Of a stretch of 64,000 nt of DNA, positions 1-64,000 are shown one piece after another. The position numbers and the translations under genes are program-made. The DNA is from an uncultured bacterium (lineage in GTDB: Bacteria; Patescibacteriota; Minisyncoccia; Phycocordibacterales; Phycocordibacteraceae): the NCBI GenBank assembly GCA_963851445.1, contig CAWKPH010000002.1, positions 102,183 to 166,182 of the forward strand. Reading direction: 5' to 3'. Each line of letters starts with the position of its first letter. The stretch's first letter is position 1. The notes under the pieces were generated by a model, which was not told the DNA's origin, did no database searches, and saw nothing but the letters and a program-made list of their open reading frames with translations.

Positions 1-1
1 C

Positions 2-811
2 CTAACGTACAGCGAACTCAACGAGAAGAAAGAACAAATCCTCAAAACACTTACTACCGAGGAGCAGAAATTCCGAAAAACACTTTCCCATGGCATGCGT
101 GAATTCGAAAAAATTGCAAAAGAAGGAAGAATTAGCGGCCATCATGCTTTTGTTCTGGCTTCAAGCTACGGATTCCCAATAGAAATTATTGATGAACTCG
201 CAAGTGAACGGAATATCGAAGTTGATATTGATGCATTTCGAAAGGAAATGGATGAGCATCAAGCGAAATCGCGTACAGCAGCTGAAGGTCGTTTCAAAGG
301 GGGCTTGGCTGATCATTCGGAAATTACGGTACGGTATCACACATCGCATCATCTTTTACTTGCAGCGCTACGCATGATCCTTGGTCCTGATGTACATCAG
401 CGGGGGAGCAACATCACGCAAGAACGGGTGCGATTGGATTTTTCATTTGAACGCAAATTGACACCTGAAGAAATACTTGAAGCTGAGCGTATAGTAAACG
501 AGAAAATTGATGAGGCGCTGCCAATTCATTGTACGGAAATGTCGAAAACTGACGCCGAGAAGCTTGGCGCCGAACAAGAGTTTGGTGTTAAGTATGGTGA
601 TACGGTTACGGTATACTCAATGGGTCCAAAAGAGGCAACGCCGCAAGATCCAAAATTTGAAAAATCATTCTCACTTGAATTCTGCGGAGGTCCCCATGTA
701 TCAAATACCAAAGAACTTGCGGGAGAAGATACTTCTAAGAAACGTTTCAGAATTGTGAAGGAAGAGTCGGTTGCAGCCGGTGTACGCCGCATTCGCGCGG
801 TGCTCGAATAG
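2..811 (+). CDS. alaS: Alanyl-tRNA synthetase, C-terminal portion (5' end truncated by window)
   Basis: Open frame from base 2 with no stop. Protein carries the HxxxH ...CGGPHV editing/zinc motifs typical of AlaRS. ORF track 95..811. Confidence 0.8.
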   Translation, partial: LTYSELNEKKEQILKTLTTEEQKFRKTLSHGMREFEKIAKEGRISGHHAFVLASSYGFPIEIIDELASERNIEVDIDAFRKEMDEHQAKSRTAAEGRFKGGLADHSEITVRYHTSHHLLLAALRMILGPDVHQRGSNITQERVRLDFSFERKLTPEEILEAERIVNEKIDEALPIHCTEMSKTDAEKLGAEQEFGVKYGDTVTVYSMGPKEATPQDPKFEKSFSLEFCGGPHVSNTKELAGEDTSKKRFRIVKEESVAAGVRRIRAVLE

Positions 812-859
812 TGCAATAGTTGGCACTCTACGTGTAAACTTTTTGCTATACTAATTGCA

Positions 860-2023
860 ATGGATCTTTTCAATGCTAGAAAGAAACACGCTCCTGTAGT
901 GCTTGTTGACATCGATGCATCGTCAATAGGAGCCGCCCTTGCAGAATTTTCGAAAAGTAGTCCCACTGTTTATTACACAATCCGTATACCCATAGATATA
1001 CGAAAGCATGAGGACGTTACGGAAGCGATGACACGTACGCTCGAGGAGGTTTGTCACGAACTTATAGCAAAAGGAGCCCCAGTTCTACGTAAGGCTGTTG
1101 GAAGTGGACATGTGCAGCAAATCATCGTGAGTGTGGGTGCTCCGTGGCAGAAAACGAAAGTGCGAACTGAGAGTATTCACCGTCCCAAACCATTTATATT
1201 CACACACACAATTCTTTCAGAGGTCACTCGTAAACCAATTGATATTCCGCAAGGGTTCTTACAGTCTGGAGAGTCAGTTATTGCGATACTGTTGAATGGA
1301 TATGAAATGCTCAATCCGTTTGGGAAACGTGCAACACGCGCTGATCTCATCGTACTTACCTCATGGCTTGAAAAATCAGCTGCGGATTCGATTGAACGTA
1401 CACTTCGCAAAACCTACCATACTCACGCATTAACCATAAGCGCGTTCGCGCCCATCGTATATAGAGCATTTCGTGATTTATTTGCTCATGAAAAAAATTA
1501 CCTTGTGATGCACGTATCAAGTCAGAAAACCGATATTGCATTTATTAAAGGAGGATTATTGGTGGACGTAATTTCAAGCGACGAAAGCTTGGGTGAATTA
1601 CTGAAACTACCTGACAGCACCCATCAAAATTCGAGTACACCTACAAAAAAGGATGCGGAGGTTACGCAAGATGCAGTTAGTGACACTTCTCGTAATATTT
1701 TATTTAATCTCGATGCAAAATCAACAGAAAAGGTATGGCTTGAGAAAATACGTACTACGCTAAGCGAACTCTCAATGAATCACGCGCTTCCGCGAACTAT
1801 ATTCTTACTTGCCGACAATTCAGTGCATGCGTATCTTTCTAGCCTTTTAAATGCGCCCGAACTCAGATCTCTTTGGCTAACTGACGAGCCGCTACGCATT
1901 ATCGCCTTGCTTCCTTCCCATGTTGCACCGTTTATCCAAATTCGAGGAGACGCGGAAAATGACCTCTCCTTAAGTCTACTAGCGCTCTTTGGTTCAAATA
2001 GCGACTTGGGGACGTCAAAATAG
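860..2023 (+). CDS. Hypothetical protein, possibly actin-like (ASKHA) ATPase fold
   Basis: 387-aa ORF. N-terminal VLVDIDASSIGAA and later IIVSVGAPW resemble ASKHA phosphate-binding loops. No firm family assignment. Confidence 0.35.
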   Translation: MDLFNARKKHAPVVLVDIDASSIGAALAEFSKSSPTVYYTIRIPIDIRKHEDVTEAMTRTLEEVCHELIAKGAPVLRKAVGSGHVQQIIVSVGAPWQKTKVRTESIHRPKPFIFTHTILSEVTRKPIDIPQGFLQSGESVIAILLNGYEMLNPFGKRATRADLIVLTSWLEKSAADSIERTLRKTYHTHALTISAFAPIVYRAFRDLFAHEKNYLVMHVSSQKTDIAFIKGGLLVDVISSDESLGELLKLPDSTHQNSSTPTKKDAEVTQDAVSDTSRNILFNLDAKSTEKVWLEKIRTTLSELSMNHALPRTIFLLADNSVHAYLSSLLNAPELRSLWLTDEPLRIIALLPSHVAPFIQIRGDAENDLSLSLLALFGSNSDLGTSK

Positions 2024-2119
2024 CCTAATAACAGGTGTATACCCAGGGACACCTTTTACATAGAGCGCACACTGGTATACTGAACGGCATACCCATTTCT
2101 GCCTATATAACTAAATTGC

Positions 2120-3403
2120 ATGCCTCGAACAATTGATGACATACTTCCGCCTTCTCGGCGCCGTGCGGCGAATGATAGTAAGGCGACCGATATCGATACC
2201 CCAGACACTGATACTTCAGACGATAACCGCGACAGATTCTCGGGCCACCGCACTCCACCCCGTGTGCGAATCAACACTGGACGTAGTTTTCCCTATGGTA
2301 CCGCAATAATTGCACTCCTTGTGATCGCAATATCAGCTGGAGCGCTTTATGCATTTGCTGGTGCAAAAGTGGAAATTCAACCCAAATCGCAATCTGTTCA
2401 AGTGAGCGGAAGCTTTAGCGCTACACAAGGAACGGGTAGCTTGCCTTTTACTTTGATAACCGTAAATAAAACTGCAAGTGCTTTTGTTCCTGCCGAGAGT
2501 ACAGAAACTGTAAACGATTCTGCACAGGGGACTATAACAGTGTCGAACACTCTTTCCACACCAGAAACGTTCGTCGCTAACACACGCTTTGAGACACCTG
2601 CGGGTCTTGTGTTTCGAGTTCATGCCCCAATAACCATACCTGCAGCTACCGCAAGTGGACCGGGAACAGTAAGCGCAATGGTCTACGCCGATCAACCAGG
2701 TCAGGAATACAATGTGGGACCTACCACGTTCACTGTTCCCGGCCTTATGAACTATGCAAGCGAATATAGTGCTATAACCGCGAGGTCGACGAATGCAATG
2801 ATAGGGGGATTTACGGGAACTCGAGCTTCGGTTGGTCAGTCAACCGACAGCAGCCAACAGTCAACTCTTCAATCGACACTTGCAACTGAACTACAGTCTG
2901 ATATCACATCTCAAATTCCTTCAGGGGACGTTTTGGTTCCTGGTAGTACTTTTACTTCTTATACTTCAGTACCTGATACTGCAACGACTACAACTACCGT
3001 CGAGGTGAGTGAGCAAGGAACGCTCACTGCGGTGGTGTTCCCGAACTCCGCGCTTGCTCAAGCGATTGCATATAAACAAGTTGGTACCTATGAGGGTGAG
3101 CCAGTTACTACTAACAGTGTCAATAGCCTCAATCTTTCGTCTGCAAGTACGACAGTCCCAACCTCAGGAACAGAAACCTTCAACTTTAACCTTTCGGGCT
3201 CGGCAACGATTGTCTGGACAGTTGATCCTTCCAAAATCGCAGGTGCTATCGCAGGAAAAACGCGCGATTCAGCACAATCAATTCTTGCGGGATTTCCTGA
3301 AGTTGACCAAGCGACCCTTTATTTACGACCTTTTTGGGCAAACACGTTTCCTGCAGACCCCTCTCGTATTCAAGTAGTTATTGAAAAGCCTGCTAATCAA
3401 TAA
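2120..3403 (+). CDS. Hypothetical membrane-anchored Thr/Ser-rich protein
   Basis: 427-aa ORF with a single N-terminal TM helix (IIALLVIAISAGALYAF) followed by a Thr/Ser-rich extracellular region. Confidence 0.4.
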   Translation: MPRTIDDILPPSRRRAANDSKATDIDTPDTDTSDDNRDRFSGHRTPPRVRINTGRSFPYGTAIIALLVIAISAGALYAFAGAKVEIQPKSQSVQVSGSFSATQGTGSLPFTLITVNKTASAFVPAESTETVNDSAQGTITVSNTLSTPETFVANTRFETPAGLVFRVHAPITIPAATASGPGTVSAMVYADQPGQEYNVGPTTFTVPGLMNYASEYSAITARSTNAMIGGFTGTRASVGQSTDSSQQSTLQSTLATELQSDITSQIPSGDVLVPGSTFTSYTSVPDTATTTTTVEVSEQGTLTAVVFPNSALAQAIAYKQVGTYEGEPVTTNSVNSLNLSSASTTVPTSGTETFNFNLSGSATIVWTVDPSKIAGAIAGKTRDSAQSILAGFPEVDQATLYLRPFWANTFPADPSRIQVVIEKPANQ

Positions 3404-3463
3404 CCACTACACACCAATGCATTGACGATATACGGCCTAGTTGCTAGAATGGCAAGGCTACAC

Positions 3464-3682
3464 ATGGCGGACACTACAGCTGAAGAGAACCCAACGGGCA
3501 CGGTAGAGGAGGTGCTCCCTAATTCTCTGTTTCGCGTCCGCATGGAATCAGGTGAGCTACTTCTGGCATATCTTGCTGGAAAAATGCGCTTGCACCGAAT
3601 CCGCGTGTTAGTGGGCGATCAAGTTGAACTCGTTACCGATCCATATGGAGGCCGAGCTCGAATTGTGCGACGTCTTACCTAA
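3464..3682 (+). CDS. infA: Translation initiation factor IF-1
   Basis: GTVEEVLPNSLFRVRMESGELLLAYLAGKMRLHRIRVLVGDQVELVTDPYGGRARIVRR matches the IF-1 S1-like fold consensus. Start chosen at an internal Met of ORF 3422..3682. Confidence 0.85.
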   Translation: MADTTAEENPTGTVEEVLPNSLFRVRMESGELLLAYLAGKMRLHRIRVLVGDQVELVTDPYGGRARIVRRLT

Positions 3683-3709
3683 TCTTATTCGCCTTCGTTA
3701 ATTTTATTC

Positions 3710-3826
3710 ATGAAAGTACGTGCATCGCTTAAGGTACAACAACCAGGAGATATTCTCGTTCGCCGTAACGGACGATTGTATCGAATCAATAAGCGTAATC
3801 CGCGCCGCAAGGCTCGGCAGGGTTAA
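3710..3826 (+). CDS. rpmJ: Ribosomal protein L36, zinc-independent (C-minus) form
   Basis: 38-aa [41 protein letters not shown], absent from the ORF track because it is under 60 aa. Canonical MKVRAS start and KxRQG end. No Cys or His residues. Confidence 0.8.
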
Positions 3827-3849
3827 ATCATCTCAATTTTCATAAATTT

Positions 3850-4230
3850 ATGCGTATAGCTGGAGTCACTCTTCCTGATAGTAAACAACTTCTGTATTCG
3901 TTACCGTTAATTAACGGTATTGGAATTTCGCGTGCGCGAGATATTTTGAAACAGGTTAAACTTTCCCCATCGACTAAGGGCACTGAGATTACTCCTGAAC
4001 AGGAGCAAGCGATCCGCACGCTTGCTGAGGGCTATACAATCGAAGGGGAACTTCGTCGCGAGGTCGCACAAAATATTAAGCGATTAAAGGATATTCGTTC
4101 AGCTCGCGGTATCCGTCACGAGCGCGGTCTTCCTGTTCGAAATCAGCGTACAAAAACAAATTCTCGAACACGTCGAGGTAATCAGCGAAAGACTATGGGA
4201 TCAGGACGCCGCACGCTCGAGAAGACATAA
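3850..4230 (+). CDS. rpsM: Ribosomal protein S13
   Basis: MRIAGVTLP...INGIG N-terminus and basic C-terminus typical of S13. Position is after infA-rpmJ. Confidence 0.9.
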   Translation: MRIAGVTLPDSKQLLYSLPLINGIGISRARDILKQVKLSPSTKGTEITPEQEQAIRTLAEGYTIEGELRREVAQNIKRLKDIRSARGIRHERGLPVRNQRTKTNSRTRRGNQRKTMGSGRRTLEKT

Positions 4231-4267
4231 AACAAGGCAATAACATCTCTCACCTCTCTAAACCATT

Positions 4268-4702
4268 ATGGGAAAAAAACGTATTATTAAGAAATCAGGA
4301 AGAAGTCTCGACCAGGGACGGCGAGAACGCGCCCTATCAAGAGTTGCTAAAAAGCGAATTGAACGCGGTATTCTTCATGTTGAAGCAACTTTTAATAATA
4401 CAAAGGCTGTTCTTACCGATGAAGCAGGTAACGCAATCATGTCATCCTCTTCAGGTGCACTTGGTTTCTCGGGTGCACGCAAATCAACTCCGTATGCGGC
4501 CGCAAAAGTTGGCGAACTTATCGGGGAAAAGGCAGCTGCCATTGGCCTTAAGGAAGCAAGCGTGGTCATACGCGGCGTTGGGGCCGGTCGCGAATCAGCA
4601 CTTCGTGCGTTTGCGGGTAAGGGTATCCAAATTCGTAGCATTAAGGATGCTACTCCTGTCCCACATAATGGCCCTCGACCGCCTAAGCCTCGTCGCGTAT
4701 AA
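4268..4702 (+). CDS. rpsK: Ribosomal protein S11
   Basis: GILHVEATFNNTKAVLTDEAGNAI...STPYAA motif of S11. Lies in the conserved S13-S11-S4 order. Confidence 0.9.
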   Translation: MGKKRIIKKSGRSLDQGRRERALSRVAKKRIERGILHVEATFNNTKAVLTDEAGNAIMSSSSGALGFSGARKSTPYAAAKVGELIGEKAAAIGLKEASVVIRGVGAGRESALRAFAGKGIQIRSIKDATPVPHNGPRPPKPRRV

Positions 4703-4723
4703 TCCTTCTTCATCATTTTATTT

Positions 4724-5335
4724 ATGAAAACAGGACCAAAATATAAAATTGCGAAGCGTCTGGGACCCTCTGTGTTTGAAAAAACCCAAACACAGAAATT
4801 TGCTATCGCTCAGGAACGTGCGGCTCGCACCAAAAAATCTCGTGGTCGTGGTGCGACCGAATATGGCAAGCAACTTCTCGAGAAGCAAAAGGTTCGTATG
4901 ACCTATGGTATTTCAGAGCGCCAATTTCGAAACCTTATTGAGGAAGCGATGGAAACTCATGATGCGAATCCTTCTGAAATTTTACATCGACTTCTAGAAC
5001 TGCGACTCGATAATGTTATTGCACGACTCGGCCTTGCGCCGACTCGACGCGCAGCTCGGCAAATGGTCTCCCATGGCCATGTGACGGTGAATGGCACTAA
5101 AACAACTATTCCGTCACGCAGGATGCATGTCGGGGACAAAATTGCCGTGCGTGAGGGCAGTAAAAATCGTGTGCTGTTTGAAAACCTCAGTGCTCGGCTT
5201 GAGGAGCGAACGCTTGGCAAGTGGCTCTCGTTTGATGCAAAGGCAATGAGCGGGAACATTGAATCGCTTCCAAGTCATGAGAGCACTGATACTGCAGGTG
5301 ATTTGGTTTCAGTTATTTCCTTCTATTCTCGATAG
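4724..5335 (+). CDS. rpsD: Ribosomal protein S4
   Basis: KYKIAKRLG N-terminus plus an S4 RNA-binding domain. Conserved cluster position. Confidence 0.9.
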   Translation: MKTGPKYKIAKRLGPSVFEKTQTQKFAIAQERAARTKKSRGRGATEYGKQLLEKQKVRMTYGISERQFRNLIEEAMETHDANPSEILHRLLELRLDNVIARLGLAPTRRAARQMVSHGHVTVNGTKTTIPSRRMHVGDKIAVREGSKNRVLFENLSARLEERTLGKWLSFDAKAMSGNIESLPSHESTDTAGDLVSVISFYSR

Positions 5336-5394
5336 AATGGAGAGAATTTGAAGCTATATCATTTTATTTAAAAGCTGGATAATTAGATTGCGTT

Positions 5395-6366
5395 ATGGAA
5401 TTCCACATTACACTACCGTCAAAACCACGTGTCATCGTTGAAGAAGGCATGCTTGGAGTTTATGAAATAGATTCACTGTACCCGGGATATGGCCAGACCC
5501 TTGGCAATTCACTCCGTCGTATTGTGCTTTCGTCGCTTCCGGGAGCAGCAGTGACTTCAGTTAAAATCGAAGATGTCACTCATGAATTTGCTACGATTGA
5601 GGGCGTTCGTGAATCAGTCATGGAGATACTGCTTAATTTAAAGCGTGTTCACTTTGCGCTTCATGGTGACGAGACTCAATTGATTCGACTTTCAGTAAAA
5701 GGCCCGAAGCAGGTTACCGCTGGTGATTTCTCGCTTCCAAGCCAGGTCACTATTACGAATCCTGACCAACACATTGGAGATATTTCTGGGAAAATAAACT
5801 TTGAGCTCGAAGCGACTATCGAACGTGGGCTTGGGTATGTACCTCGCGAAGTTCTCACCCGTGACAAAGTCGATATCGGAACAATTGCACTTGATGCAAC
5901 ATTTACGCCGATTCGTCGTGCAAACTATGAGGTCGAGGACATGCGCGTAGGTGACCGTACTGATTTCAATCGCCTTCGTTTTATCATTGAAACTAATGGG
6001 ACGATTACACCCCGAGAAGCGCTTGAGCGTTCGATTGAAGTTATGATTCACCAACTCAAGTCTATTGTCGGGTTTCAAGAGGAGGTTGAAATTCAGTCAC
6101 CTGCGAGCGACTATTCCGGTGATGGTTCAAGTGAGGAGGCAATGAGCGACAAGGAAGGAAGGGATCCTGCAAAAATGAAAATCGAGGAGCTTGAACTCTC
6201 AAATCGCATTTCTACAGCTCTTTCTGAAGCCGGCATACGCACAGTCGCTGGGCTCAGCCGTAAAACGGCATCTTCTCTTAAAGAACTCGATGGAGTTGGC
6301 GATAAGGCTATTGAAGAAATAAATGCCGCGCTTAGCGATCTGGGACTTTCACTTAAAGAGGGTTAA
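5395..6366 (+). CDS. rpoA: DNA-directed RNA polymerase alpha subunit
   Basis: [24 protein letters not shown] N-terminal domain signature and a C-terminal domain ([11 protein letters not shown]). Lies between rpsD and rplQ. Confidence 0.9.
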   Translation: [323 protein letters not shown]

Positions 6367-6406
6367 TTGACGAGAGCAATAAAAAACGTTACAGTATAAA
6401 GGTTAT

Positions 6407-6760
6407 ATGCGACACAGCGTTAAAGGACGATCGTTCAACCGGCCGAGCAATCAGCGGACTGCACTAATGCGCTCGCTCGCTCGCTCGCTCATACTACATG
6501 AGCGTATTTCGACGACCGAAGCGAAAGCTAAGGAACTCCGTCCTATGATCGAGAAAATCATTACGCACGGACGCGAGGACACCGTTGCAAATCGACGCCT
6601 TGTCTCAATGCGACTGGGTGGGGATGTTGAAGCAACCAAGAAAGTCTTCACGGCTCTTGCTCCTCGCTATGCAAGTCGTCCAGGGGGGTATACGCGCATC
6701 ATCAAGCGTTCGATAACCGCAACCGATGGTCGCAAGACCGCCTATATTGCTTTCGTGTAA
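6407..6760 (+). CDS. rplQ: Ribosomal protein L17
   Basis: MRHSVKGRSFNR...LITHERI consensus of L17. Confidence 0.9.
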   Translation: MRHSVKGRSFNRPSNQRTALMRSLARSLILHERISTTEAKAKELRPMIEKIITHGREDTVANRRLVSMRLGGDVEATKKVFTALAPRYASRPGGYTRIIKRSITATDGRKTAYIAFV

Positions 6761-6788
6761 TTCTTTCAAATCCCTATTCAACAACACC

Positions 6789-7190
6789 ATGCCTACGATT
6801 GCACAAAAAGTATCAAAACAGCGTACCCTTCAAGGGATTGAGGTTTTGAAGTACACGGTAGATGCTGAAGGACGTTCACTTGGACGCGTTGCAAGTGAAG
6901 CAGCTTCGGCGCTTCTTGGAAAAAAGTCTCCACACTTTGTGAAGAACCTTGTACTTCCTGTTGAAGTTACAATTAAGAATGTTTCAAAACTCTCGCTCCC
7001 TGAACGTCGCGTTGCTGGCAAGGCCTATCGTCACTATACGGGATACCCAGGAGGTCTTCGCGAGGTCACACTTACGGAATTGATTGCAAAAAAGGGTATC
7101 GGGGAAGCTATGAGAAAAGCAGTGGATGGTATGCTGCCACGCAATAAACTCCGCAAAGACCGCATGAAGCGCCTTGTTATTAACGACTAA
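6789..7190 (+). CDS. rplM: Ribosomal protein L13
   Basis: L13 consensus (TLQG...LGRVAS..A..LLGK, KAYRHYTGYPGG). Start moved to an internal Met of ORF 6726..7190 to avoid overlap with rplQ. Confidence 0.85.
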   Translation: MPTIAQKVSKQRTLQGIEVLKYTVDAEGRSLGRVASEAASALLGKKSPHFVKNLVLPVEVTIKNVSKLSLPERRVAGKAYRHYTGYPGGLREVTLTELIAKKGIGEAMRKAVDGMLPRNKLRKDRMKRLVIND

Positions 7191-7211
7191 CGTTCATATT
7201 TTTATATCTTT

Positions 7212-7622
7212 ATGGCAAACTCCTCAGATTCACTTCCATACACCGTTGCAGTAGGACGTCGTAAAACGGCCAGCGCTCGCGTACGTCTTACACCTGCGGG
7301 GAAAAGTTCGATTATGGTGAATGGCGTGCCTGCAGAGGAGTATTTCAAAACGAAAGAACGTACCTCGGTCACAGGAGACGCTTTTAGACTTGACGATGTT
7401 ACAGGTACCTATGAGGTCGTTGCAAAAGTTCAGGGGGGTGGTATTTCCGCTCAAGCTGATGCAGTGCGTCATGCAATCGCTCGAGCACTTATTAAAGGCG
7501 ATATTACCCTTCGTCCGCCACTCAAGAAGGCTGGATATCTTAAACGCGATCCCCGTGCCAAGGAGCGAAAGAAGCCAGGACTCCGCAAGGCTCGTAAGCG
7601 ACCACAATGGTCAAAGCGCTAA
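7212..7622 (+). CDS. rpsI: Ribosomal protein S9
   Basis: GRRKTASARV...GGGISAQADAVRHAIARAL and a C-terminal KKPGLRKARKRPQWSKR are typical of S9. Confidence 0.9.
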   Translation: MANSSDSLPYTVAVGRRKTASARVRLTPAGKSSIMVNGVPAEEYFKTKERTSVTGDAFRLDDVTGTYEVVAKVQGGGISAQADAVRHAIARALIKGDITLRPPLKKAGYLKRDPRAKERKKPGLRKARKRPQWSKR

Positions 7623-7648
7623 TTCAAGGATTCTGATTGAAGCATATT

Positions 7649-7680
7649 AACCGTCTATCATGGATAGACGGTTTTTCTTT
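7649..7680 (+). terminator. Rho-independent terminator after rpsI
   Basis: Hairpin AACCGTCTATC-ATG-GATAGACGGTT followed by TTTTTCTTT. Confidence 0.6.
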
Positions 7681-7700
7681 GTTTCTGTTACAATCTGCTA

Positions 7701-8594
7701 ATGAAAGACTTTGAGGTGCTCTTATTCTATAAGTACGTCACTATTGAAAATCCACAGGAGCTTGCGACTTGGGTTCGCAAACTATGCGAGCAGTATGCGC
7801 TTACAGGACGCGTTATCGTCGCTGAAGAGGGAATTAATGCCATTCTCGAGGGAAAAACTGCTAATACAAAGGCATTCCTAAGGAAATTTTTATCGGATGC
7901 ACGATTAAGCGACATAAAGATCAAGCGTAGTAAAGGTACTGGGACAGCATTTCCTAAGCTCTCCGTAAAAGTACGCAAAGAAATTGTGGGCACCCATTTT
8001 CCACAAGAGCAAATTGATCCACGCATAAAAACTGCGCCGTATATCAAAGCAAATGAACTTCGAAAAATGTACGAAAGTGATGATGATTTCGTAGTTGTAG
8101 ATATGCGTAATACCTATGAATATGCGTCAGGCCACTTTAAACATTCCGTTAATCCGGGTCTCGAGAACTCTCGTGATCTTCCGAAGATGCTTCCGAAACT
8201 CGAACCACTTAAACATAGGAAGGTTATCACTGTGTGTACAGGCGGTATTCGTTGCGAAAAGATGTCAGCACTTCTCCTAAGCAATGGATTTGAAGATGTG
8301 CATCAGCTTGAGGGTGGTATCCATGGCTATATGAAAAAATTTCCTGGAAAGGATTTTCTCGGAACGCTCTATACGTTCGATGGCCGCCTCACAGTCGATT
8401 TCGGCGGCAATCGCGAGGTCATCGGCAAATGCTACCTTTGCGATAATCCTACCGAAAGATACGTAAACTGTGCTAATCCAGCTTGCCATCTTCATTTTCT
8501 CGTCTGCGACTCCTGCGTAACTCCTGACGGAAATGCGTATTGTTCGAACGACTGTAAAAGGAGTATAGCGATTGCGATTACAATCGAAATTTGA
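7701..8594 (+). CDS. trhO: Rhodanese-domain tRNA U34 hydroxylase (UPF0176/YceA family)
   Basis: LLFYKY N-terminus, a rhodanese domain with active-site CTGGIRCEK, and a C-terminal Cys cluster. Confidence 0.7.
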   Translation: MKDFEVLLFYKYVTIENPQELATWVRKLCEQYALTGRVIVAEEGINAILEGKTANTKAFLRKFLSDARLSDIKIKRSKGTGTAFPKLSVKVRKEIVGTHFPQEQIDPRIKTAPYIKANELRKMYESDDDFVVVDMRNTYEYASGHFKHSVNPGLENSRDLPKMLPKLEPLKHRKVITVCTGGIRCEKMSALLLSNGFEDVHQLEGGIHGYMKKFPGKDFLGTLYTFDGRLTVDFGGNREVIGKCYLCDNPTERYVNCANPACHLHFLVCDSCVTPDGNAYCSNDCKRSIAIAITIEI

Positions 8595-8643
8595 ATATCA
8601 GGAACATTTTGACCCCTGCAATTATTTCAGGCATACTTTATTC

Positions 8644-9195
8644 ATGGATGAGGACGATGTAACCGTAGAGTCGGATACCGAGAATGGGTTTGTGGGAGAC
8701 GGGGATGAAACCATTGCTTCGGAAGATCGCGCTGAAACTAAACTTGCCAAACTTCGCAAGGAACTTGAGCAACTGCGAAAAGAAAAACAAGAGAATTTAG
8801 ACGGGTGGCAGCGATCGAAGGCGGATTATGTGAACGCGCTTCGACGTTTTGAGCAAGAGAAGAAATTAGCCATTGAACTAGGCAAAATAAAGACAGCTGA
8901 AGCCTTTATACCCGCTATGGATTCGCTAGAACGAGCCAAGGAGAATGGTGAATTGCCAGAAGGATTTATTGGAATTTTGAAGCAACTTGAAAGCGCCGCT
9001 AAATCTTTAGGACTTGTTCAATTTGGAACAAAAGGCGATCCATTCGATCCCATGCTTCACGAAGCACTGGGCAATGATGCTACGGAAAATGACGATGAGG
9101 ATAACACCGTTAGTGTTGTGCTTGAGCAGGGATGGAAAATGAACGATCAGATCATCAGGCCTGCCAAAGTACGTGTCGCTCACCTGCAGGTTTGA
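8644..9195 (+). CDS. grpE: Nucleotide exchange factor GrpE
   Basis: A coiled-coil region (LAKLRKELEQLRKE...) followed by the GrpE beta domain (VSVVLEQGWKMNDQIIRPAKV). Lies immediately upstream of dnaK. Start set at the Met after the trhO stop. Confidence 0.8.
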   Translation: MDEDDVTVESDTENGFVGDGDETIASEDRAETKLAKLRKELEQLRKEKQENLDGWQRSKADYVNALRRFEQEKKLAIELGKIKTAEAFIPAMDSLERAKENGELPEGFIGILKQLESAAKSLGLVQFGTKGDPFDPMLHEALGNDATENDDEDNTVSVVLEQGWKMNDQIIRPAKVRVAHLQV

Positions 9196-9302
9196 ACTCA
9201 GAAATAAAGAGGTGTAAAATGAGATCATCGGATCCAAGGTTTGATTGAATTTAAAATGGGTTGCAAGAGGGTGTATTTATAAAGATTTAACTATATTTGA
9301 CT

Positions 9303-11231
9303 ATGGCAAAGATTCTTGGCATTGACCTCGGTACCACCAACTCCGCCATGGCTATCATGGAGGGCGGGGAACCACGAGTTCTTGAAAATGCAGAGGGTGC
9401 ACGAACGACTCCTTCTGTTGTTGCAATTGCGAAAAATGGCGAACGCATGGTTGGCACACTTGCGCGTCGTCAATCAGTGACAAACCCCACAAATACTATT
9501 TACGGCATTAAGCGCTTTATGGGCCATCGTTTTAGCGACCCTGCAGTTCAACGGGATAAGGAAGTAGTTCCATATGAGGTAAAAACCGGTTCTGACGGAG
9601 GAGTACTCATACATCTAGGCGATAAGGATTATCGTCCGGAGGAAATTTCCGCGATGATCCTCTCAAAATTAAAGGCGGATGCGGAGGCAAAACTTGGAGA
9701 AAAAATTACTGAAGCCGTTATTACAGTACCGGCATACTTTGATGATGCACAACGGAGTGCAACGAAAGCAGCGGGACAGGTAGCAGGACTCGACGTTAAA
9801 CGCATTATCAACGAACCAACTGCAGCAGCACTTGCGTATGGATTTAATAAGAAAAAAGACGAAAAAATAGCGGTATTTGATTTTGGGGGGGGCACATTTG
9901 ATGTATCGGTGCTTGAGGTGGGAGACGACGTAATCGAGGTAAAGTCTACTGATGGCGATGCTCACATGGGTGGTCGCGATATTGATCAAAAAATTGTTCG
10001 CTACCTAGCCGATGAGTTCAAGAAACAGAGCGGGATAGACGTCACGAAGGATCCACTCGCACTCCAGCGTCTTGATGAGGCGGCAGAAAAAGCGAAGCTT
10101 GAGCTTTCAACCTCGATGGAAACTGAGGTAAATATTCCATTCATCACCATGGGCGCTGATAGCAACCCACAACACCTTCTCTTGAAACTCTCACGCGCAA
10201 CACTTGAATCTCTTTCTGACGAGTTTATTACTCGCTCTCTTGAGATCACAAAAAGAGCCCTTGAGGCAGCTGGAATAAAACCATCTGATATCAACGAACT
10301 CATCATGGTGGGTGGCCAAACCCGCATGCCAAAGATTCAGGAAGAGGTAAAGAAACTCTTCGGAAAGGAACCAAATCTCTCGGTGAACCCAGATGAGGTC
10401 GTAGCAGTTGGAGCAGCCATACAGGCGGGCATTCTCCAGGGGGACGTAAAGGACATATTACTTGTAGATGTTATTCCACTCTCACTTTCTATTGAAACAG
10501 CAGGAGGAGTTGCTACAAAACTCGTTGACCGCAATACAGCCATTCCAACATCACGCTCACAAACGTTCTCAACATATGCCGATAACCAAACATCGGTAGA
10601 GATTCACGTCACGCAGGGTGAACGAGCTATGGCTGCTGACAATAAGTCTCTTGGCAAGTTTATGCTCGACGGCATACCACCAGCACCCCGCGGCCTTCCG
10701 CAAGTTGAAGTTACCTTCGATGTGGATACGAACGGAATTCTGACCGTGAAGGCGAAAGAAAAAACCACAGGTAAGGAGCAATCGATTCGTATTGAGGGCT
10801 CGACTGGACTCTCCTCTGCTGACATCGAGAAGATGAAACAAGATGCAGAGGTTCATGCGGGAGAGGACGCTAAGCGCAAGGAAACGGCAGAAGTGAAAAA
10901 TCTTGCTGAGCAGATGGTATATACCGCCGAGAAGGCAGTTCGGGAAAACGGCGACAAGGTTGATGAAGATACTGTAAAGGATGTAAACGAGAAGATCGCG
11001 GCACTAAAACAGGCTCGTGAGGGGGAGGATGTACAAGCGATTAAATCAACTAGCGAAGCCCTTTCACAATCAATGTCGAAGATCGGGGAAATAATGATGC
11101 AACAGCAGTCACAAGCATCCCCTGAGTCTACACATACTAGCGACGAAAACACCGCTAGCGGGTCATCGCAGGAAGCTGCGCCAACTTCAGACGCCGATTT
11201 TACTGAAAAACCTACAGAAGAGAGTCCCTAG
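9303..11231 (+). CDS. dnaK: Chaperone DnaK (Hsp70)
   Basis: [18 protein letters not shown] and a complete Hsp70 architecture. 644-aa ORF. Confidence 0.95.
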
Positions 11232-11309
11232 AGACTGTTTCAGAGGCTCCAGGCCTCTCCTTATAGGACGACTTGCTAAGTTAAATCATACATGGTAAAA
11301 AGCTATCGT

Positions 11310-11834
11310 ATGATAAAAACAGCAATAATCCGTTTCGCGTCCTTGTGTGGGGGCTTGGCTCTTGGCGGTACCTTACTTGTAACTCCGGCATTTGCCTCAT
11401 ATCAGTATCAGACCTCGAATTTCTGCTATGGTTCGGGCTGTATGCAGAACCAAGGGTATTATGGTGAGCAGCAGCCAAATTACGACAATTCTAACTATGG
11501 CTACAACGGGTATCAGGAGTACCCATCGTACGGCCAACCATACCAGCTTCCGTATGCCTATAGTTATCAAAATCCAAATGGCTATGGTCAGCAGAACTAC
11601 AACAATTATCCGCAAAACTATCAGTACGGATATCAGCCTTCACAGCAGTATCAATCGTGGTATAGCCCGTGGAATCCGGCATATGAGAATTACACTCCAC
11701 ATGGCTATTCCTATCAGATACCGCCTACGTACTCGTACCAATATCATTACTCCTACTCTTACTCGTATTCCTATTCGTATCCACGATCGAATACGTGGTA
11801 TAGCTATCCAATGAGTTCAGGAGACCGTTGGTAA
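11310..11834 (+). CDS. Secreted Tyr/Gln/Asn-rich low-complexity protein
   Basis: Signal peptide MIKTAIIRFASLCGGLALGGTLLVTPAFA. The mature part is about one-third Tyr (YSYSYSYSYSY, GYQ/NYQ motifs) and is encoded with varied codons. It is inserted between dnaK and dnaJ. Confidence 0.5.
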   Translation: MIKTAIIRFASLCGGLALGGTLLVTPAFASYQYQTSNFCYGSGCMQNQGYYGEQQPNYDNSNYGYNGYQEYPSYGQPYQLPYAYSYQNPNGYGQQNYNNYPQNYQYGYQPSQQYQSWYSPWNPAYENYTPHGYSYQIPPTYSYQYHYSYSYSYSYSYPRSNTWYSYPMSSGDRW

Positions 11835-11862
11835 AAACTCCAAGGCTTGCCAGTTTAAATAG

Positions 11863-11898
11863 AAACCCCGGTCACTAAAGGCCGGGGTTTCTTGTTTT
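11863..11898 (+). terminator. Rho-independent terminator
   Basis: AAACCCCGG-TCACTAAAG-GCCGGGGTTT followed by CTTGTTTT. Confidence 0.6.
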
Positions 11899-11945
11899 AC
11901 AACCTTTTACTACTGACATCGTTTGCGCTATACTAGCCCTTATCT

Positions 11946-13034
11946 ATGGCAAAGAACTACTATGAAATCCTTGGGGTTGATAAAAAAGCAACAAAAGATG
12001 ACGTAAAGAAAGCGTTCCGGAAGCTTGCACAGAAATATCATCCTGATAAAGGGGGCAGTGAGGATAAATTCAAGGAGATAACGGAAGCGTACAGCATCCT
12101 CTCAGACGATAAAAAACGTCGTGAATATGATTCCTATGGACAGACATTCGCCGGTAGCGGGCAGGCTGGAGCCGGGTTTCAAGGTACGGGTGGTTTCGAC
12201 TTCTCGAATTTTCAAGGTTTCAATAACGGTGGCGTTGAGTTTGATATATCTGACCTTTTTGGTGGCTTTGGTGATATTTTCAGTCAGGGACAAGGACGTG
12301 GGAGAATGAAGCGTGGACGCGATATTTCGATGGATATCGAGATATCATTCAAAGATTCAATACTAGGAGTAAAGCGTTCGGTTCTCATCACTAAGGTAGG
12401 AAAATGCGATACCTGTGATGGATCAGGTGCAAAACCAGGCACTGAGATGGAGACCTGTAAAACCTGTAATGGTGCCGGACGCATACACGAAACCCGTGAC
12501 TCGATTCTTGGGGCCTTCTCCAGTGTGCGCTCATGTCCAACCTGTGAAGGCCTGGGGAAAGTTCCGAAGGAGAAATGTGCAACGTGTAGTGGACGAGGTG
12601 TAATTCGTAAAGAAGAGGAAATCAAGATTGGTATTCCTCGTGGCATTGATGATGGTGAGATGATTCGTATGCCCGGTCAGGGAGAGGCGGTTAAGGGCGG
12701 GCTTGCCGGGGATCTTTATATAAAGGTGCACGTGAAGCCCCATGCCTTGTTCCGTAAAGAGGGCGCAAATCTTATCATGAATCTCCCAATCAAACTTACG
12801 GATGCTCTTCTTGGCACAACGGTTTCGGTCACAACTATCGATGACAAAACACTTGAGGTGAAAGTACCGCAGATGACACATACTGAGGAGACACTACGTA
12901 TACGCGGAAAAGGAGTTGAGTATGCTGAGGGTGGTCACGGAGACCTTCTTATTCGCATCACCGCCAGTCTCCCACGAAAACTTTCAAGTAAAGCAAAGAA
13001 AGCAATTGAGGATCTTAAGAGCGAAGGATTATAG
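11946..13034 (+). CDS. dnaJ: Chaperone DnaJ
   Basis: J-domain (YYEILGV...HPDK), a G/F-rich region and four CxxCxGxG zinc-finger repeats. Confidence 0.9.
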
Positions 13035-13087
13035 TTTTATACACAGAGCATAATATCTAGGACTTGATAGTGAGTTAAGCTATAGGG

Positions 13088-13462
13088 ATGAACGGACTTG
13101 TTCTCTCGTTATATATCGGCTATGCCCTATATATTGTTTTCCCCTTTAAAAATGCACTCCTGGCAATGGGTGGGACTGATGCGATGCGGACAATTATCGC
13201 AATCGTACTGTATGTTGTCGCGGTAGGTTTCTCTCACTACTTGTTACGGAGTCTCGGTATGCATGCTCGGGGCCGCTCGGGTTTGCCAGCAGTGGTGCTT
13301 GGCGTGCTCGTGGTGGCATTTCTGCTTGCCCTCTGCTACCAACTATTTAATATTACCCAACTCATAATCTTGCCACCACTTGTCGTTGAGGTCTTTGGTC
13401 CATCCATGTATTTCTTCTGGTGGTTTATTGCACCGATTGTCGGCCTTTTCTTCCTCGGATAA
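13088..13462 (+). CDS. Hypothetical small membrane protein
   Basis: 124 aa with about 4 predicted TM helices. No recognisable motif. Confidence 0.35.
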   Translation: MNGLVLSLYIGYALYIVFPFKNALLAMGGTDAMRTIIAIVLYVVAVGFSHYLLRSLGMHARGRSGLPAVVLGVLVVAFLLALCYQLFNITQLIILPPLVVEVFGPSMYFFWWFIAPIVGLFFLG

Positions 13463-13486
13463 TTCTCCTTGTGATAGGGTGAAAGG

Positions 13487-15280
13487 ATGAGTCCTACTGA
13501 TGTAAAAGAGATATATACTCCTACTGAGAAGCGCGAGGCAATTCTGAGGCAATTGAAGCCCTATATGGGGACGTTTATCGTCCTTTCGTTACTAGGAATT
13601 GTCTCCGCAATAGCCAACGGGGCGACCCCCTATATTGTTGGTAAGTTCTTTGACGAACTCATCACGCCCACTTCAATCACGGTTCCCTGGTTTGGGGCTC
13701 AACCTTTTTGGGTAGTACTTCTTTCAGTGTGGCTTGCTGTTCAAATAGTCGCCAATGGTATTAGTTGGTTTATCGATCGCAAAACTCGTTTTCTTACGAC
13801 CGAACTTGAGGCCGGTATTCAGGCTAGGGCCTTCACACAACTTTTAACGCTTCCCATTTCTTTTCATAAACATGCGCGCACTGGTGAAATAACGAATACC
13901 GTGAGTAGAGCAGCGTGGATGCTTTCAAACATGGTTACGAATGTGCTCTCGCTTGCACCACAATTCCTGACGATCATTGTTGGCATCACGATATCGTTTG
14001 CAATTCGACCTTCGCTTGCGTATGTGCTCCTTGCAGGAGTTGCAGTATATCTCGTGGTGTTAGTGCGCGTACTTCCCTCTACCGCAAAATATCAGGAGGA
14101 GGGGTTTACGATTTGGAATCGTGCATATGGCGATGCAGCTGATGCGTATGCTAATTTTCAAACCGTAAAGCAAGCGGGCGCAGAAGAGTTTGAGGGCAAG
14201 CGCATTATGACTGGGTTTTATGACAACGCCGTGCCTATTTGGTATCGCATGGAGCGTGCATGGAGCAACTTAAACTTTTCACAGCGCATTATAGTAATGC
14301 TTACACAAGGGACGATATTTCTATTTTCCGTATTTCTTATACAAGAGAAAGAACTCACTATCGGCGGACTTATCGCCTTTAACGCGTATGCAGGCATGAT
14401 CATTGGCCCCTTTGTTTCTCTCGGCACACAGTGGCAGACCATACAGAATGGTCTTACCGCGGTAGCTCGTGCCGAGCGCATATTTGGTACCGATCCTGAA
14501 ATATATGATCCACCGAACGCTGTAGCACTTGGTGATTTGAAAGGAAATATAAACTTTAAGGACGTGCACTTTACGTATGAAGCGGGGCAGCCCGAAGTTT
14601 TGAAGGGTATTAATTTTTCAGTTAAGGCTGGGGAAGTTGTTGCGTTTGTTGGAGAAACAGGTGCGGGCAAATCTACAACTGCAGAGCTTATTTCTGGTTA
14701 TTACTTTCCGACACATGGGGAAGTAACAATAGACGGTCACAATATTCGAACAATTAGTCTTCGAGAGCTCAGAAGTTATATTGCCATTGTGCCTCAGGAA
14801 ATTGTTCTTTTTAATGGCACCCTCATGGATAACATTCGCTATGGCCGCCCTGATGCAACAGACGAAGAAGTTAAGAATGCCGTACAAAAAGCGCATGCCG
14901 AAACGTTTATTGATAAATTCCCACTGAAATATGAGCAAATTGTGGGTGAACGGGGTGTAAAGCTTTCGGTTGGGCAAAAACAACGCGTTGCAATTGCACG
15001 AGCAATTCTGCGAAACCCGCGGATACTCATTCTCGACGAACCTACGTCTGCACTTGATGCTGAGACCGAGAGTTACATTAGCAAATCACTTGAAGAACTT
15101 ATGTTTGGTCGCACGACATTTATCATTGCACACCGACTTTCGACCGTGCGACAGGCCGACAAAATCATCGTCCTAAAGAATGGTGTTGTGGCAGAAGAAG
15201 GAACACATGATCATTTAATTGAAATTTCGAACGGCCTTTATCGCCATTTATATGACCTAAATGTTGGGTTAAAGAAGTAA
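13487..15280 (+). CDS. ABC transporter, fused permease/ATPase (type I exporter, MsbA-like)
   Basis: Six-TM N-terminal domain, Walker A GETGAGKST, signature LSVGQKQRVAIARA, Walker B ILILDEPTSALD. Confidence 0.85.
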   Translation: MSPTDVKEIYTPTEKREAILRQLKPYMGTFIVLSLLGIVSAIANGATPYIVGKFFDELITPTSITVPWFGAQPFWVVLLSVWLAVQIVANGISWFIDRKTRFLTTELEAGIQARAFTQLLTLPISFHKHARTGEITNTVSRAAWMLSNMVTNVLSLAPQFLTIIVGITISFAIRPSLAYVLLAGVAVYLVVLVRVLPSTAKYQEEGFTIWNRAYGDAADAYANFQTVKQAGAEEFEGKRIMTGFYDNAVPIWYRMERAWSNLNFSQRIIVMLTQGTIFLFSVFLIQEKELTIGGLIAFNAYAGMIIGPFVSLGTQWQTIQNGLTAVARAERIFGTDPEIYDPPNAVALGDLKGNINFKDVHFTYEAGQPEVLKGINFSVKAGEVVAFVGETGAGKSTTAELISGYYFPTHGEVTIDGHNIRTISLRELRSYIAIVPQEIVLFNGTLMDNIRYGRPDATDEEVKNAVQKAHAETFIDKFPLKYEQIVGERGVKLSVGQKQRVAIARAILRNPRILILDEPTSALDAETESYISKSLEELMFGRTTFIIAHRLSTVRQADKIIVLKNGVVAEEGTHDHLIEISNGLYRHLYDLNVGLKK

Positions 15281-15337
15281 GAGGTTATTCTGTATAACCT
15301 CATGGATAATATACGGTAGGCGTGTTATATTCATCGC

Positions 15338-16399
15338 GTGACCAATCTTGAGAAGTTACCAGAGTTTGACGGCCACGAAATGGTACTCCGGATCCAGGAT
15401 AAGGCCACAGGTCTTCAGGGCTTTATTGCTGTGCATAATACTAATCTCGGACCTGCAGTGGGGGGTACCAGATACTGGTACTACAAAAATGAGGAAGAAG
15501 CGCTTCGCGATGCACTTCGTCTTTCGAGGGCAATGACCTATAAGTGCGCACTTGCCAAAGTTCCATACGGGGGAGGAAAGGCTGTACTTATGGCTCCCAA
15601 AGATCCTAAAGCGAGGGCGAAATTAAAGAGTGACTCATATCTCGTTGCCTACGCAAACCGTCTTTCGCTTCTTGATGGTCATTTTTTCACAGGTGAAGAT
15701 GTCGGGATCACCGAGCACGATATAGAGGTACTTGCGCGCAACTCAACAAGCATTATCGGGCGTCCGTCTATAGGAGGGCTTCCATCGCCACTTGCTGCGC
15801 AAAGTGTTTTTGAATCAATGCGTGCTGCGCTTCGTGTCGCCTATGACACTGAGTCATTTGAAGGCCGAAAGGTGGCTGTAAAAGGCCTTGGCAACGTAGG
15901 ATTCGATCTTGTAAAACTTCTTACAAAAGCAGGGGCCGCCGTTGTAGGAGCTGACGTAAACGAAGATCGCGTACGACTTGCTCAAAAACAATTTCCTGAT
16001 TTGAAAATAGTTTCACCTGCAGTCATTCATAAGCAAGTAGTGGATATTTATTCTCCCTGTGCCATGGGCAGTGACTTGACTTCACTGTGTATACAACAAC
16101 TTGCATGCAAAATTGTGTGTGGGTCGGCAAATAATCAACTCGCAACGCCTGCCGATAGTAATCGGCTCCTTAGACGCGGCATCGTGTATGTGCCTGATTA
16201 CGTTGCAAATGCAGGGGGGTTGATAACGGTAGTCGACGAACTTCATGCAGGAGGCTATGATCGGCGCAGAGTGCAAAGAAATGTTGGACAAGTAAAAGAA
16301 ACTGTCGCACATATTCTTATTGAGGCTAGGGAGAAAGGACTACCCACTGGGCAGGTCGCTGACTCTCTTGCGGAAAAACGTTTTCGAATCAAACGATAA
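15338..16399 (+). CDS. Leucine/phenylalanine-type amino-acid dehydrogenase (Glu/Leu/Phe/Val DH family)
   Basis: Catalytic Lys motif PYGGGKAV and Rossmann fold GLGNVG. Overall collinear with LeuDH. Starts with GTG. Confidence 0.8.
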   Translation: MTNLEKLPEFDGHEMVLRIQDKATGLQGFIAVHNTNLGPAVGGTRYWYYKNEEEALRDALRLSRAMTYKCALAKVPYGGGKAVLMAPKDPKARAKLKSDSYLVAYANRLSLLDGHFFTGEDVGITEHDIEVLARNSTSIIGRPSIGGLPSPLAAQSVFESMRAALRVAYDTESFEGRKVAVKGLGNVGFDLVKLLTKAGAAVVGADVNEDRVRLAQKQFPDLKIVSPAVIHKQVVDIYSPCAMGSDLTSLCIQQLACKIVCGSANNQLATPADSNRLLRRGIVYVPDYVANAGGLITVVDELHAGGYDRRRVQRNVGQVKETVAHILIEAREKGLPTGQVADSLAEKRFRIKR

Positions 16400-16401
16400 G
16401 T

Positions 16402-17919
16402 ATGAATTCAAATAAACTACTTTCCTCTTCCGCTGCAGCTGAAAGGGCGATACGTGTAAGCCAAAAGGCTGCGTCGTCTACTTACATGCGTAGACGAGAA
16501 AAAAATGCGCTCACACTGTTTCGAGACACAGTAAAAAGAGTTCCAGCCTACAGGACATTTCTTAAAGAGCATGATATTGATCCGGTTTCTATAAAAACAT
16601 GGACTGATTTCCAGAAAATTCCCTCTACGAACAAAGATACCTATTTGCGCAAATATCCGCTGGCCGAGCTCTGCTGGGACGGCACACTTGCGCGCTCGGG
16701 AGTATTTTCAGCAACGTCTGGCTCAACAGGAAAGCCTTTTTATTTTCAGAGATCTCAAAATCTTGAAGAGGAGTATTCAGAGATTGTGGAAATGTTTCTT
16801 TCGCAAGGTGCACATCCGCCAAGCACCAAATGTCCCACACTTGTAATTATCGGTTTTGGAATGGGAGTATGGATAGGAGGAATGCTGACCTATCGTGCAT
16901 ACGAAATCGCAAGCAGCCGTGGGTACCCCATGTCAATCATACCCGCAGGTGTAAATAAGGACGAAATACTTGGCGCACTTCGCGAACTTGCTCCTCAATT
17001 CAAGCAAACAATACTTATTGGGTATCCTCCATTTGTGAAAGATATACTGGATGAAGCAGAGCTTTCCGGCATCGATCTTAAGTCACTTAACTTGCGGCTC
17101 CAGTTTGCAGCAGAGTCATTTACGGAGCAATTTCGGGATTATCTTGGAAAGAAAGCCGAGATTTCAAACGTAGTACGCGATACCCTCAATATATATGGAA
17201 CTGCAGATATAGGCGCCATGGCTTTTGAAACCCCAACAGCTATTCTCATTCGTCGGCTAGCTATGAAAAATGAGAAGATATTTACTAGGCTATTTGGGGA
17301 CGCCAAAAAGACTCCTACACTCACGCAGTACAACCCAGCATTTATGACCTTCGAGGCAACTGATGAAGGCGAGATACTCTTAACAGGAAATAGTGCTATA
17401 CCTCTCATTCGATATGCAATAGGCGATCATGGAGGTGTACACTCTTTTGATCACATCAATACGATTTTGAAAGAAGAAAGCATCGACCTTGAGAAGGAAG
17501 CAAAAAAGCATGAGGTGCAGCTTTGTCAGCTACCATTCGTGTATGTCTATGCGCGTGTCGATCTCTCAACGAAATTATATGGCGCAATCGTCTATCCTGA
17601 ACATGCGCGTGAGGCACTCGAAGACGACGAGCTTTTAAAAAGTATCACTGGCAAATTCACGATGCAAACGCTCACCGATAAGGATCACAATCAGTTTCTT
17701 GAAATAAATCTTGAACTTCGTCCCGATGGTGTCCAATCAGCGAAACTTGAACGGCTTATTCAGGATAAAATACTGCAAAACCTCCTTCAAAAGAATAGCG
17801 AGTACCACAATAATTACAAATCGATGGGTGAGCGAGTACTGCCGCGTATTGTTCTCTGGCCCCATGCGGATGCAACCTATTTCAAACCAGGTATAAAGCA
17901 GCAGTGGGTTAAGAAGTAG
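16402..17919 (+). CDS. PaaK-like adenylate-forming enzyme (phenylacetate-CoA ligase / F390 synthetase family)
   Basis: AMP-binding P-loop SGSTGKPFYF. Length and motif spacing fit the PaaK/CapK/LuxE group. Confidence 0.6.
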   Translation: MNSNKLLSSSAAAERAIRVSQKAASSTYMRRREKNALTLFRDTVKRVPAYRTFLKEHDIDPVSIKTWTDFQKIPSTNKDTYLRKYPLAELCWDGTLARSGVFSATSGSTGKPFYFQRSQNLEEEYSEIVEMFLSQGAHPPSTKCPTLVIIGFGMGVWIGGMLTYRAYEIASSRGYPMSIIPAGVNKDEILGALRELAPQFKQTILIGYPPFVKDILDEAELSGIDLKSLNLRLQFAAESFTEQFRDYLGKKAEISNVVRDTLNIYGTADIGAMAFETPTAILIRRLAMKNEKIFTRLFGDAKKTPTLTQYNPAFMTFEATDEGEILLTGNSAIPLIRYAIGDHGGVHSFDHINTILKEESIDLEKEAKKHEVQLCQLPFVYVYARVDLSTKLYGAIVYPEHAREALEDDELLKSITGKFTMQTLTDKDHNQFLEINLELRPDGVQSAKLERLIQDKILQNLLQKNSEYHNNYKSMGERVLPRIVLWPHADATYFKPGIKQQWVKK

Positions 17920-17941
17920 TTCCATAGGATATACTGTACCC

Positions 17942-19126
17942 ATGACTGATATTAAGGAATATTTAGAGCATGCAGCCCTGAAGAAACAGCCTATCAAGCC
18001 AACTTTTTTTGATCTTTCAAAAGAATCTGATCAGAAGCAAGTACGAGAATTATTTGAGAAAGGCGAGATACAACACGTTACCAATGATTTTGAGGAGGAA
18101 TTACGAGAGCTGTACGCTATAAAAAATCCAACCAAAGTATATACCCCCGAGTTTACGACCCTCTTTGATGCGCACAGGAAAGAGCTTCAAACTAGTCTTC
18201 CCGAATGGCAACAAGGCCTTTGGGTATATTACCCTTGGCGATCTCTCCTAGCTCATATTCTCCCTGAGGAGGATTTTTACCTTGTACGTACGGCAAGAAA
18301 TAAAAATCTTATTACCGCTGGGGAACAGAGTAAATTCTACAACGCAACGGTAGGTATAGGAGGACTGAGCGTTGGCTCAAGCATTGCCTATGCACTTACC
18401 CTTCAGGGAGGTCCTAAGCGCATTAGACTTGCTGATATGGACCATCTTGCACTCTCAAACACAAATCGTGTCCTTGCTGGAGTTGATAGTCTTGGCGTGT
18501 TGAAAGTCGATATGGCTGCCAGACGAATTTACGAAGTGAACCCCTATGCTGAAGTTGAAATATTTCCTGAGGGGCTTACACCCGAGAATATAGGGACCTT
18601 TGCAGATGGGTTGGATATCCTCATTGATGAACTCGACAATATAGCAGTCAAATATCTCATACGCGTTGAGGCGAAAAAACGCTCAATTCCAGTGGTTATG
18701 GGTGCAGACAATGGCGATAATGCCGTTATTGATGTAGAGCGCTATGACCTTGATCCCGAAACAAAATTCTTTCACGGACGCTTGGGTGACGTCACTTACG
18801 AAGAACTGAGTAATCTCGACAAGTTTGGCATCGGCAAAACAATCACTAAGCATATAGGACCTGAAAATATTACTATTCGTATGCAGGAATCCTTGCTCGA
18901 AATGGGTAAGACGATTGTTTCATGGCCACAGCTTGGTGGCGCAGCGCTCGTCAATGGCGCAGCTGTGGCATACTGTGTTCGAAGGATTCTGAACGGTCAG
19001 GATGTGGTATCTAATCGAGAGCTTGTTTCGCTCGATGAAAAACTTGACCCCACCTACAACACTCCAGAAGAAGTTACCAAGCGTACAACGGCATCCGCTG
19101 CTTTTGCGAAAATGTTTGGTTTATAA
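17942..19126 (+). CDS. ThiF/MoeB/HesA (E1-like) family protein with ~130-aa N-terminal extension
   Basis: Rossmann ATVGIGGLSVGS and E1 adenylation motif DMDHLALSNTNR. No obvious catalytic Cys. The N-terminal extra domain is reminiscent of peptide-clamp domains of MccB/PaaA-type enzymes. Confidence 0.65.
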   Translation: MTDIKEYLEHAALKKQPIKPTFFDLSKESDQKQVRELFEKGEIQHVTNDFEEELRELYAIKNPTKVYTPEFTTLFDAHRKELQTSLPEWQQGLWVYYPWRSLLAHILPEEDFYLVRTARNKNLITAGEQSKFYNATVGIGGLSVGSSIAYALTLQGGPKRIRLADMDHLALSNTNRVLAGVDSLGVLKVDMAARRIYEVNPYAEVEIFPEGLTPENIGTFADGLDILIDELDNIAVKYLIRVEAKKRSIPVVMGADNGDNAVIDVERYDLDPETKFFHGRLGDVTYEELSNLDKFGIGKTITKHIGPENITIRMQESLLEMGKTIVSWPQLGGAALVNGAAVAYCVRRILNGQDVVSNRELVSLDEKLDPTYNTPEEVTKRTTASAAFAKMFGL

Positions 19127-19134
19127 TCAATACT

Positions 19135-20193
19135 ATGGATCCAGATATTCGCACCATCTTGGAGGCTGCCATTCAAGCCCCCTCAGGAGAGAATGTGCAA
19201 CCATGGCGATTCCGTGTCAACGGTAAAACTATCGAGTTACATCATGCTTCGGTTGATAGCGAGATCTATGATTGGGAGAGCCGAGTCTCTCTCATTGCGC
19301 ATGGAGCCGCTCTTGAAAACATGGTTCTTAGTGCCTCTGCTCTTGGTTACGAAACGAATGTAATTCTATTCCCAGATTCCGCTCGACCTACCTACATAGC
19401 ATCTCTGGCGCTTGGCGAGAAAAAACAGCCTGTGGAGAATGTTTTAGTAGAGGCAATTCCAAAGCGCGTCACAAACCGTAACTCTTATGAAGTTAAGCCT
19501 CTTGAGGAGACTGCAAGCAATAAACTCCAAGAAATCTCAGACGGGTCAAAAACGATTCGTTATCTGCGCGTTACCGAACGTGAAAAAATCCAGAAACTCG
19601 CAAGGGTTGGCAGCACGAATGAAGAAGTGATGTTGCAAAATAGAGTATTGCACGATTTCTTCTTTGATCATGTTACATGGACAAAAGAGGAAGACGAGCA
19701 AAAGAGAGTCGGCTTTTATATTAAAGCACTTGGCCTTCCACCTCCTGTGCAGGTCATGTTTAAATTATTTAAAAATTGGTCTGTGATGAACGTACTGAAA
19801 AAAGCAGGGTTTCCGGCTCAAGTGGGCAAGCAGAACGCTGCTACGTACAATTCCACTTCTGAAATGGGGATACTGAGTATTAGAGAGAATGCTCCCAAAA
19901 ATTATGTCGAGGCAGGAAGATTACTCCAAAGAATATGGCTCCAGACGACTGTAAACAACGTGGCCATGCAGCCAATCGCGGGAACCTTGTACATGGGTTT
20001 TTATCTTGCGGCACACCCGGGCTCAACAGAGGTTTTTTCGATACATGAGCGTTCTCTTGTAGAGAATGCGGTTAAGATGGCACGGGAAGTTGTTGGGGAT
20101 GGAAGTATTCCAGTGTTCATGTTTCGCCTTGGGTATGGAAAGCCACCTGAGGCACGATCAACGCGATTTCCGCTAGAGTATTTCCTCCTATGA
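19135..20193 (+). CDS. Two-lobed nitroreductase-family protein (SagB/McbC-like or Acg-like)
   Basis: N-terminal lobe QPWRFRV, C-terminal lobe ending RSTRFP. About 350 aa with duplicated nitroreductase halves. Confidence 0.6.
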   Translation: MDPDIRTILEAAIQAPSGENVQPWRFRVNGKTIELHHASVDSEIYDWESRVSLIAHGAALENMVLSASALGYETNVILFPDSARPTYIASLALGEKKQPVENVLVEAIPKRVTNRNSYEVKPLEETASNKLQEISDGSKTIRYLRVTEREKIQKLARVGSTNEEVMLQNRVLHDFFFDHVTWTKEEDEQKRVGFYIKALGLPPPVQVMFKLFKNWSVMNVLKKAGFPAQVGKQNAATYNSTSEMGILSIRENAPKNYVEAGRLLQRIWLQTTVNNVAMQPIAGTLYMGFYLAAHPGSTEVFSIHERSLVENAVKMAREVVGDGSIPVFMFRLGYGKPPEARSTRFPLEYFLL

Positions 20194-21788
20194 TAGTAGC
20201 TTTCAATACTGATCTCATTGTTCTTGGGACCGCCATTTCTGCTATTGCAATATTAGGATTTGTTGTTCTTTTCCAAGATCCAAAGAGTGATACGACCCGT
20301 GCGTTCTTTGTTTTTTCGCTTGCTGCCATCATATGGGGTGTAATAAATTATGCGAGTTATCACGCACCTACCGTATTTTTGACTCTCTGGCTATGTCGAC
20401 TAGTCATATTCGCTGCCGTATGGTTTTGTTTTTTCATTTTTCATCTTGCCTATGTATTTCCACAAAGAAAAACTGCTCTTTCAAAACGTTATAAATATAT
20501 CCTCATCCCTGTAGTCACCCTGTCTTCACTTCTTACACTCACTCCACTAGTCTTTTCAAACGTAACATTTTCATCAACTCAAGGAAGCGTTCCTGTAATT
20601 GTGCCTGGAATCGGCATTCCTATTTTTGGTCTAACAGTGCTCTGTCTTGTGTGCGCAGCGATATACGAATTCCTGAACAAGCAACGAAAAGGACAGACTG
20701 ATCAGAACTACCAGCTGGGATTTATTATGGGGGGCACGGCAATCACTTTTGCGCTTCTTATTCTTTGCAATCTCATTCTACCTATCGCCTTTGGCCAGTA
20801 TGTCTTCATACCGTTTGGCGCAGTCTTTATATTCCCATTCATTGCCTGCACGGCGTATGCCATTATTCGCTTTCACCTCTTTAGTGTGCGCGTCATCGCT
20901 ACAGAAATATTTGCATTTACACTTACTATTGCGACTCTGCTTCAGGTAGTCTTTTCTAGCACTGCGCCGGAGCTTATCTTTCGTATAGCGATATTCATAC
21001 TAGTACTTTCATTCGTTATACTTCTTATTCGAAGCGTTCTTAATGAAGTTCGACAGCGCGAGCACATACAGCTGCTTGCAGATCAGCTTGAGAAAGCTAA
21101 TAAGCAGCAAGTTGTTCTCATACATTTCATTACGCATCAGATCAAGGGTTTCGTTACAAAATCACGCAATCTCTTCTCGATGCTGCTTGAAGGCGATTAC
21201 GGCACTCTTCCAGACACCATGCGCCCTATGGTGGAGGAAGGGCTACGTTCTGATACGCAAGGCGTTGAGACAATTCAAGAGATACTGAATGCCTCCAATG
21301 TAAAAAGTGGCGCAGTCACGTATAACATGGCTTTGTTCGATTTTGGTCAACTTGTCGATGAGATCACAAACGGACTTCGTCCGAATGCTGAGACAAAGAA
21401 ACTTACGTTTACGGTAGATACTTCTGGAGGGCCGTATCAGGTAAATGGTGATCGCCTTGAACTTCAAAATGCGATTAAAAATATAGTTGATAACGCTATC
21501 AAATACACGCCATCAGGAAGTGTCTCTATCACGCTTAAAAAGGACAACGATAAACTTCGCTTTGAGGAAACTGATACGGGAGTAGGCATTACGGCTGAGG
21601 ATATGGCACATCTCTTCACTGAGGGTGGCCACGGCAAGGAATCTATAAAAGTTAATGTTGAGAGCACGGGCTTTGGGCTCTATATCGTAAAAAACATTAT
21701 TAACGCTCACAACGGCAAGGTTTGGGCAGAATCAGAAGGAGCTGGAAAGGGTTCGAAGTTTATTATAGAACTTCCACTTTCCCAGTAA
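20190..21788 (+). CDS. Sensor histidine kinase with multi-pass membrane N-terminal domain
   Basis: About 8 TM helices, H-box HFITHQIKG, HATPase_c (G-boxes DTGVGI, GFGLYIV). The start overlaps the upstream stop (ATGA). Confidence 0.75.
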   Translation: MIVAFNTDLIVLGTAISAIAILGFVVLFQDPKSDTTRAFFVFSLAAIIWGVINYASYHAPTVFLTLWLCRLVIFAAVWFCFFIFHLAYVFPQRKTALSKRYKYILIPVVTLSSLLTLTPLVFSNVTFSSTQGSVPVIVPGIGIPIFGLTVLCLVCAAIYEFLNKQRKGQTDQNYQLGFIMGGTAITFALLILCNLILPIAFGQYVFIPFGAVFIFPFIACTAYAIIRFHLFSVRVIATEIFAFTLTIATLLQVVFSSTAPELIFRIAIFILVLSFVILLIRSVLNEVRQREHIQLLADQLEKANKQQVVLIHFITHQIKGFVTKSRNLFSMLLEGDYGTLPDTMRPMVEEGLRSDTQGVETIQEILNASNVKSGAVTYNMALFDFGQLVDEITNGLRPNAETKKLTFTVDTSGGPYQVNGDRLELQNAIKNIVDNAIKYTPSGSVSITLKKDNDKLRFEETDTGVGITAEDMAHLFTEGGHGKESIKVNVESTGFGLYIVKNIINAHNGKVWAESEGAGKGSKFIIELPLSQ

Positions 21789-21879
21789 TGCCTTACTTTG
21801 ATGTTTGCTTCCTCGTTTAGGTGTTTAATTGCCATAGCCCCTCAATTATTGTTCAGCTAAATTCTGTTATACTCGGGAT

Positions 21880-23130
21880 ATGGACGTCGTAAAGGACCTA
21901 CAAGCGCGAGGGCTTGTTGAGCATAGCTCAGCTGAACTTGAGAAAATCCTCTCAAAAAGGCGTGTTGTATACTTTGGCGTGGATCCCTCGGCAGACTCTC
22001 TACAAATAGGGAATTTGGCAGCGCTACTCATACTTAAGCGTCTTGCGGTCGCCGGTCATAAAATCATTCTTCTCGTGGGTGGCGGCACAGGCATGATAGG
22101 AGACCCTCGAGAGGCTGGTGAGCGCCCACTTGTTGATAAAAAAGTGGTTGAGCGAAATAAAAAAATCATAAGAAACCAAATGCAGGACATCATTGGTACG
22201 CGTGTACAACTCGTAGATAACGCTGACTGGCTTCTTAAACTTAAATTTGTCGACTTTCTTCGCGATATTGGAAAGCATTTTACAGTGAACGAACTTATAA
22301 AACGCGACACAATTAAGCGTCGTCTTGAAACACCAGATGAAAGTATTTCGTACACTGAATTTGCGTACTCCCTACTGCAGGGCTATGACTTTATGGTTTT
22401 GAATGAAAAATATGGATGTGATTTACAAATAGGTGGATCAGATCAGTGGACGAACATTCTTTCAGGTGTCGAACTTATTCGCAGAAAACTTGGTAGGGAA
22501 GCATTTGCTCTTACCTGCCCGCTCGTCACGGATGCTAGCGGAAAAAAATTTGGTAAATCGGAAGGAAATGCGGTATGGCTTGATCCAAATAAAACCTCTC
22601 CTTTTAATTTCTTTCAATTCTGGTTGAATCAGCCTGACAAGGGAATTGCGAAATATTTCAAATTCTATACGTTTATGCAAACTACTGAAATTGATCTCCT
22701 CATTGAGATGCATAATCGCAATCCAGAAAAACGTGAGGCTCAGAAGATGCTCGCGCTATCCGTAACCGAAATTGTGCATGGAAAAGAGGCAGCCATGAAT
22801 GCAGCGGCAGTATCCGAGGTGCTCTTTGGCAAAAAACGTCTCTCAGAACTTACTAAAGATGAACAGGCTGCCTTACTGCGTGAAGCGCCCGTGTTTGGCA
22901 TTGAACGAAGCAAGATAGAAGCAGAGCATCCGATCATCGACGTCTTAGTCGACAGTGGCCTTGTGAATTCTAAATCTGATGCTCGCCGGCTTATCGAAGG
23001 AAAGGGAATTTCAATTAATGATGACCTGATTGAATCCCTTGATTCAAAGCTTACACTTCTCAATTTTATGCCCACTCTAGCGCTCCTCAAGCGTGGTAAA
23101 CAAGTTGTTGTGCTCTCGATTGAAAAATAA
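21880..23130 (+). CDS. tyrS: Tyrosyl-tRNA synthetase
   Basis: HIGH-type motif (LQIGNL), KFGKS (KMSKS variant), C-terminal S4-like domain. Confidence 0.9.
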   Translation: MDVVKDLQARGLVEHSSAELEKILSKRRVVYFGVDPSADSLQIGNLAALLILKRLAVAGHKIILLVGGGTGMIGDPREAGERPLVDKKVVERNKKIIRNQMQDIIGTRVQLVDNADWLLKLKFVDFLRDIGKHFTVNELIKRDTIKRRLETPDESISYTEFAYSLLQGYDFMVLNEKYGCDLQIGGSDQWTNILSGVELIRRKLGREAFALTCPLVTDASGKKFGKSEGNAVWLDPNKTSPFNFFQFWLNQPDKGIAKYFKFYTFMQTTEIDLLIEMHNRNPEKREAQKMLALSVTEIVHGKEAAMNAAAVSEVLFGKKRLSELTKDEQAALLREAPVFGIERSKIEAEHPIIDVLVDSGLVNSKSDARRLIEGKGISINDDLIESLDSKLTLLNFMPTLALLKRGKQVVVLSIEK

Positions 23131-23158
23131 GCTTCAAGCCGCTATAGTGCGTAGTATT

Positions 23159-23244
23159 GCGTCGGTGGTAGAGTGGTCAATTACAACAGGCTGTAAACCT
23201 GTCGGCTTCGGCCTACGGAGGTTCGAATCCTTCCCGGCGCACCA
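23159..23244 (+). tRNA. tRNA-Tyr (anticodon GTA), CCA encoded
   Basis: Cloverleaf with 7-bp acceptor (one G-U pair), anticodon loop CTGTAAA, long variable arm CGGCTTCGGCCTACG, T-loop GGTTCGAATCC, 3' ACCA. Lies immediately downstream of tyrS. Confidence 0.85.
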
Positions 23245-23275
23245 TATCTGTTAGTGAAACGCAGCATGGTATCGT

Positions 23276-24250
23276 ATGCAAATGAACCAAAGACCAATCT
23301 TGCTATCAGGAATCAAGCCAACCGGCGATCTCCATATTGGCAATTATTTTGGCGCTATGCGCCAGCAAGTTGAATTATTCAAATCAGAGAAATATCACTG
23401 CTATATCATGGTGGCTGACTACCACGCTCTTACCACTGTCCAGAACGCTGCTGAAATGTTGCAGCTTACACTTGATCTAGCAACTGCCTATATGGCCATA
23501 GGACTTGATCCGGAAGGATTGGTTCTCTTTAAACAGTCTGATGTTCCTTCTCACACTGAACTTACCTGGATATTCGATACCATTACAACAATGCCTTATC
23601 TAATGCGTGCCCATGCATTCAAAGATGCCGAGGCTAAGAATAAAGAGATAAGTGTTGGTGCTTTCAATTATCCAATGCTTATGGCAGCTGACATTCTCCT
23701 CTATGATACTGCAATTGTGCCAGTTGGGCAGGATCAGAAACAGCACATTGAATACGCACGCGATACTGCTGAGAAATTCAATCGTATTTTTGCAAAAGAT
23801 TCCGAAGGCATTTTCGCAATGCCAGAGCCATATATCATGCCTGAAGTCGCTATAGTTGCGGGCACTGATGGCAGAAAAATGAGTAAAAGCTACGGAAATG
23901 TAATTCCGCTCTTTGCCTCACGAGACGAAATTACAAAGGCGGTCATGAGCATTGTGACCGATTCATCAGGCGAAAGACCTGAGAATGTATACAAGATTCA
24001 TAATCTTCTTAAAACTGATGCAGAGCTTAAGCCGCTCTATAAGGAGCACAAAGGAAAATATAAAGAATTGAAACAGGCACTTATTGATGACTTAGACGAG
24101 TTCATTGGTCCGTTTCGAGAAAAATACGAGGAATTGAAGAACGAACCTGAGTTGGTGCAAGAGGTTCTTAGAAAGGGCGCTGCAACCGCCAGAGAGAAAG
24201 CGGAAGCAAAAATGATTAAGGTGCGAAAGGCAATTGGGGTCACTGAATAG
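23276..24250 (+). CDS. trpS: Tryptophanyl-tRNA synthetase
   Basis: Class I HIGH motif (GDLHIGNY) and KMSKS. Confidence 0.9.
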   Translation: MQMNQRPILLSGIKPTGDLHIGNYFGAMRQQVELFKSEKYHCYIMVADYHALTTVQNAAEMLQLTLDLATAYMAIGLDPEGLVLFKQSDVPSHTELTWIFDTITTMPYLMRAHAFKDAEAKNKEISVGAFNYPMLMAADILLYDTAIVPVGQDQKQHIEYARDTAEKFNRIFAKDSEGIFAMPEPYIMPEVAIVAGTDGRKMSKSYGNVIPLFASRDEITKAVMSIVTDSSGERPENVYKIHNLLKTDAELKPLYKEHKGKYKELKQALIDDLDEFIGPFREKYEELKNEPELVQEVLRKGAATAREKAEAKMIKVRKAIGVTE

Positions 24251-24308
24251 AACATATATTTCAGCCGCAGCTTCCTGACTCAATTTACCGCGCACTTTAT
24301 GGAATGGC

Positions 24309-25727
24309 ATGCTATTTTATAGCCATATGGAAGACCGAATCTTGATAGACGAGCTTGAGCAACATATAGGTGAAACGGTTGTGATCGCTGGCTGGGTAGA
24401 TGTTCGTCGAGATCAAGGCAAGCTTATTTTTTTTGATTTTCGCGATCGAACTGGCACCGCTCAAGGCGTTGTTCTACCTGGGGAAGAAGCGCTTATGGAA
24501 ATTGCCAAAGATATTCGTAACGAATACGTTGTACAAGTTTCAGGAATCGTTAATAAGCGTCCCGAAAAAAATGCACAGCCTGATAAACTAAACGGCGCTA
24601 TTGAACTGGAGGTTAGGGACATTAAGGTCCTTGCCGCTTCAGAACCACTTCCTTTTGATCTTACTGATACAAGTGACATTGACGAAAATGTACGTCTCAC
24701 CTATCGATACATCGATTTGCGTTCTCCACGCATGCAGAAGAATATTCGTTTGAGAAGTGAGTTCGTTAAACGTTGCCGTGAATTTCTTTTTAAAGAAGGT
24801 TTTACAGAAATAGAAACACCCTTGCTTACTGAATCAACACCCGAAGGTTCTCGTGATTTCGTTGTTCCTTCTCGGCTTAATCCCGGGAAATTCTACGCGC
24901 TACCACAATCTCCTCAGCAGTATAAGCAACTTCTTATGACCGCTGGATTTGAACGCTATTTCCAAATCGCTCGCGCTGTGCGTGATGAAGATCTTCGTGC
25001 TGACCGTGGATTTGAACATTCTCAAGTCGATATCGAGATGTCATTTGTAAATCGTGAGGCGGTTATGAATCTTGTTGAAAAAATGATTATAACAACGGTC
25101 GAAGGAATGGGTTTCAGTGTCAAAGAAAAGCCGTTTCCGCGCATTTCATACAAAGACTCTATGGAAAAGTATGGTGCTGACAAGTTTGATCTGCGAACTA
25201 AGGAAGAGAAAGAGAGTGGAATTCTAGCTTATGCATGGGTTATTGATTTCCCATTCTTTGAAAAAACCGATGAGGGCAAATGGACCTTTACTCATAACCC
25301 ATTTTCGATGCCCATTCCAGAACATCTTGAGTGGCTTATGAAGGGCGAACATTTGGAGGATATTCTCACTACACAATATGATCTAGTTTGCAATGGGTTC
25401 GAATCAGCCGGGGGAAGCATCCGCGCGCATCGCCCCGAAATCCTTGAAGCTACTTACCGCGCGATGGGGTATTCGTCTGAGGAAACAGAAGCAAGTATCG
25501 GGCACATGCTTAAGGCCTTCAAATATGGCACACCGCCTCATGGGGGTATTGCTTTGGGCATTGAGCGCAACCTAATGAACCTCACTGGAGAAAGCTATCT
25601 ACGAGAAGTACAGGCCTTTCCAATGACACGAGGCGGGCAAACTGCCGTTATGAAAGGACCAAAACCGCTTGAAGAAAAGCAGTTGAAAGAACTTGGTATA
25701 CGAATTGATTCACCAAAAGAAAAATGA
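24309..25727 (+). CDS. aspS: Aspartyl-tRNA synthetase (compact, lacks bacterial GAD insertion)
   Basis: Anticodon-binding OB fold and class II motifs (FRDEDLRADR, GGSIRAHRPE...GTPPHGGIALGIER). 472 aa. Confidence 0.9.
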   Translation: MLFYSHMEDRILIDELEQHIGETVVIAGWVDVRRDQGKLIFFDFRDRTGTAQGVVLPGEEALMEIAKDIRNEYVVQVSGIVNKRPEKNAQPDKLNGAIELEVRDIKVLAASEPLPFDLTDTSDIDENVRLTYRYIDLRSPRMQKNIRLRSEFVKRCREFLFKEGFTEIETPLLTESTPEGSRDFVVPSRLNPGKFYALPQSPQQYKQLLMTAGFERYFQIARAVRDEDLRADRGFEHSQVDIEMSFVNREAVMNLVEKMIITTVEGMGFSVKEKPFPRISYKDSMEKYGADKFDLRTKEEKESGILAYAWVIDFPFFEKTDEGKWTFTHNPFSMPIPEHLEWLMKGEHLEDILTTQYDLVCNGFESAGGSIRAHRPEILEATYRAMGYSSEETEASIGHMLKAFKYGTPPHGGIALGIERNLMNLTGESYLREVQAFPMTRGGQTAVMKGPKPLEEKQLKELGIRIDSPKEK

Positions 25728-27154
25728 AGCTTACATTTTCAAAAGACAGTATTACTAAAGCTCCAAAAACTTTTGCTCGCGTACGGATTACGAGTGAGCC
25801 AAAAGGAACGAAGCGTATTGTACGTGAGAAGGGAATTGAATGGATTGAAATTGGTGCCGGAAAGCCTAACGAAATGAGTCGTCGAAAATTTTTGCTCCTG
25901 TGCCGTGCAATCATCCGTATAGCCAAAGAAGCAAAATATAAGAAAATTGCAATTCAATTCGATCAAAATTCTGAATTCTTTAATGCACTTGAGGATACTT
26001 CTTTTAACGAAATTCTGTCACTTGCTACTCAGAATTTTGAGATGGCAAATTTTGAATTCAATGCCTTTAAAACAAAACCAAAAAACGGGTGGGATCAAGT
26101 TGAAGAGATTTCTCTACATGGGAAATGGAACGCTGGCCTTCAGGAAAGTGCGAAGCGAGGACAAATTATCGGCCAAGAGGTTAATAAGTGCCGATCCCTT
26201 TCTAATACACCTGGGGGAAGCATGACACCCCACAAGCTTGCAGAAGCTGCACGAGACGCCGTTAAAGGACTACCAGTTACCGTAAAGACTCTTGGACGAA
26301 AGGAAATAGTTTCAATGGGAATGGGACTTTTGGCTGGCGTTGGAAGTGGTTCCTCCGAAGAGCCAACGTTCACGATTATGGAATACAAGGGGGCTGGTAC
26401 GAGTAAAACAAAAGCTTTGAGAGCAATCGTTCTTGCTGGTAAAGGTATTACATTTGATAGCGGCGGTCTTAATCTTAAACCCTCGCAGCATATCTACGAG
26501 ATGCATATGGATATGTCAGGTGCTGCCTCGGTTATATTCGCTGTGGCTCTGGCTGCAAAACTGAAGTTGAAGAGAAATGTTATCGGACTTATACCCGCAT
26601 CTGAAAATATGCCAGGAAATAATGCGACCCGACCCGGTGACATTCTTACATCACTTTCTGGCAAGACGGTTGAGGTTGTTGATACAGATGCAGAGGGGCG
26701 GCTTGTGCTTGCCGATGCACTAACGTATGCAAAACGATTCAAGCCTGGTGTCGTAATTGATATTGCGACCCTTACGGGCGCTGCAGTCGTTGCACTTGGA
26801 CTCTATGCGTCCGGATTAATGACTCGTGACGATGCTCTTGCGAATCAACTTGAAGAGCTTGGCGAAGTAAGTGGGGACTATCTCTGCCGGTTGCCACTTT
26901 GGGACGAGTACGAGGAGGCGGTTAAGGGAGCCTTCGCAGACCTTGTGAATGTTCCCGTAACACGCGGAGGGGGAGGAGGCGCCACGAATGGGGGCATGTT
27001 TTTATGGCAATTTGCCAAGGAACTTGAGTGTCCCTGGGCACACCTGGATATTGCGCCGAGAATGACTGCGGCTCCTGGAGATGAGCTTTCCAAGGGGGCT
27101 GCGGGCGCTCCTGTTAGACTCCTGCTTGCCTTTATAGAGACCTGGCAAGGGTGA
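25724..27154 (+). CDS. pepA: Leucyl aminopeptidase (M17 family)
   Basis: NTDAEGRL signature, VLAGKGITFDSGG and the Lys/Asp metal ligands of M17. Confidence 0.85.
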   Translation: MKLTFSKDSITKAPKTFARVRITSEPKGTKRIVREKGIEWIEIGAGKPNEMSRRKFLLLCRAIIRIAKEAKYKKIAIQFDQNSEFFNALEDTSFNEILSLATQNFEMANFEFNAFKTKPKNGWDQVEEISLHGKWNAGLQESAKRGQIIGQEVNKCRSLSNTPGGSMTPHKLAEAARDAVKGLPVTVKTLGRKEIVSMGMGLLAGVGSGSSEEPTFTIMEYKGAGTSKTKALRAIVLAGKGITFDSGGLNLKPSQHIYEMHMDMSGAASVIFAVALAAKLKLKRNVIGLIPASENMPGNNATRPGDILTSLSGKTVEVVDTDAEGRLVLADALTYAKRFKPGVVIDIATLTGAAVVALGLYASGLMTRDDALANQLEELGEVSGDYLCRLPLWDEYEEAVKGAFADLVNVPVTRGGGGGATNGGMFLWQFAKELECPWAHLDIAPRMTAAPGDELSKGAAGAPVRLLLAFIETWQG

Positions 27155-27196
27155 GCAATGCGCGTTGTTACGGCCGGTACGAAGTATACTTAGAGC

Positions 27197-27988
27197 ATGG
27201 ACGAAACTTTCTCTGAACTAGTGGATGTGACGGACGTTGATCCTAAAGAGGAACATTCCGCAACAAGAAATCGCTTCCACATCCGCATGCCTTCATATGA
27301 GGGACCTTTTGAGCTTGTTCTCGAACTCATTGAGAAAAGAAAACTTTCCGTAAATGAACTGGCACTCGCACAAGTGACCGATGATTATATCCAGCACGTA
27401 CGAAGCCAGGCATCGTTTCCAATCGAGGATGCTGCAGATTTTATCGGAGTTGCAGCAATGCTCCTTCTTATCAAATCAAAATCACTTATACCAGAGCTCG
27501 AGCTTACCTCTGAGGAGGAGGGTGATGTTGAGGAGTTGAAGGATCGGTTGCGCCAGTATGAGGTGGCGCGTGAAGCTGCCAAGGAGCTTGGCAGGATTTT
27601 TGGACGACAAGTGATGATGCCTCCTGGAGAGCGTGATCCTGAGCCTGTATTCTCACCATCACGAGACCTTTCACTCGATGCGCTTGGTAAGGCGCTTGCA
27701 TATGCGCTTGCGGCACTCGAGAAAGAAGAGAAACTTCCTGAAGCTAAAGTGAGGCCAATGATAACGATTGAAGAGGTGATGGATCGCCTTGTTAATCGTA
27801 TGCAATCTGCGCTCACACTTTCATTCAAAGAATTTGCAGGGGACACCACAGAGCGCGTAGAGGTTATCGTCTCATTTCTTGCACTTCTCGAACTTGTGAA
27901 GCAAGGCATTGTTGAAACACAGCAATACGGGATGTTCACTGAGATCACGATCACAAATGCAGCTGCTTCAGTACCACACTATGGGTAA
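27197..27988 (+). CDS. scpA: Segregation and condensation protein A
   Basis: YEGPFELVLELIEKRKL N-terminal kleisin motif. C-terminal winged helix. Confidence 0.8.
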   Translation: MDETFSELVDVTDVDPKEEHSATRNRFHIRMPSYEGPFELVLELIEKRKLSVNELALAQVTDDYIQHVRSQASFPIEDAADFIGVAAMLLLIKSKSLIPELELTSEEEGDVEELKDRLRQYEVAREAAKELGRIFGRQVMMPPGERDPEPVFSPSRDLSLDALGKALAYALAALEKEEKLPEAKVRPMITIEEVMDRLVNRMQSALTLSFKEFAGDTTERVEVIVSFLALLELVKQGIVETQQYGMFTEITITNAAASVPHYG

Positions 27989-28019
27989 TTAATCCCCATA
28001 GCAGTGTTTGACCGATTAG

Positions 28020-28213
28020 CTTTTCATAGTACATTCATTCGTGGCTCCTTATGTCGGGAGTTGCTTTAGGGAATTGTGAGAATGTGCGAGAAACCCAAAG
28101 GGAAAAGCAACGGGGCGAAGACGAGAAAAGGGAGATTCCCAAAATTGAAAGCGGGGCGAAAACCGCAGCAAAGCGAGTAAGCAGACTAGCTTAGGATTCC
28201 ACTCTGGCCACAT
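28020..28213 (+). ncRNA. Candidate small RNA or purine-rich leader (alternatively a 47-aa highly charged ORF at 28051..28194)
   Basis: About 200 nt of strongly purine-rich sequence with a duplicated CGGGGCGAA box. It is inserted between scpA and scpB and ends at a strong intrinsic terminator. Confidence 0.25.
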
Positions 28214-28256
28214 GACGACTAGCGAACATTCGATTCGCTGGCCGTCTTTTTATTTT
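28214..28256 (+). terminator. Rho-independent terminator
   Basis: GACGACTAGCGAACATTCGATTCGCTGGCCGTC hairpin followed by TTTTTATTTT. Confidence 0.65.
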
Positions 28257-28310
28257 AGTGGGGAGGAGGTGCCTTCAGATTAGATAAGAAAATGGTAGTA
28301 TCAAGAATAT

Positions 28311-28862
28311 ATGGCCTTAGATCACCCTGCAAAGCTTGAGGCGTTACTGTTTTCTGCTGGAGAACCGCTTTCTAGAAAGCGGCTTTGTACGTTCCTTGGC
28401 ATATCACCTATGGAACTTCGTGACGTGGCCCTTTCCCTTCGTGAGCGCCTTTCGAACCGTGGTCTTTCACTCATAGAAACAGGAGATGAGCTTGAGTTAC
28501 GCACTGCTCCTGAGGCATCGTCTCTGATACAGAAGCTTCGCGAGAGCGAACTTTCCAGAGAGCTAGGTAAAGCAGGACTTGAAACGCTTGCTGTAATTAT
28601 GTATAGAGATGGCGCGACCAGAAGTGAAATCGATTGGGTGCGAGGAGTGAATTCAGCTACAACCGTTCGATCACTTCAACTGCGTGGGCTTATATCGCGA
28701 AATGAAGATGTTCATGACCGTCGCCGTATTCGCTATGTAGCAACGACTGAAGCACTTGCACATCTTGGTATTGAAAGCATTCGTGATCTTCCTCGATACG
28801 AAGAACTTACACGAGCACTCGCTGTAAGCGAACATAATTCAAATGAAGAAGCATCCGCGTAA
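28311..28862 (+). CDS. scpB: Segregation and condensation protein B
   Basis: LEALLFSAGEPLS N-terminus and tandem winged-helix domains typical of ScpB. Confidence 0.8.
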   Translation: MALDHPAKLEALLFSAGEPLSRKRLCTFLGISPMELRDVALSLRERLSNRGLSLIETGDELELRTAPEASSLIQKLRESELSRELGKAGLETLAVIMYRDGATRSEIDWVRGVNSATTVRSLQLRGLISRNEDVHDRRRIRYVATTEALAHLGIESIRDLPRYEELTRALAVSEHNSNEEASA

Positions 28863-29916
28863 CAGCCCTCATGCACACAGTATGCAAGTGCATGACATAC
28901 ATTCGCGGCACGAGTCGGCTATGCGACATGCACACGTTTCCTCATCCGTCCGTGGACAAGGGGGGAATAACGTAAGACGGTATCTTGTTCCAGCCGTTGC
29001 AGCTATTGTTGTAGTTATCGGAGGAGCTATTGGCGTAAGTGTGTTTGCTGCAAATTCTGCTCAAAAACTTCCGTCTACAGTTGTAGAAGCTCCAAAAATT
29101 GATCATGCACCGCCCTCAGGACCAAACGCTTATGCAAATATTTCGCTCATAGGAAAATCAGCGATTGTGTATGACCTTACAGATGGGCAGACGCTATATG
29201 CTCAGAATGCCTATACGCAACTTCCACTCGCTTCGATTACTAAACTACTGACCCTTTACGCAGCTTCGAGTGTACTTAGTCCTTCGTCGCCAGTTACCAT
29301 GACGCCCATTGCTCTTTCGCAGGACGGTGATGCCGCAGACATTGGATTTGCAAACGGTGAGACCTTTACATTTAGTGATCTTGCGCGACTTACGATAGCT
29401 GCTTCTTCAAATGATGGTGCTGAAGCGATAGCAGAAGCAGCGGATAGCGCTGAGTCTACCCAGACCACCTCTCTTCTAGCTAATGCAGCAGAAGCAGCAG
29501 GATTAGACCAGACTTATGCGGTGAACAGCAACGGGCTCGATGTAAGCACAACACAGTCTGGCGGATATGGTTCCGCCCATGATATTGCAGTGCTTGCGGG
29601 GAAACTACTAAAAAAGGCGCCTGGCATCGCACAGGCCACGACACAATCCTCTATTTCCGTCACTTCTCTTAGCGGCATTACACACACGTTTGCAAATACT
29701 GACCCTGATGTTGCCAAGTTCCCAGGCCTTCTTCTTTCAAAAACTGGGTATACTGATTTAGCTGGCGGCAATTTGGTAATTGTCTACGACGAAGCAATCG
29801 ACCATCCAATTGCCATCGTGGTGCTTGGTTCAACCGAGTCGGGACGTTTTACGGACGTTCAGACGCTTATGGCTGCAACACTCGCACATTTTGCCGGAAT
29901 CGCTCCTTCTTCATAA
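28843..29916 (+). CDS. D-alanyl-D-alanine carboxypeptidase (serine-type, PBP5/DacA-like, S11)
   Basis: SxxK (SITKLLT), SxN (SSND) and KTG (KTGYT) motifs. N-terminal TM anchor. True start may be an internal Met. Confidence 0.8.
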   Translation: MKKHPRNSPHAHSMQVHDIHSRHESAMRHAHVSSSVRGQGGNNVRRYLVPAVAAIVVVIGGAIGVSVFAANSAQKLPSTVVEAPKIDHAPPSGPNAYANISLIGKSAIVYDLTDGQTLYAQNAYTQLPLASITKLLTLYAASSVLSPSSPVTMTPIALSQDGDAADIGFANGETFTFSDLARLTIAASSNDGAEAIAEAADSAESTQTTSLLANAAEAAGLDQTYAVNSNGLDVSTTQSGGYGSAHDIAVLAGKLLKKAPGIAQATTQSSISVTSLSGITHTFANTDPDVAKFPGLLLSKTGYTDLAGGNLVIVYDEAIDHPIAIVVLGSTESGRFTDVQTLMAATLAHFAGIAPSS

Positions 29917-29921
29917 TTGCC

Positions 29922-31016
29922 ATGTTGACTCCTTATTTTTTTCCGACCGCAGCTCCGCTCTTCAATGCAGCGCGCGTCCTTATACCCTTCATCGTCGCAT
30001 TCGCAGTAGGAATATTGTTTGCACCTCTTCTCACACACTACCTCTATAAATATAAGGCGTGGAAAAAGAAAGCGGGAAAGGAAAAGGGTATGGGGGACGA
30101 CAACGGAACACCTCTTTTCAACGAGCTTCACAAGGACCGCGAAATCTCGGTACCACGCATGGGCGGTATTCTTGTATGGGGCGCCGTTGTTATAACTACT
30201 CTCGGTATCATGCTTCTAGGCATGATTTTTGGTGGGCCATTTATTCTTCTTAATTTCTTCAATCGTAGTCAGACCTGGCTTCCACTTGCCGCACTTGTCG
30301 TTGGAGGAATTACGGGGCTGATCGACGATACACTTGAAATCAATCGTAGTCGTGGCGGACTCTCCCTTTCGTGGCGTATTCTTATTGTCGCTCTGTTTGC
30401 GTGCTTTGCTGGCTGGTGGTTTTATACAAAACTTGGCGTATCAGGGATTGGCATGCCGTTTGTGGGCACCCTTCCGCTTGGACCGTTTTTCATTCCATTT
30501 TTCATACTCGTGACACTTGCACTCTATGCAAGCGGAGTTATCGATGGCATAGACGGGCTTGCGGGCGGCGTCTTTGCGATTATATTCCTCGCCTACGCGG
30601 GAATCGCCTTTGCGCAGAGTCAGGTGGCACTCGCGGGGTTTGCGGCGACCGTGTCAGGAGCGATATTCGCCTTTCTATGGTTCAATGTGCCACCCGCGCG
30701 CTTCTATCTTTCTGAGACAGGAAGTATGGCGCTCACACTTGCACTGGCGGTTACCGCTTTTTCAGCAGATACGCTCGGAGGAGGAGTTGGTGTTATTGTC
30801 CTTCCAATAATCGCTCTTCCGCTCACCATTACGGTTATTGCGAACATACTACAAGTATTCTGGAAGAAAGTTTTTAAGCGCAAACTTTTCCATATCGCCC
30901 CTATTCATCATCACTTTGAGACGCTCGGCTGGCCACCCTATAAGGTCACCATGCGCTACTGGATCATCACTATCATGGCTGGCGTATTCGGACTCGCAAT
31001 TGCTCTGTTAAAATAA
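29922..31016 (+). CDS. mraY: Phospho-N-acetylmuramoyl-pentapeptide transferase
   Basis: 10-TM protein with VPRMGG (TPTMGG-like) motif, DD and HHH conserved boxes. Confidence 0.9.
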   Translation: MLTPYFFPTAAPLFNAARVLIPFIVAFAVGILFAPLLTHYLYKYKAWKKKAGKEKGMGDDNGTPLFNELHKDREISVPRMGGILVWGAVVITTLGIMLLGMIFGGPFILLNFFNRSQTWLPLAALVVGGITGLIDDTLEINRSRGGLSLSWRILIVALFACFAGWWFYTKLGVSGIGMPFVGTLPLGPFFIPFFILVTLALYASGVIDGIDGLAGGVFAIIFLAYAGIAFAQSQVALAGFAATVSGAIFAFLWFNVPPARFYLSETGSMALTLALAVTAFSADTLGGGVGVIVLPIIALPLTITVIANILQVFWKKVFKRKLFHIAPIHHHFETLGWPPYKVTMRYWIITIMAGVFGLAIALLK

Positions 31017-31020
31017 AAGA

Positions 31021-32136
31021 ATGTTTAACCGTCTTTCGGGGGACCGGATCTTCGCGAGCATTGTTATTGCACTTGTGGTCGGTGGTCTTGCAGTTTTTGC
31101 ATCTGCAACGCTTGGCCTTCTTGCGCGTGCGGGTGAGTCACCTTGGCATGTTGCATTCGATCAAATTTTCTTAGGACTTATTCCCGGTACTATTGCGCTC
31201 ACTTTTCTTCGTTTCGCACCGCCGAAGTGGATCATGAAAGCCGTCTTTCCTTTCTACATTGCTTCAATCGTTTTCACACTGTTTGTGTTCATACCGCATG
31301 TGGGATATCACGCACTGGGCGCGAGCCGCTGGATTCAGATCGGATCGGCTACTATTCAGCCAGCGGAGTTCCTCAAGATTGCGGTGGTACTTATGCTTGC
31401 AGGATATCTTTCGGGTGTGAAAAAAGGTATAAGCGATATTAAACAAGGACTTCTCGTATTTATCGTAATTGTTGGAATTCCGTGCCTCATACTTATCGCA
31501 CAACCAAATACATCCACTACCCTTATCATTGGAGCTACCTGTGTGGCACTTTATTTCCTTGCGGGAGCACCGTGGCGCGACTTCGCCATAATCTTTGGAG
31601 GAGCAATCATTGGACTTACGATCTTGGTTGCTATTCGCCCCTACCTCCTCGGGCGCATACTGACGTATGTCGATCCCGCACGAGCGTCCCTTTCGAGCGG
31701 CTATCAAATCGAGCAGTCGTTAATTGCGGTGGGGTCAGGAAAACTAATCGGACGTGGATACGGGCAAAGTGTTCAGAAATTCAATTATCTTCCCGAGCCC
31801 AATAGTGATTCTGTATTTGCAGTGTACGGCGAGGAGTTTGGATTTCTGGGCACGGTAGCGTTGGTTTTTGCATATGTGCTATTTGCGGCACGCGGCTTTT
31901 ATATTGCAATCGAAGCATCCAATACCTTTGGCGCACTTACCGTTACCGGTCTTACGCTTCTTATCACACTCTCTGCATTTCTGAATATGGCAGCACTTCT
32001 TGGCATCCTGCCACTTACCGGATTACCGCTTCCATTCATTAGCCAAGGAGGCACAGCGCTCTTAGCGGCGCTTGCATCGGTGGGGATCATCCTAAATGTT
32101 GCGGCACATCGTACAAAAAAGACCCATCTCGCGTAG
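31021..32136 (+). CDS. ftsW: SEDS-family peptidoglycan glycosyltransferase (FtsW/RodA)
   Basis: 10-TM SEDS architecture. Conserved ...DSVFAV..EE.G..G and PLPFIS.GG motifs. Confidence 0.85.
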   Translation: MFNRLSGDRIFASIVIALVVGGLAVFASATLGLLARAGESPWHVAFDQIFLGLIPGTIALTFLRFAPPKWIMKAVFPFYIASIVFTLFVFIPHVGYHALGASRWIQIGSATIQPAEFLKIAVVLMLAGYLSGVKKGISDIKQGLLVFIVIVGIPCLILIAQPNTSTTLIIGATCVALYFLAGAPWRDFAIIFGGAIIGLTILVAIRPYLLGRILTYVDPARASLSSGYQIEQSLIAVGSGKLIGRGYGQSVQKFNYLPEPNSDSVFAVYGEEFGFLGTVALVFAYVLFAARGFYIAIEASNTFGALTVTGLTLLITLSAFLNMAALLGILPLTGLPLPFISQGGTALLAALASVGIILNVAAHRTKKTHLA

Positions 32137-32163
32137 TGCGTGTTATACTCGGCCTAAACGCTT

Positions 32164-33315
32164 ATGAAGATTGTGTTTACCGGCGGAGCCACAGGCGGCC
32201 ATTTTTATCCGCTGATCGCGGTTGCAGAGGCGATACACCAAGTGGTTGCTGAACGTCGTCTGTTAGAGCCAAAGCTCTTTTATATCGCTCCTACACCGTT
32301 CGATGAAGAAGCTCTTTTCGCAAATGCTATTACGTACGTACACAGTCCTGCAGGGAAGGTGAGGCGATATGTATCGGCACGTAATTTTACCGATGTCTTC
32401 GTAACGCTTAGCGGCACCCTTAGTTCGCTCATAACACTTTTCAAAATTTACCCTGATGTCGTATTCTCCAAAGGTGGTTTTGCGAGCGTCCCAACGGTGC
32501 TTGCGGCACATTTTTTAGGCATCCCTATTGTCATTCACGAGTCTGATTCGAAATTTGGTCGCGCGAATAAACTTGCCGCTCGGTATGCATACCGTATTGG
32601 TGTTGCCTTCGATAGCGCCGCTGAGGGTCTGCCGCCTAAACAGCGCGCAAAAGTGGCGCGCACCGGAATCCCTATACGTAGCGAGCTCGAACTTCCTGAA
32701 TCGGAAGGAGCAAAAAGTGCACTCGGTCTCGTTCCTCTTCTTCCAACAATACTCATTATGGGTGGCTCGCTTGGGTCGCAGCGCATCAACGAGATGATTT
32801 TGACTGCACTTCCGGAGCTTATTGCATTTGCGAATATCATTCACCAAACGGGTAAGGATAATTTTAAGGATGTCGAGGCTGAGGCAAGCGTTGTGCTTGA
32901 GGGCAACGCTAATCGCGATCGTTACCATGTATTTCCATATCTGAGCGCGCAGTCTATACGTCAAGCTGCAAGTGCGGCGGACCTGATCGTGTCGCGTGCG
33001 GGTACGGGTGCTATTGCTGAAATTTCACACTGGAAAAAGCCAGCCATACTCATTCCCATTCCCGAATCGGTGAGCCACGATCAGCGCACAAACGCGTATG
33101 CGTATGCCCATACCGGCGCTGCGATTGTACTCGAAGAAGCGAACATGACAGGACACGTACTTATGTCTGAAATCAAACGCCTTACCAGTGATCTTTCTCT
33201 TGCAAAGGAAATGGGAGAGAAAGGTGCGGCGTTCGGCTCTACAGATGCCGCGCGTGTCATTGCTGAGGAACTTCTTTCAATTGGACTGGCGCATGAACCA
33301 GCGCAGGGTGTATAG
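32164..33315 (+). CDS. murG: UDP-GlcNAc:undecaprenyl-PP-MurNAc-pentapeptide GlcNAc transferase
   Basis: N-terminal GGTGGH and a GT-B fold C-terminal motif. Confidence 0.9.
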   Translation: MKIVFTGGATGGHFYPLIAVAEAIHQVVAERRLLEPKLFYIAPTPFDEEALFANAITYVHSPAGKVRRYVSARNFTDVFVTLSGTLSSLITLFKIYPDVVFSKGGFASVPTVLAAHFLGIPIVIHESDSKFGRANKLAARYAYRIGVAFDSAAEGLPPKQRAKVARTGIPIRSELELPESEGAKSALGLVPLLPTILIMGGSLGSQRINEMILTALPELIAFANIIHQTGKDNFKDVEAEASVVLEGNANRDRYHVFPYLSAQSIRQAASAADLIVSRAGTGAIAEISHWKKPAILIPIPESVSHDQRTNAYAYAHTGAAIVLEEANMTGHVLMSEIKRLTSDLSLAKEMGEKGAAFGSTDAARVIAEELLSIGLAHEPAQGV

Positions 33316-33329
33316 GGAGAAACAGTACC

Positions 33330-34817
33330 ATGACCATACGTACACGATTCGCCCCAAGCCCAACCGGATTTCTCCATGTAGGTAGCGCACGCACGGCCCT
33401 CTATGCATGGCTCTATGCACGTAAATATGGGGGGCAGTTCATTCTACGCATTGAGGACACGGACAAGGAGAGGGAAGTTGAAGGATCGATCGGCCACATC
33501 ATGGAATGCCTACGTTGGCTTGGCCTTATGTGGGATGAGGGGCCAAATATCGATGGCCCCTATGCGCCCTATGTACAGTCCGCACGACTTGAACTCTACA
33601 AGGAATATGCACGTAAGCTTCTTGCAGCGGGTTTTGCATATCCCGATCCCTATACATCCGAAGAAATTGAAGTGCTTCGCCAGCAAGCGATAGGTGAGAA
33701 ACGAGCATTCTTGTATCGCGAGCATCGCCCTCACATGGCTACAAAATGGGACGGTACACAACCGCTTCGTTTTCGCGTTCCCGCGCTAAAGCGTTACGAA
33801 TGGGTTGATCTTGTTCGGGGACCTCTCTCCGCAGGTGAAGAGGCACTCGACGATTTCATACTTATGAAGGGTGACGGATTCCCGACCTATAACTTTTGTC
33901 ATGTGGTCGACGATATAGAAATGAAAGTAACCCATGTTATGCGAGGCGAGGAATTTATTTCTTCCACGCCAAAATTTCTTTCGCTGTATGAAGCTCTCAA
34001 AACCGCGCCACCACAATTTGCTACGTTACCGCCCATACTTGGGGAGACTGGCACAAAGAAATTGAGTAAACGAGATGGTGCTAAAGACATTCTCGATTAC
34101 CGGGCAGAGGGGTATTTGCCTGAAGCGCTTGTGAATTTTCTTGCGCTTCTTGGGTGGAATCCTGGTACTGAACAAGAGGTCTTTAGCATGGAGGCTCTTA
34201 TCGCACATTTCGACCTCGCTCGCGTGCAACGATCCGGTGCAATGTTCGACGACAACAAGTTGCTTTTCATAAACCAACAATGGATGCGTGGGCTCTCCGA
34301 TGAAGAATTCCTTATGCAAGGTCAACTGGTTGCGCCTGAAGCAGTACCCAAATCGCACGTACAAGAAAATGCTACCGAAAATCAAATACGGCTCCTGAAA
34401 TCAGTACCGCTTCTTAAGGAACGGGCCCACACATTTTCTGAGGCACAGGATATGCTTACTGGCGAGCTATCGTGCTTATTTACAGACCCCAACCCAGAGA
34501 AGACTCCTTTGCTTGCCAAGGAGCCGAAAAACAACCCTCCAGGTCTCACAAAAACAAGCCTCACAGAGCTTTTAGAGCATATTCAAGCATTGTCTCAAAG
34601 CACCTTCGAATCTGGCCCAGAGGCCCTAAAAACAGCTCTTATGGGCTATGCGGATGCCAATCCTAAAGAACAGGGAGGTAGGGGGGCAATTCTCTGGCCG
34701 CTTCGCTACGCGCTCTCGGGAAAGGAGCATTCTCCAGATCCGTTTTCTCTTATCTATATATTAGGCAAAGATGAAAGCATATTTCGCATCCAAACGGCAC
34801 TTGCTATACTGGATTAA
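33330..34817 (+). CDS. gltX: Glutamyl-tRNA synthetase
   Basis: RFAPSPTGFLHVGSAR (HIGH motif) and KLSKR. Confidence 0.9.
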   Translation: MTIRTRFAPSPTGFLHVGSARTALYAWLYARKYGGQFILRIEDTDKEREVEGSIGHIMECLRWLGLMWDEGPNIDGPYAPYVQSARLELYKEYARKLLAAGFAYPDPYTSEEIEVLRQQAIGEKRAFLYREHRPHMATKWDGTQPLRFRVPALKRYEWVDLVRGPLSAGEEALDDFILMKGDGFPTYNFCHVVDDIEMKVTHVMRGEEFISSTPKFLSLYEALKTAPPQFATLPPILGETGTKKLSKRDGAKDILDYRAEGYLPEALVNFLALLGWNPGTEQEVFSMEALIAHFDLARVQRSGAMFDDNKLLFINQQWMRGLSDEEFLMQGQLVAPEAVPKSHVQENATENQIRLLKSVPLLKERAHTFSEAQDMLTGELSCLFTDPNPEKTPLLAKEPKNNPPGLTKTSLTELLEHIQALSQSTFESGPEALKTALMGYADANPKEQGGRGAILWPLRYALSGKEHSPDPFSLIYILGKDESIFRIQTALAILD

Positions 34818-36193
34818 TGAAACGTGTTCTGATATTTGCGTCTGTAGTATTCGTTGCAATTGTTCTCACAAGTGTCACTCCTGCATTGTCGTACGCACAA
34901 ACCGCTTCGGGCACTCCCGCTAATGCCTCAGCAATCGAATCTCAAATTGATCAAAATACACAGCAGATTTCTTCAATCCAAAAAGATATTGACGCCTATA
35001 CGCAACAACTTAATACGCTTAGTACGAAGAAGCAGACCTTGCAGTCAACAATTAGTTCCATAGATTTGAATAAAGAAAAGACAACTGATGAGATAAATCA
35101 AACCGAAGACCAAATACAAACGGCAAATCTTACCCTGAATCAACTCGGGAGCCAGATCACTCTTAAACAAGCTGCGATTAATCTTGATCAACAGGCGCTG
35201 GCAGCATCACTTAGACAAATTCAAGGCGATGATCAGGTACCGTTTGTCGCAGCACTTTTTTCTGCATCTAGTTTCGCAAACGTATGGGAGGATATTGGCA
35301 TAGAAACACAGCTTAGTGAGTCACTTCAATCAAATGCCGCAAATCTCTCTGATGATAAAGTTCAACTCACTAGTCAACAGCAACAAGTGGCAAACACAAA
35401 AACGTCTTTAGTATCCGATACAACGAATCTTCAAACTCAAAGCGGGGAGCTTGCTGCAACCGAGGAAGCAAAACAAGAGCTTCTCGCGCAAACGAATTCT
35501 CAGCAAAGTACTTATCAGACTCTGCTTACCGAAAAGAAAGCTGAGGAGGCCCAATTTGAGAGCGAGCTTACAAGCCTTCAGAACAGCCTCAAGGGAATCT
35601 CCCCCTCTGCGGTACCCGTAGCGGGGCAGGGAATTCTGAATTGGCCTTTTGCCGATTCAATCATGCAGAATTGTGTAGGGAAGCAGGGCGCTCTGGGCAA
35701 TCCCTACTGTATTACACAATATTTTGGTAACACCCCATTTGCGACTGCAAACCCGGCTATTTATAGCGGTATGGGGCATGATGGTGTTGATATTGGGGTA
35801 CCCATTGGCACACCGGTAGAAGCAGCTCTTGACGGCGTTGTTGCGGGCACGGGAGACACCGATCTTATTCACAATGCTGCAGGCAATCAATGTTACTCAT
35901 TTGGTAAATGGATCATGATCCAGCATCCGAACGGACTTAATACCATGTACGCACACCTTTCCGTTATAGGGGTTACGAAAGGGGAGCAGGTTACTACCGG
36001 GCAAGTCATAGGATACTCGGGCATGACTGGCTATGCGACAGGTCCTCACCTACACTTTGGTGTGTATGCCACCGCAGGTGTGCAGTATACGACCTTAGGC
36101 GCTTTCCACGGTACTGACACGCCCTGCTCGGATGCAACCATGCCCGTTGCACCTGAGGATGCCTATCTCAATCCGCTTTCGTATCTTTTGTGA
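34817..36193 (+). CDS. M23-family metallopeptidase with N-terminal coiled coil (EnvC/murein-hydrolase-activator-like)
   Basis: Signal/TM anchor, long Gln-rich coiled coil, C-terminal LytM domain (HxxxD ...HLHFGVY). Confidence 0.8.
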   Translation: MKRVLIFASVVFVAIVLTSVTPALSYAQTASGTPANASAIESQIDQNTQQISSIQKDIDAYTQQLNTLSTKKQTLQSTISSIDLNKEKTTDEINQTEDQIQTANLTLNQLGSQITLKQAAINLDQQALAASLRQIQGDDQVPFVAALFSASSFANVWEDIGIETQLSESLQSNAANLSDDKVQLTSQQQQVANTKTSLVSDTTNLQTQSGELAATEEAKQELLAQTNSQQSTYQTLLTEKKAEEAQFESELTSLQNSLKGISPSAVPVAGQGILNWPFADSIMQNCVGKQGALGNPYCITQYFGNTPFATANPAIYSGMGHDGVDIGVPIGTPVEAALDGVVAGTGDTDLIHNAAGNQCYSFGKWIMIQHPNGLNTMYAHLSVIGVTKGEQVTTGQVIGYSGMTGYATGPHLHFGVYATAGVQYTTLGAFHGTDTPCSDATMPVAPEDAYLNPLSYLL

Positions 36194-36210
36194 TGTCGTA
36201 TAGTTGAGGT

Positions 36211-36399
36211 ATGATCCGCATCATCTTTTGGATTATCATCATAGTGTTCATTCTTTCAGCGCTAGGTATATCACTCCATTCGCTTATCAATTCTCCTCTA
36301 ACCCAGGCAAACTTCTCTTATTTGTGGCAACTGGTGGTATCAATTGTACAAACCATCTGGCACGCACTTACTGCTCTCGTGAATAGACATACGGGATGA
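36211..36399 (+). CDS. Hypothetical small membrane protein
   Basis: 62 aa with 2 hydrophobic helices. Confidence 0.3.
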   Translation: MIRIIFWIIIIVFILSALGISLHSLINSPLTQANFSYLWQLVVSIVQTIWHALTALVNRHTG

Positions 36400-36692
36400 C
36401 CTATTTAAAATCTGCTATATTGTACCTATGAGAAAAACAGACGCGGTCACCATTCTACAGATAACAAACAATGTTAATACCGTATTCGGCCTAGGATCAG
36501 ATCAAAATATATACCAATGGAATATGCTCGATTCTTCATGGCATATGTTTATTGTAGAAAAAGAGAAAAATCCCGGGAATTAAATAATACTGTAGGCGTT
36601 ATTCAACGACGATTCTTGCGCAGCGGTTTCAGAGAGCTATAGTTATAGTAGTAGTTCTCTAGGGTCTTTTACCAGGCCTAACCCCCAATCCT

Positions 36693-36887
36693 ATGTGGCA
36701 ACACGCGGTAAATATCGTTTTAGGAATCTGGATCATTGGCGTTTCGCTCTACGTGCTCCAGTCTATTGGTCACACTCTTGGCTGGATGCTCATCATTCCA
36801 GGAGTTCTAATAGTTGCTGTTGCATTTTGGGGTCTTGCCGAAGAATTAGATTTGTATTCACATACGCGTAAAGACAATGGCATGTAG
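36693..36887 (+). CDS. Hypothetical small membrane protein
   Basis: 64 aa with 2 TM helices. Confidence 0.3.
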   Translation: MWQHAVNIVLGIWIIGVSLYVLQSIGHTLGWMLIIPGVLIVAVAFWGLAEELDLYSHTRKDNGM

Positions 36888-37005
36888 TGGTAGTAGACAT
36901 AAATGTTTAGTTAATTTCGCGAAGAAATCCACTATTCGGTCGTGCAGAAATGTTTTGCACCGTTTTCTCTAGGGCTTTCGTATAGTATAGAAACCTTATT
37001 CTTCA

Positions 37006-37434
37006 ATGTCCTTATTACCTCGCAAGAAAGGGAAATCAGAGTCCCTCGGTTCGGATGTGTCTACTGTTCCGGCGATACTTTTGGGTGATATTCGAGTGCC
37101 CGTTGAGGTAGTCTCTACCCCTGAGGCTATACAGAAGGGGCTTTCTGGACGTAGGGAACTTCCAGAATCTCATGGTATGCTGTTCATATTCGACCATTCG
37201 GCGCAGTTCAGATTCTGGATGCGGCGAATGTATTTCCCACTGGACATGATTTGGATAAGTGACGCTAAGAAGATAGTCGACATAACGAAGAACGTCCCGC
37301 CTCTCTCCTTTTTTTCAAAAGCAGTCTTCTATAGTCCAAAGACTTTTGCTCGGTATGTGCTTGAGGTAAATGCGAATTTTTGCGACACTCACCATATCAC
37401 GATTGATACCCCTGTTCAGTTTGTTTCGCTATAG
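37006..37434 (+). CDS. DUF192-family protein
   Basis: GLSGRRELPESHGMLFIF...FWMRRMYFPLDMIW...YVLEV matches the DUF192/COG1430 pattern. Confidence 0.65.
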   Translation: MSLLPRKKGKSESLGSDVSTVPAILLGDIRVPVEVVSTPEAIQKGLSGRRELPESHGMLFIFDHSAQFRFWMRRMYFPLDMIWISDAKKIVDITKNVPPLSFFSKAVFYSPKTFARYVLEVNANFCDTHHITIDTPVQFVSL

Positions 37435-37436
37435 GT

Positions 37437-38501
37437 ATGGAAATTGCGCCGCTAGCCGAGAAAGATCGTTCGGAGTGGAATACATTTGTAGCTGAACAAT
37501 TTCCACCAGTGGGCGCATTTCTCCAAAGTTGGGAATGGGGGACATTCAAGGGAATTCTGCACGAGAAGGTTATACGTTTTGCTATACGAGACGGAGATAT
37601 GTGGATCGGGTGTTTTCAGCTTGAAATACATGCACTTCCCGCGGGTTTTAAATATGGCTATGCGCCACGCGGGCCGGTGCTACGAAAGGAGCTATGGTCG
37701 GACTCTATACGAGTGAGCGAAATATTTGCTGAGATAATCAATTATCTTCGAAAGAATTATCCTTCGCTTATTTTTGTGCGCCTCGAGCCTCCCCATAAAG
37801 AGCAATTCGATTTTTACTTTAGGAGACCGTTTAGAAAACTACCCCAGTATCTGCAACCTAGGTTCAATCAGCTTATACGGCTTGATGACGCGGATGAGCT
37901 TCTGAAAACATTCGTATCTGATGTTCGGCACGATATTCGAGCTGCGCAGCGGCTCGGTATTGTGGTAACAAATAGTGAACGGCTTAGCCCAGAGGATACC
38001 CAGGCATTTGAGGAAATGAAGGCTCAAACCGGTGCGCGTAGTGGAAAGAATATTTTTCCCTCAAACGACTATTTCTTACATTTTCTTGATTCCTTTAAAG
38101 AGGGCACCAGCACGAGAAAATCGGAACCCTCTCTACGATATTTTATAGCTCGCAACAAGGAGGGGGTTCCGGTCGCAATCAATTTAAATCTTTTGTTTGC
38201 TGATACGCACACGTATCTCTACGGTGCTTCCTATTCAGGCGCACGTTCAAAACGCGCTCCTGCGTACCTACATTTTCAGACCATGCTACACGCGCGAGAG
38301 GATGGGTATGAATATTACGACCTTGGGGGTGTTGATCCACAGCTATGGCAAGGGCTTACGTACTTTAAGCAACAATTCGGGGGCGAAATGACCGAATATA
38401 TTGGTACGCTTGATGTCGTGATGAAACCTTCGCTCTATGCTCTCTACTGCACCGCTAAAAACACCTTTAGAACCTCGCTCCATCTTGGCGATGATAAGTG
38501 A
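37437..38501 (+). CDS. FemAB-family peptidoglycan interpeptide-bridge aminoacyltransferase (FemX/MurM-like)
   Basis: SWEWG and YGYAPRGP motifs and a GNAT-like tandem fold typical of FemAB. Confidence 0.75.
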   Translation: MEIAPLAEKDRSEWNTFVAEQFPPVGAFLQSWEWGTFKGILHEKVIRFAIRDGDMWIGCFQLEIHALPAGFKYGYAPRGPVLRKELWSDSIRVSEIFAEIINYLRKNYPSLIFVRLEPPHKEQFDFYFRRPFRKLPQYLQPRFNQLIRLDDADELLKTFVSDVRHDIRAAQRLGIVVTNSERLSPEDTQAFEEMKAQTGARSGKNIFPSNDYFLHFLDSFKEGTSTRKSEPSLRYFIARNKEGVPVAINLNLLFADTHTYLYGASYSGARSKRAPAYLHFQTMLHAREDGYEYYDLGGVDPQLWQGLTYFKQQFGGEMTEYIGTLDVVMKPSLYALYCTAKNTFRTSLHLGDDK

Positions 38502-38514
38502 TACTATTTTTGTA

Positions 38515-39645
38515 ATGCAGCATCATAAAAAGAAGAAAAGAGCGAAACGCTTGCCGCACTATTCATTTCTTGCGCCAACTCTGGGCGTTGTGGTGCTTGG
38601 TGTGGTAGTTTTGATCCTCTCACGCCATAGCGTGACGCAGTATATCCAGAACCAGAATAGTGATACGAGCACGATTGCGATCACTGCACCGGTGGTTAGC
38701 ACATCATCGCTTCCTGTCGCCAAAGAACTTGAGGATGGATACTATGTTTCGCAAACACGAAATAACTGTGGGCCTTCAGCGCTTTCCATGGATTTTTCCT
38801 TTTATGGAGTACATGTAAGTCAGGAGACTCTTGCAGATGATCTACGTCCTACACATAGCGAGGTGGGGAATGACGACAAATCCACAACCCCTGAGGAACT
38901 GGTCGCAGAAATTCAAAAATATGGCTTTACCGCCTACTACCGCCCCAATGGATCCATTCAGGAGCTCAAGGAATTTGTTGCGAACGGCATCCCTGTAATG
39001 ACGCGCACGCTCTTCATTCCGACCGAGGATTTTGGTCACTACCGCGTGATCAAGGGATACGATGATACGACTGGTCAGATTATTGATGAGGATGGTTTTC
39101 AGGGTCCTGAAATTCATTACTCGTATTCCGATTTCATGTCGCTCTGGGAAGAGTACAACTACGAGTACATCGTAATTGTTCCTCCGGGCAAGGAAGCTTT
39201 AGTTCAATCAATCATCGGCGCCGATGTTAGCACGACCACTGCCTGGCAGAATGCTCGAACAGTGGCACAAGCTGCATACACCTCAAATCCTTCAGACTTC
39301 CGAGCCGGCTTTAATCTTTCAGTCGCTGATTACTACCTCGGGAACTATGCTGATTCTGTTGCAGAATTTCAACAAGTTCAGTCACAGATTCCACAACATA
39401 CGCTTTGGTATCAGTTGGAGCCTATCGAGTCCTACTATGAGCTCGGTGACTATAGTGAAGTTTTCTCACTTGCTAACAGCATATTAAATAATGGTGACCC
39501 AGTGTATCCCGAGCTTTTGGTACTCGAAGGAGAGGCATATCAAAAACAGGGTGACGTCGTTCAGGCAAAAGCAGCGTATGAACTTGCACTTGTGTATAAC
39601 AAAAATTTAGTGAGTGCACAGCAAGCTCTGGCAGGCGTAAGTTAA
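38515..39645 (+). CDS. Membrane-anchored C39-like (BtrH-type) cysteine peptidase domain protein with C-terminal TPR-like region
   Basis: Basic N-terminus plus TM helix. Cys box NNCGPSAL and His box GHYRVIKGYDD. C-terminal helical repeats. Start set after the femAB stop. Confidence 0.55.
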   Translation: MQHHKKKKRAKRLPHYSFLAPTLGVVVLGVVVLILSRHSVTQYIQNQNSDTSTIAITAPVVSTSSLPVAKELEDGYYVSQTRNNCGPSALSMDFSFYGVHVSQETLADDLRPTHSEVGNDDKSTTPEELVAEIQKYGFTAYYRPNGSIQELKEFVANGIPVMTRTLFIPTEDFGHYRVIKGYDDTTGQIIDEDGFQGPEIHYSYSDFMSLWEEYNYEYIVIVPPGKEALVQSIIGADVSTTTAWQNARTVAQAAYTSNPSDFRAGFNLSVADYYLGNYADSVAEFQQVQSQIPQHTLWYQLEPIESYYELGDYSEVFSLANSILNNGDPVYPELLVLEGEAYQKQGDVVQAKAAYELALVYNKNLVSAQQALAGVS

Positions 39646-39649
39646 TCCA

Positions 39650-39715
39650 CATCGACATATGGGGCGAGATTCTGTTTAGTATAAAAACTGAGACCGCCTT
39701 GTTAGGGGCGGTCTC
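39650..39715 (+). repeat. Accessory-array repeat copy R1 (motif + terminator hairpin) at core/accessory boundary
   Basis: CATATGGGGCGAGATTCTGTTTAGTATAAAAACTGAG followed by hairpin GAGACCGCC-loop-GGCGGTCTC. On the - strand this is hairpin + AGTTTTTATAC, a terminator for the gene at 39744..40160. Confidence 0.55.
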
Positions 39716-39743
39716 GGGGAAAGTTTGAAAGAACGAGAGGCGA

Positions 39744-40160
39744 TTATTTCGCCTTCGAAGTCCGCACCGCCTTGAGGTATCTGCTATCTTCGCCGCGGGC
39801 CTCGCGATTCTTCGCGAGCTTCCGGCGTGCCGTGGCGACCTCGTCGGACGTACGCGCCCGGCGAACCACCTTCTTGGGAGGCAGCAGGATGTCATAGCCC
39901 TGCTGCGTATTGACCGAGATCTTGCCGGCCATGCTGGCCCGGAACAGAAGCACTTCGGCGCCTTTGGCGTAGGGACCTTTCCAGGCCACCTCGTCGAGGA
40001 GTCGATTGATGACCTCATCGATGACGCCCTGGTCTTTCGTGGCATGGGGGCCGAAAAGCTCGTAGGGGGCCATCGTCTGGACGACCCACTGGGAGCCCAT
40101 CTCACGCGGGGTGAGTTTGGTCTCGATGGGGTCGGTAGTGGGTACGTACGCGAGTGACAT
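39744..40160 (-). CDS. Hypothetical protein (GC-rich, Lys-rich C-terminus)
   Basis: 138-aa ORF in a visibly GC-rich segment. No recognisable motif. Confidence 0.45.
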   Translation of the reverse strand: MSLAYVPTTDPIETKLTPREMGSQWVVQTMAPYELFGPHATKDQGVIDEVINRLLDEVAWKGPYAKGAEVLLFRASMAGKISVNTQQGYDILLPPKKVVRRARTSDEVATARRKLAKNREARGEDSRYLKAVRTSKAK

Positions 40161-40320
40161 GGGAGGTTCTCCGCGATGCTGTCCTAAAAGGACGGTTTAT
40201 CCTGCATATAGACTAGCACGATTACTAAATATTGTCAAGCCTTGCCTTTCAATGCTTCTGCTTGAATGCTATAAAAAAGTCGCTGGGCGTACCCACCGAC
40301 TCTAACACTCACTGATAAAA

Positions 40321-41439
40321 CTATTCGCCAGGAGGCTCAAGCGTCATATCATTCATTGGGCCGAAGATGGTTTTACGTTCACCATCCTCAACGCGCCCGA
40401 CTTCGTGGGCTTCGTATCCCGTTATTTGTGCGATTCGTATGACCCTCTCGACTTCGCTTGCCGGAACGAAGATATAGTAACCGATGCCCCAGTTAAAGGT
40501 CGTCACGCAATCCCTGTCCGAGACACCAATTTCCTGCATGAAGCGGAAGAGCGTCGGCACTTCGGGCCAGGTATGGATGCGATAGGTGTGCGGGCGATGG
40601 TCAAACGAGATTTTAGCCACACCACTTCCAGTTCCCGGCAGAAGTGCGTGAATATCAATTTCCATCGTGAGCAGAGTTTCGACGAGTCTCACATAGCAGC
40701 GTGTCGGGATAAGCGCCTCTTCACCGAGCGTATTGCCGTTGGGCAATTTTGTAAGGAATTTGTCGGGCAACCCCAGTGCTCGTTTGATGACAAGCGATAC
40801 GCCATTAGCGTGAAGTCCGGAAGAGGTAACGCCAACGATTCGATCGCCTGTCGAAAGCTTCGTGCCATCGATAAGATTCCTGTTCGGCGCGATGAGGCCG
40901 GTGACACAACCACTAAGTGATGGGGCACTTGTGACGGGTTCCTGCGCTCGAATCAGATATTTGAGTGCAGGGGATTCACCAGCGACGAGCGCCATACCGG
41001 ACATCTCGCAGGCATCGTAGAAACCCTGAGCAAGATCTTCGGCGCGCTTTACATCCTGGAACCATTCGCTGTCTCCTGCAGCCACCTCGTCGACGTACGC
41101 AACAGGCATGGCGCCTTGAGCGATACAATCGTTGACCGCCATCATCGCGGTATCGATGCCGATGCCGCGATAGCGAGGATTGCCAGTCCCGTCGAATTGA
41201 TACATCCATTCGGCAATCCAGTTCTTGTTGCCGAGACCTTCGAGGGTATTGCACCAAGAATGAGAATGCCCGCCTTCGTACCGGAAGATTCCTCCATGCG
41301 AATGGAGCGCACTTGTATTTATGAACACCTGGCGGGCCCTCGGGAAGTGGGCAGTACGCCTGGCGGTCGCGATCATCGCAGCCTTGAAGGGCCCGATTTT
41401 GTCATAATCGACTCCTGCGTTCGCATATTCGCCTTGCAT
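40321..41439 (-). CDS. purM: Phosphoribosylformylglycinamidine cyclo-ligase (AIR synthetase)
   Basis: N-terminal YANAGVDYDKIGPF (YKDAGVDID-like) and C-terminal SSGLHANGVSLVIK (GLHSNGFSLVRK-like). PurM-length. Confidence 0.85.
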   Translation of the reverse strand: MQGEYANAGVDYDKIGPFKAAMIATARRTAHFPRARQVFINTSALHSHGGIFRYEGGHSHSWCNTLEGLGNKNWIAEWMYQFDGTGNPRYRGIGIDTAMMAVNDCIAQGAMPVAYVDEVAAGDSEWFQDVKRAEDLAQGFYDACEMSGMALVAGESPALKYLIRAQEPVTSAPSLSGCVTGLIAPNRNLIDGTKLSTGDRIVGVTSSGLHANGVSLVIKRALGLPDKFLTKLPNGNTLGEEALIPTRCYVRLVETLLTMEIDIHALLPGTGSGVAKISFDHRPHTYRIHTWPEVPTLFRFMQEIGVSDRDCVTTFNWGIGYYIFVPASEVERVIRIAQITGYEAHEVGRVEDGERKTIFGPMNDMTLEPPGE

Positions 41440-41613
41440 TTTCGCTCTCCTCTAGGGGTTGGTGGACTAATTTGTGCGATCTTGGCTTATCCTACAGAAG
41501 CTCACAAAGATAACAAGCGATTAACGTTTATCCATGGTAGGTTATTCCTAGACGAGCACCTTTGCGGGTGCTTTGTTGTTTGTCAATCTGCAGCCAATAG
41601 AGGAGATGCTGCC

Positions 41614-42645
41614 ATGTTGATCCGACTCTATCGTCGACTCCCTGGTCAGTACGACCTCGAGGAATGCTTCTATTTTGAATTCGCGGAGATGCCCGAACCT
41701 TCTGAGCTTGCGCTCTTGAGGTGGCTCATCGCTGAATCTTCGGAAGATGTCAGACATCATTCACACCTTCAAGGTGACGTGGTCGAGGTCGGTCCGCGGC
41801 TGTCAGTCGAGACCCCATTCTCTTCGAATGCGGTCGGCATCTGTCAGTCGATGGGCGTTCCCGTGCTACGGATCGAAAAATCTACACGGTATCCGGCTCA
41901 CAAGCCTGACTCTGTGAAGATCGATCCGCTCACGCAAGAAATCTATCCCGAGCCACTCACTACGTTTGGTTTGGGACACGACCCCGAACCCGTGCTCATC
42001 ATTCCGATTCTCCAAGACGGTGAGAAGGTGCTCGTCGCCGCAAACATCGTTCTGGGTCTTGGTATGGATACGGAAGACATCAAGTACTACACTCAGATGT
42101 TCCTCGGGCTCGGCCGCAACCCAACCGATGTCGAATTATTCCAGATCGGCAACGGAAACTCCGAACATAGTCGTCACCATTTTTTCCGCGGCATTCAAAT
42201 TATCGACGGTGTCCGGATGTCTGAGAGCTTGATGGATATTGTGAAAGCGGCCTGGAAAGCAAATCCGAACAATAGCCTGGTCGCGTTCCATGACAACAGC
42301 GGCGTGATTGAGGGGTGCGAGGTGCCCGTTCTGCTTCCGAGTAGACCTGGTCATCCTTCCTCCTTCTACATCGCGCCTATCATGCTCCACAAAACTATCA
42401 CCGCGGAGACACACAACCATCCAACGCTCATCGCACCATTCCCCGGTGCCAACACTGGCAGTGGGGGACGAATTCGCGATAACCGTGCGGTCGGTCGACA
42501 TCTCGCTATGATGCCGCATCCTGAACGGTGTTTCCTCCCGTGGCAGTGGCCATGGATGCCTGAAACGTGGCGTGCCACAATGAAGGTCTCTCCATGGTTG
42601 CAGATGTTCCAAAATGCGCGTACCTGGTGCCTTGAGCACTCGTAA
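41614..42645 (+). pseudogene. purL: FGAM synthase (purL, large type), in-frame internal deletion remnant
   Basis: The N-terminal ~330 aa is collinear with large PurL through NSEHSRHHFF and ETHNHPTLIAPFPGANTGSGGRIRD. It is then fused directly to the extreme C-terminus (MMPHPERCF...SPWLQMFQNARTW), so about 900 aa are missing. The 41116..41613 part of the track ORF is antisense to purM. Confidence 0.7.
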
Positions 42646-42732
42646 GTGTAAATGCCCCCGTCCGATTCGTTGGACGGGGGTTTCTTTAATAACAGTCGAT
42701 GTACATGAAATTGAAACTGATACACTAACTCT

Positions 42733-43230
42733 ATGCTTATCCTCCTCACGGGTCTTCCTGGTACTGGCAAGAGCACCATAGCGAATCTGCTTGCCGAAAA
42801 AACAGGAGGGTTAGTTATAAACTCAGATACTCTTCGTAAGGAGTTATTTCCAGTTAAAAGAACCTACTCTTCGATTGAAACTGGTATCGTCATTCAGGAA
42901 ACCGAGCGACTCGTTAGAGAAGCTCTCTTAGAAAACAAGACCGTCATTCTCGATGCGCTGTTCACTAAACAGGATGCACGCGATAAATATCAAAAATTGG
43001 CTCAAGAGTTGAAGGTTAGTTTTAAAGTGATTCTTGTCGGGGCACCTGAATCTCTTATCAAAGAGAGGTTGGATGAACGTTCCTTAGTCAATGACTCAAG
43101 TGAAGCAACCTTTGAAATCTATCTTGATAGAAAGAAGCATTTTGAAGCAGTGAATGGGGAACACCTAACTATTACAAACGAGGGAAGCCTCGAAGACCTG
43201 CGCACAAAGGTTGATGGTTTGAAAGTATAA
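42733..43230 (+). CDS. P-loop NTPase/kinase (AAA_33 / nucleoside-nucleotide kinase-like)
   Basis: Walker A GLPGTGKST at the N-terminus. 165 aa. Confidence 0.6.
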   Translation: MLILLTGLPGTGKSTIANLLAEKTGGLVINSDTLRKELFPVKRTYSSIETGIVIQETERLVREALLENKTVILDALFTKQDARDKYQKLAQELKVSFKVILVGAPESLIKERLDERSLVNDSSEATFEIYLDRKKHFEAVNGEHLTITNEGSLEDLRTKVDGLKV

Positions 43231-43267
43231 AAAGAAACCACCTCCTTCGCACGAGACGAAGGAGGTG
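43225..43267. terminator. Bidirectional terminator between convergent genes
   Basis: GTATAAAAAG-AAA-CCACCTCCTTCG...CGAAGGAGGTG. Read on the - strand it is hairpin + TTTCTTTTTATAC. Confidence 0.55.
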
Positions 43268-43299
43268 TTCCTTTCGTCTCGCCGAAGTGGCGGTTAGTG

Positions 43300-43686
43300 T
43301 TACTTCAGCTCCGCGGGCGGCGGTGCAACCTCGCACATTCCGCCCTCGCTTCCTGGCTCATCCTGCGCCCGCATGAGTCCCGTGCAGGCAAAAGGGAGAG
43401 AAGGCACCGGCGTCGATGAGTTGACGCTGGTGTCGAAGACGGCGCCGTGGACGACGTCGTACGTCGAGTGGGTGCCACTGGAACTCGTCACGTTGATGGT
43501 GAGGGTGCAGGGGTCGAAGCGGTTTTGGCATGCGCCGAGGATGAACGCGTCCGTGGCAGCTGTCTCGGCCGCGGCTCGGGCTGCGGTGGCAACCTTGGTG
43601 GCTTGGTAGCTTTCGATCGAAAAGCCGCCCGCCCCGCCGACGATGACCCCGATCACGAGGGCTGCAGCGATATTTCGGTTATTCAT
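43300..43686 (-). CDS. Hypothetical secreted/membrane-anchored protein (GC-rich)
   Basis: Start set at MNNRNIAAALVIGVIVGG (signal/TM). 128 aa. Confidence 0.4.
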   Translation of the reverse strand: MNNRNIAAALVIGVIVGGAGGFSIESYQATKVATAARAAAETAATDAFILGACQNRFDPCTLTINVTSSSGTHSTYDVVHGAVFDTSVNSSTPVPSLPFACTGLMRAQDEPGSEGGMCEVAPPPAELK

Positions 43687-43805
43687 CTGGAAACCTCTTT
43701 CTGGTGGGAACAAAAAATACTTCAAAAACAAGTTAACATGAATGTATAAAATTGTCAAGTTATCGACAACCCGAGAGCGGCTTTGGTTGTAATAAAAGAG
43801 AAATG

Positions 43806-43836
43806 AATATAAAAAAGAGGCAGTTCGAAAACTGCC
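43806..43836 (+). repeat. Degenerate array repeat R3 (A-tract + hairpin = - strand terminator for the NUDIX gene)
   Basis: AATATAAAAAAGAG followed by GGCAGTT-CGAA-AACTGCC. Confidence 0.4.
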
Positions 43837-43878
43837 CCTGTGCTCTTGATCGCAAACGATTCTCGCGGAGCCGCTGAA

Positions 43879-44403
43879 CTAGGCGAAGAGTAGTACACCT
43901 CGCTCTTCGAGCATCTGTCGATGCTTAGCCATAAATTCCCGACTCCGTACCAGCTCGTAAAATTTACCGACGGTGAAGAAAGTTGGTTCCTCACCTTCAT
44001 TCTCAGGGTGATATGAGTTCATCCAGTCACGTTCAGATTCGGTTATGCTTGCGATGAACAGAATGTCCCAGTACGGGCCGTCACGCCCATGCCGCTGCCA
44101 GCTCCCTGCGTATTCCAATTGCTCAGGGGTGGCATGAATACCTGTTTCGCCCTCAAGCTCCCTTAGGGCAGTTTGAAGCGGATTTTCATGTGGCTTTTTG
44201 TGCCCGGCCGCGAGCTTGTACTTCGGGTCGGGCCGCTCTGGTTCGATGACGAGTACGTACCCGCAGGGTAGAAAACTGGTCTCCTCCTCGGATATGACCC
44301 CCAGAGGCGAAGAGCGGTTGTCCGGGTAGACCCGGACAAATATAAGAGAACTCCAGGCATCCTCTGGGCGGATGCCATAGCTCTCATAATCAAAGTTAGT
44401 CAC
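43879..44403 (-). CDS. NUDIX hydrolase
   Basis: Nudix box GHKKPHENPLQTALRELEGETGI. Confidence 0.75.
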   Translation of the reverse strand: MTNFDYESYGIRPEDAWSSLIFVRVYPDNRSSPLGVISEEETSFLPCGYVLVIEPERPDPKYKLAAGHKKPHENPLQTALRELEGETGIHATPEQLEYAGSWQRHGRDGPYWDILFIASITESERDWMNSYHPENEGEEPTFFTVGKFYELVRSREFMAKHRQMLEERGVLLFA

Positions 44404-44555
44404 CTCGCACCTCCGTGCTTTTCATTACGAAGCGCAAATGTCTGCTTCTGAATTTACTATGCAGTATTTCTCAATTAAAGTCAAATTCAGAGGCAATGAA
44501 CAGCATTTGGACTTGAAATAAGTCTGATACCAAATTACAACCCACATCTAATCAC

Positions 44556-44583
44556 TTGACAAGGGGTGCATACCATGTAATGA
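44556..44583 (+). promoter_or_regulatory. Sigma70-like promoter (TTGACA-16-TAATGA)
   Basis: TTGACAAGGGGTGCATACCATGTAATGA sits upstream of a GC-rich unit with no credible ORF. Confidence 0.4.
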
Positions 44584-44589
44584 TGCTGA

Positions 44590-44852
44590 GGCACGTTGCC
44601 TGCCGATCGAATCGTCGCGCCCGAACAGGCGCTTGTCGGCTCGCTGGGGGCGTGCTGCACCGCCGGGCCTTAGGAAACTGTGGCCCAAAAATCAACAGCG
44701 CTCATTGCGCTAGCTCATTTAGGGATCTGTATCCGGTGATCATCGTGTGAGTCTGAACACCAGAACTCACCATGGCAGTGAACATCCAAAATTGCGAGGC
44801 ATAGGCCGGAGAAGATCACAACTCGATCCTCCGGCCTTTCGCATTTGTTTTA
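44590..44852 (+). ncRNA. Candidate structured ncRNA (promoter to terminator, no credible ORF)
   Basis: About 260 nt of GC-rich sequence between the promoter above and the terminator GGCCGGAG...CTCCGGCC+TTTCGCATTTGTTTT (44805..44852). The only ORF (44556..44750) is Arg-rich and implausible. Confidence 0.25.
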
Positions 44853-44883
44853 ATAAAATACGTTCTTGTATACGGTACTCGAC

Positions 44884-45309
44884 CTATTTCTTTGCAACCA
44901 CGCTGTTATGAATTTCTTCGGTTAGATCGTTATTAATCTTGATTAATCGATGAAGTTCGTCTTGTATTTTTAGAAGCGACTCAGCATCTTTATAGGTTTG
45001 CAAGGCCTGTTTGTCTGAGGCTCGCGCCGCAATCATCTGTCCAACAATAATTATTGGTAAAAGAACGAGCTGAAGAAAATTTGATGAGAGCCAATTAATA
45101 AAGACCGTGAAGGAATGAGCACCTATCGCCTGTGGAAGGGCAACAAATGCTATCAAGGCAAAAATGTATGCACAATACATCGTCCCGACAGCGTTCGTTA
45201 TGAACATTGCGACACGGCCATTAAAACCAAGCTGCTCATGCCTGGTGAGGTGGGGTCCTGATTTCTCTCGCTCTGCGATCCTAGGATTTGGTATATGTTC
45301 AGTTTTCAT
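44884..45309 (-). CDS. DUF1003-family membrane protein
   Basis: Pattern GRVAMFITNAVGTMYCAYIF...QLVLLPIIIVGQMIAARASDKQALQ...LHRLI fits DUF1003. Confidence 0.65.
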   Translation of the reverse strand: MKTEHIPNPRIAEREKSGPHLTRHEQLGFNGRVAMFITNAVGTMYCAYIFALIAFVALPQAIGAHSFTVFINWLSSNFLQLVLLPIIIVGQMIAARASDKQALQTYKDAESLLKIQDELHRLIKINNDLTEEIHNSVVAKK

Positions 45310-45415
45310 ACACCTAATGATATACCGAAAATACTCCTAGTTTGTGAGAAAAATTCACACTTGGTATAAAAGAAGAAGCTTACGTCCCTGTGGATTTCAG
45401 CTTCTCATTTGGCGT

Positions 45416-45700
45416 TCAACCAGCGGGCACATATGCGGCGATGATTTTGTGGTTGGGGTCATCAGGATTGCTCATGACACGATCGAAAGTGCGCATTGCA
45501 TCTCGTTGAACAAAGGCTTGTCCTGCGGCGTCCACCAGTGTTCGTCCATACCCACAAATGTCAGCAGTGCCGGAATTCATCTTGTCGATATAGCCCTTCT
45601 TTCCTGGAAGACGGACTAGGAAGGGGCTAAGGCAGTTGGGATTGTGCTCAACGACATAAGTGCTCTGGGTGAGTCTTTCAAGTACTTCTGGCTCTGTCAT
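45416..45700 (-). CDS. Hypothetical protein
   Basis: 94-aa ORF with no recognisable motif. Confidence 0.4.
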   Translation of the reverse strand: MTEPEVLERLTQSTYVVEHNPNCLSPFLVRLPGKKGYIDKMNSGTADICGYGRTLVDAAGQAFVQRDAMRTFDRVMSNPDDPNHKIIAAYVPAG

Positions 45701-45780
45701 TTCAAAATTCCTTCAGGTCAAACTCTAATGACATAGTATATAAAACCAAAAGAAATACTACTTTTTCGCTGGCCCCGCGT

Positions 45781-45843
45781 CGCGTATGAGCTTAGAACTT
45801 ATTTGCTATAAAAAGAGCTGACATGCGGACGAAGACTCGTCGT
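45781..45843 (+). repeat. Array repeat R4 (motif + hairpin)
   Basis: CGTATGAGCTTAGAACTTATTTGCTATAAAAAGAG followed by hairpin GACGA-AGAC-TCGTC. Lies 3' of the - strand gene at 45867..46160. Confidence 0.55.
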
Positions 45844-45866
45844 TATGCCAGCCCTGCTAATGCCGT

Positions 45867-46160
45867 TTACTCAACCACTCGTAGAGGGGGCCGCGGAACA
45901 TCTTCAGCCACGCTGCCTTTGCCCCATTCGAGGTGAAAGTAGAACTCCCGAGTGTCGTCCACGGGCTTCCCCTGAAATACGAAGACGCCGTGCCTTCCGT
46001 CGTATTTCAGGCACCACCCGTTTGCAAATACTCTGCGCTCGGGCAGACCGCCAGCCACCGTGAAGCAATTGGTTTCAACAGGTGGTGTGAACTGATAATC
46101 CCGCCCCGGAACGAATCTCTCTTGGATGGGTCCGTCTTTTTCGGTAGCCATGAAATACAA
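45867..46160 (-). CDS. Hypothetical protein
   Basis: 97-aa ORF. Confidence 0.4.
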   Translation of the reverse strand: MYFMATEKDGPIQERFVPGRDYQFTPPVETNCFTVAGGLPERRVFANGWCLKYDGRHGVFVFQGKPVDDTREFYFHLEWGKGSVAEDVPRPPLRVVE

Positions 46161-46524
46161 CCTCCTTTGAGCTAATCATATTAAACCTAATTGACTTGTA
46201 TGTGTCAAGATTCTGGCATGATGTTACGCCGCGTTTAACTCAGGAATGAGTGCCATCGCAAGGCCCAAGATCTTCTCGAGATATTCGCTCAGCAAACAAA
46301 ACCTCCCCCTGTTCATCATAAAAAATCTTATCGACTGAGTATCGATGATATACTGCCATTGCATTCAAGGACTCTCTCGCTCTGTGATCCGTCCTCATGG
46401 ATCTCTAGTATCTCAAGTTCTAGGTTTCGGTATGCCGGCGGTCTTTCGCCACCTTCATTACTCTCTTTCAATGGTTGTTTGGGAAGTCCCTCAGATATAG
46501 AATCACTTTAACATTGAATCTTAG

Positions 46525-46550
46525 TGTGTATGAGGTTAGAATTTTGATAC
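46525..46550 (+). repeat. Array repeat R5 (5' half of motif, degenerate 3' half)
   Basis: GTGTATGAGGTTAGAATTTTGATAC in a divergent intergenic region. Confidence 0.45.
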
Positions 46551-46679
46551 AAACGGAGCACACAACGCTGCCCTCTACTCAAGGATTATTTAGGGTTAAA
46601 TATATTTTGACAAAATAGATTAAATGTATTATTTTGCTGCCAGAGAATCAACCCTGGACCAAGCATGGAAGGCTAAACA

Positions 46680-47612
46680 ATGGGGCTCGAAATAGTCATT
46701 GCTACTGCAATTGTATTGTTTCTCGTTTTGATTTTTTCACACATTTTGAGTCGGAAGAAGAAGCCCACAAAAAGCTCATCCGGCCAACTTGAGCCGTACG
46801 TTCAACGTGCTGAACTTGCGCCTCTTCCGCCACCCCGAGTTCTGGCATCGGCGTCCGCACCTGCTGCCCCGGCGATTTCACTGAACGAGGAACCATCCAC
46901 CAAGTCTGATGTGACCGAACAGGAATTGAGAAATCGTCTCTTCCGCGCAACAACGGAGGAGGAGTGTGCCGAGATCTACCACCAAGCCCCTTACGGGAGT
47001 GCTCTCGAGCGTGATGCCGTGAAGCGTCTCGACGGCTTCCTGCTGCAGCGTCTTGCAGCAGCCACTACGGTGGATGAGTGCGAGGAGATATGGAAAGATC
47101 ACCTCTCGGACGACAGCTCCATCGAAACTAGGGTTGACGACATGATCATTGCAATCCTCACGGGCGATCTCGCAACCGCAACGACGGTGGATGAGTGCGA
47201 GGAAATCTACGAACGCATTCCCAGCGACAACTTCGAGGAAAAGGGAAGTCTGGGCAAAAGCGTTGTCCTCAAAATGCTTGAACTTTCGACGACTAACGAG
47301 ATGTGCATCGATCTTTTCAACTACCTCGAAAATGACGAGATCGACAACGAGTTGTATGACAAGATTCTTCGAAAGGCGCTCGAGCTTGCCGAAACTTCGG
47401 ACGAATGTGGCGAAGTTGAAGCTCACTCATCGGAAGATTTTGGACCAGACGAGGATGAAGTTGGCCAACGCAAAGTCGAACTGGCGGAAACGCTCGAAGA
47501 ATGTATCGACATCTGGGAAGCCTGCGACGACACTGACAGTGTTGTGTATCGGGCAGCAATCTGCAAAGCGGCTGATATGATCCGAGCTGAGCAGGCAAAT
47601 ACAAAACAGTAA
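46680..47612 (+). CDS. Membrane-anchored acidic repeat protein (TT-x-DEC-EEI-Y/W repeats)
   Basis: N-terminal TM helix followed by about 6 imperfect ~30-aa repeats. Each carries an ATTVDECEEIW/Y-like Cys-containing box. Confidence 0.5.
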   Translation: MGLEIVIATAIVLFLVLIFSHILSRKKKPTKSSSGQLEPYVQRAELAPLPPPRVLASASAPAAPAISLNEEPSTKSDVTEQELRNRLFRATTEEECAEIYHQAPYGSALERDAVKRLDGFLLQRLAAATTVDECEEIWKDHLSDDSSIETRVDDMIIAILTGDLATATTVDECEEIYERIPSDNFEEKGSLGKSVVLKMLELSTTNEMCIDLFNYLENDEIDNELYDKILRKALELAETSDECGEVEAHSSEDFGPDEDEVGQRKVELAETLEECIDIWEACDDTDSVVYRAAICKAADMIRAEQANTKQ

Positions 47613-47814
47613 TTAATCGCATTGAACAATTGGTTGATGCGAGAAATATACGCGACCGCCTCTCAAATTAGGGGCGGTTTTCTTTAATAAAAACAGCAAA
47701 TTTTGCAATACACTCCGATATTGACATAGCACCTATATATGTGTTATTTTTTTGGCACTCTGGAATCGTCTGGAGAGCTCTTACTCAACATAGAATCAAC
47801 AAAGGATTTGCTCA

Positions 47815-49716
47815 ATGCAGCAGTTCATCGACGCGACACTCCCCTGGGGAGGGCTGGCGATCGCCTTACTGGTAATCGTCCTCCTCTGGAGGTTCGTCGC
47901 ACGCCTGTTCGGCGTCATCATCGTCTCCAAGAACCAACTCGCTATCGTCACCAAGAAGTTCCGTCTGTTCGGCGTCAATCGAATCTTGCCTGACGGCAAG
48001 CTGATCGCTCTGAACGGCGAAGCCGGCATCCAGGCCGACACCCTCGCGCCGGGGCTCTATATGGGCTACTGGCCGTGGCAGTACGAGATCGAAATGCGCG
48101 AGGTCATCACCATCGGCGCCGGCCAAGTCGGCGTCGTGGAAGCTCGCGACGGCAAACCGATCACGAACGGCCGCATCTTCGCGAGCCGCGTCGAGTCGGA
48201 CTCGTTCCAGAGCGCTGCTCTCTTTCTCAAAAACGGAGGTCAGCGCGGGCCACAGATCGACATTCTGACTCCAGGAACCTGGCGCATCAATACCCAGCTC
48301 TTCACGGTCAAGCTCGCCGGCGCGGTTCACATTCCCGACAAGATGGTCGGCATCGTGACTACCCAGGACGGCGAGCCTCTCCCGACCGGCGAAATTGCCG
48401 GCAGGGAAGTGCCAGGGCATCACAGCTTCCAAGACGCGCAAGCGTTCGTGGATGCGCGTGGCAACAAGGGTCTCCAGGAGCAGGTGCTCCTCGCGGGCTC
48501 CTACTACCTCAATCCTGACTTTGTCACGGTCGAGGTGGTGCCGATGACCGAAGTTCCCATCGGCTACGTGGGCGTCGTCATCGCCCGTGTCGGCGCCGCT
48601 CCTTCGGCCTCAGAACAGGAAGATGGGGTTCAGGCCGGACACGCCAACATCGTCCGCAAGGGCGAGAAGGGCGTGTGGGATACCCCATACGATCCGGGAC
48701 TCTATCCTATCAACCCGGACACGCACGTGGTCAGGCTCGTTCCGACGACGAACATCGTTCTGCAGTGGGCCAATACGAAATCCGCTGCACACGATCTCGA
48801 CAAGGAGCTTTCGCCGATCACCGTGCGTTCGGGCGACGGCTTCACGTTCAGTCTGGACGTCGGTCAGATGATTCATATCTCGCCGTCGAAGGCCTCAGCG
48901 GTCATCGCCCGGTTCGGGAGCATGGAGAATCTGGTCACACAAGTTCTGGAGCCCCTCGTCGGGAACTACTTCAGGATCAGCGCCCAGAAGTCGGACGTCA
49001 TCGAGTTCCTGCGGAATCGTTCAGAACGTCAGAGCGAGGCCAACCAGGCCATCGTCACGGCGCTTGCTGGACACCACGTGGAGGCAGGCGATACGTTCAT
49101 CGGCGACATCGTTCCTCCGGCGGAACTGATGGCTACGCTCACCGCCCGAAAGGTCGCTGAGCAGCAAACCATCACGTACGGCATCGAAAAGGATGCGGAG
49201 ACCGCTCGCCAGGATCTGACCGAGGCTACTGCTTTGGCCGACACTCGTGCGTCTGTGGTTACGGCCCAGCGCGGCGTGGAAATCGCCGAGCTTGACGCCC
49301 AGTCCGCGGTGAAGAAGGCGGGTGGTCAAGGACAGTCGATGATCATCGTCGCCGACGCCAACGCCCACGTCACGAAAGTGACCGGCGAAGCCGAAGCCGG
49401 CAAGATCCAAGCCATCGGCACCGCCGAGGCCTCGGTTCAGACGGCTAAGGTGGAGAGTATCGGCGCTGAGCCCTACGCTCGGATCATGGTGGCCACGCAA
49501 CTTGCCGAACACGGGATCAAACTCGTGCCGGAAATCATGGTCGCTGGTGGTGGCGATGCACAAGGCAGTGGCGGCATCATCGCCGCCCTGATCGGCACTA
49601 TGCTGAAGGACAGGCTTGCTGAGCGCCCTGGCTCCGCTTCGACTTCCGAACCTGCTCCGGCAGCTTCGATCGCCCCAGCGACGCCCGCCAGTGCCGACAG
49701 GTCCACGGGCAACTAA
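47815..49716 (+). CDS. Flotillin-like SPFH/Band-7 protein (very GC-rich)
   Basis: N-terminal TM, SPFH domain, then an Ala/Glu-rich coiled coil (EA repeats). G+C visibly far above the window average. Confidence 0.8.
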   Translation: MQQFIDATLPWGGLAIALLVIVLLWRFVARLFGVIIVSKNQLAIVTKKFRLFGVNRILPDGKLIALNGEAGIQADTLAPGLYMGYWPWQYEIEMREVITIGAGQVGVVEARDGKPITNGRIFASRVESDSFQSAALFLKNGGQRGPQIDILTPGTWRINTQLFTVKLAGAVHIPDKMVGIVTTQDGEPLPTGEIAGREVPGHHSFQDAQAFVDARGNKGLQEQVLLAGSYYLNPDFVTVEVVPMTEVPIGYVGVVIARVGAAPSASEQEDGVQAGHANIVRKGEKGVWDTPYDPGLYPINPDTHVVRLVPTTNIVLQWANTKSAAHDLDKELSPITVRSGDGFTFSLDVGQMIHISPSKASAVIARFGSMENLVTQVLEPLVGNYFRISAQKSDVIEFLRNRSERQSEANQAIVTALAGHHVEAGDTFIGDIVPPAELMATLTARKVAEQQTITYGIEKDAETARQDLTEATALADTRASVVTAQRGVEIAELDAQSAVKKAGGQGQSMIIVADANAHVTKVTGEAEAGKIQAIGTAEASVQTAKVESIGAEPYARIMVATQLAEHGIKLVPEIMVAGGGDAQGSGGIIAALIGTMLKDRLAERPGSASTSEPAPAASIAPATPASADRSTGN

Positions 49717-49841
49717 GTCCTTTCGTTCTACTTGTTTGAAGTGTTCTTTTGGGCGGTTTGCAATATTTGCAGACCGCCCTTTTTCTTTTCTATTAATTCT
49801 TTGAAAGCTTACTAATACTTCCAGCTACCACTAAAATCTTT

Positions 49842-49876
49842 TGTGAGGTTAGAATCTGGGTGGTATAAGAATTGAC
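49842..49876 (+). repeat. Array repeat R6
   Basis: TGTGAGGTTAGAATCTGGGTGGTATAAGAATTGAC. The 3' end overlaps a -35 box. Confidence 0.5.
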
Positions 49877-49900
49877 AAATCTACCATATTAGTGTATAAA
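49872..49900 (+). promoter_or_regulatory. Sigma70-like promoter TTGACA-17-TATAAA
   Basis: TTGACAAATCTACCATATTAGTGTATAAA is followed by an AAGGAG RBS and the ATG at 49946. Confidence 0.5.
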
Positions 49901-49945
49901 GCACCTGTCCTCGTACGTTGCCATTTCAACCAACCAAAGGAGCCC

Positions 49946-50296
49946 GCAATGGGCATTAATTTTTCTATTCAAGTCGTCAGTCTCGTTGATGACCAGGAGA
50001 GCCCGATCGTGTGGGCGTATCCATTCTTTGATCTGTACGAGAAGTGGACCTCACTTGCTCGGCAGCTTAAAGAGCTTCGCCAAGAAGCTCCTACCCACTA
50101 CCAGTGGAGCAGAAATGGAAGTCATCAACCGATTCGCAAGTATGTTGGGGATCGGAATCTAATCCGACCCGAACAACTCGCAAATCTCGACTTTGGAGGC
50201 GCGAGTAACGCTTTCATCGACATCCTACGAACCATCGCAAGGTGGTCTGGAGAGGAGTACGCTCTCATTGTGGGATTCGACGACGAACAGAATTAA
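49946..50296 (+). CDS. Hypothetical protein
   Basis: ATG with an AAGGAG RBS. The track ORF 49892..50296 begins at an upstream GTG inside the promoter. Confidence 0.4.
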   Translation, partial: AMGINFSIQVVSLVDDQESPIVWAYPFFDLYEKWTSLARQLKELRQEAPTHYQWSRNGSHQPIRKYVGDRNLIRPEQLANLDFGGASNAFIDILRTIARWSGEEYALIVGFDDEQN

Positions 50297-50446
50297 CCGT
50301 TATGGTGATCCAGGGAAGCGGTGACGCTCCCTGGACTCTCCAAAACTGGCATCAGTACTTTTTATTGAATTTGGCACAGGACATGGACACAAGGGGACGA
50401 GGCGCTAATACAGCGACTCGTCCCCTTTCTCGTCCCGTGTATGAAT

Positions 50447-51589
50447 TTAGAACTGGAAAAATCTATTTCTTACTCGAGCTAGGGCAACGTGTCGTAGAAA
50501 GTTCCCGGCAGCTTCAATTTCCTCAAATTCTTTATCGTAACTTTTTGGAAAATCGTCCATGCCACTATCGAAATGAAAAGACTGAATCACCTCTTTTGCC
50601 TTATCGGGGTCTGCAGTAAGATCAAACATTCCACCTGGCCGCTGCGCCTGTATTCTCTTTACGAGCGCGCTCTCAAACAGTGCACTGAGCATTGCTTCGG
50701 GTAAGCGTTTCTCACTATAAGGGCTCTTAAAAATAAAATCCGAAGAAAGGCCAAACATGTGGTTATCTCTCAGCGTGGTTGCATTCTGGAAGACCAGATT
50801 TAGAGGATCTGTCTCAAGCTGCAACCACTCATCTTGCATCCCTCCGCGTGGGGGAATTATAGAAACTGCAGGAAACACCGGAGCAAGGTGGGGAAAGTAG
50901 ATATTCGGATATACATCAGCTTTCCAGTATGATTCTGCAACTGTAGCAAACTCAGTAAAATCTTCTATGTTTTTTATTGGTGCAGAATCAATATGAGGAT
51001 GAAATACTACGGGCGGCTTAGTTCTATCAACGGTATCATTTGCGACATCCAAAATTGCGTTGCCAATTTGTATAGCATTTTGAAAATATACTCCCTTATC
51101 GACTCCCCAGAATCCATGCATAACGCCTCCTTGTCGTACGAAATTCTTTAAAGCCTGGAGGCCCGGCTGACTTCTATCGTGCATTTGTCCGTGAAGTTTT
51201 TCAATCACCGCAACAGTAATATCACCGCACATTCCTTCAGGGTATTTTCTATCCCAGAAACGCATAGCGGCTCGAATTTCGGGATCCTTAAGTAAATCCC
51301 TATCAACTTCTTTTCTTATCCCCGCCACATCCTCAACGATTGCTTCTTGGTACGGTAACACCCATCGTTCGGTAAGTCCTTTTTGTGTTTCGTCTGGAAT
51401 GATTAGTCTACTTTCTAGATGAGAATCCGAATTTTTGACGATATTTCTCCACATAGATCTTTCCATGGACATGACAAGATTATAACCCGATAGATCAATA
51501 TATGGCTTCGTATGAGAAACGACTTTAGAAAGTGTGTGGTATGAAAAAACCGCAGGCGAGAGGTTAGACCTCACACCTGCGGCACACAT
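50447..51589 (-). CDS. Hypothetical protein (AT-rich)
   Basis: 380-aa ORF with no recognisable motif. Confidence 0.45.
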   Translation of the reverse strand: MCAAGVRSNLSPAVFSYHTLSKVVSHTKPYIDLSGYNLVMSMERSMWRNIVKNSDSHLESRLIIPDETQKGLTERWVLPYQEAIVEDVAGIRKEVDRDLLKDPEIRAAMRFWDRKYPEGMCGDITVAVIEKLHGQMHDRSQPGLQALKNFVRQGGVMHGFWGVDKGVYFQNAIQIGNAILDVANDTVDRTKPPVVFHPHIDSAPIKNIEDFTEFATVAESYWKADVYPNIYFPHLAPVFPAVSIIPPRGGMQDEWLQLETDPLNLVFQNATTLRDNHMFGLSSDFIFKSPYSEKRLPEAMLSALFESALVKRIQAQRPGGMFDLTADPDKAKEVIQSFHFDSGMDDFPKSYDKEFEEIEAAGNFLRHVALARVRNRFFQF

Positions 51590-51603
51590 GAGTCGTAAAG
51601 ACT

Positions 51604-51771
51604 CTAATCACTGTCGCTATTCAGCGTAACTTCAATTTCTGCCTCGAAATCGCCCACGAGCCTGTCGATATTTTCTCTCAGGCTCCAGTGCCAGTCGAGG
51701 ATATCGATCGCACTCGAGAGCATTAAGAGAATTCCTGCGATGATTGCAAAAGTGGCCATATCGTTATTCAT
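51604..51771 (-). CDS. Putative small membrane protein (55 aa)
   Basis: MNNDMATFAIIAGILLMLSSAIDILDWHW... Its start overlaps the stop of the upstream small ORF (ATGA). Not in the track because it is under 60 aa. Confidence 0.2.
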   Translation of the reverse strand: MNNDMATFAIIAGILLMLSSAIDILDWHWSLRENIDRLVGDFEAEIEVTLNSDSD

Positions 51772-51929
51772 GTGCGTATCTCCTGGCGTTGCCCCAGTGC
51801 TGCAGACCTCTTGAGCTCTTCATCAATTTGCTTAAGCCGTAGTTGTAAGAGCAAAAAGAGTGCCAAGCTGATCAAATCGAGAAACCACGTGAAAGAGCTC
51901 TTTACACAGTCTTGTGCACTAAAGAACAT
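51768..51929 (-). CDS. Putative small membrane protein (53 aa)
   Basis: MFFSAQDCVKSSFTWFLDLISLALFLLLQL..., translationally coupled to the ORF above. Confidence 0.2.
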   Translation of the reverse strand: MFFSAQDCVKSSFTWFLDLISLALFLLLQLRLKQIDEELKRSAALGQRQEIRT

Positions 51930-51992
51930 GAGCTTTGTTCCCTTTGTTTAGCTAGCGTAACTTTAGCATCAAAACCTGATTTGTCAGTCGAT

Positions 51993-52078
51993 TCGTGTAT
52001 GAGGTTAGAACCTATGTATAAAAAGAAAACCACCCCTCCGTCGAAACGAAGAAGTGATCTTCGAATCGGTGAGGTGGC
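51993..52078 (+). repeat. Array repeat R7 (motif + long hairpin)
   Basis: TCGTGTATGAGGTTAGAACCTATGTATAAAAAGAAAACC followed by CCACCCCTCCG...CGGTGAGGTGG. Lies 3' of the receiver-domain gene. Confidence 0.6.
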
Positions 52079-52080
52079 AG

Positions 52081-52461
52081 TTATGTGAGAATTCTCTTGA
52101 TGGTCGAGGCGAGCTCGGAATCATCACCGGGGATATCTTTATGGACGTAGGTCATCCACGGGAATACCTTAAGCAACATCTCCAGCTCTTTTGGAGCCTC
52201 CGACGTGTGCAATATCGTCGGCGGTCTCTCACTCAGACGACGGTTCATGTACTGAAGCAACTCAATCCCGGCATCAGAAATGCGATGCATGTTGTTGTCG
52301 GTGATCACAAGAGAAAAAGTCTCATTCTCAAGCTGTTGAGTAGCTTGATGAAGATCTTTCGCCATGACAGGGATGTGCCCGCAGGCTGTAACCGCGGCGC
52401 ATGCCCGGTCCAGCCAATGCTGCTCATCGTCAACGACGAGAACGTGTTTTGGAACGGTCAT
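52081..52461 (-). CDS. Stand-alone response-regulator receiver domain (CheY-like)
   Basis: VLVVDDE, ITDNNM (phospho-acceptor Asp), conserved Thr/Lys positions. 126 aa with no output domain. Confidence 0.7.
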   Translation of the reverse strand: MTVPKHVLVVDDEQHWLDRACAAVTACGHIPVMAKDLHQATQQLENETFSLVITDNNMHRISDAGIELLQYMNRRLSERPPTILHTSEAPKELEMLLKVFPWMTYVHKDIPGDDSELASTIKRILT

Positions 52462-52533
52462 GATTTCCTCGCAAGTTCAGAGTAACCTTGTATATAATAC
52501 ATATATCTTTGCATTTGTCAAATCAGGCTTCAT

Positions 52534-52593
52534 CTCTTAGAGGACGTTAGAACGTGAGTGGTATGAAAAGAGTCCTGGGTTTTGTCCAGGACT
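52534..52593 (+). repeat. Array repeat R8 (motif + hairpin)
   Basis: CTCTTAGAGGACGTTAGAACGTGAGTGGTATGAAAAGAG followed by AGTCCTGG-GTTTTG-TCCAGGACT. Lies 3' of purD. Confidence 0.6.
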
Positions 52594-52606
52594 CAGTAGT
52601 GGAACC

Positions 52607-53887
52607 TCACTCGACATCTTTGGCGATATCGGTGCGGTTCTCCTTGTTATTGTAGTAGATTTGATCAGCGGCGGCATATGCGGTCTTTCGCGCGTCGGCA
52701 ATGGCTGGACCCATACCAACAACACTGAAGACACGGCCGCCGGTGGTCTTGGTAAGGAACGAAAGCGGTTTAGTACCAGCATGCAGGATGGTGGCATTCG
52801 GAAACTCGGTTGTGTCACCCGATACCCACATACCCGTCTCGTATTTGCCAGGATATCCTCTGGAAGCCAGGACAACACATACGGCTGCCTCAGGACTGAC
52901 TTCAAGAGGAGGAAGTTCGGCGAGACCTCCAACCTCAAGCGTCCCCAACATGTACGGAAGGATGTCGGAAGTCGTGCGCGCGAGAATCACCTGGGTTTCA
53001 GGGTCGCCGAAGCGCACATTGAACTCCATCAATTTCGGACCCTTTGCGGTCAGCATCAAGCCTGCGTAGAGCAAGCCTCGAAAGGGAAGGCTCTCCTGAT
53101 GTTTGAATGCAAGAAGCACACGAAGGATAATCTCGTTCTTGATACGCTCAAGGAGTGCGTCATCGACATCGGACAACGGTGAGTATGAACCCATGCCGCC
53201 CGTGTTTGGACCTTCGTCCCCGTCATACGCCCGTTTGTAGTCACGCGCTGGGGGAAGAAGAATCGCATTCTCACCATCACAGAATGCCATGACAGAGCAC
53301 TCGAGCCCCTCAAGACGTTCTTCGACGACAATGACATCACCAGCCTTTCCATGCACGCCGTTCACAAGCATGTCTTCAGCCGCATCGATAGCTTGTGCGT
53401 GGGACTTTGCAACTACAACCCCTTTCCCCGCACAAAGACCATCAGCCTTTATTACGGGGGGAGTATCGAAAGAATGAATGGCCCGAAGTGCGTCCTCCAT
53501 TGAACTAGCGACATGAAACGGTGCTGTTGGAATCCAGTAAGCTTTGCACAGACGCTTCGTGAAGGCCTTGCTACCTTCAAGAACTGCCATTCTTGCGGTC
53601 GGTCCGAACGCCGCAATGCCATGTTCGGCAAGACGATCGACGAGACCATTCACTAGCGGGACTTCAGGACCAATGACGACCAGGTCGACGCTCTCGTCGA
53701 GCGCGAGCTGTACGATGCCGTCCATGTCGGTAACTGCCACGTCGTGGATCTGTCCGCTACGGAAGCCACCATTGCCAGGACTGCAGAGGACTCTACTGAC
53801 TTTCGGACTCGTCTCCAGCTTTTTTGCGAGCGCATGTTCACGCGCTCCGCTGCCGATGATGAGGATCGTCATGTCTTCAGTACGCAT
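52607..53887 (-). CDS. purD: Phosphoribosylamine--glycine ligase
   Basis: ILIIGSGAREHALA N-terminus, ATP-grasp core, full-length PurD collinearity. Confidence 0.9.
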   Translation of the reverse strand: MRTEDMTILIIGSGAREHALAKKLETSPKVSRVLCSPGNGGFRSGQIHDVAVTDMDGIVQLALDESVDLVVIGPEVPLVNGLVDRLAEHGIAAFGPTARMAVLEGSKAFTKRLCKAYWIPTAPFHVASSMEDALRAIHSFDTPPVIKADGLCAGKGVVVAKSHAQAIDAAEDMLVNGVHGKAGDVIVVEERLEGLECSVMAFCDGENAILLPPARDYKRAYDGDEGPNTGGMGSYSPLSDVDDALLERIKNEIILRVLLAFKHQESLPFRGLLYAGLMLTAKGPKLMEFNVRFGDPETQVILARTTSDILPYMLGTLEVGGLAELPPLEVSPEAAVCVVLASRGYPGKYETGMWVSGDTTEFPNATILHAGTKPLSFLTKTTGGRVFSVVGMGPAIADARKTAYAAADQIYYNNKENRTDIAKDVE

Positions 53888-53967
53888 TGTTGCCTCCTTA
53901 AGGCTCTTAACTCGGTTGGTACATCTCCAAGTAACCTACGCTAAGGAGTGTATAAGTCAAAACTGTA

Positions 53968-54010
53968 GCTGTTAGAGGAAGCTAGAACGTGCTTTATGCA
54001 AAAGGCTATA
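53968..54010 (+). repeat. Array repeat R9 (variant)
   Basis: GTTAGAGGAAGCTAGAACGTGCTTTATGCAAAAGG in the divergent region between purD and the NUDIX gene. Confidence 0.45.
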
Positions 54011-54018
54011 CTTAAAAA

Positions 54019-54435
54019 ATGGATTTCAGTGGCACTAAAATAGCTCTCCTATACGACGACAAACTAGTTATGTCGCTTCGCGATAATAAACCTGGTCTTC
54101 GCTTTGCCAACATGTGGGACTTTGCAGGGGGAGGTAGAGAAGGGGAGGAAACTCCTATAGAGTGCTCAGTACGAGAAATAGAAGAAGAGCTTGGCATAAC
54201 GCTAAAGCCAGAATCATTTATCTGGCAGAAAGAATATCCAGCCATGCATGATCCAAGCCTCACAGCTCACTTCCTAGTGGCACGAGTTTCAAAAGCTGAA
54301 GTGGATGCTATTACGTTTGGAGACGAAGGACAGCGATGGGATCTGATGGATATAAAAACCTTCTTTGACTCAGAAGATGTAGTACCTCTTCTAAAGGGAA
54401 GATTTCAGGACTATTTGGATCAAGCACCTTCCTAA
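54019..54435 (+). CDS. NUDIX hydrolase
   Basis: Nudix box GGGREGEETPIECSVREIEEELGI. Confidence 0.75.
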   Translation: MDFSGTKIALLYDDKLVMSLRDNKPGLRFANMWDFAGGGREGEETPIECSVREIEEELGITLKPESFIWQKEYPAMHDPSLTAHFLVARVSKAEVDAITFGDEGQRWDLMDIKTFFDSEDVVPLLKGRFQDYLDQAPS

Positions 54436-54471
54436 ACTTGCTTGGAAACATGCACAACGTTCATATGTTCA

Positions 54472-54522
54472 CCGTTAAGATGAGAACCTGTTTGGTATGA
54501 AAAAGACGCATCCGAAGATGCG
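54472..54522 (+). repeat. Array repeat R10 (motif + hairpin)
   Basis: CCGTTAAGATGAGAACCTGTTTGGTATGAAAAAGAC followed by GCGCATC-CGAA-GATGCGC. Confidence 0.5.
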
Positions 54523-54794
54523 CCGAAAGGACGGGGGAAGGATGGAAAGACTGCGTCCCGCCCCCTGGTGTCATAATCGAGAAGAAGCAGAATAACTGTG
54601 CCAGCAGTCCTCTCATTTGAGAGACGTTCCTTGGGAGACGAAACGTATCCTGTTCTCGATCAAAGCGCCGGAATGACCGACACCTGGCAGGTTTGACAAC
54701 CTATCTTTCGCCCAACAGAGAAAGACTATCAAACCCACACTTGGTGTCAATTGCTCTCTGTTGGAGAGCCGGATCTGTTTGTAAGAAAAGCCGC

Positions 54795-55121
54795 CTACGC
54801 TCCAGTTGGAGAGGCGGCTTGCGACCGAACAGTGACCCACGAGAGAGGAGGATGCTCCCGTTCTAGGGAGAGAAATTCTTTATTACGATAGCCACATCCG
54901 CAAAGTAGGTACACTGAGCCACACACCACAGAAATGACCCACTCATGACTGAAGAGCGCGGCAATACCCATGAGTAGAAATGCCAGTCCCCAAAACCAAA
55001 TCAACTTGCGGTATTTATAGATATAGAGTTCCTTGGGAGTACTCGGCTCTTCATAGGACGTAAAGAACGGAATGAAGATCCAGAATAGCCACTTGAGGAA
55101 GAGAACCGAGATTTTGCGCAT
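54795..55121 (-). CDS. Hypothetical membrane protein
   Basis: 108 aa with 2-3 TM helices. Stop lies within the terminator hairpin AAGCCGCCTACGCTCCAGTTGGAGAGGCGGCTT. Confidence 0.4.
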   Translation of the reverse strand: MRKISVLFLKWLFWIFIPFFTSYEEPSTPKELYIYKYRKLIWFWGLAFLLMGIAALFSHEWVISVVCGSVYLLCGCGYRNKEFLSLEREHPPLSWVTVRSQAASPTGA

Positions 55122-55132
55122 TGCATCTCCTC

Positions 55133-55507
55133 TCAGATTATGAGCTTCGAACCTTCACCTCTCCAGAACCCCTGCGCGGGATTGAATGGATAGATGAAGC
55201 ACTCGACGGTTGCTTTCGGGAACAGCTGTCCCACGGCCATTCCCAAGTGCCACGCCAGTCGTTCACGAACGCTCGCAGTACGTTCCGGTTTCTCGAAAAG
55301 GCCGGTGACTTCCACGATGATTTCCGACCCGAGGCCGTATTTCATCAGATCAGGTGGGAACAGACAGGTCATGTCGTTCTCGTCCTTAAACCCGAGCTCC
55401 GTTACGCCGACGACTGCGGCTACGATGGCTTGATGCAGCTCGTTAAGCTTATTTTCGCGTTTCCCCTCCTCTATATTAGGGAGGCACCATACTTTGATGA
55501 CGGGCAT
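55133..55507 (-). CDS. Putative tautomerase-superfamily protein
   Basis: Internal start gives an MPVIKVW... N-terminus (Pro1 after Met removal), the hallmark of 4-OT/MIF tautomerases. Weak call. Confidence 0.35.
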   Translation of the reverse strand: MPVIKVWCLPNIEEGKRENKLNELHQAIVAAVVGVTELGFKDENDMTCLFPPDLMKYGLGSEIIVEVTGLFEKPERTASVRERLAWHLGMAVGQLFPKATVECFIYPFNPAQGFWRGEGSKLII

Positions 55508-55562
55508 AGCCACGTCTCCTCTCTGTTGATCCGAGGGCACTATATCACATAAACACAGGGCG

Positions 55563-56399
55563 TCATTTTAGAGCATAGAAATCGGCGAAGTACTCCTGGT
55601 ACCACGGCACATCTTTAAAGATGTCGAATTTAAGTAGAAAACCACCTGTTCTGATAATGGCAAAAGGAAGAGTAGCAATGAGAATAATGAGAAAGACATA
55701 AAAGATACTCGGCACGTGGAGGTATGAAGCTACTAATACAGCAAGCGAGATTGCTACTGTTTCAATCCCTACTCGTACGAAATAGAAGACGAAAAGACGC
55801 GAAAAATTCTTCCACCGATAAGCGATACGCACCATGTCGAGTTTCTGGGCTGTATTCACATGTGAGTTACAAATGACGGAGCCTGTCGCAAGAAGCATAT
55901 ACCACGTTGGATAGCCAACAGTCACCAGGACGACAAGCAAGAGAGCGCCAGTAAGGCCGGTCAAACCGAGCGGGAAAACAACAAGGTATACAAGGCCGAG
56001 AAAGACAAAGGCAAAGATAGCACTCACCATCACTTCGAGGATAAAATACTGAACGGCTCTAAGCGTAAAGACGGCGCGTAGTCCTCGTAGGAGCGGACGA
56101 TCTTTTTTGGCAAAGATAGTGAAATTCGCTTCAACTTCAAAAATCGTAATGGCAGCAGCACCAATGAGGCTCAGCGAGTCGAGGAATATTCCAAGCGGAG
56201 TAAGAAGCAGATGAATTAATAACAGGAGCGTATTCCATATCGAACTCGCCTGAGTCCAAGCCACATGAACGTTTTGAAGTATCGAACTGCTCCCCGCGAA
56301 CTGGTTATAGACAATTAAGATGATGACGAGAACCAGAATCACGGGATTGCGAACGGCCCACGAAAGACCATTCTTAAGGAGATGCCAAATCCATTGCAT
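55563..56399 (-). CDS. Hypothetical multi-pass membrane protein
   Basis: About 8 TM helices. Start trimmed from the track ORF (to 56561) to an internal Met to avoid overlap with the + strand gene. Confidence 0.45.
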   Translation of the reverse strand: MQWIWHLLKNGLSWAVRNPVILVLVIILIVYNQFAGSSSILQNVHVAWTQASSIWNTLLLLIHLLLTPLGIFLDSLSLIGAAAITIFEVEANFTIFAKKDRPLLRGLRAVFTLRAVQYFILEVMVSAIFAFVFLGLVYLVVFPLGLTGLTGALLLVVLVTVGYPTWYMLLATGSVICNSHVNTAQKLDMVRIAYRWKNFSRLFVFYFVRVGIETVAISLAVLVASYLHVPSIFYVFLIILIATLPFAIIRTGGFLLKFDIFKDVPWYQEYFADFYALK

Positions 56400-56433
56400 G
56401 TTGTGCAGTATAGCTCGTTGGTATATTTTCTCT

Positions 56434-56796
56434 ATGCCCGATCTCGACGACCTCCTTAAGGCGTATGAAAAAGCGAATAACTCCCACGACTGGAAGCAGG
56501 TAGAACCTTTTGTCCATTCCAATGCCTCATACTTCTTCACCGATGGAACCTTCAATGGCATCGAAGAAATTAAAGAGGCAGTTACCGCTACCTTTGAGAA
56601 AATCCAAGAGGAGACTTATACCGTGAGCAACATACGCTGGGTTGTTGCGGACGATACGGTGGCTGTCTGCACATACGATTTTCACTGGAAGGGAGTAGTC
56701 GAAGGGAAACCCAAAGAGAGTAGTGGTAGAGGAACGAATGTGTGGGTGAATCAAGAAAAGGGTTGGCAGATTATTCATGAGCATTTGAGTGCGTAG
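56434..56796 (+). CDS. SnoaL/NTF2-like (DUF4440-type) protein
   Basis: C-terminal GRGTNVWVNQEKGWQIIHEHLS is typical of NTF2-like/ketosteroid-isomerase-like folds. Confidence 0.55.
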   Translation: MPDLDDLLKAYEKANNSHDWKQVEPFVHSNASYFFTDGTFNGIEEIKEAVTATFEKIQEETYTVSNIRWVVADDTVAVCTYDFHWKGVVEGKPKESSGRGTNVWVNQEKGWQIIHEHLSA

Positions 56797-56808
56797 GATA
56801 GCTATCTC

Positions 56809-57416
56809 ATGATAAAGGCTATTATTTTCGATTCAGATGGCATGCTTACTCTCGATACGAGATTCAGTTCTGTGTACGCTAATGAATACGGTATCTCAGT
56901 CGATGAAATGACCCCCTTCTTTGTGGGTCCTTTCAAAGATTGCTTGGTCGGTAAAGCTGACCTCAAAGAAGAACTGCAGAAAGGGTGGCTTGCCAAGTGG
57001 GGTTGGGATAAATCTGCTGATGAGTTATTGAAATATTGGTTCTCCGTAGGCAGTGCTCCTGATCCTGCAATTCTCGCCACTATTCTTGAGTTGCGAGATA
57101 GAGGCATCATTTGCGTGCTTGCAACTAATCAAGAAAAGTACCGTACCGACCACATGCTCAAAGAATTCGGCTACGCGGAGGTGTTTGATAAGGTTTTCTC
57201 CTCTGCCTATGTCGGTCACAAGAAGCCATCACGCGAGTTCTTTGACGAAGTGATGAGCTATCTTCAAAGCAAAGATCGACTATCACGAAAGAAGAAGTAA
57301 TGTTTTGGGATGACGATATTGGGAATGTTGAAGGAGCTAAAGAATTTGGCTTTGATGCGAACCAGTTTCTTGATGTTGAGAAGTACGAACAAACAATAAA
57401 TTCAAGAGCTAACTGA
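56809..57416 (+). pseudogene. HAD-superfamily hydrolase, apparently frameshifted
   Basis: Motif I IFDSDGML, motif II LATNQ and motif III Lys (HKKP) lie in frame 1, which ends at 57300. Motif IV EEVMFWDDDIGNVEGAKEFG continues in another frame from about 57279, implying a 1-nt indel near 57270-57280. Confidence 0.5.
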
Positions 57417-57417
57417 T

Positions 57418-57738
57418 ATGGAAAAACGATACAAGATTGTCGTCTACGTTCCTGAAAGCCATGCAGACAAACTCCGTGAAGCAATGGGTATCGCGGAAGC
57501 AGGGAAGATAGGTAACTATTCTCATTGTACCTTCAGCATCAAAGGCACCGGTCGTTTTAAGCCTCAGGAAGACTCACACCCGACGATTGGAGAAGTTGGA
57601 AAGCTTGAGGAAGTCTCTGAGGAACGCATTGAAACAGTATGCGAAGGTAGCAAGCTCCAAGAAATACTGAGAGCGATTCGTAAGGTGCATCCGTATGAGG
57701 AACCCGCGACCGATGTATATCTGCTTGAAAACATATGA
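57418..57738 (+). CDS. CutA/PII-like small protein (tentative)
   Basis: 106 aa. N-terminal beta-strand YKIVVYVPESHADKL and C-terminal HPYEEP resemble the CutA1 HPYEVPE motif. Confidence 0.35.
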   Translation: MEKRYKIVVYVPESHADKLREAMGIAEAGKIGNYSHCTFSIKGTGRFKPQEDSHPTIGEVGKLEEVSEERIETVCEGSKLQEILRAIRKVHPYEEPATDVYLLENI

Positions 57739-58310
57739 ACACAACCTGCATCATCATCCATGGCTGTCCTTCAAACGTCGAGAAAGCCATGGACCCCGAG
57801 ACACGGACATACGACAAGCACTGGATTCCATGGACGAAGAAAACTCTAACAGAGCTCGGCATCCCCACTGAAACCCCACTCATGCCTGATCCATGGGAAC
57901 CCTCGTATGAGAAGTTCAAAGCAGAGTTCGAGAAATACGAAGTAAACGAAGCAAGTATTCTCATAGGCCATAGCTGTGGGACAACGTTTCTTCTTCGATG
58001 GCTTGGGGAGTCAAAGCAGAAGATCGCCAAACTCATTCTTGTTGCACCATGGGCTATTGCTGATAAGGATGACGAAGCTCGCCGCAAGTTCTACGAACAT
58101 CCAATTGATCCATCTATCAAAGAAAGAGTCGGAGAAATTGTTCTTTTTACTGCAGACGACGAAGACCCCGATGGCAAAGAGAGTCTCAAGATAATTCATG
58201 ACGTTATAGGTGGCAAAATCATCGAACTCCCTCACCATGGCCACTACACCATGGATGATATGGGAACAGTGGAGTTTCCCGAGCTTATTAAAGAAGTTGT
58301 AGAAGTCTAA
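57735..58310 (+). CDS. Alpha/beta-fold serine hydrolase (RBBP9/YdeN-like)
   Basis: GHSCG nucleophile elbow with downstream Asp/His. 191 aa. Confidence 0.65.
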   Translation: MNTTCIIIHGCPSNVEKAMDPETRTYDKHWIPWTKKTLTELGIPTETPLMPDPWEPSYEKFKAEFEKYEVNEASILIGHSCGTTFLLRWLGESKQKIAKLILVAPWAIADKDDEARRKFYEHPIDPSIKERVGEIVLFTADDEDPDGKESLKIIHDVIGGKIIELPHHGHYTMDDMGTVEFPELIKEVVEV

Positions 58311-58751
58311 ATATGAGCAGCCAACCACAAAACGCACCACAGGAGGTACTCGATGACGGTAGCGGCGGGACCACAGTCATTGATCCTGCGGCGCAGGTTC
58401 AGGGTGTAGCGGCCAATGCCGCAGCCGCTGGCCAATTCATCGCCGCCATGGCCGGATTTGCTGGAATGCATGGGAGCGGTCTGGCCGGCAGCTCTTTCGA
58501 GACCTGGCGCGGCGTGCAAGTCGGCCTGGCGGTGCCGAGGATTCAGGAAGCCTGAAGCTTCCCTCAAAACGGCGGTGCTCCTGCCCGGATTCGTCTGAAC
58601 TCTTCGGTGACTCGGATGTTGAGCGGTTGTCCCCGCCGCATCACTGACGAGTTCCTACTCTCGTCTTTGCCATTCTCTCCGTTATACAATAATCCAGCGA
58701 ATGGTATAATAAAATATAGTGAAAGAAAAAAACAGTCTCGCGTTCTATCTG

Positions 58752-59036
58752 ATGATATCCCTTCCGGCGGTCGTGATTATTTATGTCTACATCAGCGCTA
58801 TATTGGCTGATTTTTCTAACCTACAAGTGTGGCTCCCATCTACAGATCAACTTGGATATATATATTATATATTCGCCGGACTTATCGTTTCAATTGTAAA
58901 CTTTGTTAGATCTGGACTCCGCATATTCCTATTCAGCTTGCTTGCCATCCCGATCGGGCTGTTCGCTGTCTTCGTCATGGAACAGGTGCTTATAATTATA
59001 CAAGTAATGCTGACGATCGCATTGCAGGGGCCATAA
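58752..59036 (+). CDS. Hypothetical small membrane protein
   Basis: Three TM helices. Preceded by TTATAC-17-TATAAT. The track ORF begins at an upstream GTG (58719). Confidence 0.35.
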   Translation: MISLPAVVIIYVYISAILADFSNLQVWLPSTDQLGYIYYIFAGLIVSIVNFVRSGLRIFLFSLLAIPIGLFAVFVMEQVLIIIQVMLTIALQGP

Positions 59037-59298
59037 CCAGACTCTAGGGCTTTGGCCATCGGCCATAGGACGTCGACGCACCAGTCAGTCTTCCGGGGCC
59101 GCCTTCAAGGACTCCCTCCGCGGCGGAGCGTTTTATGCCCGATCATTTCGTCCCGACCATGCGATAGGGGATAAGTCGAACGGGCACGTCGAGGCCCGCG
59201 ACAAGCAGGGCCGCTCTCAGTGAAGAGGCGCTCGACGAGGTGATGGAGCAGAACCGCGACCGGTACTGCGGCACACTTGACGATGTGGTCGGCTTTGA

Positions 59299-59778
59299 TT
59301 TTTCACCCGAAGCGACGGCCGAAGCGCCGACGACGGCCAGACAAGCAAGCCCGCCCTCGTCATACGAGGCCGTGCCGACGAGCGGGCAATCGCCGAATCG
59401 CTGGAGGGCGCGGCAGCAAAGATCGAAACCGAGCTACGGGAGCTAACCGGCCTTCGCCTTCGCGCCGTCATTTCGGATGAGGAATTCTTGGACGAGCGAC
59501 GACGGCTTGCGATGGAGCGGGCGTTGCTGACGGAAAAGTTGGCGAACGCGGCTAAATCACATTCTCGGTTCGAACCCGCACAGGCCCTCATCTCGTTCAG
59601 CAACCAGGCCGTCGATTGGTTTTCGCGTGGCGATGACCGTGTTCGCCGCCTCATCATGGAAATCGTCGGTTCGAACCCCGTGCTGAAAGGCCAAATCCTC
59701 AGCGTTCAAGCGGCGAAACCGTTCACGCTCGCGAGCCATTTTACGCTCTGTCCAGACCCGTATGATAGAGGAGGTTAG
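59299..59778 (+). pseudogene. Possible C-terminal remnant of a large serine recombinase (DUF4368-like coiled-coil domain)
   Basis: Open frame without a proper start. LRLRAVISDEEFLDERRRLAMERALL ... RRLIMEIVGSNPVLKGQILSV resembles the recombinase C-terminal domain. No catalytic or zinc-ribbon region present. It reads into repeat R11. Confidence 0.3.
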
Positions 59779-59841
59779 AACGTGGATGGTATAAAAAGAG
59801 CGCCCCAGACACATAGTCCGAGGCGGCTTTACTTACGGGGC
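59756..59841 (+). repeat. Array repeat R11 (full consensus + hairpin)
   Basis: CCCGTATGATAGAGGAGGTTAGAACGTGGATGGTATAAAAAGAG followed by CGCCCC...GGGGCG. Confidence 0.65.
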
Positions 59842-60438
59842 GAAAAACTCGATCAAGTATTCGTCATCAATTCGACTGGCAGCAGCGTGCAAGAAAGCTC
59901 GCACGACCAGAGGTTCGCTACGCTTGGTTACATAGCGCAGAGACGAGAGAAGTCGAGGCTCATGAATCAGAGATTGGCTTAGGGTCGTCCGAAGACATTC
60001 CCGCAAACTCTTTTGCTCGCTCTCTGTAAGGCGGACTTTCTTCAAAAGAGCGCGAGTGAAAATGTTGTCATTACTGCAACCCCGAACGGATGCTCGAATA
60101 ATTGGTTGCCAAAGAGCAGCACGAGTAGTAGGGAAGCCGCCGTTTTTCGGAATCTCGTCTCCTTTTGCGGGCCTGGGGATTTCCGGGACGAGCGCGAGAA
60201 GCTCGATGGCTTTTTGTCCCTGAACGAAATTGCGATCGTCTCCGTCCTCATCGGTTGCGAAACTCACTCCTCGCAGTTGCTCAAGACGCAATACCTTGTC
60301 GAGTAGGATGGGAACATATCCTGCAATACGAGCGTCACTTGCATAACGACGCTTGAGATCTTTTTCGAACGCTGTTTGGAGTACTTGATACTCCTGACTC
60401 GCTGCTTCCAGTAGAGCAGGGTCAATTTGTTTCAACAT
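59833..60438 (-). CDS. Hypothetical protein
   Basis: 201-aa ORF. Preceded by TTGTGA-17-TACTGT and a GAAAGGG RBS. Confidence 0.45.
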   Translation of the reverse strand: MLKQIDPALLEAASQEYQVLQTAFEKDLKRRYASDARIAGYVPILLDKVLRLEQLRGVSFATDEDGDDRNFVQGQKAIELLALVPEIPRPAKGDEIPKNGGFPTTRAALWQPIIRASVRGCSNDNIFTRALLKKVRLTESEQKSLRECLRTTLSQSLIHEPRLLSSLRYVTKRSEPLVVRAFLHAAASRIDDEYLIEFFAP

Positions 60439-60543
60439 GATAAAACCCTTTCAATTCTTCCGTGGAAAAGGACCGGTGATCCTTGGACAATGTCCTCGTG
60501 AACAGTATCACCCCTATATGACGCTCACAACCTTCACCAGCTC

Positions 60544-60610
60544 CATATGATAGAGGACTTAGAACCTATGTGACGGCATAAGAAAACAGCGCGATCTTCG
60601 CAGATCGCGC
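60544..60610 (+). repeat. Array repeat R12 (motif + hairpin)
   Basis: CATATGATAGAGGACTTAGAACCTATGTGACGGCATAAGAAAACAG followed by CGCGATCT-TCGC-AGATCGCG. Confidence 0.65.
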
Positions 60611-60628
60611 CGTAGGGAGGGGTCAGAA

Positions 60629-61231
60629 TTAATCAAAGAGCCACGCGTTCGGATTCAGAACTCGGTACTCATCTGGGCTGATGATCACCGTGAACGCCGA
60701 CAGAATCGCTTGGGCGATAATTGATTCGCGGTCGAGCACCCCCTTAGAGAGAAACTTGTGCGGATCCTTCTCGCCGCCACCAGCCCGTTCTTGGACGATC
60801 ACGCCAAGCTCGGAGTCTTGTTCTTTCACCGCTCTAACCATCGAGGTTGGTACGGGTAGGGCTGCGCCAAGGGAAAGCCCTAAGACCTGCCAGCGTGGAT
60901 AGACAATAGCGACTGCGGGGGGATCAAACCAGTTGGGTCGATGCTCGTTAAGCGATACGCTAAAGAGACCGTTTTCGATCCCGATGCCAATGTGGGCATC
61001 ATGAGCTTCACGAGCTGCTTTGGCGCGGTTAAGAGCGCCAGTAAACATCTGTTCAAGGCCGAATGGTTGAGAGGGTATACCCGACTCGGTCTCGCCAGTG
61101 TGTAACTCGTATGCTGAAAGAGCGAGGTCGCCAAGATGAGTTATGCCACGCTCTTGCAATTGGCTGAGTGCCGACTCAACCGCACGGATTTTAAGGGCAC
61201 TTTTCGTACCCACTGCGATGACGATGGTCAT
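60629..61231 (-). CDS. Non-canonical purine NTP pyrophosphatase, YjjX family (inosine/xanthosine triphosphatase, DUF84)
   Basis: GIPSQPFGLEQMFTGALNRAKAAR and IGIENG align with YjjX [24 protein letters not shown] and VAIEAG. Confidence 0.7.
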   Translation of the reverse strand: MTIVIAVGTKSALKIRAVESALSQLQERGITHLGDLALSAYELHTGETESGIPSQPFGLEQMFTGALNRAKAAREAHDAHIGIGIENGLFSVSLNEHRPNWFDPPAVAIVYPRWQVLGLSLGAALPVPTSMVRAVKEQDSELGVIVQERAGGGEKDPHKFLSKGVLDRESIIAQAILSAFTVIISPDEYRVLNPNAWLFD

Positions 61232-61293
61232 TCCTAATCCCCTGGATGTAACTGTGATCTGTTCGGTACTATGCCATGGATAGAGAATAAACG

Positions 61294-61360
61294 CACGATA
61301 GAGGATGTTAGAACGTGGATGGTATAAAAAGAGCGCCCGGCCAGTTGCCTGGTCGAGCGC
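61294..61360 (+). repeat. Array repeat R13 (full consensus + hairpin)
   Basis: CACGATAGAGGATGTTAGAACGTGGATGGTATAAAAAGAG followed by CGCCCGGCCAG-TTGC-CTGGTCGAGCG. A GATAGAG half-copy lies just upstream (61279-61287). Confidence 0.65.
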
Positions 61361-61378
61361 TAGATTGTCGTCGGACTC

Positions 61379-61858
61379 CTAGGAGTCCTTAACGTAATCG
61401 TCACCATGGTCACCCACGATGGGAGGAATCTGGACAGAGAGGAAGTACAGGATGCCGCCAGCCTCCACCCTGAAGCCATGGATCTCGCCCGCACGAATCA
61501 AGACGGTAGCTCCAACACTGAGTGGACGCCACAGCCCCATGAGGAAAACGGAAGCATTGCGTGGTGGCTCGAAGTCCCATTCTGGTCCCAGAACGATAAC
61601 AGCGGCATCGCTCTGGTTGTGATGGTGTAGTTCATTCGACAAATCCTTTTTCACGCGGATAATCTCCGCCTGACAGAGGTCGACGTTGAAATCGTAAGGT
61701 GCCACCAAGGGTTCGAGAGCATCTGCTTCCAAGCTCCACTTCTCGAACCCATGATAGTTTGCGTATGGAAGCCAGTCGAGATTTCTCATCCCTGGCCGGC
61801 TGCATAGAGCAGCGTGTAGCTGTCCCGCCAAGAGCAAGACTTCTTCGGTGTATCTCAT
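61379..61858 (-). CDS. Hypothetical protein, possibly cupin fold
   Basis: 159 aa. His cluster LHHHNQSD followed by beta-rich sequence. Its stop sits in the perfect palindrome GGACTCCTAGGAGTCC. Confidence 0.35.
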   Translation of the reverse strand: MRYTEEVLLLAGQLHAALCSRPGMRNLDWLPYANYHGFEKWSLEADALEPLVAPYDFNVDLCQAEIIRVKKDLSNELHHHNQSDAAVIVLGPEWDFEPPRNASVFLMGLWRPLSVGATVLIRAGEIHGFRVEAGGILYFLSVQIPPIVGDHGDDYVKDS

Positions 61859-61913
61859 CCCAAGCTCCGATGTGGTTGAAGCGATCTAAAATAGTTATAC
61901 TTAAAGATAGATC

Positions 61914-61985
61914 TTGTGTCAAATCAGGCTCCGCCTTGTGTATATAAATAAAAAAGCCGCCTTCTGCTGTTGCTTCAGGCGACAT
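61914..61985 (+). repeat. Degenerate array repeat R14
   Basis: TTGTGTCAAATCAGGCT...GTGTATATAAATAAAAAAG followed by GCCGCC...GGCGAC. On the - strand this is hairpin + TTTTTTATTTATATAC, a terminator for the gene at 62004..62270. Confidence 0.4.
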
Positions 61986-62003
61986 TGATCCTGTGGGATC
62001 GCA

Positions 62004-62270
62004 CTACTTCGGAGAGAACTCCTCGAACAATTCATCTAGAGTGAGAGATAGGGTGAGAGAATGGACTTTCCCTTCGGATTCAAGTCGCAGCACATTGGCC
62101 ACGACCATGCAGCGACGGTCGAATGCTCTAACTCGCTCCTTAAGACTAGGCGGCTGTTTGTCGCCTGTCATCCACTCTAGCCACTCAAGATCGTTACCGT
62201 CGCTCCAGAAACCACTGAGCCAGACTCTCTGACCAGTTTCAGCCTCTAAAGCACTGGCTCTCTCAAGCAA
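62004..62270 (-). CDS. Hypothetical protein
   Basis: 88-aa ORF. Confidence 0.35.
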   Translation of the reverse strand: MLERASALEAETGQRVWLSGFWSDGNDLEWLEWMTGDKQPPSLKERVRAFDRRCMVVANVLRLESEGKVHSLTLSLTLDELFEEFSPK

Positions 62271-62355
62271 CGCTGCACAGCCCTCAAATCCTCGTTTCCG
62301 AAGATCCTCAGCACTGTGCTCTACACGATTTGGGATTGGGACATGCTATCCTCCT

Positions 62356-62628
62356 GTGTCTAAAGCTGCCCGAAATTATTATAACATTAGCTCCGTCTCG
62401 TGTGGCGGCTTTACATATAAATCTTGTAAACCAGGATATACTTTCAGTATGAAAAGCTTCATCAACGAAGTTGGTAATAAAATCAGCGTTGAAGTTACCG
62501 AACAGGTGATTAATGGAGTAGATGGAATCTTAATCGCCATAGAGGGCCCAACCTCACAGACTGAGATTCATATCACACGCATGGAGGCCAAGATTCTCTT
62601 GGAGCAGTTGGGTGATCTATTAAAGTGA
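62356..62628 (+). CDS. Hypothetical protein
   Basis: 90-aa ORF. An internal Met at 62449 is an alternative start. Confidence 0.3.
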   Translation: MSKAARNYYNISSVSCGGFTYKSCKPGYTFSMKSFINEVGNKISVEVTEQVINGVDGILIAIEGPTSQTEIHITRMEAKILLEQLGDLLK

Positions 62629-62631
62629 CAG

Positions 62632-63123
62632 CTACTTAGAGTTTTTGTAGAAAGGTTCTCGAGGGTGTTCACTCATTAATTTTTCAATACGTTCCGAGAG
62701 CCATTGGAAGTATTCACCCATATACGGGTCGTACTCACGGATTTCACTAAAAACAGTCTGGTATTTCTTCCAGGTTACTGTAACCCAAGCGCCGAGGGTT
62801 TTCTCCACGAGGCTAAGGCTTATGAGATTGCTCGCCACAAGCATACCCAGCGATTCCATCTGCTGCGCAAATTGTGTGAACTTGATCCGGTCGGTCTCAG
62901 AAAGTGCTCCTAGTTCATCTCTAGTCGTAGGCATATTCTTTGACATGACAAAATATAAAAGCTCAGAGAATTCCCGAGTTTGAAAGGTACGCAACGCATC
63001 GAGCGTCACATTCGTCCTTCTGTCGCGCGCAGCTCCTCGTATCTGCGCAATACCAAATACGAGCGCTACAACAACCGAAAGCGCCAACGAGAGGTTAGCA
63101 ATGTTTGTAATGAGATCGCTCAT
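62632..63123 (-). CDS. Hypothetical membrane-anchored protein
   Basis: N-terminal TM (IANLSLALSVVVALVFGIAQI) followed by a soluble helical domain. 163 aa. Confidence 0.4.
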   Translation of the reverse strand: MSDLITNIANLSLALSVVVALVFGIAQIRGAARDRRTNVTLDALRTFQTREFSELLYFVMSKNMPTTRDELGALSETDRIKFTQFAQQMESLGMLVASNLISLSLVEKTLGAWVTVTWKKYQTVFSEIREYDPYMGEYFQWLSERIEKLMSEHPREPFYKNSK

Positions 63124-63175
63124 GATGTCAGGATTCTATCACAGGTCTTTTTTATAAGAATTTCCTTGGTTCCCC

Positions 63176-63247
63176 TCGTGTATGAACTTATAACGTGGGT
63201 GACATGAAAAAAACCGCAGGAAAGGGAATCGGACCCTTGTCCCGCGG
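63176..63247 (+). repeat. Array repeat R15 (variant + hairpin)
   Basis: CTCGTGTATGAACTTATAACGTGGGTGACATGAAAAAAACC followed by CCGCAGG...CCCGCGG. Lies 3' of the gene at 63275..63997. Confidence 0.5.
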
Positions 63248-63274
63248 CTAAAGTACTAAACTGTGGCGTGCTTA

Positions 63275-63997
63275 TCACTGTGTCTGCAGTTCGTGTTGGC
63301 GCTTGAGAGCCTCGGCGAAAAGCTCAGCCTTGACATCGTCCCGGCTGCTCGTATACCTGCTACCTACCCAGGCCAAAACAAAGTCGGGGTGGGTGAGTAG
63401 GTACCCGAACTCGCCGAAGCTCATGATCCAGGGGCTTGTAAGGTTATAGGTACCGCCATAGCCGCCGATCACGCTTCCACCGACTTTGTCGTCGAAGACC
63501 ACCGTGAGATGATCTTCACCCTTCACGACCTCGCCGAGGACGAATTCTTTTTCGGTCTCCCGGTTACGCTCTTGGCCGACGTAGCACACAACGCGTTCGC
63601 CAACTTTATAGGGTAGATCACAGAAGTTGCGGCGATCTGGGGTGAGCGGCTTGACTTCAGCCTGCTTGGCGAGCGAAAGCAGAGTTCTGATTTTGCGATC
63701 CTCGATCTTCTTTCGCCTCACTACCTTATCTCGCGCTCGCGCTATAGCGGCTCGCATTTTATCGAACTGCTCCGACGTCATGGTCTTGAAGATACAAGGC
63801 GAGTTGAACTGCCGCGTCTGGCCTTTGCCCATCTCGAACCTGCAGGTCGGCTTGAACATGTAATCGTAGCCGCACCGCCCGAGACTTGATGAACCGTGTT
63901 CGCACCACCCACAAAAGTTGAAGGTCGTGGCGCCACATTTCCGTTTGATCGACTCTGCGTCGAACGGCTCGGGATAGCGGTCTCCCCGCTCAATCAT
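63275..63997 (-). CDS. Hypothetical protein with Cys-rich N-terminal region (possibly zinc-binding); may extend past window end
   Basis: 240 aa. N-terminal CGATTFNFCGWCEHG...CGYDYMFKPTCRF...SPC cluster. The ORF start is 3 nt from the window edge. Confidence 0.45.
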   Translation of the reverse strand: MIERGDRYPEPFDAESIKRKCGATTFNFCGWCEHGSSSLGRCGYDYMFKPTCRFEMGKGQTRQFNSPCIFKTMTSEQFDKMRAAIARARDKVVRRKKIEDRKIRTLLSLAKQAEVKPLTPDRRNFCDLPYKVGERVVCYVGQERNRETEKEFVLGEVVKGEDHLTVVFDDKVGGSVIGGYGGTYNLTSPWIMSFGEFGYLLTHPDFVLAWVGSRYTSSRDDVKAELFAEALKRQHELQTQ

Positions 63998-64000
63998 GTC

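Follow-up and report, generated by a model that had tools for sequence, protein, structure and literature searches.

The closest described system to the gene reported here is the large single-chain FGAM synthase, PurL or PFAS (EC 6.3.5.3; models TIGR01735 and PRK05297), with structures from Salmonella (1T3T) and human (9N9W). In the three-protein form of FGAM synthase the small subunit is PurS, and we take the N-terminal domain of PurL to resemble a PurS dimer. Herpesvirus tegument vFGARATs (TIGR01739), which are full-length proteins, are an earlier case of PurL homologues that have no catalytic activity but serve another use. CPR bacteria are often without nucleotide synthesis (PMC7304191, PMC9530719). 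Here we describe a locus in a stretch of DNA of 64,000 nucleotides (the window), in which the gene for this enzyme, a large single-chain purL, very likely survives only as a dead remnant after a recent single in-frame deletion in a Paceibacteria-like Patescibacteria host.

Architecture of the purL remnant

The interval 40321-42645 comprises two genes, purM on the minus strand and a purL remnant, hereafter purL', on the plus strand, with the following features.

40321-41439, minus strand: purM (AIR synthetase), 372 aa, divergent from purL', apparently intact, with Pfam AIRS and AIRS_C domains
41614-42645, plus strand: purL' coding sequence, 343 aa, what an in-frame deletion has left of a large FGAM synthase (PurL)
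41614-42498, plus strand: retained N part, residues 1-295, with the N-terminal (PurS-like) domain, the linker and ~100 residues from the start of the synthetase domain, among them the ETHNHP and GGRIRD motifs
42493-42498, plus strand: deletion junction, GGT CGA (Gly-Arg), microhomology common to both flanks
42499-42642, plus strand: retained C-terminal tail, 48 residues, HLAMMPHPER...SPWLQMFQNARTWCLEHS, with MPHPER kept and the Cys nucleophile absent

The window was searched by tblastn with the closest full-length large PurL, a 1258-aa protein of the Patescibacteria MAG JAZKIS010000009 (L001). Residues 1-293 of this protein matched positions 41614-42498 (69% identity, E 4e-121) and residues 1209-1258 matched positions 42493-42642 (78% identity, E 8e-25), the two matches lying in one shared frame and overlapping on the Gly-Arg codons at 42493-42498. 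Judged by sequence similarity, this two-ended match is far beyond chance. Compared to full-length PurL, purL' lacks 917 codons (~2.75 kb), and the same search detected no sequence related to the missing part elsewhere in the 64-kb window. The initial annotation had described a PurL-like frame with an internal in-frame deletion, and collinearity of both ends with large FGAM synthase in one frame bears this out. Its estimate of ~900 deleted codons was close, while the N part is 295 rather than ~330 residues long and the tail, put at ~45 residues, measures 48-50, depending on the side to which the overlapping Gly-Arg is given.

Relative to large FGAM synthase, purL' is collinear over the N domain, the linker, the start of the synthetase and the final ~50 glutaminase residues, and it retains the motifs NSEHSRH, ETHNHP, GGRIRD, MPHPER and SPWxxxFxNA; the ~917 residues that are absent comprise nearly the whole PurM-like core and the glutaminase up to MPHPER. 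All four motifs quoted previously were located, NSEHSRHHFF at 42157, ETHNHP at 42406, SGGRIRD at 42460 and MMPHPER at 42508. Pfam identified FGAR-AT_N (PF18076, E 9.1e-8) and FGAR-AT_linker (PF18072, E 1.7e-11), with GATase_5 covered at profile positions 216-260 of 260 only; the profile alignment that had been proposed as a check maps, with Pfam, the N domain, the linker and the GATase_5 end and nothing between. Against the chains of solved PurL structures, the N part aligns with positions 75-333 in 1t3t_A and 39-343 in 9n9w_A, and the tail matches positions 1239-1298 of the 6jt8_A sequence and 1266-1336 of 9n9w_A. The tail also matches the end of the TIGR01739 model (E 1.1e-9), although no sign of a co-option like that of the herpesvirus proteins was seen here.

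The start codon is ATG 41614, which in the alignment lines up with the starts of all full-length relatives and is preceded by an AGAGGAG ribosome-binding site at 41599-41605. A 509-aa open reading frame from 41116 was rejected as over-extended, its first 166 codons crossing the 5' end of purM in antisense and then the purL leader. No frameshift or stop codon was seen in the remnant, which is bracketed by two putative expression signals.

41535-41583, plus strand: conserved purL leader, with an extended -10-like TGnTAnnnT at 41535-41543, a GCACC-loop-GGTGC hairpin at 41554-41573 and a T-rich tract
42654-42681, plus strand: intrinsic-terminator-like hairpin, 9 nt past the purL' stop, with a 12-bp stem of 8 GC pairs, then TTCTTTAATA

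The leader, which was flagged as terminator-like, occurs once in the window as a pattern, with 0 occurrences expected by chance; it is nearly identical in L001 and is recognizable 5' of purL in 11 Patescibacteria loci. The hairpin is shared with full-length Patescibacteria purL (L001-L005), whose genes are intact, unlike purL'. A riboswitch reading is unsupported, as Rfam gave no match upstream of purL' even at E <= 1.

The deletion junction

The sequence around the junction reads GCG GTC GGT CGA / CAT CTC in the window, and the matching sites of L001 purL read GCG GTC GGA CGA AGC on the N side and GAC GGA CGG CAT CTC on the C side, so that the microhomology across the gap edges in L001 is 5-6 nt (GGACG(R)). 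The dipeptide GR stands at both gap edges in all aligned full-length relatives. These data point to a microhomology-mediated deletion, in which a single event of illegitimate recombination or replication slippage would have joined short direct repeats GGNCGN, each coding for Gly-Arg, with the reading frame kept because both repeats share codon phase. The junction appears to be private to this locus: a degenerate DNA pattern for the junction peptide RAVGRHLA[IM]MPHPE gave 0 matches in JGI metagenome contigs, and a protein-based scan of metagenome-contig relatives found no N+C fusion, the nearest being at most 58% identical, with none matching past query residue ~322.

Alternatively, amplification or assembly could have created a chimeric join, or the deletion could be just one of the alleles of a mixed population that still has full-length purL. 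The window does come from a metagenome-derived contig, and the exact purL' and purM products have no match in the look-up collections, while RpoA, purD and the kinase of the genome are present in the protein collection. However, an overlap of 5-6 nt is not one on which assemblers join sequences, the fusion is exactly in frame with its flanks in direct orientation, and the window is devoid of anything related to the missing 2.75 kb. In addition, an independent Logan assembly of ERR11630394 equals window positions 52039-58451 at 100% identity, which shows that the assembly is sound nearby. Taking both sides together, we consider an artefact or minority variant improbable and a genuine deletion the better reading of the junction.

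Predicted loss of FGAM synthase activity

To be an active large FGAM synthase, purL' would need more than the N-terminal (PurS-like) and linker domains, which are present. The complete synthetase core of two AIRS/AIRS_C repeats is not: ~100 residues of the first subdomain are left, Pfam detected no AIRS or AIRS_C match in purL', and the counterpart of L001 residues 294-1208 is absent. Neither does purL' encode a class I glutaminase with a Cys-His-Glu triad; the tail keeps MPHPER, which we take to carry the His and Glu of that triad, and the region of the nucleophile Cys is deleted. Model scores were far below their cut-offs, with 286.3 bits on TIGR01735 (a quarter of the cut-off of 1123.05) and 261.7 on PRK05297 (cut-off 783). 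The deletion takes out nearly all of the ATP/FGAR-binding synthetase core together with the glutaminase domain to just before MPHPER. With the synthetase core and the glutaminase Cys gone, the purL' product, if made, therefore cannot convert FGAR to FGAM, in agreement with the earlier view of a catalytically non-functional product, here supported by Pfam, TIGR01735 and the alignment with L001. Parts indispensable to the ancestral activity are missing, a lesion of the kind that defines a pseudogene, and function is probably lost in vivo. The purL' gene is most likely an ordinary pseudogene, an instance of gene decay and not a novel type of protein.

An AF2 model of purL' was confident for residues 1-180 (mean pLDDT of 77-98 over 10-residue blocks), with pLDDT <50 for residues 264-343, the whole tail included, where the alignment was shallow. 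Foldseek with this model retrieved PurL structures only, and docking of the tail was absent. As weak evidence, the model predicts neither folding nor docking for the truncated synthetase fragment or for the tail. The well-predicted fold is the region that would correspond to PurS, yet no significant match of purL' to PurS was obtained by fold (2cuw, E 1.9) or by Pfam, and the open reading frames scanned in the window included neither purQ nor a small purL as a partner.

Age of the deletion and selection on the retained part

Because dN/dS against L001 was uninformative, synonymous sites being saturated at 69% amino-acid identity, relative-rate and conserved-site tests were used instead. Tajima relative-rate counts for the window versus L001 were balanced over 8 outgroups (24/26, 23/20, 22/19, ...), and purL' deviated from the consensus at 1 of 85 sites conserved at >=95%; by both tests, relaxed selection on the remainder of purL' was not seen. 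We judge the deletion to be recent because the retained codons, leader, ribosome-binding site and terminator are undegraded; the lack of decay is equally expected under purifying selection on a still-useful product.

Such a product would be a selected mini-protein consisting of the PurS-like N domain and linker, perhaps with the tail, that acts as a scaffold or regulator and is expressed from the native purine-responsive leader. The intact frame, start, ribosome-binding site, leader and terminator speak for it, as do the absence of rate acceleration, the single violation among 85 conserved sites, and the confident prediction that the N domain and linker fold alone. The bridging of the glutaminase and synthetase sites by the N-terminal domain of full-length PurL (PMC7124931) also lends it some plausibility. 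A parallel is offered by P0022 (323 aa, Logan SRR23086392, locus L081). In a search of 1.84 billion representative proteins it was, for the best 150 of 2886 matches, the one comparable prokaryotic N+C fusion. As in purL', the N domain and linker of P0022 run in frame straight into the final ~50 residues, its tail beginning (D)G-[RH]-HLAMMPHPER, and a similar N part with nearly the same 50-residue tail in another lineage would be an odd coincidence if breakpoints were random.

Several observations argue against a mini-protein. Both breakpoints of purL' fall within domains, off the linker boundary; the product still includes ~100 residues from a truncated synthetase subdomain, and residues 264-343, including the whole tail, were modeled with pLDDT <50. 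The best 150 of the 2886 matches contained no family of this architecture, and the junction peptide did not occur in JGI metagenome contigs. P0022 itself is ~40% identical to purL' and belongs to an unrelated lineage, being ~50% identical to its nearest full-length relatives among the fetched loci (Actinomycetota, Acidobacteria and unclassified MAGs); its N-side break lies ~48 residues earlier, before ETHNHP, and it deviates from the consensus at 7 of the 69 conserved sites, a count that exceeds the 90th percentile for full-length genes. On these sequence grounds P0022 is older and visibly decaying. We therefore regard a working mini-protein as very unlikely, and the more specific proposal, that the product is kept in a scaffolding or regulatory role, with PurM or another amidotransferase as an example of a partner, and that P0022 reflects convergent selection for this architecture, is given equally little credence. 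A dead remnant of recent origin remains our preferred interpretation.

Full-length relatives

Comparison with related genomes for an intact purL, as had been suggested, showed uninterrupted purL frames of 1263-1363 codons in 15 of the 15 Patescibacteria relatives inspected. The retained columns of purL' are 58-71% identical to full-length Patescibacteria purL. The named relatives are, besides L001, the Kaiserbacteria L002 and L004 and the 'Saccharibacteria' L003 and L005. In L004 an intact purL stands divergent from purM as in the window, while in L001 purL is followed by purM.

That purL' belongs instead to a natural family of short PurL-like paralogues, coexisting with a complete purL and the whole pathway in another part of the genome, is extremely unlikely: many PurL-like proteins of 300-600 aa did appear in the protein search, the first listing of which showed only proteins <600 aa, but the two short matches examined are halves of frameshift-split purL genes that are otherwise complete and many more are partial proteins from contig ends, ordinary full-length PurL proteins are the closest relatives by sequence, both ends of purL' are most similar to the ends of one orthologue, L001, as is the pattern of a deletion and not of an old paralogue, and the best 150 of 2886 matches did not include multiple members with a shared junction; P0022 alone, with another junction and excess changes, came close. 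The 15 full-length relatives, and the finding of just one other prokaryotic N+C fusion among those matches, agree with the initial annotation in making purL' a deletion derivative.

Other candidates were set aside. P0007 and P0012, tried as members of a short family, are frameshift-split genes. Frameshift-split Patescibacteria purL genes (L166, 370 + 904 aa; L167, 582 + 690 aa) come from the related set in the protein search and are disrupted as in the window, but two adjacent frames still encode all domains, no part is missing, and sequencing errors may account for the splits. As comparable fusions, P0132 and P0146 were rejected since they look like eukaryote-like gene models with internal gaps, even though an N part joins a C-terminal tail; P0203, P0244, P0247, P0252 and P0195 were rejected because the tail is absent.

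purM, purD and the possible loss of the pathway

A second purine gene lies in a separate gene neighborhood, 10 kb away.

52607-53887, minus strand: purD (GAR synthetase), intact

Both purM and purD had been described as intact, and profile searches uphold this. PurM aligns to TIGR00878 near end to end (positions 2-331 of 332), and its 167 bits against a cut-off of 236 compare with only 178 bits for the L001 purM that stands beside an intact purL; at conserved sites the window PurM is no more deviant than PurM of L001 and L004, in a comparison set that is Actinomycetota-rich and hence biased. PurD scored 441.6 bits on TIGR00877 (cut-off 288; positions 1-422 of 425), and GARS_N, GARS_A and GARS_C were all found.

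Step 4 of de novo purine synthesis would thus be broken at the purL' locus, with purM (step 5) and purD (step 2) still intact, and purL' may mark one stage in the disappearance of purine biosynthesis. If so, a single microhomology-mediated step took out the largest purine-pathway gene and left purM, purD and the leader untouched, a clean snapshot of pathway loss in a reduced-genome bacterium, although otherwise routine gene loss. Some lineages of Patescibacteria, which are usually described as without nucleotide synthesis, carry an intact large purL, with purM nearby only in L001, L004, L045 and L059; therefore, the loss appears to be ongoing and patchy. There is also a risk for annotation, as domain matches would label purL' 'phosphoribosylformylglycinamidine synthase' and the genome could be wrongly credited with step 4.

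The pur genes were also thought to be horizontally acquired fragments in repeat-bounded modules. The repeats found were only 21-47 nt long; they are short intergenic motifs (copies of 33-47 nt), joined to terminator-like hairpins and all in the plus orientation, with one copy 30 nt downstream of purD and none flanking purM-purL'. No long terminal or inverted repeats flanking the pur genes were found, and no transposase or integrase was found among the open reading frames scanned, so the notion of modules did not hold. Horizontal acquisition fared better in part. The pur genes and several neighbors have a GC3 of 0.55-0.79, compared to 0.33-0.45 for core genes, which fits a mosaic or foreign-composition region. 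On the other hand, purD is not a recent arrival because it is shared with the relative Ga0558069_0000082 (RpoA 78% identical), which carries a 73% identical purD on the same 282.6-kb contig, with GC3 likewise raised.

An in-frame deletion has removed the middle of purL

Window positions 40321-42645 contain two divergent genes, purM on the minus strand and, on the plus strand, a purL-like ORF that we designate purL'.

Features of the purM-purL' locus
40321-41439, minus strand: purM, 372 aa
41535-41583, plus strand: conserved purL leader, also at positions 2430-2480 of locus L001
41535-41543: extended -10-like element TGnTAnnnT, upstream of purL'
41554-41573: hairpin GCACC-loop-GGTGC, followed by a T-rich tract
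41614-42645, plus strand: purL', start codon ATG at 41614
42654-42681, plus strand: strong terminator, 9 nt past the purL' stop codon

Because the ATG at 41614 is preceded by AGAGGAG (41599-41605) and lines up with the start codon in all full-length relatives, purL' was assigned to 41614-42645, encoding 343 aa. A 509-aa ORF from 41116 was rejected as an over-extension, its first 166 codons being antisense to the purM 5' end and running across the leader.

Scanning a single genome for each species for relatives of purL' returned 80 loci, the closest of which were Patescibacteria metagenome-assembled genomes (MAGs): L001 (JAZKIS010000009; 69% identity), the Kaiserbacteria loci L002 and L004 (62% and 56%), and L003 and L005, labelled Saccharibacteria (57% and 54%). 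In 15 of 15 Patescibacteria loci inspected, the purL frame runs on uninterrupted for 1263-1363 codons and ends in ...DGRHLAMMPHPER...SPWLxMFQNA..., a tail that the window shares. When L001 PurL (1258 aa) was searched against the window by tblastn, residues 1-293 matched 41614-42498 (69%, E 4e-121) and residues 1209-1258 matched 42493-42642 (78%, E 8e-25), the two pieces sharing two codons, and no further part matched anywhere in the 64 kb; therefore, 917 codons (about 2.75 kb) are missing. With both ends collinear with L001 PurL in one frame, the in-frame internal deletion proposed in the initial annotation is borne out.

The purL' junction reads GCG GTC GGT CGA / CAT CTC (A V G R / H L), while at the equivalent positions L001 has GCG GTC GGA CGA AGC (A V G R S) on the N side and GAC GGA CGG CAT CTC (D G R H L) on the C side. 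This comparison places the break within a 5-6 nt direct repeat, GGACG(R), whose two copies both encode Gly-Arg in the same codon phase, and the frame was kept for that reason. Slippage or illegitimate recombination between such short repeats would account for the deletion, the junction repeat being its signature.

The purL' product lacks the synthetase core

Pfam analysis of purL' identified FGAR-AT_N and FGAR-AT_linker, followed by GATase_5 positions 216-260 only (profile length, 260), with no AIRS or AIRS_C domain; against NCBIfam TIGR01735 the protein scored 286 bits (cut-off, 1123). Its N part corresponds to chain positions 75-333 of Salmonella PurL (1t3t_A) and its tail to positions 1239-1298 of the same protein (alignment shown for 6jt8_A), the matching ranges in human PFAS (9n9w_A) being 39-343 and 1266-1336. 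Lost are the PurM-like synthetase core and the glutaminase domain to just short of MPHPER, a motif that in PurL contributes the His and Glu of the catalytic triad; the glutaminase part with the nucleophile Cys lies within the deleted stretch. Both breakpoints fall within domains, none at a linker boundary.

In an AlphaFold2 model built on 51 sequences, residues 1-180 were predicted confidently (mean pLDDT of 77-98 in 10-residue blocks), confidence was intermediate up to residue 262, and pLDDT was below 50 for residues 264-343, which comprise the ETHNHP/GGRIRD stub and the entire tail; Foldseek searches with this model retrieved PurL structures only. Judged from its sequence, the purL' product cannot be an FGAM synthase, in agreement with the initial claim that it cannot be functional.

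purL' is not a member of a short PurL family

A naturally short PurL-like family would offer another origin for purL', and a word-indexed protein search did list many PurL-like proteins of 300-600 aa. Two that we checked, P0007 and P0012, are frameshift-split genes with ORFs in adjacent frames (370 + 904 aa and 582 + 690 aa), and many of the remaining entries carry a partial annotation. When 1.84 billion representatives were scanned exhaustively with HMMER, 2886 hits were obtained; of the best 150, proteins matched at both ends were nearly all 1200-1400 aa, and P0022 was the only comparable fusion among the short two-stretch hits retrieved. P0132 and P0146 combine an N part with the C-terminal tail, but they resemble eukaryote-like gene models with internal gaps, and the other short two-stretch hits retrieved lack the tail. 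The evidence thus supports a deletion derivative.

P0022 (L081 210-1181; 323 aa), encoded on a 1300-nt Logan contig from SRR23086392, is a second in-frame fusion of purL ends. It is only about 40% identical to purL', and the full-length sequences closest to it in the loci fetched (about 50%) come from Actinomycetota, Acidobacteria and unclassified MAGs. Its N-side break lies about 48 residues earlier than that of purL', before ETHNHP; on the C side, which begins (P)DGHHLAMM, the two breaks are 0-4 codons apart. Of 69 highly conserved sites, P0022 deviates at 7, a count beyond the 90th percentile for full-length genes. It is an independent, older remnant from an unrelated lineage; the near-coincident C-side breaks possibly reflect GC-rich Gly-Arg codons as a good microhomology partner.

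The two split genes come from other assemblies in the purL search, each cut by a single frameshift: L166 (3472-7285; adjacent ORFs of 370 and 904 aa) and L167 (6001-9827; 582 and 690 aa, with purN adjoining). These splits may represent real decay or long-read indel error.

Age of the deletion

In a 69-sequence alignment restricted to the 343 retained columns, 85 sites show conservation of at least 95%, and purL' deviates from the consensus at only 1 of them; full-length genes have a median of 0, and several have 2-9. Tajima relative-rate counts of the window versus L001 were balanced with 8 of 8 outgroups (24/26, 23/20, 22/19, 11/21, 16/22, 14/19, 18/15 and 14/20), and the terminator and native leader are both still present. 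Such conservation means either that the remnant is under constraint or that the deletion happened recently compared with the divergence from L001. We favor recency, because the junction was not found in the other genomes or metagenome contigs searched, because no family of such short proteins exists, and because purL' drags along about 100 residues of broken domain.

A conserved leader precedes purL

Between the window and L001 the leader is nearly identical, despite only 69% identity of the proteins, and it is recognizable 5' of purL in 11 Patescibacteria loci (L001-L005, L007, L013, L085-L087 and L166). Its T-rich tract is followed by TTGTCAAT in the window and L001 and by TTGACAAT in relatives. 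The window contains this pattern a single time (0 occurrences expected by chance), and no Rfam family matched it; since the stem sequence is invariant, the hairpin displays no covariation. The leader may be a promoter-proximal attenuator or a protein-binding hairpin, perhaps purL-specific. As it is intact, purL' retains its native control region. In the database protein P0001, the N-terminal extension HLxGCFVVC is translated leader.

purM and purD appear intact

Window PurM matches TIGR00878 end to end, with a score of 167 bits that is under the 236 cut-off; the L001 PurM, whose gene adjoins an intact purL, scores merely 178 bits. Together with the proteins of L001 (6399-7502) and L004 (128-1183), window PurM forms a divergent subgroup with an EGLG[TN]KN motif and an SDWF/SEWF insertion, and it deviates no more than these two. 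Identity to window PurM is only 33-37% for the subgroup neighbors, against 58-71% for the N parts of the adjacent PurL proteins. L004 shares the divergent purM-purL arrangement, and in L001 purL is followed by purM. The profile match of purD shows it to be clearly intact. Altogether, the results confirm a purL rendered non-functional by in-frame deletion, beside an intact purM and with an intact purD 10 kb from it. This is a further instance of the well-known gene decay in reduced genomes and matters mainly for annotation and pathway reconstruction.

Composition and repeats around the pur genes

Positions 1-36 kb form a core region (S13-S11-S4-rpoA, L13-S9, grpE-dnaK-dnaJ, aminoacyl-tRNA synthetases and cell-wall genes) whose third-codon-position GC (GC3) is 0.33-0.45. 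With an RpoA that shares about 80% identity with proteins from Pacebacteria and Parcubacteria, the organism is a Paceibacteria-like member of the Patescibacteria. Nucleotide synthesis is often absent in CPR bacteria (PMC7304191, PMC9530719). From 39744 to 64000, host-like genes at 0.36-0.45 are interspersed with genes whose GC3 is 0.55-0.79.

Genes with raised GC3
39744-40160: ORF, 0.79
purM, 0.59
purL', 0.61
43300-43758, minus strand: ORF, 0.71
43879-44403: NUDIX gene, within 0.55-0.79
47815-49716: SPFH gene, 0.76
purD, 0.56
59-64 kb: several ORFs, within 0.55-0.79

For purL in L001-L004, GC3 is 0.65-0.73. Together these values support a compositionally foreign mosaic. A picture of freshly acquired fragments is not borne out as stated, and a recent transfer of purD is argued against by a relative: a JGI contig (Ga0558069_0000082, 282.6 kb; RpoA 78% identical, same core synteny) has a purD 73% identical to that of the window, adjoining guaA (L163 8223-15436), with GC3 of 0.53 for purD, 0.69 for guaA and about 0.40 for the core. 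Since the relative also carries purD with raised GC3, any purD transfer predates the split of the two genomes. Four genes further downstream on this contig, the closest relative found, is a gene for a large serine recombinase (576 aa).

The pur genes had also been described as sitting in repeat-bounded modules, a view that the repeats themselves do not support as stated. The intergenic motif TTAGAAC-N7-TGGTAT[AG]AAAAGAG, followed by a hairpin, has seven copies, all on the plus strand and confined to 43-62 kb (about 45793, 51526, 52016, 52548, 54483, 59776 and 61309). Most lie just downstream of minus-strand genes, resembling the T-run side of terminators, and one is 30 nt past the purD stop codon; none of the seven flanks purM-purL', and no transposase or integrase domain was found in the window ORFs scanned. 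The family looks terminator-associated rather than derived from mobile-element ends.

A perfect 11-12 bp hairpin with A-run and T-run flanks (43239-43267), called as a terminator on both strands, sits between a convergent kinase gene (42733-43230, plus strand) and the ORF at 43300-43758 (minus strand). ORF 46680-47612, which has no family match, contains three direct repeats, each about 39 nt long and spaced by 114-117 nt (46937-47206), pointing to an internally repetitive protein. In the core region, tyrS, tRNA-Tyr (23159-23244) and a second class Ib synthetase gene (trpS-like) lie in a row on the plus strand at 21880-24250.
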